A stretch of DNA of 64,000 bases, taken from NCBI GenBank assembly GCA_000002445.1, contig CH464492.1, forward strand, positions 1-64,000, read 5' to 3'. Of this stretch, positions 1 through 64,000 are shown piece by piece. Below the pieces are notes generated by a model that did not search any database, was not told where the DNA came from, and saw only the letters and a list, made by a program, of their open reading frames with translations. Position 1 is the stretch's first letter. Every line of letters begins with the position of its first letter. A program made the position numbers and the translations under genes. The stretch comes from Trypanosoma brucei (Eukaryota).

Positions 1-1078
1 GGTGGGAGAGCTCAATTCCTGCTCCATGGTGTTGACGTTCTTCTCTATACCAATGTTGACGCATAGCTCGTTAACCTTCAAACGGAAATATCCTCCAATT
101 AGCTTTTAGCCATGCGTACATGGGCTATCGAAGCCGCGGGCAACTCATTGCATCTGTGTCGTCTACAACGATAACTTCGAACAATATGTGATGGTGATCG
201 CTATCGGGAGAATACAGCGATGTCCACGTGTACACTGTGCAATACCTTGACAGCTGTCCATCATGGGTGGACTCCCCGTGGTGGCACGCGTACCTCGAGC
301 ACTCACCAGTGTTGCAAACCATAAACTGGTTGTCAATGCACCACTGTGTGAGGGTTTCACCCTTGGTATTCGGTGGGCTCGCGCGATCCCATGCCAACGC
401 GTGTGCGTTAGCGTCTGCACCGATGAGCTGGGCACCGTCAGTCGTCAGAAGCGTATCTAGGTCAGTTGCCGTGAATGTGTGTTTTGGTGGGATGTATGCC
501 GACGTGAAGGTCACCGCCTTTCCATGTGTAAGGTGAATTGTTGCATGCACTTGTTCAATGCGACCAACAACGGCCATACCGGTCTCGACTGGTAGGTCCT
601 CCCTCACTAGTATTGATACACCACCTCCTTTGCAGTTACGAGCTATTCCGTGATGTTGGTAGCCATCAACGCTAAAGCAAGCGGCTTCTCAAGGCGTCAT
701 CCTTGTCTCGCTCAACAGACAAAAGGCGATCCGCTCATCAACAAGGGTTTTGTGGAGTGCTAATCTCTTTCCTTGAGATAGCCCGGCGCAGTTCCACTGC
801 ATCCCGCGCAACGACAGGCCGGGATTCTCTTCCACATCACCGGACAGCAGCATCTTAGTGCGGATGATACTGCTGATGGCACGCTGGCACGTGCTCAGGG
901 ACCGACAAATGAAAAAGTGTGTGTCCCAGCAAGACGCTTCTGATCCCTGTGCTGTATGATGCCGTAGCCGGAGCAAAGCAGTGTTCCCCATGAAAGGAAC
1001 GCTGCTGGCTCTTGGCTTCCCCCGATGATACGGGGTACTGGACCCTGGCACCACGTTGAGGTGGCCGGCATCGCCAGG
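1..1078 (-). mobile_element. ingi: ingi/RIME non-LTR retrotransposon, 5' portion (element continues beyond window start)
   Basis: Minus-strand ORF 689..1375 contains LLSGDVEENPGLSLRGMQWNCAGLSQGKRLALHKTLVDE (2A-like peptide plus the ingi ORF N-terminus). ORF 125..607(-) is the APE-like region. The minus-strand terminus at 1078->1021 reads CCCCTGGCGATGCCGGCCACCTCAACGTGGTGCCAGGGTCCAGTACCCCGTATCATCGGGGG, the canonical RIME/ingi 5' end. The block is nearly identical to 34078-34908 and 57067-57916. Confidence 0.9.
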
Positions 1079-1700
1079 GGGTGCAAAGGTAGACAACCAG
1101 CAGACGGTCACGTCACAATGGGCCGCCCTAAAAGCCTCGTGCGCGCTAAACGACGACAACAGCATCACGGCGCACGAACTAACGGCAGCACTAACGGCTT
1201 GGTACGGCATTCTAACACAAGAAGGAGCAGCAAGTGACAACAGCGTCTGGATCGGCAAAAGCAGCAACACAGGGAGCGAATGCGCCGGGACGGCCGGCAA
1301 CACCTGCGTCGAGTACACAAACTTTTTCAAGAAGTCATCAACAACGACACACGAAACACAGCCGTGGTACAACAAGATGCGCCAAGCAGCAGTAGCAATT
1401 GAAAAAAGAGCGCTGCAGCAAGCTCAAGAAAGCCTCTACGCAGCAACGATAGAAACAACTTACGCAAAAGCAATAGCAGTCTACCAGGCGGCAGTTATAG
1501 GCAAACTGGTCCCACCCCTGTCGCAGGCACAGGCCCAAACAGAGCAAAAGGGCGCGGGAAACCCACAGAAATAACAAGCCATTTTCACCGCACACAAAAA
1601 CAACAAAGCTGCTTGTATTGATGCTAACTGCATATGGAAAGGTGGGGAAAGCGGGAAAGGGGAGTGCGAAATAGATAAAAACCAATTTCAGAGCAGTTAA
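1079..1700 (+). pseudogene. VSG fragment (mid N-domain to C-terminus) starting exactly at the ingi 5' end; in-frame TAA at 1572-1574; no hydrophobic GPI signal
   Basis: ORF 1056..1574 is Ala/Thr/Gln-rich N-domain-like sequence (…CAGTAGNTCVEYTNFF…). The same frame continues past the stop as …CIDANCIWKGGESGKGECEIDKNQFQSS*, a CKWEG-type C-terminal motif. It abuts the ingi terminus at 1078/1079. Confidence 0.65.
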
Positions 1701-2179
1701 ATGCGGTAGCAGAAGATGGAGAAAGCAGAGACAACAGCTATAAAAAAGTACAAAGAAAATTAGAATTAGACTGTGCCAAGGCTCTTGGCTGAAAATAGAA
1801 AAATAATGCTTTTAAAAACTCGACCATTCTCGTAAATAAAAAAATTGCTCTTTTCTCACCAAAATTTGTAGTTTAGGTAGAATTTTAGTATTCTAGAACT
1901 CTAAGGATTTTTGCTAAATTTTATAATAATTATGAAATTTTTTTAGATCCTTTTCTAAATATACTATGATTTGATATATTTTAAGACTATTAAATTCAAA
2001 TATTAAAATTAGTGAAAACCATGATAACTAAAAAAAAAATTTTTAAAGTTTGCAATTTGGTATTAATGTACCGTGTGGTTCAACAGCAGTATGGATAATG
2101 GTATGACAAGTTAGTGTTATTCTAATTTACTTTATTTTGTTTATTTAAGTCACTTATGGATACTTGTTAGCATTAAAAT

Positions 2180-2250
2180 AGTGATGTAACGATAATGATA
2201 GGAGAGTGTTGTGAGTGTATGCATATACTACTGTTATAATATGAGTTTTT
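2180..2250 (+). repeat. 70-bp repeat unit (VSG upstream recombination repeat)
   Basis: GTGATGTAACGATAATGATAGGAGAGTGTTGTGAGTGTATGCATATACTACTGTTATAATATGAG matches the TRR/GT-rich/AT-rich architecture of the other units in the window. Confidence 0.7.
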
Positions 2251-3559
2251 GTAGGGAACAATTCGAGGAGAAAAAGAGAAGTCTTTAAAGTAATGAAAAG
2301 GAATGAATTAGAGGAAGTGAATGGGTGGCTTGTTGAGTTATAGGGGAGAAATAAAATTGAATATGCACATTTTCAAATACAAAAAAATGACTGTAAACGT
2401 CATCATATACAAGGAAATATGTGGGGATAAAAGGAGAGAGAGAATAACATATTCAGTCGCATGAAATTGCTACTTTCTTCGAAGTGATGGCGGACGTACA
2501 TTTAGAATATAATGAAATACAGAGAGAAAAAAGTGAATGTGCGGCAAATCAAAGAACAGAAAAAATAATACAGGCTGAGATCGTACCACATATTTCACTG
2601 TATAATGGATAGATGTGACAAATGAAATTATAATAGTGACTGTAGTTTCAAATATGATAGTGGATATTGATTTCAAGCAGTAAAAAAATTCAAAATCATG
2701 AATAATGAGTTCTGTTAGTCAGAAATAATGTCCAAATTTTCTTCTTATCAGATATATTTCTAACGGCAAACATTTACGTCATACAATAAAATATAGCTGC
2801 GAGTGAAATTTTAAAACTGGAACTACTAATGTATTATCGACGTTTAAAAAAGCATGAAGACGCTGAAACTGCTGAAAATAGAACATATATGAAAGGATAG
2901 TAGAATACTATGAAGTACAAAAGTTTGTAATGATACTCTTTCAACTTCTTGCTGATATACTAAGGAGACACTAAGAACTTCCAAGGAACGAGTAATAAAT
3001 ATAAAGAGCTGGTAATGGTGAGTTGGTGGCGCGTATCAGTAAAGCAAAAACAACAAAAAAAGAAATTTCAGACTCCAATTCGCCAGATTTGATCGTCATT
3101 TCCACACAGCGAAACAAAATAATCAAAACCAGGAACAAATGGTCAATCATATGCTGGAGCAACAGCAATGCCATCTTCTTATTCGGAGTTAAAATGAGAA
3201 CTACAAATTAACAAATTAGAGAAAACAGCGAAAACAAAAATTTTAAGTGTTTATATATATATATATATTATAGGTTATATTTAAGACGTTAAATTGATAA
3301 GCTAAAAGTACGCTTTTTACTACAAATAGTCAACTGAGGATGTACGGCACACTTTTCTTTTTTTCAAACAATAAGCACCTTAAAACAAAAAACCTAAGGC
3401 GGCCACGAGACTGACAAAGAAAGACAAAAGTTAACCTGGATGAAATTCACTTTTGAAAAATCGCAGTTTAGAGAAAGTCCAGCAACTAAACACTAAAGTA
3501 AAAAAAAACTCAACTTAGTTCCAGGAGACTAAACGCTAACTCAGAAAGTTACACGGAAC

Positions 3560-4965
3560 ATACGCACCTCTGCATGAAAGAACAGACGGCAAACTCCTTC
3601 CTGAAATTTTAAGCAAAGAAAAATTGAAGAATAAACTAGCAATAGCAGTGGTCACTTTAATTGCGTCGTTTCGAGTAGTAAAGGCACAGCAACCCGCTCA
3701 AGCATGTAAGAGCGTCTGCGGCTGTGCTTACCGAGTAGAGTGAAGAGCAAAGCACTACATTGACGAGCTTGAAAATGCCAAAGCCGGACTCAAGGCGCTG
3801 AAAAGGCAATTATTAGCAGCAATAATAGCCGCGAACACGGGCACGGAGCTGAACAGGCAGCGCACCGTGCCAATTGTAGCAGCGGGAGCAGCTTTAGTAA
3901 GAGACTGCGAACAAGAAAAATCAAACAAAGAAACAGTCACAGCAAAATTAACTAATGCGTCGGCGGCTGCAGCGGCTTTACTCCGTGGCTTACACTACAT
4001 TAGCAAGTCAACACGAATTTACCACCTAACCTGTACGTCAGACTTAAACTTCAACACCGCGGCAAAAACGGCAGCAAATTCCGCTGAACTCAAAACACAC
4101 ATCGCCTGCAACGAACAGCTAACAGAAGATAAAGACATCGACGACAGGGATCCAAACGCGGCGGAGCCCGAAATCCCAGACCTCCTCATCAAGGTGAATG
4201 TCACGAATGATTGCTTATCAGCAAGCACGCCAACAAACTGCGGCGCAAACGACGTAACATCCAGCACGCAGCTGAAGTTCGGACTAAATTTAACAAAAGG
4301 CGCCGCGGCTGACAGCGACAATTTTGCAACAGCCTGGGGAGCGCCGTTAAAAGTAACGGCAGCAGACTTTAAACTTGCAACCCAAGCAATAGTAGACGCC
4401 AATGCGGCATTACAAGAGGCGAAAGAGGCACAAACAGTCATCGCGTGCAACAAAATACTGGCAAACTACGGAGATGTAGCAAGTACAAGCGACTACAGAC
4501 TATTCGTACTAAAAGTCTTAGGAGGTAAACCAATGGCGGAAAAAATCGAAGCAGCAGACGAAACTCTAATAGACACCGCAATCCAACAATCCTACGGCAA
4601 AGCAGGAGAAACCTACGAAGCAGAGTACTGGAAAGAGGTAGAAGCAACGCCAGTACCCAAGGGAGATGGCAAATCTGAAATAAAAGAGGAAGTGAAGAAA
4701 CTCCAAACAACGGCTTCGCGTGGTGCAGGGTTAGCGAGGATTTTTCTAAAAACACAAGTCCAGAAACAGGAACAAGAAAAAGAAAGCAAAAAAGTTAAAG
4801 AAACGAAATCACCAGATTGCAGCAGCAAAAAGGGAATTGAGTGTACGGGAGAATGCGAACTGGTAGAGGGAGCTTGCAAACCAACACAGAAGAGGGATGT
4901 AGAAGAGAAAGTTAAAGGTGGAAAAGAAGGAACAAAAATACAACAAGGAGAAATTTCTTTGTGAT
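3560..4965 (+). pseudogene. VSG-like pseudogene (signal-peptide-like start interrupted by stop; atypical C-terminus)
   Basis: Upstream frame reads …AIAVVTLIASFRVVKAQ… followed by stops. ORF 3867..4964 is an Ala/Thr-rich surface-glycoprotein-like N-domain. It ends …CSSKKGIECTGECELVEGACKP… with a degenerate hydrophobic tail in another frame. It is followed by a 16-mer-like TTGATGTATTTTAACAT and a 70-bp repeat. Confidence 0.55.
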
Positions 4966-5264
4966 TAAAATTCTTCTTTCGCTTGCACTTTTTCTTCTAT
5001 TATTAAATCTTAAAAGAGTTTCTCTCTATTTTATAAAAATTATAAAGTTTCTTATTTTGAAATAACTTTACAAAACTTGATGTATTTTAACATTTTTCGT
5101 TAACAACTGTGCAAACTAATGAAAATATAGAGAATTTGTAAAATCTTAAGATTTTAGTAACATGTATGGTGGTGAACTATGGGGAAAATTCGCAGAGTGA
5201 AAAGATGAAAAAGTAGTGATATACTATTCTATTTTATTTATTGTATGGATGTTAGTCAGGGTTA

Positions 5265-5352
5265 CAACAGTGATAGTGTTGATAGTAATAGTAATAAAGT
5301 AACCGAAACAATGATGATGGAAGTGTGTACATACTAATATTATAATAAAAGT
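5265..5352 (+). repeat. 70-bp repeat unit
   Basis: GGTTACAACAGTGATAGTGTTGATAGTAATAGTAATAAAG…GATGATGGAAGTGTGTACATACTAATATTATAATAAAAG. Confidence 0.7.
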
Positions 5353-6126
5353 AGTGGTGAAAACTAAACTCACATTTCAAAATAAAGAATATGAACTAAT
5401 TTTGAGGCTGGTGTGGGAGTATGTGAGTTTGTCAAACAATAAATGAGACAGATAAATTGAATATTCACAATGTCAAATACATACATAACGGCACGCATCA
5501 TTATGTACAAAGGGATTATAGAGAAGGATATGGGGAAGAGTCAGAGGCTACTGCACAAGAAAAATGGTTCCACTAATTTATCTGCAGTGAAAGAAACATT
5601 ACCCCAAAAATAAGGAAAAAATATGGAATGAAAGAATAAAATGCGCAACAGAAAATCACGGATGAAAATGATACAGTAGCAGGTTGCCGCAGATATTACA
5701 CAAAAACAAATAGATTCTATTTTTGAGGTTAAATTGACTTTGGTTTTTAATCTTATGGTGTATACAGATGTGAAGCATTGATATTTGGAGACAACGATTC
5801 ACGCAGAGGATTGTGGATCAATTGGAGGTGATGAGGGTGAATAATATTTAAAAAGACAAAACAATATTGTTTTAGATCGAAAACACCGCCACCCACTGGG
5901 AAAAATGTCTCTGACAGCATTAGTAATGCACTGAATGCTAAAAACAAATGTACTTTTGGCAGATGCAAACAGGCGGAAACAGAAACAATCACTTTAAAAT
6001 CATCTATACAACAGCTACGCAACACTAACGTGAGCACTAAACCTTCATTCCGCTATCTCCAAATGCAAGGCCAATAAGCGTAGTAAAAAAAAGCACGCGA
6101 TAAATCTAGCTGACCAGCGAAAGTCT

Positions 6127-7650
6127 TTGTCAATGGCCTCAACTGTAGCGGCTACGCCCATACTATTGTTTCTATTGGTGGCCACCACAGCAGCAACAGA
6201 CACGGCAGACACCATAAACGCCTTGGCCACAGACTTTTGCAGACTCGATATCTACTATGACGCTATTCAAACCGAACTTGCAGGCTGGATAACGGCAGCC
6301 AGCTCGACAGCGGTAGCCCTGGAAAAAGAGGCGCGGCAGATGCAACTGGCAGCAGAAATCTACAGGGGCTTCAACAAGGGTGCCGCTTATTATGTTTTAG
6401 CAGTCGTATCCAGCCAAAGCGCTGACAGCGCCGCTAAAACAGCGGAAGAAGCAGCCGCTAATATATTACCAGCGGTGCAGCTAATAACCGCAAGAAGAGC
6501 AGAAGCGGCGACTCTACAATTTTTTGAAGAAACAGCAGCGCTGAAGCCAGCAAAACATACTCCAGCAGCAACCGACCGGACAGCAGTACCGCAAACCGCG
6601 TCTAACACCAAGATCTGCACGGCAGAAGTGCAACCGGAATAAAAATTAGTGAAAGACTGCTCAAGCGCTGAAGGAGCCAAGGCAAGGATCACGAAGATAA
6701 GACAACACCTAGACAAACTGCATAAAATACAGACAGTAAAAACTACGGCGATGAAACCACCCAAAAATCAGATAACAGCAGAGGCCCAGGGGACATTCAA
6801 CAACGCCAATCAATGGGAACCAACAAAGGACAACAAAGCATGCGAACAACACACAAGCGGGGCCGGCACAGGCAGCGCAACAGCAGCAGACGCCACCAAC
6901 GCACTGGCAGTGGCGGCTGTGAAACTCGTCGGGGAGACAACACGATCAGCGCTAGACATAACAACCCAGGGAGCACAACCCAACAGCGAGACACAAGACG
7001 GGCAAGACAAAACAACCGACCGGCGGCTACTAACAGCCGACTCGGCGCTGGCCGCATCCCTGAAGACAGCGATAACAGCAAAGCCTACTCAATATAAGCG
7101 GCTTGCGGACTGGACGATCAGTGACGCGGCAAAAAGTGCCGCAGCCCAAGCGTTCTATAAATTCGCAAGAAAAGCACAAGCCAAAGAAACAGATTCACCA
7201 GTGACAGAAAAAATAGAGGAGGCAATGTTTGGGAAAAAAGACGTCAACATAAAAGATGAATTTATAGACCCTCTTACACGCGACACGCGGATAATTTCAA
7301 CTGAAAACGGAAAAATCGAAAGCAGCACAGAAAACTAAGTGAAAGCAACTTCGCACGGGCCATGGCTTATTATTATAGCGAAAACATAAAAAAGGCAGCG
7401 GTAACTGCAGGAGGCAACCCCAAAGCAGATGGTCAAGCAGCTGCAGGAGCAGACAAAACCGAAGAAAAGAAAGACGGGGACAATAAAGCCATAAAGTCAA
7501 ATTGTTCTAGTAATTCTACATCGGAAGCCTTTACCAAAATGCAGATTTGCAAACTGGAAAATAATGCTTGAAAATATTCCAGTTTTCTTGTAAATAAGAA
7601 ATTGGCTATGAGTATGGCTGCTGCTTTTGTGAGTTTGGTGGTATTCTTGC
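6127..7650 (+). pseudogene. VSG pseudogene (signal peptide present; in-frame TAA at 6640-6642; frameshifts before the GPI signal)
   Basis: MSMASTVAATPILLFLLVATTAATDTADTINA signal peptide. The coding sequence continues in the same frame after the stop (ORF 6649..7338), then shifts frame (7362..7571). A GPI-signal-like NKKLAMSMAAAFVSLVVF sits in a third frame at about 7590-7650. Confidence 0.75.
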
Positions 7651-7904
7651 ATTTTAAGGATTATTGCTCAATTTTATAAAACTTATAAAATTTAATATGT
7701 TGAGAGAAATTGTTGTTCTGACAGACATCTTTAAATTTGATATATTTAAACACTTTTTGATGAAAGAAAAAATATTGTAAAACTCCAAAATATAAAATTT
7801 TTTTGTTTAAAAGTGTTCTATTGATAAAAAGTAATAGGGTTATATGGAACGAAAAACGAGTGCTTCTCCAATTTGGTTTAATTATTTAATGGATATCGGT
7901 TAGG

Positions 7905-8005
7905 GTTATAATAATAATAGTGATATATCAAAATAGTGAAAATTATGATAATAATAATAACAGGAGTGTGTCGTGATTGTGTATATACGAATATTATAAG
8001 AAGAG
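7905..8005 (+). repeat. 70-bp repeat unit(s)
   Basis: GGTTAGGGTTATAATAATAATAGTGATATATC…GATAATAATAATAACAGGAGTGTGTCGTGATTGTGTATATACGAATATTATAAGAAG. Confidence 0.75.
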
Positions 8006-8918
8006 TGGTGGTAAGGGGTAAAATAGAGTGTAAAAATAGAAGTACTCAAGTTATGGGAGGGGTGCAATTAGTGAGTGAATCATTTAGTAAGTGAGAAAGC
8101 TAAAAATAACACAACGAATATTATTAAAAGATGTTTGAGGAAAGAAATGTAGATGAAGTGCGCACAGTCACACACACAAACATGACTATGTGTATTATTA
8201 TACTGTAGGAGATGATGAAGGGAACAATCATGGGAAAACATAGTTAAGTGTTGAAGTGAAATGGAGCCATTACATTGTTTGCAATGATAGAGGTAGCAAA
8301 AAAAATACTAAAGAGAAGGAAATAAAGTATGGAGTGAAACAACGGGATGATCAAAAGCCTACTGGAGAAGGAAGAGGTACAGGAAAAAACTGTGATTCAC
8401 ATTTTACAGAGAAAACTGATAAATGCTAATGTATTTCTCACAAATATAGATTAGAAGTGAATGCAGAGATGTTAGTAACCAAAAACAGTAACAGTAGTTA
8501 AAAAAGATACTGAGATAGACGTCTCGTGATTAAACCGAATGGTTGTGCAGTTATTGCAAAAAAATAGTAACATTCTTAGTAAAGCTGCGCACAGATAGTA
8601 CATCTTGATAATGCAATCCACATAACAATGAATATAGGGAAAATATGAAGAATACAAGGAGTATCAGAATACACACAGTAGAAGGCTAGAGATATACCCA
8701 AATCTTACTACTTAAAAAAATGTAGGTACGTACTCAAAGATAAGATACCAATATTGAGCATAAACAATTCAACAGATGTTCCATAAAAATCAAGGCATTA
8801 CATAAATATAAATACTAATTTCTTAACCAATAACATTATAAGGGAAAGTGACTTCCTTTCAAAAATTTCTGAGCTTTTCTTACAAATCTCTCAAAAAATT
8901 TAAAGGCATGTTAGGGAA

Positions 8919-9699
8919 ATGAAATTTTATATCTTGAGAACTTTACTATTACCGTTTTTATTTCTAAAAGTAGTGTGTTTACACTCAATAACTCTTCAAA
9001 AGGACCAAACTGTAAATAAACAAACAAATATAATAGAGAATAACACTAAGAATCCCAGAGTGTTTGTGGTTGTAGCTCAAACTCATACAACTCAAGTATG
9101 GTGTAAGCTGATATTGAGTTCCAAATTAAGCAAAGTTGATATTATCACAATTGCGATGGAAGGTTTGTACAGCCATGTTAAAAGACCTAGATGAGTTATG
9201 GAATTGTTGGAAAGACATAATGCAAGTGATTAGGATATTATGATAACTGTTGATGGGTCCGATGTTATCCTTAATGATGGAAATAAGTATGAAACTACTA
9301 AAGGTTATTTTATTCCAAATACTGCAGAAAGTGAAAAGAAGTTTAATGGAGATGATATAGTAAAGGAGAAAATAGAGAGATGTTACTAGTTTTTCAATGT
9401 CGTTCACAGGAAAGAAGAGAATAATAAACTTGTGTCATTTACTAAAACCACATCCTACTGAAAAACCTTACCTTGTCGGTGGAAATATAATAACCAGAGT
9501 TTGGGCGTTAAAGATATTTGAGTTTGAATTTAGAGAATCACTTGAAGGAAGTGAGAAATGGTGGTCAGAGCAGAGCATTTACAAACCGTTGTTAATATGG
9601 AGCGTTACACAGGAAGAAGCTGTTGAAAAAAGATTTGTTTTGAAGAGAGTAATGAGCGGATTGGATTATGAGGAGAGGCATTTCTATTCCAAATAATGA
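8919..9699 (+). pseudogene. Conserved VSG-array-associated ORF family with signal peptide, copy a (frameshifted); possibly ESAG3-like (identity unverified)
   Basis: MKFYILRTLLLPFLFLKVVCLHS… signal peptide. Shares …GLYSHVKRPRW…DGSD(V/I)I…KEE(D/N)(K/N)KL…(T/S)GKPYL(V/S)GG.I(I/A)RVWA(L/F)K…WSEQSIYKPLLIWS… with 20146-20625, 40700-41400(-) and 49000-49760. The coding sequence is split over three frames. Confidence 0.5.
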
Positions 9700-10324
9700 T
9701 GAGCTTGGTATAACCTAATTTATTCACTGTCTAGGGCATACAATTGTGTAGGAGGAAAGAGCTAAATTGATTGCTAAATATCTTACTTTGACGCGTGATT
9801 GAAAAGAAGAAATTTTTGTGGGAAAAATATAAAGTAATGTGAAACTTTTGCGATTAGTGAAGATGAATGGTATTTCGAATGTAGAGAGATTTGTGATGGT
9901 GCTTTAAAAAAGGGATATTTGTGTGAGGCTGAGAAAATGTAGCAATCCACAACAGAATAATTTCCCGATAGGCAAGTGGCCGTGACCAAAAGTGGAAACC
10001 CCGCCGAATAACACGGAGTTAGCCACCAGAAACCCCTCATATAAAACTAAAGAAGGCTATATAACGGAGTAGGACAGCGCGGCTTCGTCGCTAGAAACTA
10101 AAGCAAAGACCTCTCCAGCCAAGCGAAGAACTCATTAGCAGAGCAGCCGGGCTAAAACCGAGCGGAGCTGTAGGCATTGTGCAAACAACAAAATAAAAGC
10201 ACCCGGTAAAGTTAGTATGTAACAAATAATATGTTGTGACCAAAAGGAATCTTGAAAATGCAACCACGCGATGCTCCAAATATTCTAACTCACAAGAAGT
10301 AGAGTCGAAGAAGCCAAAAGACAA

Positions 10325-11866
10325 ATGCTCTCGGATACCGCCCCGGTTACAGCAGCTAGCGTCTTACTCGTCTTTGTTCTACAGCCCAAGGCAGAGGCGG
10401 CACCAGGGGAGGAGCTGGAAAATGCACCGGCTTTCTTCGCCCTCTGCAACGTCATACGCCAATGTCAGAGGGGTTTCACAGCACAAGCTGTAGAACTTGC
10501 GGAAGCAGCTGAAGCAGCATATAACAGCATACTGGCAGCGGAACATTTAGCAAGTACCAACAACAGCTATGTACTTGAAAAAATATTAGCCCAAGAAAAT
10601 GGCCTTAGAAAGGACCTCAAACCGTTGCCTGTGACGCCATTCGGCATAACGGCTCGGAAGCTGATAAACGATACAGCCGCAAAAGCCAAAGAAACTAAAA
10701 ATGCACTGGACGCAGCGGCGAAAGCAGCGAAGGACGAAGCGGCCGCAGCAAACAAATTGCTCGCAGCGGCAATAACAGGCGACGGCGAACTGAGGGACGA
10801 CCAAGACGACGGCAGTGGCTATTTTACGGCCGCAACAGCTAGTAAGATGTTCGGCACGGGGGCGAGCCAAAACGAAAATTGCGGCGGCAGCGGCGGTAAT
10901 GGCAATAACTTAGGTATCTCGATTATCAACGATCTGTTCTGTATTTGTGTGCGCGGCACTACAGGCAACAAAAAGGTCTGCCACGCAACCGCGACAGCCA
11001 AAGCAAGCGGCGCACACGACTTCACCAACAGCGGCAATAACAACAAAAACGCGTACGCAGCGTTGATGGCACAGTGCCCAAAGACGCTAAGGACGGTGAC
11101 GCCAGCATCGCTAGAAGCAGCCATCGCTGGATATAACAATCAGATAGGGACTCTGGTACACACCGTAAGTGGTAGCCACGAAGACGCCGGCTACATAGTA
11201 GGCTACGCCCACACAGGCAGCAAACGCTGCGAGGGAACCAACAGCCAAGTATGCATCAATTACAAAAAGCTGCTAGACAAAAAAGACGCAGCAGCAATAC
11301 CCTGGCAAGTAAAAATAGGTCAAGCAATAGAGAAACGACCCAGCAGCGCCGTCGTTCAAGAAATCAAGGCAGGGACCCAAACACTGGCCCATATGAACCT
11401 AACAGTCTGGCAGATCTACTACTCAGCACTCAGCCACACAGAAACCCAAGGCGACCACTCACCCAAATTACTGGATAGCAAAAAATTCGAAGAATGCAAG
11501 GAGCACAAACCAAAAAAGACGTGTAAAGAAAAGGGTTGCAAATGGGAAGAAAAAAATGAAACAGATGGAACATGCAAACCTAAAGCAGCAACAGAAAACA
11601 CAGCGGGAGCAGGAGAAGGAGCTGCAGGAGAACAAAAGAAAGAGGAGAAATGCAAAGGGAAATTGGAACCCGAATGCACCAAGGCTCCTGAATGCAAATG
11701 GGAAGGAAGAGCGTGCAAAGATTTCAGCCTTTATTTAATTAAACAATTTGCATTAATTTCCTCTGTTTTTATAAGTTTGTTAGGGGTTTTAGCATTTTTA
11801 AGAATTTTTCCTCAAATATATGAAATTTACGAACTCATGAAGATTTGGTATTTTGATACAATTTGA
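10325..11866 (+). CDS. VSG: Variant surface glycoprotein (a-type N-domain), 513 aa; ORF reads through the normal GPI-signal stop (atypical C-terminal extension)
   Basis: [25 protein letters not shown] signal peptide; N-domain cysteines; C-terminal …[43 protein letters not shown]… then about 30 extra residues; 70-bp repeat upstream and AT-rich 3' flank. Confidence 0.8.
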
Positions 11867-12094
11867 TAAATTTTCAAACAATTTTATATATTCTAACACT
11901 TTAATTTTCATCTTTTTACTAATTTACAAAATATAATCAAAGAGACTTAGTAAAATTATAAAATACAAGCTTTAGTAAAATGTGCATGATAGTAGCGTAT
12001 AAATGAAAAGTAGTACAGAGATAGTGTACAAAAATTAGTGAAATTCCAATTTTGTCTACTTGATTTATTTTATGGATATTAGAAGAAATTTATG

Positions 12095-12165
12095 GTTTTA
12101 ATAATAATGATGGTAGGAGAGTGTTTTGAATGTGTATATACTAATGTTGTAATGTAAAAACGATG
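12095..12165 (+). repeat. 70-bp repeat remnant
   Basis: TAATAATAATGATGGTAGGAGAGTGTTTTGAATGTGTATATACTAATGTTGTAATG. Confidence 0.6.
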
Positions 12166-13105
12166 AAAAAACGTATGCACATCCAAAAGGTGACCACTTA
12201 CAGAACCAACAGGGTGACTGATTATGAAAGGAAGAGAAAGAAGAATAATATAAAATAAAACGCAAAAAGAGAGAGGGAGAAAGAGATGAAATATGCACAG
12301 TGTCAAAGAAAAATGTGATGATGAGAAGCATACACAAGAAGAGCGAGAAAAAAATAACGGAAGGACAGAATCTGGTGTAAAAAAAAAATGTGGTTTCCAT
12401 TCTTTAGCAGAAGGAGAGACAGGAAACGAATAAGAAAGATACGGAAACTGCTGAACGTGGAGCATGTACGAATCTACGGAACTACTTTGTATGAAGTAAA
12501 AAGGAATTAAAGTAGTACACAACCACTACCAAATTGGTGTAAATGAAAGCTTCTAACACTATAAAAATAACGGGCAATCCACTAAAATTTTGTATCCAAC
12601 GAGAATTTAATAGCACGCATTAAAAATAAAATGCGGAGAGTAATACATTTTTCGGCCACACATCATAGAGTTTGTATGCATTTGACGCAAAAGTATACAG
12701 AATACGAAACAAAAGCTAAAGAAGAAAACATACCTATGACAAGCAGCAGTGCTACATCGTTATCTCACAAGCACGTAATTGATAATTACCCGACAGATAA
12801 AAGCAATTACAAAACATAAATAGTTTATTTTATAGTATAAAAACATATTCGGTATCTTAAAATGTTTAAGTATTGGACTTATATAAGAGAATAGAAGCAA
12901 TATATATGGAAATATACCAAGCTAACGTGGATTTTAAAGTGAAAAAACAGCTAAAAATTTTTTTTCGAGGCGGCACATGAAGAAATTCCATCTACACCAA
13001 CTCTAATTCACCCCATAGGAAGTGACGAATTTTGCATATTTGTGTTTGTATGCACCTTTTCTTCCAAGTGAGTACGAGTAACAAGAAAGTAGGCTGGTTT
13101 TAGGA

Positions 13106-14680
13106 GTGAAAACGGTGTCTATGGAAATAAGCGCGAAGAATCCTCTGCAACAGAAGCCGATCCGCCAGAGTTTCGGTGCAAAACTTGCAGTAGCAAAAAT
13201 ATTGTTACTAAATGCAGCGGCGGAGCACGGAAGCGCGGCTGTAGGTGATGCGCTAAAGAAAGACACGGTCACACAGCTGTGCAAACTAGAAGTCCACTAC
13301 AAGGCAGCGGCCGAAAGTGTCATCCACGCCACAAGTAGTTCAACTGGTTCACTAGACGGCATTAACCTTCTAAAGGCCAGAGTAGACGCCGCTGCCACCA
13401 CAGCAGATGAGCAGACGGCGGCTAAGCTTAAACTGTTGGTGAAGTTTCTGGAACAAAAGATGTCACAACTGACAACGCGTGCAACGGCAACAGCAGCCAA
13501 TGCCACAAAAGCAGCGGCAGCTTCTGCCTTTTTTGCCGGCAAACTAGCGCAGACACTAGAGGTTTTCCACGCAGCTAAGGACGGCACCGGAAACTTGGGA
13601 AATTGCATCCACACGGGGAGCGGAACGGACGGAGCAGCACCGCTGACAGCGGTGCTAGAAGGATGCGGCGTGCAGCCCAATTTCGACAGCCCGAAGACGC
13701 AGGTGCCGGACAGCCACAAACATGTGACTCTGACGGCGCCAAAGATCAGCGGATTAGGAGCATCAGGCGGTTCCGCCGACAGCAGCTGCCACCTAACTAA
13801 AGGCGCCGCCAGGGGGATCTTAACAACATCGCCCATCAGCGGCACCGTGAAGTGGTCGGCGAATTCAGCAACGGTCACCAGCGGCGCAATAACGTTGAAG
13901 GCAGTAAACACCGTCAACGTCGTCACAGGAGCAGGAGCCAAACACGACCATAGCGCAGCAATCAAGAACTACAGGGAATTCCACGGCCACAGCGGTAGTA
14001 CAGTTGTCGTCCCAACAGAAACGAATTATGACCAATGGAGACACGATCCTCTACTTGACAAGGTCCTGACGTGAGCACAACTAGCAAAAACAGAGCAAGC
14101 AGAGGACGCTACAATTGACACACGTCTATCGAACCTCAAAGACAGTACGTTCGGCCCCGACCAAGGCGCATTTGACACGCTGATATGGAACAAAGTCAAA
14201 GTGCTAACCGCACCGGTCAAAGTAGGCTCAGTCATCAAAGACGAGGCCATTGGCAACCTCAACACGGTCGACACCCTAGTGGGAGGACTGCTACGGTGCC
14301 AAGCAAAAAGGAAAAAAATATCTGCACAAGAGGCCCAAAAGCCGGAAAGATGCGAAGGTAAAACAAAAACACCTGAACAAATTTGCAGCGAAATAAGAGG
14401 CCCAAAAGAATGTGACCAAAATGAAAACTGCACTTATAATGAAGACAAACAAAAATGTGTATTGAGTGCCAAGGGCAAAAAAGCAGCCAAAGAAGCAGAA
14501 AGAAAGTAAGGGACAGATGGGAAAACTGAGGAGAAGTGTGCAAAGCATGGAAGTGGACAAAAAATGCTTGCAACAAGGACAATAACTGCAAATGGGAGGG
14601 CGAAACTTGCAAAGATTCCAGTTTTCTCGTCAATAAAAAAATTTCTCCAATGGCTGCTGCATTTGCGAGTTTAGTAGAAT
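13106..14680 (+). pseudogene. VSG pseudogene (frameshifts and stops; GPI signal in a different frame)
   Basis: ORF 13106..14074 is an Ala-rich N-domain. ORF 14201..14509 holds the C-domain cysteines …CEGKTKTPEQICSEIRGPKECDQNENCTYNEDKQKC…. In a third frame, about 14580-14680, is …[32 protein letters not shown]. Confidence 0.75.
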
Positions 14681-14939
14681 TATAACTATTTTTCTATATT
14701 TTATGGAATTTATGAGATTTTTTATTTTGAAAGAATTTGGTAAATTACTAAAATTTACGAAATTTGATACATTTTAAAACTTTTTGATAAAAATATGAAA
14801 GTCAATGTATATTAATGATAATATAAATTTTTTATGAAAGTGTACTATGGGTATACAGAATTATGGTGACATTTTATGGAAATTTAGTGGTATTATAAAA
14901 TAGTTTTTCTAGTTTATGTGCGTTAATTAGGGCTACAAT

Positions 14940-15615
14940 GATAATAATAATAATAATGATAGGAGAGGAGAGTGTTGTGAGTGTTTGTGTATACTAATAT
15001 TATAATAAGAGTATTAATAATAATAATAATAATAATGATAGGAGAGGAGAGTGTTGTGAGTGTGTGTATATACGAATATTATAATGAGAGTATTAATAAT
15101 AGTAATAATAATAATAATAGTAATAATAATAGTAATGATAGGAGAGTGTGTTGTGAGTGTGTGTATATACGAATATTTTAATAAGAGCAGTAATAATAAT
15201 AATAATAATAATGATAGTAATAATAATAGTAATGATAGGAGAGTGTGTTGTGAGTGTGTGTATATACGAATATTTTAATAAGAGCAGTAATAATAGTAAT
15301 AATAATAATAATGACAATAGAAAAGTGTTGTGAGTGTGTATATACGAATATTATAATTAGATCAGTAATAATGATAATAACAATAGGAGAGTGTGTTGTG
15401 AGTGTGTGTATATACGAATATTTTAATAAGAGCAGTAATAATAGTAATAATAATAATGATAGTAATAATAATAGTAATGATAGGAGAGTGTGTTGTGAGT
15501 GTGTGTATATACGAATATTTTAATAAGAGCAGTAATAATAGTAATAATAATAATAATGACAATAGAAAAGTGTTGTGAGTGTGTATATACGAATATTATA
15601 ATAAGAGTATTAATA

Positions 15616-15678
<63 letters not shown>

Positions 15679-15900
15679 GGAGAGTGTTGTGAGTGTGTGT
15701 ATATACAAATATTATTATAAGAGCAGTAATAATAATAATAATAATAGGAGAGTGTTGTGAGTGTTTGTGTATACTAATATTATAATAAGAGTATTAATAA
15801 TAATGATGATAATAATAATGATAATAGGAGAGTGTTGTGAGAGTGTGTATACTAATACTCTAATAAAAGTGATGAACATAAAATAGGGAAGCAATACAGA
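14940..15900 (+). repeat. Long 70-bp repeat array (about 12-13 imperfect units, about 1 kb) including a pure (TAA)n run at about 15625-15690
   Basis: Tandem units of (TAA/TGA)n + GGAGAGTGTGTTGTGAGTGTGTGTATATACGAATATT(T/A)TAATAAGAG. The six-frame ORFs here (14981-15921) are repeat artefacts. Confidence 0.9.
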
Positions 15901-16537
15901 AGCGTTTATAATAATGGCCATGGTGCTATGTGAGTATGTGACTTAGTGAAACAGAAAAGCGAAGTGGTATATGTGTGGCCTCAAACGCAAAATTAACGAA
16001 TGGCACCATTGTTCACGAGAAGACATTAAACTGAACATGAGTGGGAAAGAGAATGCGGTGTGCAATCAAATGTCTTTGCTACGTCATTCGCAGAGACACT
16101 GTCATAAAATTAAAAAATGAGGAAAGAAAATGTGGAACGTAACAATATAATACTGTTGAATATGCGGCAGTACACATGAAACAAATACATCAGTACCCAA
16201 TGATGCAGCATATATCATCTAAACGTGGAGATGTGCTACTGCATAGATAATGGTCACCTCAATTTAGATAACCATAATAATTGAACATGCATGATTACCA
16301 GAGGCTGTGAGAAGTTCTGGAAAAGCATAGAAGATTGATATTTACCGTAGTAAAATGTATATAAATATATCAATAGAGATAGTATAATGACTTGTAATAT
16401 AGGACGCAATTAGAGGAGTCGAACGGCAAGTAACAGGATCCACAATTCCCCACAGACACGGTGATGGACAAAGCGAGCCCAAAAAGAAACCCCCCTTTAA
16501 CTCTTTTTACAGAAGTAAGGTCTTAGCCACAAGCTGC

Positions 16538-18091
16538 ATGCAAGCCATTCAAGACTCAACAATTAAGATGTGCAAACAACTGATGCTCTTGCTGATCTTG
16601 TGTTCGATTCCGCCATCGGGAGCCAACGTCGGAGAAGCGGATAATTTAGCTGTTTTCGCAGCGGTTTGTGAGTTGTTCCAGATCGCTGAGGGGGAACTTC
16701 CTCCGGACGAACAGGTGACAGATTCAGCAAACGCCGTCCGCCAGCTCGAAGCACTCAACATGTCCGTAGCAGAGGACAAGTGGCGCCAGCAGTTCTACAA
16801 AGGCAACTACGAAAAGATATCCTGGCAGGAAGCCAAAGATGCAGGCCTTTCGCCACACGAAAGCTGGAAAACGAAATGGGAACGATGGCAGCAGGCGGCA
16901 CTCAGCACCAAACCGGAAGCCGAGCCCGGAAAAACCATAGCAGACCAAGGCTTCAATGAGTTAACGGGAATTTCCAAAAAAGCAGTCCAAGCAAAAGTAG
17001 CAGCGCTGCTGGCCAAAGTCGGACACCTGGAAGCCGAACGCGCCACAGCAGAACAAGAAATAATAAGCGCGAGCAACGCAGAGTTGAGCAAAAAACTAAA
17101 CAAAGCGTTATACGGAGTCGAAACTGGGAGAGGCGACTTCGGTAAAACAGCTGGAGCAACGGGGGCAGCGAAAACACTGGATGCGTGTAGCACGGCTGGA
17201 ACCATCGACAACCAACAACCACTAGCATATGTTATGATGTGCCTTTGTCTAGAAACAGGGTCGACCAAAACCGGCAAGATCTGTGCAAAAGACCACGCAC
17301 TAACCAAGGCATGGAACGATGCAAACCCAAAAGTCAAGCAAGCATTCGACGACATGCGCAACTTGTGCCCGAGCGGGAAAAAGACGCCAATAACAGCATA
17401 CCAGATACGGAAAGCACTCTCAGCAGTACAGGCCTTCATACGAATGCACAGCGGCACCGGCTATCTAGGAGGGTTCAACAGCGGGAGCTGCAACGGGAAT
17501 GTCGCTAACGGCATATGCGTAAAATACGACCACAAAATAACAGCCGGCGCAAACGGTTTCACAGAACTAACGTACGCCGCCAACATGCTGGAAGCGGCTA
17601 GTCTGCTAGAAAACAGGCAACACGCGGTTCAAAAAGCCAACCAACTGGCACACGCGATCAACGCAGAAGCTTCAGCAGCGTGGCTAATATCGAAAGAAGT
17701 GGAAGCACTGCAGAAACTGGAAAGGGCAGCGGCAGCACAGGTGCCAACCACCAGCCAGGCACCAGGGACAAGCAAGCAACCATCGGTGGAGGAACAAAAT
17801 AAATGCAAAAATGCTACCAATAAAACAGCGGAAGGATGCTCGGCTATCAACTGCGACTTCGACAACGAAAAAAAGGAATGCAAACCTAAAGATGGGGAAG
17901 GACAGACAAGCACAGCAACAGGAGAGCAAGCTACAGGAGCAGATGCCAAAAAGTGCTCCGATAAGAAAAAACAAGAAGACTGTAAAGATGGCTGCAAATG
18001 GGATGGAAAAGAATGCAAAGATTCTTCTATTCTAGCAAACAAACAATTCGCCCTAATGCTTTCTGCTGAATTTGTGGCCTTGCTGTTTTAA
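16538..18091 (+). CDS. VSG: Variant surface glycoprotein, intact (b-type N-domain), canonical GPI signal
   Basis: Signal peptide MCKQLMLLLILCSIPPSGANVG (the true start is probably the Met at 16568). Contains …YLGGFNSGSCNGNVANGICVKYD…. C-terminus …CKDGCKWDGKECKDSSILANKQFALMLSAEFVALLF*. Perfect 16-mer in the 3'UTR. Confidence 0.88.
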   Translation: MQAIQDSTIKMCKQLMLLLILCSIPPSGANVGEADNLAVFAAVCELFQIAEGELPPDEQVTDSANAVRQLEALNMSVAEDKWRQQFYKGNYEKISWQEAKDAGLSPHESWKTKWERWQQAALSTKPEAEPGKTIADQGFNELTGISKKAVQAKVAALLAKVGHLEAERATAEQEIISASNAELSKKLNKALYGVETGRGDFGKTAGATGAAKTLDACSTAGTIDNQQPLAYVMMCLCLETGSTKTGKICAKDHALTKAWNDANPKVKQAFDDMRNLCPSGKKTPITAYQIRKALSAVQAFIRMHSGTGYLGGFNSGSCNGNVANGICVKYDHKITAGANGFTELTYAANMLEAASLLENRQHAVQKANQLAHAINAEASAAWLISKEVEALQKLERAAAAQVPTTSQAPGTSKQPSVEEQNKCKNATNKTAEGCSAINCDFDNEKKECKPKDGEGQTSTATGEQATGADAKKCSDKKKQEDCKDGCKWDGKECKDSSILANKQFALMLSAEFVALLF

Positions 18092-18147
18092 AATTTCCCC
18101 CTCTTTTTAAAAGATTTTTTGCTAAATTTTTGCTACTGGAAAACTTC

Positions 18148-18163
18148 TGATATATTTTAACAC
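18148..18163 (+). promoter_or_regulatory. Conserved VSG 3'UTR 16-mer (mRNA stability element)
   Basis: Exact TGATATATTTTAACAC about 55 nt downstream of the VSG stop codon. Confidence 0.8.
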
Positions 18164-18289
18164 CTAAATTCGGCTGAGTTTTTTTCGTTGGTTGTAAAAA
18201 ATCTGATTCTGTAAATTTTTTTTGTTTTCTGGCACCTAAAAGAATTTCTCTCTTTTTTTTCCTGTTTTTTTTTGAGTTTTTTTTTGTGA

Positions 18290-18345
18290 AGGGAGGTAGG
18301 GGGTTAGGGTTAGTGTTATGGTTAGCGTTAGGGTTAGGGTTTTAA
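18290..18345 (+). repeat. Interstitial telomere-like hexamer tract (degenerate TTAGGG x about 7)
   Basis: GGTAGGGGGTTAGGGTTAGTGTTATGGTTAGCGTTAGGGTTAGGGTT, about 200 bp downstream of the VSG stop. Confidence 0.85.
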
Positions 18346-18789
18346 TTTACCTTTTTTGGCTTTTTTATAATTTGCCATTTTTTTCTTTGCGATGCAGCGG
18401 CTTTTTTTTATATTATGGTTGGCGCTTATTCAGAGAGTAGGCAACTTCGTCTTCATATTTTTCACCTATTTATTTTATTTCCACATTGTTACAATACCAC
18501 TTTTTAATCTTTTGTGAATTTCCGGTTTGCATTTCGGGTTGCGCCCGGCTTAAATAAATATATATATATATGTTTTTAACGCTGGCGCGTGGCAGTGTAG
18601 CTGCGCGAAACGAATTGCTTTTGAAGCATAAATAATCTAAAAAGAGAGTTATTCTAAACTAGGAGATTATTACGATCAGCAGTTAAGGAACGACTTCCAG
18701 ATCTGCCCCTGCCAGCAGACGTCTAAAGCCGCTCAACTGTCATGGCCGCATTTTCAATCCCAAATGAAACGAGAATAAAAAGTGCACAC

Positions 18790-19001
18790 TTAGTGAGGAT
18801 GGCAAAAAACAAGTAGAAAAAGAAGCAGCAAAAGAAGGAGGGAAAGATTAGAAGAAAGATAAGTGTACCAGACATGGCACTAATCTACAAGCTTTTGAAA
18901 AGGACAGCAACTGTAAATGGGAAGATAACAAGTGCAAGAATTCCAGTTTTCTTGTCAATAAAAAATTTGCTGTGATGGCTGCTGCTTTTGTGGATTTGTA
19001 A
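18790..19001 (+). pseudogene. VSG C-terminal fragment only (C-domain plus GPI signal)
   Basis: …[49 protein letters not shown]. No N-domain lies upstream. Confidence 0.7.
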
Positions 19002-19224
19002 AATTTTAGGTATTTTTTTTATAAATATGTTGTTTTCTAAGAAAATTACTTTTGTAATAATTTGCTAATATTTTCTAAACGTTGATGTATTTCAACACTT
19101 TATGATTGATATGTGCGACTTTTAGTAACATGTGTATGAACGTGGCATATTGGTGCAAAGTAGTAGGATAATAGTGTGTGAAAAATGTGTGCTATTCTAA
19201 TTTAGTTTAGTTTAGTTTTTAAAA

Positions 19225-19320
19225 TAATAGGTAGGGTTATAACGGTAGTGATAATAATAATGATGATATCGATATGATTGTATTGCGAGTCCGAATATAC
19301 TAATATTATATTAAGAGTTA
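19225..19320 (+). repeat. 70-bp repeat unit(s)
   Basis: GGTAGGGTTATAACGGTAGTGATAATAATAATGATGATATCGATATGATTGTATTGCGAGTCCGAATATACTAATATTATATTAAGAG. Confidence 0.7.
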
Positions 19321-20145
19321 TGGTGAAAACCGAATGAAAAGAAAAAAAGGAGCATATAAAAACAATGATAAGACTGCAATGGAAATAGGTGAATGAGTGA
19401 GAGGGAGGGTAAGAGACTAAGACAAATAGTGGCTGAATACATACAGTTGCGGCATAAACGCTGTGATGTGTATTATCACAGATGTGATAGTAATGGAGAG
19501 GACAGTAAGGAAGGCACAGAGTTCAATGTATAGCTCAGATAAGCTTGCTCTCTTATCCGCAGAAGCAGCAATAGAGGATGAAAAAGAAGAAATGGAAATG
19601 CGGAATGCGGAATGAAACATCTTGGAGCAGAACAGAACTCTAGAGAAAAATTAGAAAGAGATTGTGCAGCACCTTATACACATAAGTGGATAGATGCCAT
19701 CGCGTAGATAATGGTTGCACAAGAGAATTTGTAGGTAATAAAGCTATGATGATGAGAGTCTTGTGTTAAAAGCGGATGCCGGGATAGTTAGCAAAGGCAA
19801 CTGGTAAGACTCCTAGCGAATCAGTACAATTAGCTACTGTAGTTCCCATAACTACGATGAATGGAAAAATGTGAATAATTAAAGTAACAGTGTCATGCAT
19901 GTCGTGCGCAGAACCAACTACGGATAGAAACTAACTTTAAAAACAAAACCCAGGAATCTTTGCTCAAAGATAAGCTACAGATTGTGAGGATACGCCCTTT
20001 AAAAATTAGATCAAAACCATTTTAATGCATTATTTACATATGTAAACGTGGTTTCCTTAACTATTCACTTTAGAGGTGCAAGTGATTTCTTTTCTTAAAT
20101 TTCAATGTGATAATCTTACGAACTTTTAAAATTTTATGATAGTTT

Positions 20146-20625
20146 ATGGAATAAAATTCTATATCTTGAGAACTTTAATTTTACCGTTGATATTACATTT
20201 AGTTTGCTAAAGTTCAATAGCGCTTCAGTATAATGAAATAAAAAACAAAACAAATATAATAGAGAATAACACTAAGAATCCCAGAGTGTTTGTGGTTGTA
20301 GCTCAAACTCATACAACTCAAGTATGGTGTAGGCTCATATTGAGTTCCAAATTAAGCAAAGTTGATATTATCACAATTGCGATGGAAGGTTTGTACAGCC
20401 ATTTTAAAAGACCTAGATGAGTTATGGAATTGTTGGAAAGACATAATGCAAGTGATTAGGATATTATGATAACTGTTGATGGGTCCGATGTTATCCTTAA
20501 TGATGGAAATAAGTATGAAACTACTAAAGATTATTTTATTCCAAATACTGCAGAAAGTGAAAAGAAGTTTAATGGAGATGATATAGTAAAGGAGAAAATA
20601 GAGAGATGTTATTTATGACAACATC
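20146..20625 (+). pseudogene. Conserved array-associated ORF family, copy b (3'-truncated; near-identical to copy a over about 470 bp)
   Basis: The sequence from 20270-20615 is almost base-for-base identical to 9045-9390. Homology ends abruptly at about 20625. Confidence 0.55.
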
Positions 20626-21084
20626 GGAGTGTTAGGCACCTCATTTGGATTTTATTATGAATTTAGATCACAAAGAGCATGTGGAGAGACGTTATCGGTT
20701 TTTTTAATGTTGATCACGGAAAAGAAAAGGACAGGAATTCAATACCCGACATCACTGCCTTGGAAAAGTGACACCTCAGGGCTAGCAGAGAGAAACTGAA
20801 GACACACAGGTTGGAAATGACCGGTGAATGGCAACCAACTAAAGAAGATTTGCCACTAAACCGATAGAGCAGGTGAAGTCGCCAATTCCGCATTGGGACA
20901 TCGAATACATATGGATGGTTGCTGCGGAGGATAAAAAAAACAGTTCCTAACAGGTGCAGATGGTGTGAAACCCATCTCTGCGCACACTGCGGGAAAATAA
21001 ATTCCGATAGAGCTCACGTAGTGTTTCATACGAACTAAATTCACAGTGTACCCTACCATGAGGCATTGCGCCGGTTGAAACATG

Positions 21085-22825
21085 CTGCACACCCTGGTGA
21101 TGCTGGCTCCATCAAGGTGGTGTCAGAGTCCAGTACCCCGTCTCATCGGGGGAAGCCAAGAGCCAGCAGCGTTCTTCTCATGGGGAACAATGCTTTGCTT
21201 CGGCTACAGCGTCATACAGCACAGGGATCAGAAGCGTCTTTCTGGGACACCGTCTTTTATTTATCGGTCCCTGGGCACGTGGCTAGCGTGCCATCAGCAG
21301 TATCACCCGCGCATGCTGCAGAACTTGGGGTGGTGCCTGAAATTTCACCCTATAACCCCTGCCCCCTCCACCGAAGTCGTATGTGCTCATTGTCTGTAAC
21401 AAATCCTATGGAAACAAAGGAGGGCTCACATGGCACAAAACTCGATGCCTTCACGGCAAAACGAGAAAGTTAGACGATGAAATGTCGGAGAAGCGGAAAG
21501 AAGATGAAAATATCAAACAGCACAAATGGGTTTGCGCAGAACGTGGCTTTCAATCCAAGAGTGCAGGTGTACTAACATTGCGCAGGCCACAGAAACACTA
21601 CATGACCAACGACAGTCCCTTTCCACCCCACACTGGCGGAACCATAATCCACACTGAATATGATTAAAAAAACACACTCCAGTGAGGAATCTGTGGGTTC
21701 AAATTGATTTAGCAGAGAGGCTCGACAATACGTCATGGAATAAAGAGCAGAAGTCAGCTTTAGCACATCATTCCAGTGGTGGAGAAACGGCTAGGCACAC
21801 AAAGTGAAAACCGACCGCATCAACCCAACACCAATGAACAAAGTGATAACACCACCAGTTCAACCTCTGGAGAAAATGAAGCGATATATGGACCTCGCGG
21901 CTACATATTTCGCACAAAAAATGGACTAGTGATAAGTCACGGGATGAAATACTGCGAAGTGCAACCGCAAACGGGGTCGCGAGGAATAAAGAGGCAACGG
22001 GAACTCGAAGAGAATGCAAGTATTCCAACGAAGGGCTCCCGAGCGACGGAAACGAGAGGGCATCCACTGAACGACACAGTAGGCACATCTGAGCCGCTAC
22101 AATGCAGGCAATGCATCTTTGTATCACAATCAAAAGGGGGAACAACACCAAACACCAAGATTCAGCACCGCAGAGGCCATTCCCTGGAGAGTAACGCTGG
22201 TACAAAACGGAGCTGTTCCATCACAGAACAAGAGGTATCCCTCATTTGGAACACGGTAACTATAGGTCTAAATGATACCTGTTGCACGCAATGCCGTCAT
22301 ACGCATGTATCAAAAGACAGCCTGATGGAGCACTTCGGGGGAATGCATAGACAGCATCCCTTCTCCGTAGCAAAAGAATCTCCACCACCGCTCCGGAGCT
22401 TCAACGTCAGAGAGTTTCATCTACACTTCACGTTCGTAAACCGAAATAAGACGTCCCACTCAACATCAGGTTCATCTATACATCGCCATCAAAAACATGA
22501 AATCTGCGTTGAAAGGAAACATACACACTCCAACGAATGCGAAGGGAATCCCACCCACATACTCGTGCGCTCAAGCCTAAAGTGCTCCGCAGTTACTTCG
22601 GGCTTGAGGGCGAAAATATGCAGAAGACAGTGTTCACCAAGAACCTTGCACAATTCCTCCAAGAAATTGAGAAACCCCTCATTCTCTTCCAACATGTACT
22701 TTCTTCATTCGAGAGGAACACCCCTATAAAGGAGAATAGACTACACAAAAAGCTGCCCACTCCTCTGAATGAAAATGTAAACTCCACTATGCTCTTCTAC
22801 GTTTGGGTCAAAAAAAAAAAAAGAG
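21085..22825 (+). mobile_element. Degenerate ingi-related retroposon (DIRE/RIME-like), plus strand, ending in an A-run
   Basis: 21085-21370 aligns with divergence to the RIME/ingi 5' region (CCCTGGTGATGCTGGCTCCATCAAGGTGGTGTCAGAGTCCAGTACCCCGTCTCATCGGGGGAAGCCAAGAGCCAGCAGCGTTC…). Downstream ORFs carry Cys/His-rich zinc-finger-like motifs (CNKSYGNKGGLTWHKTRCLHG, CTQCRHTHVSKDSLMEHFGGMH). A(13) run at about 22810. Confidence 0.45.
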
Positions 22826-24764
22826 GCAGAAGCCTTTCACTCTCAAGTAAACTGTTTTCGCCATCGCCAAGAGCTGCTTATTAAATATTTGGCAGTTTCC
22901 AGCGGCCCCGTACAACTAGCTAGGACATAACATACAATAATCCTTCGGGAATCAAATATGGCACGCTCTGACTTCGATAGTAACAAACTGATGGCAGTCC
23001 ACCTACAGAGAACGATGCTAAAAAAAGGCTACTTTGACTCGAATAAAATACACAGACACTTGTGGGGAACAAGATGCCTTTTTATATTGTCTTGGAATGG
23101 AAGGTGTATCGCTCTTATGGGAGGGTGGGTTTCCTATTTCAGTTTTTTTTCAGGGGCCCCGCGTGCTCCCAATAGCCATCTGTTTGAAAAGTCCTAAAAT
23201 TTTTTCTACAGTTGGAATAAGTTTTGTATTACCGTGGAGCTAAGAATAGACCAAGGGAAGGGAAATTACGCCTCGTTGATTGTAAATTTGCAGTGCTGTT
23301 TAAATCCTCTTTTATAAAGCTCCGGTTTTTTGCCCAACGAAGTAAACCTAAAGAGCTATTACTGCACCTATGTGTTGAAATGATTCTACGACTAGGGTAT
23401 ATTCAAACGGCAATGCAACATTCTACAGATTTATTATGACGAACCTCACGCGGTAGTTATCAAATCAGTGAGCTGAACAAAAAGAGCCGCTACGCCCAGC
23501 AAGATTTAAATCTTGTAAAAGGCATGTAACATTGGCGCCCTACCAAAAAACATTGGAAGCGTGTTATTGAAAGTTTTGCTGGTGCAACGGATTGCGAAGA
23601 GATACCGATTGATAGTGAATACAACGTTCGTTTTGTCTCCGTAAATGATGCGTAGAGTATAAATGATAATTTTCGAGGGATATGCCACAGTGCCACACAA
23701 CTTGTGCCAAAAGACCACCTTGATTGCCAACACAACCGCTACGATGCCCTTAAATGCAGCAACCTGAAACACGTTGCTACGAATGTGTGGGTGACGCCCC
23801 GCACTTCCCCAATGTATCTAACTGCGTCGCGTCGCACACAATCTAGTGGAGAATGTCACACTAGTTTCCACGGATTCCCCGTTATTCCAGTATTTGTCAC
23901 CGTTCCCACATATACTTAGCAACTTTACCTCTGAGGTGTTGTTCCACGATAGAGGTTAAAATAATTAAAAACCTTTCAACGAAAGCTAACAGTAAGAGGC
24001 AAACGCCCATTACGCACATATGCACATGCGTGTGCATACTTCCATCTTTACTCTAAAATACCTCCACTTCATGAAAGAGAGAACGGACATCCCTCCCCTA
24101 AAAAGGATATTGCTTCACTCAACGCACTAGGCGTTACATCCAGGGTTATGATCCCCTCATTCAGAAGGCACTCCAAGCTTTCTTCACACACCACACCCAC
24201 TTTTCTCTACCCTTCGGTACAGCCACTTTACTAACGCACAGTTTTCACCGTATTTTAACAATGTCACTGAAAGGCGGCGGTTTTGCAATGAGTGTCTTCT
24301 TAATACTCCAAGAACGAACGCCGAAAATGTGAACAAAGGTGTTAACCGTATGTCTGCCGCCTTCGTCATTGCAGGGTCCCACAGGCGAATCACATCTACG
24401 CCATAACCACAGAAGAAATATCGAGACGCAACAACTGAGAAGCCACTATCCCCACAAATGCTTCAGTTTCATACCCTACAGATTCGTAAAGTTCCTACAA
24501 CTACAAACTGAAAAGCTCTGAAATAAGCAACCGGAAAGAACTTTGCTTCGCACACGCAAACTGTACATACAAGCATTTGAAACATAATAACATTGCCACT
24601 GTCTGATGATTAGTTTTTTTTCACGGAAACACAACATGTCAATGAAAAAAGAAAATCATTAAGCACGTGGGCGCGCGCAAACTCGCAAAAAAGCATGTAT
24701 GCAAAAACATCGGTGAAAAGGAGGAAATGTATATAAACGTATTTGTCAGATGTTAGAATCAGTA

Positions 24765-25343
24765 TTATCCACATCGGTTGTAAGATTGGTACCGAGTAGC
24801 AGCGAGGTGAAGTTGCCATGGATTCCGTTGAAGTGGGAGTAGAGAGAAGTGATATTTGACATCATCCCACACAGTTCTTTCGATCTCAGCAATGGCCGTA
24901 TAATATTTACTTGCCTTTATGAGGGCATCAGGTATTTCTTTTCTCACTGCCCTCACACTTTCATTAACCTCAGAAAATAATCCACCTACCTTAGCTACAA
25001 GGTCTCCCAATATATTTCCATAAGATATAAGCTTTTCTAGTTTATCATGTTTCCCCTCCATTACACCACTAATAACACTCAAATATCTAACACTTTCACC
25101 TGCTTTTCCTTCCATATCATCCAGCATACGAGATGCATTTGCGTATACTTCCTCATTCACAAGCATTCTCTGCTCTCCACCAGTGTATAAGCTGTTTAAT
25201 GCATCCGAAAGACAACGGAGATAACACACGGACTCATGTAAATTTTTGCCTTCATAATCATCCACCAACGTACATCTCTCCTCTCCGTTAATACAAATTG
25301 AAAAAAATATTAAGATAAAAAATTCCACAACAACAACGTTCAT
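24765..25343 (-). CDS. Hypothetical 192-aa protein with N-terminal hydrophobic signal/anchor; family not recognised
   Basis: Clean ORF MNVVVVEFFILIFFSICINGEERCTLVDDYEGKNLHESVCYLRC… in the non-VSG island. I recognise no homology. Confidence 0.35.
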   Translation of the reverse strand: MNVVVVEFFILIFFSICINGEERCTLVDDYEGKNLHESVCYLRCLSDALNSLYTGGEQRMLVNEEVYANASRMLDDMEGKAGESVRYLSVISGVMEGKHDKLEKLISYGNILGDLVAKVGGLFSEVNESVRAVRKEIPDALIKASKYYTAIAEIERTVWDDVKYHFSLLPLQRNPWQLHLAATRYQSYNRCG

Positions 25344-26995
25344 TACCTAGAATTTCCTAAACAGGACACAAAAAGTGAGAGATACGAGCATATCATACTC
25401 AGCAGCTATCAAAGACGTGCAATGAGAATTAACAAATAGCCCTCACAACACCGTCTAAAAACACACAAACAATATTTCTGAAAAAAGTATTTAACCAACT
25501 AGTACAGTGCGCTTCTTAACTGCAAATTCCTTATCATCTATAATACCAGTAGCAATGTCACCTTCGTATTTACCCACATCCTTCCTGAAGTATTTGCGTT
25601 CAATCATGTTTCAGGTCAGCATTCGTTTTATTTACTTCGGCTAGTAGAGTTGCTAAAGTGGCTGGTTTAGATTGCTTTATACCAACTATAGCGCATCCGC
25701 TAAGCATTGCCAGTTTTCCTGCACCAGCCAAAATTCGGCCTATGATGCACAGTAGAAGCGCACAACGGGTTTTCATTGCACAAACTCCGTGGCACACCGG
25801 TGCGCCAACATATTTTTGTACTCCTCATTTCCATTCCTTGTATCCTCGACATGTTTTTGAAGCAGAAGACTCATAAACATAATCCCCTCACCTACACGGT
25901 ACATTTGTATGCATCCCTTCGCACAAAGCGACCGACCTCACGTTCCGTACTGGAGTAATGTTATTGGACGGTAAAGCTTCTCATCACAGGAACAGGTGCT
26001 GCACACCGTGTTTAATGGCAATAGCATATCCGACACATGTTTGTGAAGGTGAAAACCACGTCAAACATGCAGAGATCTTTCTGCTTTCGCTTTACGAATG
26101 ATCCGTGCAATACAGTCAGACCATGGCACCACAGAAATTTGCGCGAGTGCAACCCGTCACGCCCTGTTTTTACTTCACATACGCGGCGCACACGCACATC
26201 CACACCTGCACGAGCGAGCACATCAAAAAAAAAGGAAAGATAATATCGTGACCACACATCGGTCGACATAACCGATGCATCCACTCATAGGTCGTACATT
26301 AGCGCGTGCCGGAGCAAGTATGCACTTATATTTGGGAATGGGAGTATGTATTAAAATGTAAAAATGCAATTGCTAAAGGGTGTAAATATCAATTTCGGCG
26401 TTGATGAGATTGTTATCGAATAGCAGTGATTTAAAGTTTTCGTGGATGGCATGGAAGTGAGAGCATAAATCCTCTACTTCGTTAACCGGGGGATAAAGAG
26501 CGGATGGCAGTAAAAAGGCAGCAAAGGACTTGATCAAAGGGATGACAATTTTGACAACGTAGATTTGGAGGATAAAACAATCACCGTCTCCCCTATCTCC
26601 GTTACTGCTCCATCGCAAAAGGTCTCCCACGTGGCCCTCGTATACTCACACGACAACCTATTCTTGTAATATTTACCCAATGACTAGCGCTTTGCTTTTA
26701 TTGCTTCTTAAATACTAACCGAGGGAAACTTAACCCTATGGAAAAATGCCACCCTAATCACCACCACTTCACTCCTCGTTGTACAGTTAACGTGGCTTGT
26801 CTCCAGTGTGGAGAAAATAGAAAAACTGGTGGAGCTATTACTAGACAAGGACGGTTCTGACACATAAATGTTTCATTAAACGTATACTTACAGTTAAAAA
26901 TACCCACGTTTCTTACTGAAATACAGACTTCAACTATTCTTCAAGTTAAACTTTATTCTCACACATTAGCTTTTCCAGGCCTTAACGTTGCATAT

Positions 26996-27771
26996 TTTTT
27001 TTTGAAATTTTCTTCGTGCCTTTGTAAGAGTTTCCCCCCACTGGCGCGGCCATCAGCCATCACCGTAGAGCCCTGAGATGCTATCGGTCTGGCGACTGTG
27101 GCAGAGTCTCCCTTTTTTGTTCAGCCTAACACACACTCTATAATTTTTTGTTGTAGCTCCGCAGATGAACGGAATACAGCAGATGGAGCAGAAAGCCCCC
27201 CACCCCTGACTCTCCAAAAGATGTCAATTAGCAATCCTTTTGTTTTGATTTTTGTTATTCGTTTATTATTCTCTCCCCCTCTTTCTGTTTTTGTTGCTTG
27301 TTGACTGCATACCCTCTCTGTCTCTGAGGGTGTCTGGACTATTCCTGCGTCCGGTGCTTTTCCTGCTAGCTCTACACTCTCGGCAATAAGGGGGGGAAGT
27401 TGCAGAATGGAGAGTGGGTTGTATGACTGTTACATTAGGTGAGGACTTCACCTGCGGCCGGCTCCGTTCAACCGCAATGAGAAACTGTGCCAGCCTTTTA
27501 GAGAAACATACATCCCGCACACACACACCTTCTACCGCAAACCTAACACGTAACTCCTTCAAACCGGGACAGCTCATCAAGTGCAGCGACGTTTCTTCGC
27601 AGTCGCCGCGTTGGCTGGTAACAGCGCACTCTACCTTCATACCGTGCATCTTCTTTTGATGTAGGGTGAGGCCAGTTTTGCTAGCACACTGCCTTCCGCA
27701 TGTCGGGCACACCAACATGGATGTGTTTGTATGCGGGGGAATCAGTGGGAAAACATTTTGTGCTTTTGCTG
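26996..27771 (-). mobile_element. ingi: ingi 3' end fragment (C2H2 zinc-finger region plus 3' RIME half plus poly(A)), cut off by an assembly gap
   Basis: TTTTTTTTTGAAATTTTCTTCGTGCC…CCACTGGCGCGGCCATCAGCCATCACCGTAGAGCCCTGAGATGCTATCGGTCTGGCGACTGTGGCAGAGTCTCCC is the reverse complement of the ingi 3' terminus. ORF 27266..27718(-) is MLVCPTCGRQCASKTGLTLHQKKMHG…. Nearly identical to 29641-30420 and 52665-53440. Confidence 0.85.
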
Positions 27772-27886
27772 NATTTAAGCTCGACTNNNNNNNNNNNNNN
27801 NNNNNNNNNNNNNNNNNNNNNNNNNNNNNNNNNNNNNNNNNNNNNNNNNNNNNNNNNNNNNNNNNNNNNNNNNNNNNNNNNNNNNN
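27772..27886. other. Assembly gap (N run)
   Basis: Run of n characters. Confidence 1.
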
Positions 27887-28602
27887 CAGACGCCCAACTT
27901 TTTAGCAGCAACGACCCGGCAGCAAGCTGCAGCGAAGCAACAGCGCCAGCCGGGACTGAACCACCAGGAAGCACAAAGCGGATAAAGCACACACTTTGCC
28001 AGGCGCTAAAAACATATAAAGCTTCCCTGGGAAGCACAGATGCGATTTCCGGCCAGGTACTTAAGCATAGCAACCTCGTGCTTAACTACCTAAGGAACTG
28101 CATCCCAAAGTACTCCAACATCAAAAAGCCTGAAGATGCAATAGAGGCGAAGGCTTTAATAGAATTTGTGGATAAAACATACGGCGAAAGCAACGAAAAG
28201 TTCAAAGAAATGTTCGTCACTCCACTCACAACAGCCAAGGCAGCAATTCGCTTGAATGAAAAAACAGAGCCGAAAGAAATCGCGAACATGGTGTCAGTGG
28301 AAGATAGAGCCGCAGCAATAAGCCACAATGAAGGTATGAGAAACGCCAAGGAACTTGAAGCCGACAAGAAGAATACAGTAGCCACTCCAGCAACAGATCT
28401 GGCCAAAAAATCAGAGGATTGCAAAGGCGAAAAAGACGAAACTAAATGCAACAATAAGGGTGGATGCGAATTCAAAGATGGGGAGTGCAAAATCAAAGTG
28501 ACAACAGCAACAGAGACAAATGGCAAGACTACAAACACCACAGGAAGCAATTCTTTTTTCATTAAAACTTCCCCTCTTTTGCTTGCATTTTTGATTCTAT
28601 AA
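27887..28602 (+). pseudogene. VSG 3' half (C-terminal domain plus canonical GPI signal) beginning at the gap edge
   Basis: …DCKGEKDETKCNNKGGCEFKDGECKIKVTTATETNGKTTNTTGSNSFFIKTSPLLLAFLIL*. The upstream part is missing or hidden in the gap. Confidence 0.7.
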
Positions 28603-28849
28603 TTAATTGTTAAAGGGTTTTTCCTCAAATTTATGAATTTATAAAACTTGCTATTTTGAGAAAAATTGGTACACCTATTGTAACACGATATATTTTAAGG
28701 ATTTTTGACGAAAGGTTCAAGACTATTGAGAATTATAGTATAATGTGTATCACGGTAGCATATGTGTACAAGGTATTATAGTTGTAGGGTATGAAAATTG
28801 ATTTCTATTCTCATTTGGTTAATCTTGTTTATATTATGGATATTGGTTA

Positions 28850-28915
28850 GTTTATAATAATAACAATTTTAGTAGTGTGTTGTGAGTGTGTATATACGAA
28901 TATTATAATAAGGGT
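28850..28915 (+). repeat. 70-bp repeat unit
   Basis: TAATAATAACAATTTTAGTAGTGTGTTGTGAGTGTGTATATACGAATATTATAATAAGGG. Confidence 0.7.
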
Positions 28916-30097
28916 GGTGGTTGTACAAACCTAAAAGTTAAGAAAAATAGAATCACTTCAAACAATTGCATAGGCAAATGTGAATACGAGAGGGAGTGAG
29001 CAATGGAAGGGGAGAGGAAAGGAAATCGTGTATTTGCAGTGCCAAACTCAAAAACTTCGACAGTCATAGACTTACACATTGGGATAAAGATAATAAAGAA
29101 AAGGGAGTGGCATGGTTCAGTGTATATATTGATGAGATAGACATTTTCTCTGCAATGAAAGTAAAAGAAAGCTAAAAGAAAGGAAATAGTTTCGAGGGAA
29201 ATAAATGGATGAGCTAGACCACGGTGCAAACGCACATGATACAGGAGGCGCAAACATCGATATCAATTATTTTGCTTACAAGTAGAGAGATGGACATGCA
29301 GAGAAGAAAATAGTTGGACCGTAGTTTTTAGTCTGATGATGCAACACAACGTAAAATGTTGAGAACAGGGGGCGGCAATTGTTGAATGGATGAGGGATAT
29401 TTAGTGTCGCAAGGAATAAAGAAGTGGGACACAGGGAAAGAGAGAGTAGAGCCTATTTTGAACTTAATACGTAAACTAATTGAATACTATCAGCTATTAT
29501 CACTGGAGGATTTCCGTTTTCATTCGTATGTAAAACCTTGGCAAAACAACCACACCAGAGCTTTATAGGGGGAAAGTGTATCAAGGCAATTTTGTAGAAA
29601 AGAAAAAACCACAACCTTCATACACGAACCTAATTGTGCTGCAATACTTTTTTTTTTAAATTTTCTTCGTGCCTTCGTGAGAGTTTCCCCCCACTGGCGC
29701 GGCCATCAGCCATCACCGTAGAGCCCTGAGATGCTATCGGTCTGGCAACTGTGGTAGAGTCTCCCTTTTTTTATTCAGCCTAACACACTCTCTATAATTT
29801 TTGTTGTAGCTCCACAGTTGAACGGAATACAGCAGATGGGGCGAGAAGCCCCCCACCCCAGACTCTCCCAAAGATGTCAATTAGCAATCCTTTTGTTTTG
29901 ATTTTTGTTATTCGTTTATTATTCTCTCCCCCTCTTTCTGTTTGTGTTGCTTGTTGATTGCATACCTCCTCTGTCTCTGAGGGTGTCTGGACTATTCCTG
30001 CGTCCGGTGCTTTTCCTGCTAGCTACACTCTCGGCAATAAGGGGGGAAGTTGCAGAAGGGAGAGTGGGTTGTATGACTGTTACATTAGGTGAGGACT

Positions 30098-31636
30098 TCA
30101 CCTGCGGCCGGCTCCGTTCAACCGCAATGAGAAACTGTGCCAGCCTTTTAGAGAAACATATATCCTGCACACACACACACCTTCTACCGCAAACCCGACA
30201 CGTAACTCCTTCAAACTGGGACAGCTCATCAAGTGCAGCGACGTTTCTTCGCAGTCGCCGCGTTGGCTGGTAACAGCACGCTCTACCTTCATACCGTGCA
30301 TCTTCTTTTGATGTAGGGTGAGGCCAGTTTTGCTAGCACACTGCCTTCCGCATGTCGGGCACACCAACATGGATGTGTTTGTATGCGGGGAATCAGTGGC
30401 ACACAATTTTGTGCTTTTGCTGCATTTAAGCTCGACTCCCTCACCTTTGTGGAAAGCCTTACAGTGTCGGATGAGGGAGTTCCTGCAACTGAGCACTTTT
30501 TGGCACACACCACACTGCACCTCGCCTTTCCCCGGGACGTCAACGTTTCCCTCACGGGTACACTTACGAGGGAATTGCACCACCACCACGGTACCGTCCT
30601 CCGTCACTATGCTCTTATGCTTGAATTTCTTGTGTAGTGACAGGGAAGAGCGTGTACCGAAGCTCGCCTCGCACAGGTCACATTTAAACGGCAGCTTCCG
30701 TGTATCCTGAGAGGCTGGCGCTGCTGGGACGCTACCATCTCCTTGCACTGAGTCCTCGTTCTCTCGCCTCCTTTTCACGCGGCAACTACCGCTACCTATG
30801 CCATGTATTGTTCTAAGGTGGTGTAATAGTCGGCCTGGCACTGCGAATTTGGAGGCACATAGTGTACAATGAAGCACCTGCGGTCTCATCGGGACTCGTG
30901 TGCTCGATGGTAAAGGAACGATCGCCACCACTGGAGGGGGCTCCGGGGGGATATCCACTGCAGGTGTTACATCGTCGTATTTGATCCTCCGGAGGGCATC
31001 AGCTCGCACAAAGCCGTTTTTGTTTACCATATGCGTTACAGCACTCGAGCGGCATTGGTATGTGGTATCACATTCCGTACATTTGGTCGGTTCGGAGGTT
31101 CTCTGAAGAGTGCGTGTCGCAACAGTTGGGGTTGTTTGTGTTTGTATTGTTGGCCCTATCGCTGCATGTTTCTGGTTACACCATCGGCACTGTGGAGACA
31201 CACTCGGGTTGATCTTTCGCAACATCCATCCATAGTATCTTGAAGACCCAACACGAAAGCGTGCCAGTGCCGTTTCTTCTTCCCTCGTTAGTTCTTCTTT
31301 ATGTTTTGTTGGAAAGTGGTTGCCAGTGATACCAAACCTATGAGTGTTCTCATGGACTTCTTCCGACCTAAGCACTCGCTTCGCATAAGCAATGATGTCG
31401 GGGATCCATGTGTCTCGCAAGTGTGGTAAACCAGCGGCCTTTTTGGTCATGTCATCGCAAACCTCATTCCGTTTCACGCCACAATGGACGAACACAAATT
31501 GCAGTCGGATAAGCACCTTCCTTCTCTGAACTTGAAGCAGAAGCCTCCATAGTCGTCTCAGAATTGGGTCCGTTACGGCTAGGGGGCCTGTCTGCAGTGC
31601 TTTTAACATTGACAGCGAGTCAGAGAAAATAGACAA
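30098..31636 (-). CDS. ingi ORF segment: RNase H-like domain plus five C2H2 zinc fingers
   Basis: …FVHCGVKRNEVCDDMTKKAA… (RNase H motif); CTECDTTYQCRSSAVTHM; HCTLCASKFAVPGRLLHHLRTIH; FKCDLCEASFGTRSSLSLHKKFKH; CGVCQKVLSCRNSLIRHCKAFH; CPTCGRQCASKTGLTLHQKKMH. Confidence 0.85.
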   Translation of the reverse strand: MSIFSDSLSMLKALQTGPLAVTDPILRRLWRLLLQVQRRKVLIRLQFVFVHCGVKRNEVCDDMTKKAAGLPHLRDTWIPDIIAYAKRVLRSEEVHENTHRFGITGNHFPTKHKEELTREEETALARFRVGSSRYYGWMLRKINPSVSPQCRWCNQKHAAIGPTIQTQTTPTVATRTLQRTSEPTKCTECDTTYQCRSSAVTHMVNKNGFVRADALRRIKYDDVTPAVDIPPEPPPVVAIVPLPSSTRVPMRPQVLHCTLCASKFAVPGRLLHHLRTIHGIGSGSCRVKRRRENEDSVQGDGSVPAAPASQDTRKLPFKCDLCEASFGTRSSLSLHKKFKHKSIVTEDGTVVVVQFPRKCTREGNVDVPGKGEVQCGVCQKVLSCRNSLIRHCKAFHKGEGVELKCSKSTKLCATDSPHTNTSMLVCPTCGRQCASKTGLTLHQKKMHGMKVERAVTSQRGDCEETSLHLMSCPSLKELRVGFAVEGVCVCRIYVSLKGWHSFSLRLNGAGRR

Positions 31637-32400
31637 CCTGCTCGGTGTGCTTCTGCATACCGGAAGCCATTTCAGCAGCCGTTGCAGTCCTATCTCTAAT
31701 GCTACGCATTCCGCTCTGTAACTGCATGAGAGTTCCCCTGCTCCGGTCTTGGGTGCACGAATCAGCGCTCGCTTCTATAGAGCAGGGCAGCTGCCTCGGA
31801 CTTCTCACCGAGGGACACGGATCCATCAGTCCACAATTCGTAGTGCTCTCGCCGCGGTGGCTCCTTCCCCCTCCGTGCAAAATGCCGTTCAATCCACTTT
31901 TCGGAAGCCTCTCTTTTGGCATCGTCAGGGTCATCAGCGCACGCAGGCTTTATCTGCGTGTGAAATAGTGATCGGCAGCTGTGGCGGAGCGTCGATGTCT
32001 CTAGTAGGTGCTCGCGTGGCTCAATGCGGAGGTGAAGGTAAGACCGCATGGTGCGGGAATGTAGGGCTTTGACTAGATGTTTGCTGTGGTATACTTCCTC
32101 AGCACTGCGCCGCAAACATCCGCCTCGTGACTCACACATCAGCATGAATTTCATGCTGCGCACAAGAGTGGTCGTCTTGAGTGGCAGGAGGTTTGCCTCC
32201 AGCAGAGAGTCCTCTTTGCGCGTCCCATGGGGTATGCCAGCTATGATGCAACTGGCTTTGTGTTGTGCTGCTGAAAGGAGGTCCCGACTTCGTTCCGAAG
32301 CGTCCCAGTACCATACCTCAATGCCATACATGGTGTGTGCCTGTACGAGTGCTAGATAAAGAGCTCTCAACACTTGTCGTCTTGGCCCCCATGTAGAAGC

Positions 32401-34065
32401 TTATATGGCTGCTATCTGCAGTAGTCTGAAGTTCATCTTGCGTCTCGTTTCGGCCGCATGTGTTTCCATCCCTTGCAGACACTGGAATGTTACTCCTAGA
32501 AGCTTCGGTGTCCCGTCAGCTCCTATTCTTTCGCCGTCCAGTTGCAATGTAAGGGGGTGGCGCTCTGTACACCCGAAGAGTGTGCACTTTGTTTTCGCTA
32601 TATTGACAGACATGAAGTACTCTTTTGACCACTGTAACATCACGTTTAGGCCGCATTGTAGTGTGTGGTTGATGACATCCCTCTCTGTGTGCCTCGCAAG
32701 AGCGTCAGGTCGTCTGCAAAGAATCCGTGCTGCAGTAACGGCACTTCTGCAAGGCGTTGGCTCAACGAGTTCATGACAATAATGAACATGATTGGGCCAA
32801 GGACAGTTTCCTTGTGGCACTCCTCGCTCAAATGTTCTGCTGCTGGAAAGCTTCTCCTTGAATCTCACTCTGCCAGTTCGGTTACTCAGAAATGATACGC
32901 ACCACTTCACAATGTGGGGTGATACCTTCATTCTGTGCATTTCCCTCGCAATTTTGTCGTGGTCCACTGTATCAAATGCCTTCTCGTAGTCGACGAATAC
33001 AGCACCCGTACGATATTGGTGCGTGGGACGGCAGAGGGCAGCGCGGACGTGCAGGAGTTGTTCGAGTGTTGAGCATCCGGGGCAAAAGCCTGATTGCTGC
33101 GGCGTCAGCTGGGACTCAACAGTGTCTCTAAGTCTCGCGGCAATTATGCACTCCATGACTTTGCAGAGACAGCTCGTGAGCGTCACAGGCCTGTAAGAAT
33201 CGAGGTCCTCCCACTTTTTTCCGGCCTTCAGGATGGGGATGATAACACCAGTCTTCCATGCAGACGGCACGACTCCCGTTCGTAGGCTCTCATTGAATAG
33301 CCTCAGAACAACATTCAGTGCTGTTCTACCGAGATGTTGCAGTGCCTCGTTGTATAAGCAATCAGGTCCGGGTGCGGATCCACTCGGAAGCAGTTTGATC
33401 GATCTCCGTAGTTCAGCCATCGTGATGGGACTGAACTCACTCGCTATCGTCTTTATGGGTGCCGGTGGGTGTGAGTCGGGGTGCCTTCTTGCGCGGGACG
33501 AGTACAGTTTACTGAACCTCTCAGCTTGACGGTAGTCCGTGATGGCCGCGTTATCAACAAGCACAGCCGGTGTGGTTAGTGGTCGTGGTGCATATACCTT
33601 CTTGACAATGTGCCAACTGCAGCGGTCTGACACCGCAAGTCTGGAGCATAGCGTGCTCCATCTCTTCTTTGTGGTACGGTCCAGGATCTGCTTACGCGTG
33701 GCTACCAACTTTTCCCTTCTGTGGGAGGGTCCGCATCCAGCGATCTCTTCATCGAGTTTCGGGAGTGTATGTGTCCAATGTGGTGGCGTTGCTCTGCAGC
33801 CACGGGGGACGGAGACCTTCGTCGCAATGCGGATGGCGGAGCTCAATTTCTGTTCCAGGGTGTTGACGTTCTTCTCTCTACCAATTTTCCTGCAGAGCTC
33901 GTCAACCTTGAGACGGAAATTCCTCCAGTCAGCTTTTAGCCATGCGTACATGGGCTTTCGAAGCCGCGGGCAACTCAGTGCATCTGTGTCGTCTCCAACG
34001 ATAACGTCGAAAAATATGTGATGGTGATCGCTATCGGGAGAATACAGCGATGTCCACGTGTACAC
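32401..34065 (-). CDS. ingi ORF segment: reverse transcriptase domain
   Basis: …VFVDYEKAFDTVDHDKIAREMHRMKV… (RT motifs). The adjacent ORF 32646..32831(-) contains …HGFFADDLTLL… (YXDD-type active site). Confidence 0.85.
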   Translation of the reverse strand: MYTWTSLYSPDSDHHHIFFDVIVGDDTDALSCPRLRKPMYAWLKADWRNFRLKVDELCRKIGREKNVNTLEQKLSSAIRIATKVSVPRGCRATPPHWTHTLPKLDEEIAGCGPSHRREKLVATRKQILDRTTKKRWSTLCSRLAVSDRCSWHIVKKVYAPRPLTTPAVLVDNAAITDYRQAERFSKLYSSRARRHPDSHPPAPIKTIASEFSPITMAELRRSIKLLPSGSAPGPDCLYNEALQHLGRTALNVVLRLFNESLRTGVVPSAWKTGVIIPILKAGKKWEDLDSYRPVTLTSCLCKVMECIIAARLRDTVESQLTPQQSGFCPGCSTLEQLLHVRAALCRPTHQYRTGAVFVDYEKAFDTVDHDKIAREMHRMKVSPHIVKWCVSFLSNRTGRVRFKEKLSSSRTFERGVPQGNCPWPNHVHYCHELVEPTPCRSAVTAARILCRRPDALARHTERDVINHTLQCGLNVMLQWSKEYFMSVNIAKTKCTLFGCTERHPLTLQLDGERIGADGTPKLLGVTFQCLQGMETHAAETRRKMNFRLLQIAAI

Positions 34066-35491
34066 TGTGCAATTCCTTCACAGTGTCACATCAGGGCTGG
34101 ACTCCCCGTGGTGGCGTGCGTACCTGGTGCACTCACCAGTGTTGCAGACCAGAAACTGGTTGTCAATGCACCACTGTGTGAGGGTTTCACCCTTGGTATT
34201 TGGTGAGCTCGCGCGATCCCATGCCAACGCGTGTACGTTAGCGTCTGCACCGATGAGCTGGACACCGTCAGTCGACAGAAGCGTATCTATGTCATTTTCC
34301 GTGAAGTTGTGTTTTGGTGGGATGTATGCCGACGTGACGGTCAGCGCCTTTCCATGTGTAAGGTGAATTGTTCCATGCACTTGTTCAATGCGACCAACAA
34401 CGGCCATACCGGTCTCGACTGGTAGGTCTTCCCTCACTAGTATTGATACACCACCTCCTTTGCAGTTACGAGCTATTCCGTGATGTTGGTAGCCATCAAC
34501 GCTAAAGCAAGCGGCTTCTCAAGGCGTCATCCTTGTCTCGCTCAACAGACAAAAGGCGATCCGCTCATCAACAAGGGTTTTGTGGAGTGCTAATCTCTTT
34601 CCTTGAGATAGCCCGGCGCAGTTCCACTGCATCCCGCGCAACGACAGGCCGGGATTCTCTTCCACATCACCGGACAGCAGCATCTTAGTGCGGATGATAT
34701 TGCTGATGGCACGCTGGCACGTGCCTAGGGACCGACAAATGAAAAAGTGTGTGTCCCAGCAAGACGCTGCTGATCCCTGTGCTGTATGATGCCGTAGCCG
34801 GAGCAAAGCAGTGTTCCCCATGAAAGGAACGCTGCTGGATCTTGGCTTCCCCCGATGATACGGGGTACTGGACCCTGGCACCACGTTGAGGTGGCCGGCA
34901 TCGCCAGGGAAGAAAAGAAGTCAGTTGTTACAGATGCCAAGTTTAATTTCTTCGATGAGTTTCTCGTTTCAATTATAAAACATGCCACACCTTATCTAAA
35001 TCCAAAATTTCAACATTTATGATCCTTAGTGGCCTCTATTAACTTAACTAATGTAGCTACCCCATTTGACCTGTACACTAATATTATTATCCCCATTGCT
35101 GTCCTCCGAATCATTTACATGAGTTAACAAGAGTAGCCATATTCATATTTGCTGTGAAACTGCGCATGTACCATATCTTTTCTTTTCCTCACCATTTCCA
35201 CTTATTTACTGCCTTTTTGCCGTGGCTCTGGTATATCCTATCATTATCATTATCCTTTCTATTATAACCCTAAATAACATCAATACAGAAAAAAAACTAA
35301 AGTAGTACAGGACTACTTTTTCATTTTTTCACTCTGCTAATTGTTCCCATAGTTCACCATGATACATATTACTTGAGTTATAAGATTTAAAAAAATCTCA
35401 ATATTTTCATTAATTTGCGTAGTTTTATCAAAAAGTATTTAAAAATATCAATCTTTAAAAAATTCTGTCAAAGTAGAAAATATTTCGTAAA

Positions 35492-37040
35492 TTATATATG
35501 ATTAAGAAAAATTCTTATAGTGCTATAATACTTAAAATGATACAAACCCATAAAAGCGGAAGATATCAGAGGCAATTTCTTACTGACGAGAAACCTGGAA
35601 TATTTGCAATCTTTTCCTTCCCATTGGCATTTATCATTTTCGCATGCGGTTTTATTGTCTTTGTGTTGTTTGCATTGTTGCCGCCTGGCTTTGTCTACTG
35701 CTGGTTTCGCTCCTTCTGGCGGGCCAGCCGCCGCTGTCTGCTTCCCTGACTGCGGTATGTGCATGTAAGCTATGTTATCTGCTAGTTTGCGCTTGGCTTC
35801 TACTGCCTCCTTGATGCTTTCTAACCTCATTACTGCACTCTCGTGTTCGTGCAGTCTGTCCGCTACCGTTTTTAAATTCTTGAGCCAGCTGATCTGCTCT
35901 GTTGGGTCCCCTGTCGTCGTTGTTATTGTTGTGTACTTGACGCACATGCCCTGGCCTGTTACGCCCGAGCAGCCTGTTCCGAGGTAAGCACCGAGGTAAG
36001 CGTCGCTGGCGGTTTTTCTCACGAGGTGAGCGACGTCACTTATTCTTCTTGTTAGTTCGGCGGCCGTTAGTTTAATTTGTGTATTTGTGTTGCACAGTTG
36101 TTTCACGTCTTTCATGGCGTCATCACTTGGGTTTGAGTTGGCTGTCCACGTGTTTGTTAGTGCGGCGGAGCCGCTGCACGCTTTGCCTGCGTTGGAGCTG
36201 TTGCTGCCGTCGGTTGCACACACACATATCAGCGTTGCAAATGCCGTATTTGCTTTTGCCGCACCCCCGTCGCCTGCGCAATTCGCACTCCTCGAGCCAC
36301 CTGGGTTTGCCGAAAACGCTTTGTACGTTGTGCCCGTGAATCCTGGCTCTTCATCCTGCCCATACACCGCCTTGTTTATCGCCTTGTGAAGTTCATCGTC
36401 GCTTATTAATTTTTTTCCTTTCGCCAGCTGCTTTGCTGACTTGTCGAGGGCCATCGCCTCCGCCGCCAGCGCTTGAATGTAAGGCCGGAGATGGTCTCGT
36501 GCTCTGCTGCTTGGCGAGTTCAGCTTGTACTTTTTTTCAGTGTTTGTTCGTTTGCTGTCTTCCAAGAGATTTTCAGCGGCTTTGGCCCACACTGCCCATT
36601 GCTGCGTCCAGTCTGTCCCTTCCGGTAGTTTTTTTTTTGTTTAGGTCTCTCGGTTTGTCCCGGTTTTCGTCGTCTCTGAATTCATTTATCCATTCTTCTG
36701 TTGAGGCTGACATGTTGAGCTCGAATATTTCCTGCAAGTCGCTTCCTTCTGCAGGTTGGGTCTTCGCTACTGTCGCACGTTTGCCAGCTAACTCAATCAA
36801 TGCGCATAGTGATGCCCTTTCCCGCTGGTTTGCGTCGGCCATGATGTTTCCGCGTGCTTGTCGGCGTAAGTACAGCGTTAAAAATATTGGAAAAAATACT
36901 TTTCCGAGCATGGTAGACTGCGTTTGTGCCTTGCTTAGTGGATTGGAGGGCTACAGAGTGCATTTGAAAAAGTATGTCCGTTGTGGCTGCTTCCTCCAGA
37001 TCCCACAAGTGTATCAGGTACTTGTCCTTATTTAGCGTTG
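35492..37040 (-). pseudogene. VSG pseudogene on minus strand (frameshifts in N-domain; C-terminus reads through the GPI signal)
   Basis: ORF 35492..36592(-) contains …YLGAYLGTGCSGVTGQGMCVKYT… (b-type N-domain) and C-terminal …CKQHKDNKTACENDKCQWEGKDCKYSRFLVSKKLPLISSAFMGLY…. N-terminal pieces lie in ORFs 36573..36911(-) and 36793..37008(-). Confidence 0.7.
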
Positions 37041-38819
37041 CAAATTCTTCTAGTTTATATAATTCTACTACATTTTACTTCATAACCTAGTGAAATACGT
37101 TTGTACATCACATCGGCTTTTTGGCAGCCCCTTTTAAATAAATAAATAAATAAATAAATAACCGGTCCTTTGAATAAAGCTATTAGCAAGAACAGGCTTC
37201 TGTTGCTATTTGGTTGTAACATTGTCTCAACATACCGGTGTCTCTTGAGAATGTCCCGTTGTGCTTGGACATCGATGGTGGAAATCCCAGCCTTGCCGCC
37301 AACCAGCAGTCTGCCAAAAGTATGTTCCTGTCAGCAAGTTCCTCTGCCGGCTGCGAGACCGTCTTTAGTAACTATTGCGTAAAGATCGTGCACCCTGGTG
37401 TTTAGCCATCTTCTGGTAGCCGTATCGTCGGGAGTCCTTGAATCACTGTAGTTTGCTGGTCCAACCTCTAAAGTTTATTCTTATATTATTGCTTTTTTGG
37501 AAGTATACTCGGCTCCACATTATTTTTCCGCGATGGGTTTTTGCAGGTTTAGCGGCTGTTGCTGTTTAAATGGGTTGATCATGCGCCAAATGTAAGCTTA
37601 GTGCGTCTGCAATGTTTATTTTCCTCTATTATTTCATGTCGTTAAACTTGGCTCTAAAGAAAGCTGTAAAAAGTTCAAAATACTGCTTAAGAACAATTTT
37701 TCTTTACTGCATTTTACCATGTAAGGTAGACTCATTTGCGGTCTTTCAAGCAACATCATTTCTGGCCACTAAATCAGGCATTTGAGGTACATTTAAACCC
37801 TTTAAATTGTCGAACCTAGAAAAAATGAAACGTTTCCCTCTATCTAATAACTTTGCCTGGTCGGGTTGGTATAAGGGTTACTAGGAATCACTGTCTGTAG
37901 GCAACTTTGAGACGAAGTAGCAGTTTTTTTTTCCTTCACTGTTTTGATCAATTCTCCACTTGTTGTTCTCCTTTATAAATGTACCTGTATTTTTATCACA
38001 AAGTGCAAGGTCGTGTCTACATATCATCTGTGCGGTTGCGCGTGCTTTGCTACCTTTCGTAATTCTGATTCGTGACAAAGTTTTCGAGAAGTCACATAGC
38101 TTTATTAGGAATATTATCTGCTGCAGATTGCCGCACAGCCAAGATATTGTTTTAACAAGAAATAACTCATTTTTCTAAAAAATATTGTGAACGTACCTGT
38201 AATGGTGCTATTGGATGCCTTCCACTTGCGCTGTTTCTTTATTTAAGTTCTAGCGATCACCTTTGGCCACTACACTGAACTATTTCTCTTGTTCTTTTTC
38301 CCTCCCACTTCATCATCTCGTTGTGTTTGATGTTACCTATGAACATGATTGTATTCTAAACCTCGCATATTCCATACACCTCTCCCCCTTGCTGTCTTTC
38401 TGTTTTTTCTCTATTAATATTCTTTGTTATTTTTCCTAGCCAGTTACTTGTTAACATTCCATCCTTTTAATTCTGTTAAGTGCTAATATTTTTCCGGGTA
38501 TTTCGTTTTACTTCCACTATAACATTAGCATTCACACACTCATAACACTTTCATCTCATTATTATTATTTATTATTATTATTACCCTAACTAATATTTAC
38601 TAAAAGAAATCTGATAAACAAAATTAGGGTACCGCTAAATTTTCATACCATATCACCTTACTATATTACAGCCATAGGCTATTTTTATACCATAATTTAG
38701 TATTTTCTAAATCTGTACATTTCGCAAGGTTTTACAAAATTATTAAAACATATCGAAATTTACCAATTTTAACAAAATATCAAATTTTTATAGAGTTTGA
38801 AAAACATCTTTATAATGCT

Positions 38820-40335
38820 AAAATCATTTCATACTCAAGAGAGAAGCAGTCATATGAGAAATATTATTATTTTCCAGATAACTAGAGTCCTGGCACTTGC
38901 CTTTAATCCAACCGCAAACAGCTTTTTTGTCTTTTGGGATATCGCCTTTTACTACAGCACATTCTTCAGGTGTTTTGGCGGCACCACACTTGTCTGTTGT
39001 TGTTTCAGTTCCTCCACCTGCTTGAGTTGCTTGTTGTTCTGCTGCTTTTACTGAGTCTAATGAGCATTTTTTATTTGTTTCAGTTGCTTTTTCTTCCCAT
39101 TTTCAGGGTTCTGTGCATTTGTCTTTTGATTGAAGTTTGTTGCAAGATTCCTTTGCTTCTTTTTCTTGCGGTGCTCCTGTGACCGTGTTGGGTTTGTTGG
39201 TTGCTGCTGCACTTATCGCTGCTACTTTGCTGAGCGTTAGGAAATTGTACGTTTGCCAAGCCGATGTGTTGGTTGCTTGTAGCGCCGCCTTTGCTGCTTC
39301 CACCTCTCTTGTCCCAATTGCTGCCTGCTCCAGTTTATCTCTGGCGTCGAGTAACTTCCCAACCCATTCCAGCTTACCTATTGGGTGTTTGTTAAGTTTT
39401 GCCGAGTAGTCTATGCATGTGGTCGCAGACTCCGCGCCAGTGCAGGTTGCTGCCGCGTTGTTTCCAAGTTTGTTGTGGGCGTTAGCTCTGTCCGTTATGC
39501 CTTTGCCAAGGGCGCTCTGGAAGTTTGCCAGAGCTGCCGTGACCGTGTTTACTGTTTTTTCTGTGTCAGCTGAGGCTCTCTTACAGTGGGACTTTATGTC
39601 GGTCCATGCCTGCAGAGCGTTGGCTGCGTCGTCGGCTGCGCTGGTATACCGTGTTGATCCTATGCCGGTCCCGCAGATATTGGCCCCGTCTGTTGCTCCG
39701 GAGCAGAGGCAAACGAGATCGGCTGTAATGGTTTTGCCTGGGCCGTGAGTGCCTCCGCCGGCGCACATCTGGGCATGGGCTGCGAAATCGGTTTGCTTGG
39801 CATCTCTTAGGACGGCGTCGCCGATTGCAGCTTGTGCCAATGCCTTCCTTGCGAGGCTCAGATGCCCCTCGATGTCAGCTGTCGCTTTCCTAAGGTTTTC
39901 CGCTGCTGATTGCGCTTGTTTCCTGATGTCCCCCAGTTGCTTGTGTACTTCTTTCTTCAGAGCTGATTGTTCCGGCCGCTTTATTTTCTGGTTACCTTTT
40001 TCGTCCTTGTGGTTTGTTAGTTCTGTTTTGGCTTGCGTCCAGTCCTCTTCTGAGGCACTGTATTCCCAGTATGTTTTGTTAGCAAACAGTGCGTCGTCTG
40101 CGGTAGCGACAAAAAGATGAGTTACATCCGATGGTATGGTTGGTGCCGCCGAATTACCAGTGTAACGCTCCGCTGTAATAGTTCCTGTTGCCGCATTGTA
40201 CGCTTCGCATAAGGCTGAGAAACCAACGGCGTTTTCGTCGTTCGCTTTTCTTTTCAACGATGCCGCGGATAGTACGAGCGACAAACAAAATATTAGCAGC
40301 GCTTTCTGCCTGGGTTCGGTGCAGCGGTGTGACAT
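38820..40335 (-). pseudogene. VSG pseudogene on minus strand (a-type N-domain intact; stop and frameshift in C-domain; degenerate GPI signal)
   Basis: ORF 39103..40335(-) has signal peptide MSHRCTEPRQKALLIFCLSLVLSAASLK… and ends …CNKLQSKDKCTEP*. The C-domain continues in another frame (…GAAKTPEECAVVKGDIPKDKKAVCGWIKGKCQDSSYLENNNISHMTASLLSMK*), whose tail is not hydrophobic. Confidence 0.7.
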
Positions 40336-40699
40336 GGTTGAACGTTATGTAGATTACAGTGTGAAATGGCTTACTTGAGTGTATAAAAATAAATGAGTTG
40401 TTATGAGGTGGTTCTCCTCTCGTGTTGCCAGTTGCTACGTGGATCTTGGCAGTGATTGCCTTGCATCTATTCTTTTGTCTTCAACGATGTTGGTTGCTTC
40501 GCCTCGTTGATAAAGGCAATCACAGACCTATAATTTTTCTCCTTCAAAGAAATCCACTTCTATAAATATATCCCCAGAAACTTCCCGACACTCAAAATCC
40601 TATTTCCTTCCATCTATTATATACGTTTGAACTTTACCCTAAAATCTCTCAGGCTAAACTGCATCCTTTCCAATTACTTATACCAAGTAAGATTTTTCA

Positions 40700-41400
40700 C
40701 AATCAGTCTTACTTTCTCCTCCCATGCAATTGGATGCCCAGGAAAATAAATGAATTCAGCCGCTCAAATCCCACCACTGTTTGTAATACAAAAGAAACTC
40801 TCTCGAAAATCCAATCCAATCATTCCTCTCTCCAAAACAAATCTCTGTCCAGCAGCTTCCGCCTGAATTGCACTCCAAATTAGTAAAGGCTTGTAAATAC
40901 TCTGCTCTGACCACCATTCCAAGCGGACATTTCAATAACTCCCAAAAATGCATATTCAAATATCTTAAATGCCCATACTCTGGCTATTAAACCTCCTCCA
41001 CTAAGATAAGGTTTTCCACTTGTTTGTGACATAAGTTGATGAGGCAACTTCTTATCCTCTTCTTTTCTGTAACCGAAAATAAACAACTAGTAATATCCCT
41101 CCATACTCTTATTGTAAATATCCTCCTCTCTAAACTTATCTTCATTTTCTGCAGTATTTTTTATAAAATATTCCACAGCACTCTCATACTTATTTCCATC
41201 ACTAACAATAACATCAAACCCATTAACATTTATTACAATATCCTCATCACATGCATTCTGTATCTCAAAAACTTCCATAAACCATCTGGGCCTTTTAACA
41301 TGGCTATACAAACTTCAGATCGCAACTGTAATAATTTCAAGATGGCTTAGTTTGGCACTCAATATCAGCCTACACCTTCTTGAGTTGTATGAGTTTGTAC
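40700..41400 (-). pseudogene. Conserved array-associated ORF family, copy c (minus strand, frameshifted)
   Basis: ORFs 41087..41311(-) MYSHVKRPRWFMEVFEIQNACDEDIVINVNGFDVIVSDGNKYESAVEYFIKNTAENEDKF… and 40880..41086(-) …YRKEEDKKLPHQLMSQTSGKPYLSGGGLIARVWAFKIFEY…. Confidence 0.55.
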
Positions 41401-41984
41401 AACAGCCACAAACGCTCTGTGATTCTTAGGTTGATTCTCTGTCACATTTGTTTTGTTATTTGCTTCATCTTGATGTGATATTGCACTTAAACACACTAAA
41501 TGTTATAGCAACATTAAGAGTAAAGTTCGCAAGACGCCGAATTTTACCTCCTAGGAAACTTTCAAAATTTGAAAAATATGTAATAAAAAAATAAATGGCT
41601 TAGGAAAAGGAGATATAACCACAAGGAGAATTTTAATTTTGAACAAGTTTCCAATTCTGATAAGAAAATATACTTCTCTGTTTCTAAATCTAAAATTTCA
41701 ACATTTATGGTCTGTAGTGGGCTCTTTTTTTTTTACTAACGTCACTACCCCATTTGACCTGTACACTAATATTATTATCTCCATTGCTGTTCTTTAAATA
41801 ATTTACATGAGGTAACAAGAGTGGCCATATTCACATTCTTTCTGAAATGCGCATGTCCCGTACCTTTTTCTTTCTCTCCCTGTCCGCTTACTTACTGTCT
41901 TTTTGCCTTGGCAATGGTATATCTGCTACTATTGCTACAGTCCATTTACTTTTAAACACTGTTTTTATTATAATTTTAGCATGC

Positions 41985-42135
41985 ACACTCACAACAGTCT
42001 CCTATTATTATTATCATTATTATTATCATTATTATCACTATTACTGCTCTTATTATAATATAGTATGTACACTCTCCCAACACACTCCTATCATTATCAT
42101 TACTATTATTATTATTATAAACATAACTAATATTT
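41985..42135 (-). repeat. 70-bp repeat units (reverse complement orientation)
   Basis: …TATTATTATCATTATTATTATCATTATTATCACTATTACTGCTCTTATTATAATATAGTATGTACACTCTCCCAACACACTCCTATCATTATCATTACTATT… is the reverse complement of the 70-bp unit. Confidence 0.8.
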
Positions 42136-42389
42136 ATAATATAAGCAAATCAAAATAGCACCCGCTTTTTATGCCCTATTATCCTATTAATTTACTTCCA
42201 GGCGCCTCTATCGTACAAAGATTTCATATTGTTGAGTTTCAAAATTTAATATTCTGAACAGTTTCCACATTTTCACTTAAAAGTGTTAAAATGCAAAAAA
42301 TTTTAGTGCGTTTCATAAATTTATAAAATTCAGTATAAGTCCATATAATATTAAAATACTACAATCATTTTAAATTCAGAAACTATCAG

Positions 42390-43852
42390 GGCGAATTTTT
42401 GTTTACTAGAATAGAAGAATCTTTGCAAGTTTCGCCCTACAACTTACAATCTGGAGATTTGCAGTCATCCTTTTCCTTATCTTTGCATTTCTCCTCTTTC
42501 TTTTCTTCTGCTTTCATTCCCTCTTTGAGTTTGCATTTTCCTTCTTTGTGTTCTCAATCTGGGTCTGCTGTTCATTTACTTTGTTCTGTGTCTTCTTTGC
42601 ATTTTTCTGTAGTTTTTGATTCTGTAGTGGTCTTAGGTTTAGCTTGTTGTTGTCTGCTGTTTTCTTTCCAGAAAACAACTGCTATTGCTTCACCAAAATT
42701 TGCAGTTTTAGAGACTCCTACTATGTCTGGGTTGCCGTTTGTGGAGCCCACATTGCACGTTATTTTGTCATTTTTTAAGGGTTCAATGAACTCCTTGTTG
42801 ATATCGCTTGTATCTGGTCCGTATACTTCCGTTATTGCGGCTACCCAGTCCCCGTCTATTGCCGTTAGAGGTATCGATCCCTTCGTGAGAAGGAATGCTA
42901 TCTTCGCTGCCGGTGACCCTTTGGCTATTTGCTTGCGCGTCAGACTTGCTGCTTTCGCCTCTGGTTTTATCAGGACTTTTTTGGCTTCGCACACCTTGTT
43001 TAACAGTGTCTTTTCTGAAATTACTAGTTTAAGCGGCTGGTCGTTGACGACGCAGCTCGTGTCGTCCGGTCCTGTCTTTCCTAGTGCTTGTTTGGCTGGC
43101 TGCGTTATTGCCGCCGGGGATTGACTAGGCTTTGCTCCTACACCGTGAGTCACTGACCCTTTCGTTTCCGCGTTTGCTCCACAGTATCCGGCTTGCTTAG
43201 CGCCGGCTGTACTGACGCTCCGGCGCTGCTCTGCATGTGGATGTCAAATGAAAGCTGCATGGGTTTGAGTTCACTGTTTGGCGTTAGTGCTAGGTGCTTT
43301 AGTTCCGCTATTTCAGTGCTGANNNNNNNNNNNNNNNNNNNNNNNNNNNNNNNNNNNNNNNNNNNNNNNNNNNNNNNNNNNNNNNNNNNNNNNNNNNNNN
43401 NNNNNNNNNNNNNNNNNNNNNNTCGACTTGGGGCGACCATTGAGCAGCTGGCCCAGTACGCCGTTCCGTTTTTGCAGCGCTTCAATTGCAGCCTCTATTG
43501 TGCTTGCTTTTTCTTTCAAGACTTCCTGCTGTTTGATTGCCGTCGTCGCTGCTATTGCGCTGAGGGCTGTGTACAGCAGCTTCCTCTTACTGTCGTGTGT
43601 TGCTGTGGCCGCGAGAAAAAACATGCGCGTCTCAGTGTTGAGGTCCGAAAGACGCTGTTGGGATTCTTGGACATTTATCCTTAAGTGTTCGGCCAATTTC
43701 TTGTTAAAATAGATTTCGGCGCATGTGGTTTTGACCGCTGCTAGGCTTCCGGGGTCTGCTGGTTGCGCAGTTGCGAGGGTATCTAGAAGAAACACCACCA
43801 TTATAGCAGCGATTCTTCTCTTTGGTTCGTGCATCTGCATTCGCCTCCTCAT
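42390..43852 (-). pseudogene. VSG on minus strand spanning an assembly gap; stop inside the [12 protein letters not shown] motif
   Basis: N-terminal ORF 43313..43852(-) MRRRMQMHEPKRRIAAIMVVFLLDTLATAQPADPG… (signal peptide) runs into the N gap 43323-43422. ORF 42572..43153(-) is the C-domain. The terminal frame reads …[21 protein letters not shown]…. Confidence 0.65.
43323..43422. other. Assembly gap (N run)
   Basis: Run of n characters. Confidence 1.
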
Positions 43853-44449
43853 TTTGTGCTTAACTTGAGTTAGGATTGATCAAATGGGACATGCAAGTTC
43901 TGTACGTGTTGTTTTGGCCACATAGGAACGTTGGTCTAATCAATGCGATTTGCGTGACCTATTGTTACACAATCCAAACACAAAACAATATCTTCCCATT
44001 TCCACCTGCCCGTTCTATGCCCTCTATCATAAACTATTCTCTCTTCATCAAATACTCTCGATTGCCCATACAGCTTCGTTTACTTCACCATGGAAATATC
44101 TTTCCCAGTGATATTCGATTTAAGCACTAGTTTTCTAGTGAGTAAAGCTGTTTTTCTCATCTACAACTGATTAAAGTGCAGCTTCCTTTCAGTTAGCTTA
44201 TATGCTGTTCCCCTTTCCACTTGTAGTTCGTGCGCTATTCCTGAAGCTAGTCTCGCAGTTAGTTACGCTCTGTAGATTATTTTGTTTTTTGAATTCACTG
44301 TGTGTGCATATAGTAGTTTTGTTGTGTTTTTAAATGCTATTGGACGCATTTTCGTATGACTCTTTTCTTCAATGTGCATATTAATGGGCGAAATTTTTAC
44401 AATACGCTAGCTAAGAGGAGGAAATACGTTTATATACATCATGCCAAAT

Positions 44450-44549
44450 NNNNNNNNNNNNNNNNNNNNNNNNNNNNNNNNNNNNNNNNNNNNNNNNNNN
44501 NNNNNNNNNNNNNNNNNNNNNNNNNNNNNNNNNNNNNNNNNNNNNNNNN
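44450..44549. other. Assembly gap (N run)
   Basis: Run of n characters. Confidence 1.
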
Positions 44550-44769
44550 CCACTATCATAATAATTTCATATTTCCTATTCTAAATTTTTCCAATTTCTA
44601 CGTTTGTAAAGTTTTATAAAAGTGTCAAGATATATAAATTTAGAAAGCGTTAGCATATTTTTCAAAATAGCAAGTTTCATAAATTTTATAAAATAAGCAA
44701 AAAATCTTTGAAATTCTAAAATGTTGCAAAGATCATAAAAGCAGCAGCCATCAGAGCGAATTTCTTATT

Positions 44770-45700
44770 GACGAGAAAACTTCTATTTCAGTACTTTTAG
44801 GTATCCCTGTCGTTTTCACCATCTTTGCCATTTCTAAATGCACAATTTTGTTTGTCGCCTGTTTTGTCAACTAGGCAAGCCTCCTTATTGGTTCTGTGGC
44901 TTGCACACTCAGCTGTAGCTGCTGCTCCACCTGAAGCTCCTTCTACTGCTGCTCCTGCTGCTCCTGCTGCTGGGTTTTCTGTTTCTCCTTTAGGTTTGCG
45001 CTTGTTGTTCTCAGTATCATGATTACAACCAAGGGTTTGGCATCCCTCTGTACTTTTTTCTTTCCATAATTACACTTGCTTTGCGCCTCTTTTTTCCCAG
45101 TGTTTGTTGCTTTATTTTCTACCCGAGTTACTTCACTTAGGTCAGCAAGCTCGGCGTCTGCTAGTGGCAGCAGGCTGTATGCTAGTTTTCGTGCTGTCTC
45201 TAGCTGCGCTTCCAGTTCTTTTAGTTCGCTCTGCGCCTCTTCGTGTTGTTGTTGGAGTTTCGCAGCCTGCTGCAATTCCTTGATCCACTGTATTTTAGTA
45301 AACTTGCCTTGTGCTGTTTTTGTGTTGGCAGCGTACATGACACAAACTCCGTTGGTATCCGTGCCATCACAGCCTGTTTTGGAGAAATGCCCGAGGTAAA
45401 CATCTGTGGTCTTTGATTTTACTTGTGCTAAAAGCGCCACTAATTTGCTGTGGATTTCGGCTGTCGTGGGGCTGCTGATGTCTGGTTGCGGGCAGAGATT
45501 TAGCAGATTGGCCATTAGTTTGTGGCCGTTTGTGTCGAGCTTTAAGTTTGATTCCGTTTGCGACGATTCGCAGAACCGCTGGCTCTCACTGTCGTAGGCG
45601 CAGAGTAAGAGAATTAACTTGGCTATCTTATTTGCTTTGGCGTCTGTATTGGGCGCACCGCATCCTTTTCTGTGCCGGTGCATATGTTTAATATGTCATT
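44770..45700 (-). pseudogene. VSG fragment on minus strand (mid N-domain to degenerate C-terminus; no signal peptide)
   Basis: ORF 44943..45683(-) contains …VYLGHFSKTGCDGTDTNGVCVMYAANT… (b-type N-domain motif) then a QQEQQEQQ low-complexity stretch. A GPI-like tail lies in another frame. Confidence 0.6.
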
Positions 45701-46379
45701 GAACGTTATGAAAGCCTGTTCCTCTATTGGTCTTAGTAACTTCCTGTAAACAGCCATTTGCTTGCCTGTCGCTTTTCCATACAACGCTCTGCCAGGATCG
45801 CTTGCCGCTGATCATCGCTTGACACCTTCTTTGCTTTCTCTTTCTAGTACGTCTCTCGATGACCAGGGGCTGTTGTCGCTTTGGATAAAGGGGATGGTTT
45901 CTGTGGTGAAGATGGGGGTTCGTTGTATCCCTTGATAGCCTGCTTCCAACTCCTCGTTCCTATTGAATTGTTCAGTTTTGCAATGGCCAAATAAGATTCC
46001 TTGGCTGCGGCTTCTGAGAGTTTCTTCGAGGCAGGACGTTGTGCTAGGTTGACGAGGTCACAAAGTTACAGGAAAAGGTGCGTGTGGTCGCTAGCCGCCA
46101 CTGCCTGACACCTATGTGTTTGGCATGCTATTAAAGCTATCGTTGCCAGGGTGGGCTGTAATAAGCGTGGCCTTTCCAACTGCATTACTGCGTTGCTGGC
46201 TTTTTTCCCTTTCTTTTTTGACTTGCTAAAGGTTTTAAACTGGTGTGTCCGTAGATGTTTTGATTTGAGATTAGCTTCCTGATTAATTTCTTGTTATTGT
46301 TGGAATGATTGTTTTATCACAATTCTATTTTCTGAAACAACGCTTTTGTTTTACGGTCTCTACAATGAATTTTTTTCCA

Positions 46380-46860
46380 GTCGCCAAACCCTCAGGACCA
46401 TGCAGTCTGTCCACTTGTGGGTAAGGAAGAAATGCATTTACGCACACCACGCCGCGAGAACATGGTGGTAGTGTGTGACTCAACGCTGGATACTGGCGTT
46501 CCTACCCACTAAAATCCCCTGTTTTTGGAGAATTGATACCCACGGGTGGGCGACCGCATGTGCGCGTGTCTAGGGGGGGTCTCCATTTGACGCCCATTCG
46601 ATCCCTCCCACATTGCGTCTGAACCATGTTTACCATATCCATTTGTCTCCCTGGACGGAAGTTGTATCAGGTATTTTTGGTTCCCACACCTGAGCAGGGT
46701 GCTGGACCGTAGAACACTAAGTATTGGTTTTCTCCCCACGGAGCGGTCGCATCATATCCGGTGTTGTGGCCGCTGTTTGAATGGAACATTTGGCTTTCTA
46801 GTTGATTTCTCTTCTCGTACTAGACCCTGGCGCCACGTTGAGGCATATCCATTCTTAGTG
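46380..46860 (-). mobile_element. Degenerate retroposon fragment carrying the trypanosomatid retroposon 5' signature (ingi/RIME/DIRE-like)
   Basis: The plus strand GTACTAGACCCTGGCGCCACGTTGAGGCATATCC at about 46817-46850 resembles the ingi 5'-end block GGTACTGGACCCTGGCACCACGTTGAGGTGGCCGG (plus strand at 1036-1070; reverse complement of the minus-strand 5' terminus). The rest is highly diverged. Confidence 0.35.
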
Positions 46861-46929
46861 TAAGCTAAATACTCGCTGCCTTCGGGGATCGACCACGGTA
46901 CTATCTGCGACGAGCACTCTATTTCTCCA

Positions 46930-47790
46930 CTTAACAACTAAAGCAGGGCTGCAAACCACGCGGGACAACCAAAAACACGGGAGAATGGACCAACAACGCC
47001 GATGGTAAAGCTAAAACAGAGTTCCTAGACAGCACGTGCTCAGCGCTGCTAATACCGAAAGAACCCTCTTCAACGGAGCTACAACACAGGCTATCAGCAT
47101 TTCTGTACAAAGTAGACGGCGAGAAAGGCAGCACACAAACCTTCAACTTCGCATTCGCCGCAGTAGCAGGCACCGGCGACGGCTGCATCGGCAAAGTTAT
47201 AGGGATTTCTGGCTGATACGTCAAGTTGATGGAGAAAAAAATCAAGACAGCAGACCCAACATTAAAATGGCGGGTGCAGCTGCAGGAAGCGGCCGACGCA
47301 TGGGATGAACATCAGCATGCAAGAAGGCACCTGGAAGTTATAGCAAAAAAACCCAAACTAATAAACACAACAGCAGCGACATTGATATACATCAAAATAC
47401 CAAAGGCCATGAAGGATATAGGGAAGCCAACCGAAACCAAGCACACAAAAGGTTCAGTCCACTTCACTCACAAATCTAACATCACCTGCTCAGACAATAA
47501 CTGCAAATGGGATAACACCACAGAGAAGACAGGAAACCACTGCAAACCTAAAGATGATGCAGAGCAGACAAAGCAAGGAACGAAGGGAACTTTAGCGACG
47601 AATACTGAAGGGAAAAAGTGCTCTGAAAAGAAAAGTGAGGTCGAATGCAAATTTCCGGATTGTCAGTGGGAAGGAACAGAGCGTACAGATTACAGTATCA
47701 TTATAAATAGTAACATTTTCTCTTATTGTTGCTGCTCTTGCGAGTTTGACAACATGTTAGGTATACTAGCTCCATTTTACAAACAATTAT
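46930..47790 (+). pseudogene. VSG 3' fragment (C-terminal domain; degenerate GPI signal)
   Basis: ORF 47226..47798 contains …CSDNNCKWDNTTEKTGNHCKPKDDAEQTKQGTKG…KKCSEKKSEVECKFPDCQWEGTERTDYSIIINSNIFSYCCC…. Upstream frame: …AFAAVAGTGDGCIGKVIGISG*. Confidence 0.6.
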
Positions 47791-48009
47791 GCAACTAATA
47801 AAATTTGTTAAATTTGACAAATTTAAAATTTTTGATGAAAATGTGCAATTTTTTGAAAATTTTCGAATTTAACAAATTTGAAAATTTGATAAATATAGTA
47901 AATGTGCATAATAGTCACCTATTCTTAAAACAAAGCAGTGTGATAGGATGTGACAAGTTTCTTATTTGCTTATTTTACTTATTTTGTTTATTTAGTTTTT
48001 ATTAATTTA

Positions 48010-48175
48010 TGAACATTAATTAGCGTTATAATAATAATAATAATAAGAGAGTGTTGTGAGTGTGTGTATACAAATATTATAATAATAATATTAATAATAA
48101 TAGTAATAATGATAATGATAATAGGAGAGTGTTGTGAGTGTGCATAAACTGATATTATAATGAGAGCAGTAATAA
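48010..48175 (+). repeat. 70-bp repeat units (about 2)
   Basis: TTAGCGTTATAATAATAATAATAAGAGAGTGTTGTGAGTGTGTGTATACAAATATTATAATAATAATA…GATAATAGGAGAGTGTTGTGAGTGTGCATAAACTGATATTATAATGAGAG. Confidence 0.8.
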
Positions 48176-48999
48176 TACTGAATGGATGGGAAAGATGAAG
48201 GCACTGAAAATAATAAAAAAAGTGCAATGAGAATATGTTAGTGAAATCACAGTGAGTAAGTGAGGGAGCAATAAACACACAAAGAATATTATTATTAAAG
48301 GAAGTGCTAAAAACTGAGAAATAAATGTAGATGGAATAAGTGGAATTTCAAATATAACTATGACGATGGGCATAAAATATACAAAGAGATGTTGGAGAGA
48401 CAGAATACGGTATATAGGTATAATTGAATTGGTAGGTTATCCACAGCTATGGAGGTAGCAGAATAAAATGAACGAAAATACAGAAAACAACTGGATTTTG
48501 TAACCAGAAAAAAAGTACAATGACTAAAGAGGTGATTTGCTTCACATTTGACACATAAATATATAAATAATCGTGCAGAGATAGCGGTAGCATCAAGAAC
48601 AGTAGTTTATATATCTAACCTTATAGGAATTTTAAAATGAAATTAGGTGGAAGGAGTATTTGTCACAAGAAAATAATAAAATTACTGGCATATCTCAACA
48701 CATAAGTTAAACTATTTACTGCAATTGCTATAAAAATGCATAAAGAGGAACTTTGAATGCAGGAAAGAGCTGATTTAACGACTGCGCTGTGAATCATCAA
48801 GCTAATGTGTATGGCTAAAACTATAGATTCGTGCTCAAAGATAGGTTGCAGACACCGAGTATACTCTATTCAACAGATTCATCATAACAATATCGTGGGA
48901 TTACTTATATGAACATATTAGTCGTACTGCTCACTTTTTCCCTTACGGTTTCCACGTTATTCTTTTAACAGTCTCCAAATTTAAAGGTATGTTAGGGAA

Positions 49000-49760
49000 A
49001 TGAAATTTTATATCTTGAGAACTTTACTATTACTGTTGATATAACCTTTAGTGTGTTTAAGTGCAATATCCCTTCAATATACAGTGGATAGAATAACAAA
49101 TATGACACATAATAATACTACGTAACCCAGAATTATTGTGATTGTAGTTCAAACTCATGTAACTCAAGGATGGTATAGGCTCATATTGAGTGCCAAACTA
49201 AGCCGTGTTGAAATTGTTACAATTGCAATGGGAGGTTTGTACAGTCATGTTAAAAGGCCTAGATGGGTAATGGAATATTTAGAGAAACAGAATGCAAGTA
49301 ATGAGGATATTGTAATTCATTTGGATGGGTCTGATATTATAGTTAGTGATGAGGTGGGGTATAAGAATGCGGTGAAATATGTTATAAAAAATAGCGTAGC
49401 TAATGAAGATAAGTTTAGTGAAGAGGATAATCACAACGAGCTTGTGCAGAGATGTCTTTGGCTTTTTAATGTTGGTTACAGGAAAGAAGAGGATAAAAAG
49501 TTACCGCATTTACTGAAATCGCCTCCTAGTGGAAAACCCTATCTTAGTGATGGTGGTTTGATAGCCAGAGTATGGGCATTTAAGAAATTTAATATGCATT
49601 TGGAGAGTTACTAAAGGAAAGTGATGAAGGGTGGTCAGAGCAGAGTATTTACAAACCGTTGTTAATATGGAGTGCCATCCAGTAAGAAGCTGTTGGACAG
49701 AGATTTGTTTTGCGGAAAGGGATAATTGCATTGTATTATGAGGAGAGATTCTTTTTGATT
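49000..49760 (+). pseudogene. Conserved array-associated ORF family, copy d (longest continuous ORF segment in the window, 158 aa; 5' and 3' parts in other frames)
   Basis: Start context GTTAGGGAAATGAAATTTTATATCTTGAGAACTTTACTATTAC is shared with copy a. ORF 49138..49614 reads MIVVQTHVTQGWYRLILSAKLSRVEIVTIAMGGLYSHVKRPRWVMEYLEKQNASNEDIVIHLDGSDIIVSDE…KEEDKKLPHLLKSPPSGKPYLSDGGLIARVWAFKKF. A downstream …WSEQSIYKPLLIWS… sits out of frame. Confidence 0.55.
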
Positions 49761-50281
49761 CTGACTAATAGTGTGGCGAGTGGAGAGATGCTATTTATTT
49801 ATTTTGATGGACAGCCGATCGCGTGAAAAGAGAAAGCCAAGTTAATTGTGAAAAATCTTACTTTGTATGAAGAGTTAGAAAAAAAGGAATTTGGTTTGGC
49901 AGACTTGGGAAGAATTCAAACTCATACAAAAGATAAAAGGAAATGGGAATTTGGGTATTCGAATATTTGTACTGAAGCGGTTGAAGGCAGTGATTTGTTA
50001 AATGCCACAAAGCTGTGAAACTATACAAACTGTCAAAGATATCAGGACGTCCGAAACGAACGGCGATTAGCCGGGCCGGCGGGCACCAGTGGTTGGCAAA
50101 GGAAAAAACAGGGAACACCATGATTTCAAGAGCTATCCAATCGCATCCATAAAAGTGCTCCAGGCGCAACTGACAAAGCAACAGCAAGCGGCGCTAAACC
50201 TCAGCAGTAAAAAGCACCCTCCAAAGGAACAAAACAGCTCATCGATCGCAGTATTTCAGGTTTATTTTTCTTTTCTGTGGA

Positions 50282-51883
50282 GTGGAAAAGCAGTTAGCAA
50301 GTCGACAGTTGCGTATTCGGATGACCCCAACACCTAAAGCAACGGCGGAACTACAGCGCATCTTGATTCTATACATCGGTGTGCTGTTCTTTGGCCTCAA
50401 CCTAGTAGAGGCCGCCACCGACGCCAACGCCGCACAACACCGCGTGATGTGTCTTCTCACCGCACTAGCCAACACCCCCATCAAGCAAGCAGAAATAACA
50501 GGCAGTGGCGGTTCCGCAAGAGAGACAATCAGTGCGTTGAACGTAACAACGAGCTCAAGCGAGTGGCAAAAAATCTTTGACACCAGTCTCAGCCGGGAAG
50601 CAGGCACAAACTTCCCAGAGACGCTCAAAGACAAGCCGTACGCAGACATCTGGAAAGCGAACTGGGCGTCATGGTGGAAAGCAGCAAAGCATGCCAAAAA
50701 CACTAACATTGGCCAGCCAACACACGACCTATACAAGCCCATCTCATCAGCAATACAAAAAGCAGCCGCAAACAAGAAGATACGGCAACTAGCACTACAA
50801 GCAGAAACCTTAGGTCGAATGTACGACGAAGCGGCGCAACAGGCAACAAGTACCCAAAAGCAACTAGCGCAAACAAAATTAACAGCAGCGCTGTACGGAG
50901 GCGACGGCAGCAAAGCAACACCAGGAACAGACCACACCCGCAAAGCATTTACAACCTGGGACGCCGCATGCACAGGAGACGAAAATGGCAAATCAATCGT
51001 AGGCGACTTTTTCTGCCTTTGTGCCCCAAAAGACGGGACAACGAAAGAATGTGCTGATGGTTACGCCCCGACGCGCTGGGACGCCACCATAGCAGACCCA
51101 GCGGCGGAGTGGAAAAAGCTACAGACGTCTTGCCCAACTGCTAAGCTCAGCAGCGCCAAAGAGCATGATATAAGAATGGCCATAGGAGCGTTCCTACAAG
51201 CCTTGACTACCAGAACTCAAGGCGGCACAACAAAAACTTACCTAGGGAGCAGCGACACAGGCGCATGCGACGGGACAAGCAGCAAGCTATGCGTCGATTA
51301 CACCGGCTACTTCAGCAAGCAAGCAGGTAAAACCTACAAAGATATACCATGGCTCAAATCCCTCGAAGATGCGGTTACGGCCCTAGAAAACATGCACAAG
51401 CAGGAAGAAAAAGCAAATAACCTCGACGCGCAGCTGGCAAACCTGCTGAAACAAGCCAATCTTATCTACGCCGCTGCATTAAACGGCGACTTGATGACCG
51501 AGACAGCGGTCAAAGCCGAAGTTGTTCCTGAAGGGAACCCAAGACAAAATGTAAACTGCGCGCAGCATGACAACAACAAAACTTGCGTTTCTCCATGCAA
51601 GTGGGAATCTAAAGGCGACAAAGGAACATGCAAATTAGATGAAAGCAAAGTTACAACTCAGACAAATACAGAAAGAACAGGAACAGGAGATGGCGCAGCA
51701 AAACATGGAGTAAATTGCTCTAGCCATGCAACCAAGGAGGCATGCGAGGGATTCCAAGGAACTTCAGTCCCAGGCAAAAAAGCTGTTTGTGGCTGGATTG
51801 AAGGCAAATGTCAGGATTCCAGTTTTCTTGTAAACAAAAAATTCGCCCTCATGGTTTCTGCATTTGTGGCCATGCTTTTCTAA
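50282..51883 (+). CDS. VSG: Variant surface glycoprotein, intact (b-type), canonical GPI signal; probable true start at the Met at 50324
   Basis: MTPTPKATAELQRILILYIGVLFFGLNLVEAATDANAA signal peptide. Contains …YLGSSDTGACDGTSSKLCVDYTG…. C-terminus …[31 protein letters not shown]. Exact 16-mer downstream. Confidence 0.88.
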   Translation: MEKQLASRQLRIRMTPTPKATAELQRILILYIGVLFFGLNLVEAATDANAAQHRVMCLLTALANTPIKQAEITGSGGSARETISALNVTTSSSEWQKIFDTSLSREAGTNFPETLKDKPYADIWKANWASWWKAAKHAKNTNIGQPTHDLYKPISSAIQKAAANKKIRQLALQAETLGRMYDEAAQQATSTQKQLAQTKLTAALYGGDGSKATPGTDHTRKAFTTWDAACTGDENGKSIVGDFFCLCAPKDGTTKECADGYAPTRWDATIADPAAEWKKLQTSCPTAKLSSAKEHDIRMAIGAFLQALTTRTQGGTTKTYLGSSDTGACDGTSSKLCVDYTGYFSKQAGKTYKDIPWLKSLEDAVTALENMHKQEEKANNLDAQLANLLKQANLIYAAALNGDLMTETAVKAEVVPEGNPRQNVNCAQHDNNKTCVSPCKWESKGDKGTCKLDESKVTTQTNTERTGTGDGAAKHGVNCSSHATKEACEGFQGTSVPGKKAVCGWIEGKCQDSSFLVNKKFALMVSAFVAMLF

Positions 51884-51919
51884 AAGAATTTCCCTTCTTT
51901 TTAAAATAATTTTGCTGTT

Positions 51920-51935
51920 TGATATATTTTAACAC
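51920..51935 (+). promoter_or_regulatory. Conserved VSG 3'UTR 16-mer
   Basis: Exact TGATATATTTTAACAC about 35 nt after the stop codon. Confidence 0.8.
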
Positions 51936-52045
51936 GTAAGTTACCTGGAAAAGTAATTAAATTTTTTGTCCCGGCTCCGCGTATAAAAATTTTTGCCGAC
52001 TAAAAATTTCTCCTTTTTTCTGTTGTTTTTTGTTTAAAAAACAAA

Positions 52046-52094
52046 AAGAAGGTAGGAGGAATGAAGGTAGGTTGGAGTTAGGGTTAGGGTTATT
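52046..52094 (+). repeat. Interstitial telomere-like tract (GGTAGG/TTAGGG degenerate hexamers)
   Basis: AGGTAGGAGGAATGAAGGTAGGTTGGAGTTAGGGTTAGGGTTA. Confidence 0.8.
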
Positions 52095-52185
52095 TTTTCT
52101 CTTAGCAATAAGTGTTTTTACCAGCACTTAACCGTAACGACTTTAGCTCTTTTTTTTAATCATGCGAGTCGCTCTTTTTTAATGC

Positions 52186-52240
52186 AACCCTAACCCTTAT
52201 TCTTCCACTCCCCCCCCCAACGCCCAACTCCGCTTAACTT
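52186..52240 (+). repeat. Inverted C-strand telomere-like tract (CCCTAA x2 plus C-rich run), head-to-head with 52046-52094
   Basis: AACCCTAACCCTTATTCTTCCACTCCCCCCCCCAACGCCCAACTCC. Confidence 0.7.
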
Positions 52241-52664
52241 TTTCACCTGCACCTTCGCCCGTATTTGTAACTTTTTTCTGCTTCTGTGGATTTCAGCTCT
52301 GCATTTTGAGCTGCGCGCGGTATCAATTTTTTTTAAAGCTGGAGCGCGGCCTATAACACCGCACGCAATTCTTTTACGCCGCCTCGCTGCAGTATCGGTG
52401 CGCCAAACAATTTTTGTTTTCAAAAAGAAAATAAAGGAAGGGGAAAATATTTGTGAGATGGCAATTATAAAGAGCAGAAATTAAGGAGCGATTAGACAAT
52501 CTGCTGCTGGCACCCAACGGCCAAAGACGATAAACTGCCAGAGGTACGTTTTTAACCCCTAAGCCGTCGAGGATAAAATGTGCACATTGAGTGAGAGAAA
52601 TCAAGAAGATAGAACAAAAAGAAGCGCGAACAGATGGAGACAAAAAAGAGAACTATTATTTTTT

Positions 52665-55600
52665 TTGAAATTTTCTTCGTGACTTCGTGAGAGTTTCTCC
52701 CCACTGGCGAGTCCATCAGCCATAACCGTAGAGCCATGAGATGCTATCGGTCTGGCGACTGTGGCAGAGTCTCCCTTTTTTATTCAGCCTAACACACCCT
52801 CTATAATTTTTTGTTGTAGCTCCGCAGTTGGACGGAATACAGCAGATGGAGCAGAAAGCCCCCCACCCCTGACTCTCCAAAAGATGTCAATTAACAGTCC
52901 TTTTGTTTTGATTTTTGTTATTCGTTTATTATTCTCTCCTCTTTCTCTTTCTGTTTTTGTTGCTTGTTGACAGCATACCCTCTCTGTCTCTGAGGGTGTC
53001 TGGACTATTCCTGCGTCCGGTGCTTTTCCTGCTGGCTCCACACTCGGCAATAAGGGGGGAAGCTGCAGAATGGAGAGTGGGTTGTATGACTGTTACATTA
53101 GGTGAGGACTTCACCTGCGGCCGGCTCCGTTCAACCGCAATAAGAAACTGCGCCAGCCTTTTAGAGAAACATATATCCTGCACACACACACTCACCTTCT
53201 ACCGCAAACCTAACACGTAACTCCTTCAAACCGGGACAGCTCATCAAGTGCAGCGACGTTTCTTCGCAGTCGCCGCGTTGGCTGGTAACAGCGCACTCTA
53301 CCTTCATACCTTGCATCTTCTTTTGATGTAGGGTGAGGCCAGTTTTGCTAGCACACTGCCTTCCGCATGTCGGGCATACCAACATGGATGTGTTTGTATG
53401 CGGGGAATCAGTGGCAAGCAATTTTGTGCTTTTGCTGCATTTAAGCTCGACTCCCTCACCTTTGTGGAAAGCCTTACAGTGTCGGATGAGGGAGTCCCTG
53501 CAACTGAGCATTTTTTGGCACACACCACACTGCACCTCGCCCTTCCCCGGGACGTCAACGTTTCCCTCACGGGCACGCTTACGAGGGAATTGCACCACCA
53601 CCACGGTACCGTCCTCCGTCACTATGCTCTTATGTTTGAATTTCTTGTGTAGTGACAGGGAAGAACGTGTACCGAAGCTCGCCTCGCACAGGTCACATTG
53701 AAACGGCAGCTTCCGTGTATCCTGAGAGGCTGGCGCTGCTGGGGCTCTACCATCTCCTTGCACTGAGTCCTCGTTCTCTCTCCCCCTTTTCACGCGGCAA
53801 CTACCGCTGCCTATGCCATGTATTGTTCTAAGGTGGTGTAATAGTCGGCCTAGCACTGCGAATATGGAGGCACAGATGGTACAATGAAGCACCTGCAGTC
53901 TCATCGGGACTCGTGTGCTCGATGGTAGAGGAACGATCGCCACCGCTGGAGGGGGCTCCGGGGGGATGTCCACTGCAGGTGTTGCATCGCCGTATTTGAT
54001 CCTCCGGAGGGCATCAGCTCGCACAAAGCCATGTTTGTTTACCATATGCGTTACAGCACTCGAGCGGCATTGGTATGTGGCATCACATTCCGTATATTAG
54101 GTCGGTTCGGAGGTTCTCTGAAGAGTGCGTGTCGCAACAGTTGGGGATGTTTGTATTGTGGGTCCTATTGCTTCATGTTTCGGGTTACACCATCGGCACT
54201 GTGGAGGCACACTCGGGTTGATATTTCGCAACATCCATCCATAGTGTCTTGAAGAACCAACCCGAAAGCGTGCCAGTGCCGTTTCTTCTTCCCTCGTCAG
54301 TTCTTCATTATGTTTTGTTGGAAAGTGGTTGCCCGTGATACCAAACCTATGAGTGTTCTCATGGACTTCTTCCGACCTAAGCACTCGCTTCGCATAAGCA
54401 ATGATGTCGGGGACCCATGTGTCTCGCAACTGTGGTAAATCAGCGGCCTTTTTGGCCATTTCATCGCAAACCTCATTCCGTTTCACGCCACAATGGCCAA
54501 ACAAAAATTGCAGTCGGATACGTATCTTCCTTCTCTGAACTTGAAGCAGAAGCCTCCATAGTCGTCTCAGAATTGGGTCCGTTACGGCTAGGGGGCCTGT
54601 CTGCAATGCTGTTAACATTGACAGCGAGTCAGAGAAGATGGACAACCTGCTCGGTGTGCTTCTGTATGCCGGAACCCATTTCAGCAGCCGTTGCAGTCCT
54701 ATCTCTAATGCTACGCATTCCGCTCTGTAACTTCATGAGAGTTCCCCTGCTCCGGTCTTGGGTGCGCAAATCAGCGTGTTGTTTCTATAGAGCAGGGCAG
54801 CTGCTCCGAACTTCTCACCGAGGGACAAAGATCCATCAGTCCACAATTCGTAGTGCTCTCGTCGCGGTGGCTCCTTCCCCCTCCGTGCAAAATGCCGTTC
54901 AATCCACTTTTCGGAAGCCTCCCTTTTGACATTGTTAGAGTCATCAGCGCACACAGGCTTTATCTGCGTGTGAAATAGCGGTCGGCAGCTGTGGCGGAGC
55001 GTCGATGTCTCTAGTGGGTTTTCGCGTGGCTCAATGCGGAGGTGAAGGTAGGACCGCATGATGCGGGAATGTGTGGCTCTGACTGGGTGTTTGCTGTGAT
55101 ATGCTTCCTCAGCACTGCGCCGCAAACATCCGCCTCGTGACTCACACATCAGCATGAATTTCATGCTGCGCACAAGAGTGGTCGTCTTGAGTGGCAGGAG
55201 GTTTGCTTCCAGCAGACAGTCCTCTTTGCTCGTCCCATGTGGTATGCCAGCTATGATGCGACTGACCTTGTGTTGCGCTGCTGCAAGGAGGTCGCGACTT
55301 CGTTCCGAAGCGTCCCAGTACCATACCTCAATGCCATACATGGTGTGTGCCTGTACGAGTGCTAGATAAAAAGCTCTCAGTACTTGTCGTCTTGGCCCCC
55401 ATGTAGAAGCTGAGATGGCTGCTATCTGCAGTAGTAGGAAGTCCATCTTGCGTCTCGTTTCTGCCGCATGTGTTGCCATCCCTTGCAGACACTGGAATGT
55501 TACTCCTAGAAGCTTCGGTGTCCTGTCAGCTCCTATTCTTTCGCCGTCCATTGTAATGTAAGGGGGTGGCGCTCTATACACCCGAAGAGTGTGCACTTCG

Positions 55601-57916
55601 TTTTCGCTACGTTGACAGACATGAAGTACTCTTTTGACCACTGTAACACCACGTTTAGGCCGCATTACAGCGTGTGGTTGATGACATCCCTCTCTGTGTG
55701 CCTCGCAAGTAGCGTCAGGTCATCTGCAAAGAATCCGTGCTGCAGTAACGGCACTTCTGCAAGGCGCTGGCTCAACGAGTTCATGACAATAATGAACATG
55801 ATTGGGCCAAGGACAGTTCCTTGTGGCACTCCTCGCTCAAATGTTCTGCTGCTGGAAAGCTTCTCCTTGAATCTCACTCTGCCAGTTCGGTTACTCAGAA
55901 ATGATACACACCACTTCACAATGTGGGGTGATACCTTCATTCTGTGCATTTCCCTCGCAATTTTGTCGTGGTCTACTGTATCGAATGCCTTCTCTTAGTC
56001 GACGAATACAGCACCTGTACGATATTGGTGCGTGGGACGGCAGAGGGCAGCGCGGACGTGCAGGAGGTGTTCGAGCGTTGAGCATCCGGGGCGAAAGCCT
56101 GATTGCTGCGGCGTCAGCTGGGACTCAACAGTGTCTCTAAGTCTCGCGGCAATTATTCGCTCCATGACTTTGCAGAGACAGCTCGTGAGCGTCACTGGCC
56201 TGTAAGAATCGAGGTCCTCCGCCTTTTTTCCGGCCTTCAGGATGGGGATGATAACACCAGTCTTCCATGCAGACGGCACGACTCCCGTTCGTAGGCTCTC
56301 ATTGAATAGCCTCAGAACAACATTCAGCGCTGTTCTACCGAGATGTTGCAGTGCCTTGTTGTATAAGCAATCAGGTCCGGCTGCGGATCCACTCGGTAGC
56401 AGTTTGATCGATCTCCGTAGTTCAGCCATCGTGATGGGACTGAACTCACTCGCTATCGTCTTTATGTGTGCCGGTGGGTGTGAGTCGGGGTGCCTTCTTG
56501 CGCAAGACGAGTACAGTTTAATGAACCTCTCAGCTTGACGGTAGTCCGTGATGGCCGCGTTATCAACAAGCACAGCCGGTGTGGTTAGTGGTCGTGGCGC
56601 ATATACCTTCTTGACAATGTGCCAACTGCAGCGGTCTGACACCGCAAGTCTGGAGCATAGCGTGCTCCATCTCTTCTTTGTGGTACGGTCCAGAATCTGC
56701 TTACGCGTGGCTACCAACTTTTCTCTTATGTGGAAAGGTCCTCATCCAGCGATCTCTTCATCGAGTTTCGCGAGCTCAGGTGTCCAATGTGGTGGCGTTA
56801 CTCTGCAGCCACGGGGGACGGAGACATTCGTCGCAGTGCGGATGGCGGAGCTCAATTTCTGTTCCAGAGTGTTGACATTCTTCTCTCTACCAATTTTCCT
56901 GCAGAGCTCGTGAACCTTGAGACGGAAATTCCTCCAGTTAGCTTTTAGCCATGCGTACATGGGCTTTTGAAGCCGCGGGCAACTCAGTGCATCTGTGTCG
57001 TCTCCAACGATATCGTCGAAAAATATGTTATGGTGATCGCTATCGGGAGAATACAGCGATGTCCACGTGTACACTGTGCAATTCCTTGACAGTGTCACAT
57101 CAGGGGTGGACTCCTCGTGGTGGCGCGTGTACCTGGTGCACTCACCAGTGTTACATACCAGAAACTGGTTGTCAATGCACCACTGTGTGAGGGTTTCACC
57201 CTTGGTATTTGGTGGGCTCGCGCGATCCCATGCCAACGCGTGTGCGTTAGCGTCTGCACCGATGAGCTTGGCACCGTCAGTTGTCAGAAGCGTATCTAGG
57301 TCAGTTGCCGTGAAGGTGTGTTTTGGTGGGATGTATGCCGACGTGACAGTCAGCGCCGTTCCACGTGCAAGGTGAATTGTTGCATGCACTTGTTCAATGC
57401 GACCAACAACGGTCATACCAGTCTCGACTAGCAGGTTCTCCATCACTAGTATTGATACACCACCTCCTTTGCAGTTACGAGCTATTCTGTGATGTCGGTA
57501 GCCAGCAACGCTAAAGCAAACCACCTCTCCAGGCGTCATCCTTGTCTCGCTCAACAGACAAAAGACAATCCGCTCATCAACAAGGGTTTTGTGGAGTGCT
57601 AATCTCTTTTCTTGAGATAGCCCAGCGCAGTTCCACTGCATCCCGCGCAACGACAGGCCGGGATTCTCTTCCACATCACCGGACAGCAGCATGTTAGTGC
57701 GGATGATATTGCTGATGGCACGCTGGCACATGCCCAGGGACCGACAAATGAAAAACGGTGTCCCAGCAAGACGCTGCTGATCCCTGTGCTGTATAATGCC
57801 TTGGCCGGAGCACAGCATTGTTCCCCATGAAAGGAACGTTGGTGGCTCTTGGCTTCCCCCGATGATACGGGGTACTGGACCCTGGCACCACGTTGATGTT
57901 GCCGGCATCGCCAGGG
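52665..57916 (-). mobile_element. ingi: Full-length ingi retrotransposon (about 5.25 kb), ORF fragmented by frameshifts
   Basis: 3' end (T-run at 52655-52665 plus the RIME 3' half). ORFs 53161..54045(-) ZnF, 54097..54645(-) RNaseH, 54733..55665(-), 55665..55949(-) and 55995..56717(-) RT. ORF 56742..57956(-) is APE-like, contains …LLSGDVEENPGLSLRGMQWNCAGLSQEKRLALHKTLVDE… and reads through the element 5' end. 5' terminus at about 57916. Confidence 0.95.
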
Positions 57917-58455
57917 GACGAATTTGAAACCACCCTGAGCGTGACACATTACTCAAATGGAAAATTTAAAGTAGACGGTAACGCTATGACAAAAACAGCC
58001 AAACTCTATCTCACAAGTCAGAAAGGTCAAAACAAGAAAAGACACAACCATGCACGACTTTCTCTGCCCTTTCAGTACAACACAACGGCAGATAGCGACC
58101 AAGTTATTAAATATGGCAAAAATATCTGGCACAACCGCGAAACAAAAGCGCGCATGGAACTGATTAACAGCATAAAATTCTTTCTAAAAGTAATCGCTGG
58201 ACGCAAAACTGGCAATAAACAGCCTCAATACGCCCTCTAACGGAATTCTTACAGCACCTAAAAAGGACAACTACAGGCGAAAAGGCGGCCCCAAATAGCT
58301 GAAAAGTGCAACTCGTTCAGGCCTTAAACCACAAAGAAAGCCATTCTAAATCCATAGGACCAGCGGCTTTTCAGATGAAGCCGAGACCACAAGACAACAC
58401 TGCCTTCACCGCCTGTAAGTTGTAATGCCTCAAGACAAGCCTGATATTTTCTTAA

Positions 58456-59990
58456 ATGCCACCGAAGTTAGAGATGCAGAGCAAGAAACTACGTAGACTA
58501 GCTATAGACCTAACACTAGCGCTAATTGCAGTGACTGGGACAGCAATAGGCTCGGCACCAGACGACAGTGCATATTTCTCTGCACTTTCTGCAGTTTACA
58601 ACCTTGCCGAAGTCAAAGACAAAATCGCGCCAGAGACGGCTTTCCCAGAAGCAACTACGATTCTAGAAGAGGCAAGCAACCTAAACCTATCAACAGCAAA
58701 CGACGGTTATTTTGATGCTGCGGATGACATTTATCACCAAGGCGGCAAAGTCAAAGATCAAGAAGGGCTTAAGCAATGGTAAGAAAAAAATAAAGCTATA
58801 GCGGACAAAGACCTGGCCGGCCAGAAGCCGTATCTAAGGTTGCCAGAACACAATGCACGGCACCGAGCAAACAAGAGAATTTACACGCTATTAAACAGGA
58901 GCGCGGAGCTGATAACGCAATATAACGCAGCTAAGCAAGCCTACAATGAGGCGAGAACAAATGCGATGAACAGCCTCACAGAAGCAGTCTATGGAAAAGG
59001 CAAAGTGGACTTCGACAAGGGCAGATTCAACAACGAAGCGGGCGCCGGGAGGGGTAAGGCATGCGGGGCGACGGCGCAGGGAGGAAACAATGTAGGAGCA
59101 GCGCTAGCCGACGCTTGTATTTGTCTTTGTACAGCTTCAGGAAACCCAGCGCAAAACGAGTGTGCGGACTCGCTGACTGGCCAGGTTGACGCAGCCGGCG
59201 ACAAAAGCGATCAAGCAAAGGCAGCATGGGACAACGTCAAAACAAAATGCAAATATATGCCGCAGCCACAGCCCAGCTAATGGCAAAGATCGACGCAAGC
59301 AACACGGACGCAACGCAAGCAACACGGACGCAACGCAAGCAAACGGGCGGTGAACTCTAGAAAAAACTAACACCGCAGCTTGCGCAGGCGTCCAGGCAAC
59401 ACCCACCATGTGCATAAACTTCAAACAACAGCTCGGCACAAGCGACGGAAAGCTACCATGGCTAGAAAAGCTACACGAAGCAGAAAACCAACTGATGACA
59501 GCCGCATGAAAAGAGAGCGAAGCAGCAGCTCTCAAGCAAACCCTTATGCAGCTAAATAATGACGCCCGGGCTTCTTACGTCGACGCACAACACGAAATTG
59601 AAAACCCACCAAAGCTTACGCAACTTCACCCACAATCCCCCGCCAAAACAACCAATGAAGAGGACTGTAAAAAACACAAATAAAGCGGCAAATGCGCTGA
59701 GCCGTGCCAAAGGGGTGACAATGCCACTGGTGCAAACAAAAAATGCTCATTAGATCCAAAAAAGCTGCAGATCAAGCAGCTCAGGTATAAAAAGAAACAT
59801 GAGAGCAACCTTCAAAGTATGCTGGACAAGATACCAAAGAGAAATGTGAAGGAGTCAAATGAACTCCAGCCCCAGGCAAAAAATATGTTTGTGGACGGAT
59901 AGAAGACAAGTGCAAAGATTACAGTTTTCTAGTAAATAAGAAATTTGCCCTGATTGTTGCTTCTGCTTTTGTGAGTTTGGTAGGACTCTA
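58456..59990 (+). pseudogene. VSG pseudogene (signal peptide present; multiple stops and frameshifts; GPI signal in a different frame)
   Basis: Signal-peptide region …LRRLAIDLTLALIAVTGTAIGSAPDDS…. ORF 58840..59280 contains …ACICLCTASGNPAQNECADSLTG…. Terminal …CKDYSFLVNKKFALIVASAFVSLVGL* at about 59900-59990. Contains a 20-bp tandem duplication at 59283-59345. Confidence 0.7.
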
Positions 59991-60154
59991 GCATTTTAAG
60001 GATAATAGCTAAATTTCACTCAATTTCTTAAAATTATGAAATTAAAGTAAAATATGTATAATAGTGGTATATGGGTGCAAAGTAATAGAGTAATAGTGTA
60101 TGAAAAATAAGTGCTGTTCTAACTTGGTTATTTTTTATTTAATGAATGCTGGTT

Positions 60155-60260
60155 AGGAATATAATTATTATCATTATTATTATTATGATAATAATGATGA
60201 TAATAATAATGATAATGATTATTATAAGAGAATGTTGTGAGTGTGTGGAAATGAGAGAAA
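60155..60260 (+). repeat. 70-bp repeat units
   Basis: ATAATTATTATCATTATTATTATTATGATAATAATGATGATAATAATAATGATAATGATTATTATAAGAGAATGTTGTGAGTGTGTGGAAATGAGAG. Confidence 0.75.
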
Positions 60261-62121
60261 ACAAGAGAAATAATATTAAAGTTGACACGAAAATAAAAAA
60301 GAAAAAATTAGATATAATATGCGTATTTTGACACACAAACATGAGTAGGATCATCATTACAAAGAAGTTGATAGAAGTGGCAATGATGTAGAAATAACCT
60401 CTAGTGTACACAGCAAATAGATTTGTTACGTCACTCGCTGTGTTGAAAGCATAAAAGGAAAAGAAGGGAAAAATTAAGGCACATTACGGAAAAGCAAAAC
60501 ACATTGGAATTAATAAATCAAGAGGATAAAAAGGATATGTTGTTCTTATTATACTAACAAATTGATAGATTATCATGCAGAATTTATGATAAAGACTGTA
60601 GTTATATGCTGATGGGGAATACTAATATGTGGCTTTGAATAATAAAAAGAATTATGATGAGGAGAAGAAAGAAAGGATTTGGTAATTGTGAAGTAATGTA
60701 CAACCATCTTCTTATCAGATACAGTAATAGGCACTAACATTTGTGGGCACAGTATTTTACTCTATGGAAGAATAATTTAAAACTAAACTACTAATGGACT
60801 GCCGAGGAAAGGAAAAGAAGGAATAAAAGCGCAGAAAGTGCTTAACAACCTCATAAATGAACCGCCATTTATCTTTATATAAATATGAAAAGTTTGCAAT
60901 GATGATCCAACAGTTCTATTCTTGTACAATGGCAAACCTTTGAACACTTTGAAGGAGCGACTAAATCATGTAAGAATATTCACTAATTTGGCATTGATGG
61001 AGTACCTTAGGAAACTTGTAAATAAAAAAATGCAGTAAGTGACGAACTTTCAGGGAGAGAGAGGCGAAAAAGAGCGTCATTTAGGCAGGATCACACTTGT
61101 AAATACTCAAAGCCATGCGGACGCTAGAGACGGCGGCGTTGTATTGTCACAGCCAATGCATCTGCACGATAGGAGTGGAGGCACAAATAAAACAAAGCGG
61201 CCGAAAAGACAGATGTTTTAGAAACGGATATAGAACAATCTAAATTATAATTGCAAAGTGGAAGTTCTTGGCCTTAACTGAGTGTGTTTTTACGTCACTA
61301 CTCTGTCACAGAGAATCCAAGCCATGGCACCTTTTTTTACCATTCGAACCACAAAACGGCAATAAATCTCGACTTTGCAGCCACAGTTCACTGAATGAAA
61401 GCAGCGCAGCGTTCTGAAATGCACTCCCCAACAACTTCAATATTGTCAAGTCACATTATACCTCGTAACTACAAATTTCGGTATCCGAATCCATTAAAAA
61501 AAGTATCAGAAGCAGTGTTACCTGTGTCAGCAACTTTTAAAGATCACAAGAAAGGAAGCAGAAGAGCACCAACACGAAAAGTGCGCAGATAGCTGCAAAT
61601 ACCTCACTCGGTTACCATCACGGCTTCTACACTACGGCATAAAGAAAGACACATCCATTCAGAAGCAGAGATCTATGAGAATTTTACCCACCAGGCTATT
61701 AGAGCCAACCGACCAAACGGCAGCGCCAATGATTATTAGGCCACAATTGCAGTGGAAAAAGCATGCCCTTGAAAGACAACTGACAAGATGCGACTATGGC
61801 ATTTTCTGCTTCCGAGAGGTGAACGAGGAGACGCTTTCAGATGTAAATAAAGCAAGAATCAACCTCGAAAGTGACCACAAAACAAAAATAACAGCATCAA
61901 GATATTGGAACATAGATTCAATAGGAGTACACACCAGCAGCACTCAATTTGAACCAACAGGTCAAAAGCATAAAAAAGTAACCGCCACTCGCAAGGAAAC
62001 AGAAGCCGAATCGACTATTGCAACGCTATTTAAAAACCCCGGAGGTTTATAGAAGGTATATCTCTCGTTTCCAAGTTTTGGTTAACAGGTTGTCTCAATA
62101 AATTAGGTAAATCAGCAGAAA

Positions 62122-63710
62122 ATGACAAATAACAAAATCAATAATGCGCCAAGCAATATGCGAAGCAAAACTATGTTATGTGCGGCCACACTTGCCCTAG
62201 CATTGCTCGTAACCCTTTTGCCAACGATAACAGCAGATGCAGCCGTGGCACACGCCGGGTCTTCAGCAAGCGGATTCAGGGTGATCTGCAACTTAATTAA
62301 CCTAGCGTCCATGGAATTAGAATCACCTAACTTGCCATCAACAGAAACCGAAATAGAAGACACAGTCGCACTAATAAACCTAACGTTGATGGCCCCGAAA
62401 GCGCTTGACGAACTCACTGCGGCGCCTGACTTATCACAGCTATGGAAAAAGGACAAAAATGAAACAAAAACACATTGTGCTGCAGAAGCCAGGCAAAGTT
62501 GCCGGAAAGCAGTAAATAGAGCGAAAACCCACGGCAAAGGCAACGTGATAGAGGCGGCCAAAAAGCTAGGTACGAACCCCGACGTGATCCCGCCGCTAAC
62601 AGAGACGATAAACCAAATCACCAAGGCTCTGACAGACTATTCTGAAGCGGCTAATGCAGCAGACGACAAAACCATACCAGCCGTCCTTGAAGCTGCTCTC
62701 AGAGGCAAAACGGACGGCACTACAACTGTAAAGCTCGCAGATGCGACTAACGACAGGCAGATAACGTGCGGCATACCCTCTGGCGAAACCAAAGGGACAA
62801 CAGGAGGCATACCTTAGCCGCAGACGTAATCTATTTGTGTGAGAGCGACGACAGCGATTCAGGCAACAATAACGCATGCTCGCTAAAAACAAAAAGAAGC
62901 GACATAAACTTCGCCGACGCTAATACAGACATTAAAGACGAATGTAAAAAAAACTAACAACCGAATGCAAAACACAATACCCAGGCAACAAACTCAACAG
63001 CAAGACACTTCAGACGGCGCTGCTGGCTTTTGACATCGAAATCGCAAAGAGCCAAGGAACAAACGGCAAGCTAATTAATACCCTAGGGTATATTGCAGGA
63101 GCTGGCAGCACTGGATGCGACGGCAGCAACGGCGGCACACACGGCGCTTGTGTTTACTACGGGAAGGACGACACTAACAAAAACGCACTTTCACCGGCGT
63201 GGTGCAAGCACATAACAGACGTAATAAACAAGATAAAAGCAGAGCAGAACGCGAACAATGCAACTACAATAGCGATGCGACTTGAAACATTAAACAACAC
63301 TCTCACTTCGCTCATACTTCTTGGTGCAGTGAGCAGTCAAAAGACACAACAAGCGACTGAAACTGCAACACAAAGCAAAAGTAGAGAAATATATGCACAA
63401 GAAGCAGCCAAAAAGGAATGCGAAAAGGCTAACTGCAAATGGAAAGGAGGGGAGAGTGAAACCAAAGTGGAATAAGAAGTAGATAAGAGCAAAATTAAAG
63501 AACAGAAGAATACAGAAGGAGCAGGAGAGGGTCATGCATGGACAGCGGCCACAACTGGGTGTGCGAAACACGGCATTGATAAGTCAAAATATGAAGATGA
63601 GAAAAGCTGCAAATGAAAGGGAGAAACTTGCAAAGATTTCGGAATTCTCGTCAATAAGAAATTGGCTCTGAGTGTGGCTGCTGTCATGAGTTTGGTGGTA
63701 TTTTAGGTTT
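62122..63710 (+). pseudogene. VSG pseudogene (N-domain ORF with signal peptide, then frameshifts; stop inside the C-terminal CK*KGETCKD motif)
   Basis: Signal peptide region …MLCAATLALALLVTLLPTITADAAVAHA…. Internal …YIAGAGSTGCDGSNGGTHGACVYYGKDD…. C-terminus …EKSCK*KGETCKDFGILVNKKLALSVAAVMSLVVF*. Confidence 0.75.
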
Positions 63711-63924
63711 TTTTAATTTTTAAATATGTTGTTTTTTAAGAAACGTTTTACGCAAAAATTTTTTAATATTTGCTAAACTTTGAGATATTTTGACACTTTA
63801 TAATTTAAATGTACGACTTTTTAGTAACATTTGTGTAAATTTGGCCTATTGGTGTAACGAAGTATGTTGTTAAGATATGGAAAACAAATGCTATTCTAAT
63901 TTTGTTTGTTTTGTAGATATTAGT

Positions 63925-63932
63925 TGGAGCTC

Positions 63933-63963
<31 letters not shown>

Positions 63964-64000
63964 AATAAAAGGAGAGTGTTGTAAGGGTATGTGTATACGA
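63925..64000 (+). repeat. 70-bp repeat unit (continues past window end)
   Basis: TAATAATAATAATGATAATGATAATGATAATAATAAAAGGAGAGTGTTGTAAGGGTATGTGTATACGA. Confidence 0.7.

What the first reader, a model, noticed from the sequence alone, without database searches (positions are those of the whole stretch)
51884..52420. Head-to-head telomere-like repeats (TTAGGG … CCCTAA) downstream of a second intact b-type VSG
The same 3' architecture occurs downstream of the intact VSG at 50282-51883: exact 16-mer, T-rich spacer, then GGTAGG/TTAGGG hexamers at 52046-52094. This 3' flank resembles that of the VSG at 16538, although the coding sequences differ. Here an inverted (CCCTAA)2 plus C-rich tract follows at 52186-52240. 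The two tracts form a miniature head-to-head telomere junction about 90 bp apart. This could be the scar of a telomere-telomere fusion or a fold-back repair event. It could also be a conserved structured element of telomere-derived VSG cassettes. A full-length ingi sits about 400 bp further on.
Basis: seen in the sequence. Interest (0 to 1): 0.7.

Follow-up and report, generated by a model that had tools for sequence, protein, structure and literature searches.

The report
Telomere-repeat relic behind array VSG
Behind a silent trypanosome coat-protein (VSG) gene sits a short stub of chromosome-end repeats facing a still shorter inverted stub; this is most likely a decaying scar from when the gene lay at a chromosome end, not a working element, and only the inverted stub is unusual.

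Summary
The window is a Trypanosoma brucei TREU927 subtelomeric VSG array. An intact b-type VSG (50321-51883) is followed by an exact 16-mer and a G-strand tract at 52046-52094 that ends in TTAGGGTTAGGGTTA. After 94 nt comes AACCCTAACCCTTA plus a C-rich run (52186-52235). This is the only exact C-strand telomere 12-mer in the 64 kb, with a chance of about 4e-4.

The G tract is a known feature: 'TTAGGG-like repeats 3' of telomere-proximal VSGs' (Aline & Stuart 1989, cited in PMC3708902). It lies where 10 of 14 VSG 3' flanks carry a TAGGGTTA box.

Here the tract is not followed by 70-bp repeats. It is followed by about 370 bp of pyrimidine-rich spacer and an orphan VSG C-terminal-domain remnant, which an ingi cuts at 52659. 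The locus at 18092-19010 is a diverged paralogue of this junction but lacks the inverted tract.

Inverted symmetry is limited to 17 nt. There is no excess folding, no Rfam match, and no inverted VSG flank beyond the C tract. Fold-back repair, an assembly palindrome and a structured element are therefore not supported, and a simple telomere-telomere fusion is only weakly supported.

Best reading: an internalised telomere-type VSG flank with a local repair scar. Read support and other assemblies could not be checked. Interest is low to moderate.

The parts
48028..48177 (+). 70-bp repeats, the 5' boundary of this VSG cassette
   Evidence: TRF period 78, 1.9 copies
50321..51883 (+). Intact b-type VSG, 520 aa
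   Evidence: 100% identical to an NCBI TREU927 VSG with Pfam VSG_B and Trypan_glycop_C; translation
51884..51935 (+). VSG 3'UTR with the exact conserved 16-mer (51920-51935)
51936..52045 (+). Spacer with T runs between the 16-mer and the hexamers
   Evidence: 36% T; same length as in other VSG flanks (alignment A2)
52046..52094 (+). G-strand telomere-like tract, degenerate GGTAGG units then TTAGGGTTAGGGTTA. It is an expanded copy of the TAGGGTTA box found at this offset in most VSG 3' flanks.
52095..52185 (+). 94-nt non-telomeric, T-rich spacer between the two tracts. It contains one weak C-strand-like 12-mer, CTTAACCGTAAC, at 52127.
   Evidence: not significantly similar to the paralogue
52186..52235 (-). 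Inverted (C-strand on +) telomere-like tract: AACCCTAACCCTTA, then C-rich degenerate units (CCCAACGCCCAAC)
   Evidence: The only exact C-strand 12-mer in the window; inverted-repeat pairs I3 and I12; GC skew -0.8
52236..52460 (+). Pyrimidine-rich non-coding spacer. Block 52269-52320 is conserved with 18498-18548.
   Evidence: Smith-Waterman score 40 against 17.6 +/- 2.1 for shuffles; no Pfam signal in any frame
52461..52658 (+). Remnant of the start of a VSG C-terminal domain (orphan pseudogene fragment), truncated by the ingi
   Evidence: 67% DNA identity to 18666-18853, E 1e-10. The counterpart in the paralogue is a Trypan_glycop_C domain, E 4.7e-18 (tblastn).
52659..57916 (-). ingi retroelement, full length in size with degenerate ORFs, abutting and truncating the remnant
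   Evidence: 94.6% identical over 5.27 kb to 29649-34909. Pfam finds endonuclease-RT and zinc-finger domains in this copy; the RVT_1 hit is on the paralogous copy at 32401-34065.
16538..18091 (+). Paralogous locus: a second intact b-type VSG, 27% amino-acid identity to the first
18289..18342 (+). Paralogous G-strand tract, 6.8 hexamer units at 82% match. No inverted tract follows it.
18726..19016 (+). Paralogous orphan VSG C-terminal-domain remnant, followed by its own 16-mer-like 3'UTR (19083) and 70-bp repeats
   Evidence: tblastn E 4e-13; Pfam PF10659 E 4.7e-18

Best explanation
This is the 3' boundary of a silent VSG cassette that keeps a telomere-type flank. It is a relic of a time when the gene was the last gene before a chromosome end.

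Shown:
- The G-strand tract sits at the canonical place, about 130-160 nt after the 16-mer, where most VSG 3' flanks carry a TAGGGTTA box. Here the box is 2.5 perfect units plus degenerate units. In ordinary array cassettes it is about 1.5 units fused directly to the next cassette's 70-bp repeats.
- At this locus and its diverged paralogue at 18092-19010, the tract is followed by about 320-370 bp of pyrimidine-rich non-coding spacer and then an orphan VSG C-terminal-domain fragment. So both copies descend from one atypical junction.
- The inverted tract is telomere-like in sequence, occurs in only one of the two copies, and has no extended palindrome around it.

Inferred:
- An eroded chromosome end carrying a telomeric VSG was joined to, or extended from, DNA that began near the N-terminal/C-terminal domain border of another VSG. 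That internalised the old end, and the composite was later duplicated within the array.
- The inverted C-strand tract is a small repair scar. It is telomeric DNA laid down in reverse orientation when this junction, or a later break in this copy, was repaired. The likely route is microhomology-mediated joining, or capture of a telomeric fragment, because T. brucei has no NHEJ.

Current role: it is now neutral, decaying DNA. The only plausible present-day effect is extra 3' homology to expression-site telomere flanks, plus a few potential duplex TTAGGG binding sites. Neither was tested.
For: - Identity of the locus: the VSG is 100% identical to a TREU927 VSG.
- The tracts are real and non-random.
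- TAGGGTTA with at most 1 mismatch lies at +130 to +195 from the 16-mer in 10 of 14 VSG flanks, against a 2.2% background (P 2.6e-14). Alignment A2 shows it is positionally equivalent to the tracts at 52046 and 18289.
- Only these 2 of 9 flanks in the window lack downstream 70-bp repeats and carry multi-unit hexamers.
- Homology between the two loci lies on both sides of the hexamers: 3'UTR, hexamers, block 52269-52320, and 52461-52658 against 18660-18860.
- The downstream block is a VSG C-terminal domain.
[quoted passage not shown] The VSG-to-telomere distance is 200-1590 nt in expression sites (PMC2567434). T. brucei lacks NHEJ and has MMEJ (PMC8287324).
Against: - Only two copies of the junction were available, and no orthologous or 'empty' site could be examined.
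- The 150-175 nt directly after the hexamers is not significantly alignable between the copies. It is therefore unknown whether the inverted tract was ancestral and lost, or gained later.
- The spacer 52095-52460 matches nothing else I could search, so its source is unknown. It could itself be normal telomere-proximal flank rather than foreign DNA.
- No genuine telomeric VSG flank could be retrieved for comparison. TREU927 is not indexed, and the T. equiperdum contig L001 ends just before the tract.
- The proposed recombination role is pure inference.
Confidence: 0.55

Rival explanations
1. Scar of a true end-to-end fusion of two chromosome ends with critically short telomeres. The fusion would be MMEJ-mediated, since NHEJ is absent. 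The G tract belongs to the VSG-bearing end and the C tract to the other end.
For: - The orientation is G strand then C strand.
- In both tracts the perfect units face the centre and the degenerate units lie outward, as expected for two subtelomere-to-telomere gradients.
- There is a sharp GC-skew reversal.
- Chance is unlikely, about 4e-4.
Against: - 94 nt of non-telomeric T-rich DNA separates the tracts.
- Beyond the C tract there is no inverted VSG flank or reverse 16-mer. There is instead plus-strand pyrimidine-rich DNA and a plus-strand VSG C-terminal-domain remnant.
- The paralogous junction lacks the C tract.
- End fusions have not been documented in T. brucei (PMC8287324).
Confidence: 0.17
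2. The C-strand 12-mer is a chance product of a pyrimidine-rich flank, so there is no head-to-head feature at all.
For: - The whole flank from the stop codon to about 52420 is pyrimidine-biased on the plus strand.
- Only two units are present, and the second is imperfect.
- The finding was selected post hoc.
- The paralogue has nothing there.
Against: - It is the only exact C-strand 12-mer (any rotation) in 64 kb, and it lies 92 nt from one of only two G tracts.
- The analytic probability is about 3-4e-4, even with local base composition.
- It is followed by further CCCAAC-type units that pair with the G arm (I12).
Confidence: 0.12
3. Fold-back (hairpin) repair of a broken end, or a palindromic mis-assembly.
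For: The repeats are inverted and close together. The window contains three 100-N assembly gaps.
Against: - Complementarity is confined to 17 nt, with one further weak 16-nt arm pair. The sequences flanking the arms are unrelated.
- The nearest gap is more than 7 kb away.
- The DNA fold is no better than shuffles (z -0.85).
Confidence: 0.03
4. A conserved functional element of telomere-derived VSG cassettes that needs both orientations, such as a structured DNA/RNA or a protein-binding module.
For: Two VSGs with unrelated coding sequences (27% identity) share the flank architecture. Duplex TTAGGG is the TbTRF binding motif (established knowledge).
Against: - The inverted tract is absent from the second copy.
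- There is no significant folding.
- There is no credible Rfam match; the four matches are far below their gathering scores.
- The segment around the tract is the least conserved part of the flank.
Confidence: 0.03

Closest known systems
Conserved sequence organisation 3' of telomere-proximal VSG genes (Aline & Stuart 1989, Exp Parasitol 68:57; cited as 'TTAGGG-like repeats' in Hall et al. 2013, PMC3708902)
   Same: An intact VSG, the conserved 3'UTR 16-mer, and a short spacer followed by degenerate and then perfect TTAGGG units about 165 nt after the stop codon. This is near the lower end of the 200-1590 nt range reported for expression sites (PMC2567434).
   Different: The tract does not lead into a telomere. 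It is internal to an array, only about 45 nt long, and followed by unique DNA, an inverted tract, a VSG C-terminal-domain fragment and an ingi.
Short interstitial telomeric sequences (ITS) of vertebrate genomes, inserted during double-strand-break repair (PMC7215372, PMC6410037)
   Same: A few telomeric units at a non-terminal site, flanked by unique sequence and decaying by point mutation. The proposed origin is as a repair by-product.
   Different: Here the G tract occupies a fixed, family-wide position at a gene-cassette boundary rather than a random break site. An opposite-strand tract lies 94 nt away. The insertion could not be shown against an empty orthologous site.
Head-to-head telomere fusion junctions (for example the human 2q13 ancestral fusion, or telomere-spanning fusions in cancer genomes, PMC11293586)
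   Same: G-strand repeats face C-strand repeats, with degenerate units outward.
   Different: The tracts do not abut. Each is only about 2 perfect units long. No second subtelomere is recognisable, and the organism lacks the NHEJ pathway that usually makes such fusions (PMC8287324).
Canonical array VSG cassette (70-bp repeats - VSG - 3' flank - next 70-bp repeats)
   Same: 70-bp repeats lie upstream (48028-48177). The VSG and 16-mer are present, and the telomere-like box is at the same offset as in 10 of 14 flanks.
   Different: No 70-bp repeats follow the box. The next VSG-derived sequence is an orphan C-terminal-domain fragment.

Membership tests
Telomere-proximal-type VSG 3' flank (Aline & Stuart organisation) | Lies directly downstream of a complete VSG ORF with the conserved 16-mer in the 3'UTR | tested here: met
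   VSG 50321-51883 is intact; exact 16-mer at 51920
Telomere-proximal-type VSG 3' flank (Aline & Stuart organisation) | TTAGGG-like hexamer repeats within a few hundred nt of the VSG | tested here: met
   Tract at 52046-52094, about 165 nt after the stop codon. Reported range in expression sites is 200-1590 nt (PMC2567434).
Telomere-proximal-type VSG 3' flank (Aline & Stuart organisation) | Repeats continue into a terminal (TTAGGG)n telomere | tested here: not met
   The tract ends at 52094. It is followed by unique DNA, an ingi and further VSG (pseudo)genes to 64000.
Short interstitial telomeric sequence (ITS) | At least 2 tandem telomeric units at a non-terminal site, flanked by non-telomeric DNA | tested here: met
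Short interstitial telomeric sequence (ITS) | Insertion relative to an ITS-less orthologous site | not testable with these tools
   No orthologous locus could be retrieved. TREU927 is not indexed, and no close orthologue exists in the accessible T. equiperdum assemblies.
Head-to-head telomere-telomere fusion junction | G-strand tract followed by C-strand tract on the same strand | tested here: met
   (I3)
Head-to-head telomere-telomere fusion junction | The tracts abut, or are separated only by telomere-derived sequence | tested here: not met
   The 94-nt spacer contains only one weak C-like 12-mer (2 mismatches)
Head-to-head telomere-telomere fusion junction | Inverted subtelomeric sequence of a second chromosome end beyond the C tract | tested here: not met
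   No reverse-strand 16-mer or VSG flank. A plus-strand C-terminal-domain remnant follows. A non-VSG chromosome end cannot be excluded.
Fold-back inversion / palindromic artefact | Extended inverted symmetry around a centre | tested here: not met
   The longest relevant arms are 17 nt. The reverse complement of the C-tract region matches the G tract only over the 12-nt core.
Structured nucleic-acid element | Folding energy better than shuffles, conservation in paralogues, or a match to a known RNA family | tested here: not met
   z scores -0.85, +0.81 and -0.31. No Rfam match near a gathering score. The C tract is absent from the paralogue.
Canonical array VSG cassette boundary | 70-bp repeats begin about 150-250 nt after the 16-mer | tested here: not met
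   No 70-bp repeat between 51936 and 52658, unlike 7 other flanks in the window
Canonical array VSG cassette boundary | TAGGGTTA box at +130 to +195 from the 16-mer (a feature defined here) | tested here: met
   Box at +159 here; 10 of 14 flanks have it, P 2.6e-14

The most novel reading that the evidence does not exclude
VSG arrays may grow by terminal accretion. Each time a chromosome end erodes to one or a few TTAGGG units, a new [70-bp repeat - VSG - telomere] segment is copied onto it through TTA/TAA microhomology. Every cassette boundary would then keep a telomere stub, the TAGGGTTA box. This locus would preserve an atypical accretion event in which the eroded end was joined to another telomere-bearing DNA end. 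That would make it a natural record of MMEJ-type end-to-end joining in an organism without NHEJ.
Probability: 0.15. Interest if true: 0.6.

Novelty: new member of a known kind. Interest (0 to 1): 0.25.

Why it matters
On its own this is a small, probably neutral scar in the reference genome of T. brucei.

It matters mainly as a marker of history. It suggests that some silent array VSGs are former chromosome-end genes. Together with the TAGGGTTA box seen at most cassette boundaries, it hints at how the VSG archive was assembled.

If the inverted tract really records a join between two chromosome ends, it would bear on an open question stated in PMC8287324: whether MMEJ can cause chromosome end fusions in a parasite that lacks NHEJ.

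A retained telomere-type 3' flank could also influence how readily an array VSG is copied into an expression site. That idea is untested.

Tried and rejected
1. Retrieving the same locus or other TREU927 copies. The look-up of encoding contigs found nothing for the window VSGs, P0001 or P0010. Only T. equiperdum OVI and IVM-t1 contigs were reachable (L001-L005). None of their VSG flanks carries a multi-unit hexamer tract. L001 has a 3'UTR 87% identical to locus 1, but the contig ends just before the tract.

2. A third protein search with the C-terminal domain alone returned nothing. That search was wasted.

3. ORFs in the spacer. None is conserved between the two loci, and no Pfam signal appears in any frame apart from the C-terminal-domain remnant.

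4. The idea that the spacer is a decayed VSG N-terminal domain. The only support is a weak tblastn hit (E 0.059), not confirmed by Pfam. Rejected.

5. The idea that the C tract is a small inversion of a G-like segment seen in locus 1 (TTATGGTTGGCG). The alignment is not better than shuffles (p 0.27). Rejected.

6. The idea that the convergent strand switch between 19 kb and 35 kb is itself a telomere-telomere fusion. The facing minus-strand VSG at 35426-36911 has an ordinary array-type flank. Rejected.

7. ingi target-site duplication. None is evident, and the DNA after the ingi does not continue the remnant.

8. Literature searches for interstitial or inverted telomere repeats in T. brucei VSG arrays found no description. 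Marcello & Barry 2007 and Cross 2014 are not held.

Full report
**What the window is**

The VSG at 50321-51883 is 100% identical to an annotated variant surface glycoprotein of Trypanosoma brucei brucei TREU927, on a 286-kb contig. tblastn with VSG proteins maps thirteen VSG genes or fragments:
- plus strand at 1-19 kb;
- minus strand at 35-46 kb;
- plus strand again at 47-64 kb.

ingi retroelements fill the convergent gap. There are three 100-N assembly gaps, the nearest at 44450-44549. The finding therefore lies in a silent subtelomeric VSG array.

**Checking the observation**

- the exact 16-mer TGATATATTTTAACAC at 51920;
- a G-strand tract at 52046-52094, with degenerate GGTAGG units followed by TTAGGGTTAGGGTTA;
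- 94 nt further on, AACCCTAACCCTTA followed by a C-rich run with CCCAAC-type units, to about 52235.

GC skew swings from +0.8 to -0.8 across the pair.

A scan with all six rotations of the telomere 12-mer shows that an exact C-strand match occurs once in the 64 kb, at 52186. Matches with at most 1 mismatch occur only at 52185-52188. Shuffles give 0.19 matches per window for the 12-mer with at most 1 mismatch. My analytic estimate for an exact C-strand 12-mer within +/-300 bp of either G tract is about 3-4e-4, using window-wide or local base composition. This is post hoc, but clearly non-random.

Minor corrections:
- the VSG starts at ATG 50321;
- the second C unit is CCCTTA;
- the spacer is only 36% T;
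- the ingi is at 52659-57916 on the minus strand, full length in size but with broken ORFs.

**The G-strand tract is a known, family-wide feature**

Hall et al. [quoted passage not shown] Hertz-Fowler et al. 2008 (PMC2567434) give 200-1590 nt between the VSG and the telomere repeats in expression sites.

In this window only two of nine 16-mer-bearing flanks have multi-unit hexamers, at 18289-18342 and 52046-52094. The other seven run into 70-bp repeats.

When the flanks are compared, the array-type flanks also carry a telomere-like box, (T)TAGGGTTA, at the same offset. It abuts the TAA-rich start of the next 70-bp repeat directly, for example cggTTAGGGTTAtaataataat at 7900. Across the window and the T. 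equiperdum loci, 10 of 14 flanks have TAGGGTTA with at most 1 mismatch at +130 to +195 from the 16-mer. The background is 2.2% (binomial P 2.6e-14; alignment A2).

The tract in the finding is therefore an expanded copy of a box that marks VSG cassette boundaries in general. I did not find this box described in the literature I could search (for example). That is not proof that it is new.

**What follows the tract**

The similarity to the flank of the VSG at 16538 extends well beyond the hexamers. Smith-Waterman scores against shuffles show:
- significant: the 3'UTR, the hexamers, a block at 52269-52320 / 18498-18548, and 52461-52658 / 18660-18860 (also BLAST 67%, E 1e-10);
- not significant: the 150-175 nt directly after the hexamers, which include the inverted tract.

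The last block is a VSG C-terminal domain. In locus 1, 18726-19016 hits VSG proteins (tblastn E 4e-13) and Pfam Trypan_glycop_C (E 4.7e-18). It is followed by its own 16-mer-like 3'UTR at 19083 and by 70-bp repeats.

In locus 2 the homologous remnant is cut by the ingi at 52659. The DNA beyond the ingi does not continue the remnant, and no target-site duplication is evident. The ingi is therefore probably also a rearrangement breakpoint.

The two intact VSGs are only 27% identical. The two loci are best read as old paralogues of a single atypical junction: intact VSG, telomere-type flank, 320-370 bp of pyrimidine-rich spacer, then an orphan C-terminal domain.

- Fold-back repair or assembly palindrome. 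Inverted symmetry is limited to the telomere-like core: 17-nt arms, plus a weaker 16-nt pair whose 75% complementarity is no better than many other pairs. The reverse complement of the C-tract region matches the G tract only over 12 nt. Not supported.
- Structured element. DNA folding z-scores are -0.85, +0.81 and -0.31. There is no Rfam match near a gathering score. The inverted tract is absent from the paralogue. Not supported.
- Telomere-telomere fusion. The orientation, and the outward-degenerate / inward-perfect gradient of both tracts, fit. However, the tracts are separated by 94 nt of non-telomeric DNA, with only one weak C-like 12-mer. Beyond the C tract there is no inverted VSG flank or 16-mer, only plus-strand pyrimidine-rich DNA and a plus-strand C-terminal-domain remnant. 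T. brucei also lacks NHEJ, and whether MMEJ can fuse its chromosome ends is unknown (PMC8287324). A simple fusion is at most weakly supported.
- Small inversion relative to locus 1. Tested and not supported.

**Best explanation (confidence about 0.55)**

The VSG carries a telomere-type 3' flank that has been internalised. An eroded VSG-bearing chromosome end was joined to, or extended from, DNA starting near the N-terminal/C-terminal domain border of another VSG, and the composite was later duplicated in the array. The inverted C-strand tract is a telomere-derived repair scar present in only one copy. Whether it dates from the original junction or from a later break in this copy cannot be decided with two copies. 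It is most likely neutral and decaying.

What is shown:
- the tracts themselves;
- their position relative to the family-wide box;
- the shared junction and the C-terminal-domain remnant;
- the absence of a palindrome, of structure and of conservation for the inverted tract.

What is inferred:
- the telomeric past of the gene;
- the joining mechanism;
- any present effect on recombination or TRF binding.

**Limits**

No reads, no second TREU927 assembly and no genuine telomeric VSG flank could be examined. The source of the spacer at 52095-52460 is unknown.

**Verdict**

This is a further example of a known kind of sequence: telomere-type VSG flank and interstitial telomeric relic. The inverted stub is a single unexplained oddity. 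Interest is low to moderate (0.25). The more interesting by-product is the TAGGGTTA box at cassette boundaries, which deserves a genome-wide check.

Noticed in passing
window 7898-7908, 14927-14935, 19232-19240, 35268 (minus strand), 5257-5265; L003 about 889; L004 about 8192: A telomere-like box, (T)TAGGGTTA, lies 130-195 nt after the 16-mer in 10 of 14 VSG 3' flanks (background 2.2%, P 2.6e-14). In array-type flanks it directly abuts the TAA-rich start of the next cassette's 70-bp repeats. This suggests that every cassette boundary keeps a telomere stub. I did not find it described in the papers I could search.
   Followed up: partly
window 18726-19016 (and its homologue 52461-52658): An orphan VSG C-terminal-domain pseudogene fragment (Pfam Trypan_glycop_C, E 4.7e-18) with its own 16-mer-like 3'UTR at 19083. 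It sits about 400 bp downstream of the hexamer tract of the preceding intact VSG.
   Followed up: yes
window 52659-57916: This ingi has no evident target-site duplication. The sequence to its right (57917 onward) does not continue the C-terminal-domain remnant it interrupts. The element probably marks a recombination or deletion breakpoint rather than a simple insertion.
   Followed up: partly
window 19-47 kb: The VSG orientation switches twice. The switch is convergent between about 19 kb and 35 kb, a region filled with ingi copies or fragments (21092-21310, 26996-27786, 29649-34909). It is divergent near 46 kb. The minus-strand VSG facing the convergent region (35426-36911) has an ordinary array-type flank, so this is not a telomere-to-telomere join.
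   Followed up: partly
window 27772, 27787-27886, 43323-43422, 44450-44549: One single N and three 100-N assembly gaps. This part of the contig is unfinished, but the nearest gap is more than 7 kb from the finding.
   Followed up: no
L001 3141-3289 (T. equiperdum OVI contig CZPT02001353.1): The 3'UTR of a T. equiperdum VSG is 87% identical to that of the window VSG at 16538. The contig ends exactly where the T-rich tract and hexamers would begin. This may be an assembly break at telomere-like repeats.
   Followed up: no
window 16538-18091: This intact VSG has no identical entry in the protein collection. Its best match is EATRO1125 VSG 1125.186 at 91% identity. The VSG at 50321 has 68% and 62% relatives in other T. 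brucei VSG collections; the 68% one is from EATRO1125. Both VSG lineages are therefore shared between strains.
   Followed up: no
window 59290-59345: A short tandem duplication (cgcaagcaacacggacgcaa, about 2.5 copies) lies inside the VSG pseudogene at 58498-59988.
   Followed up: no
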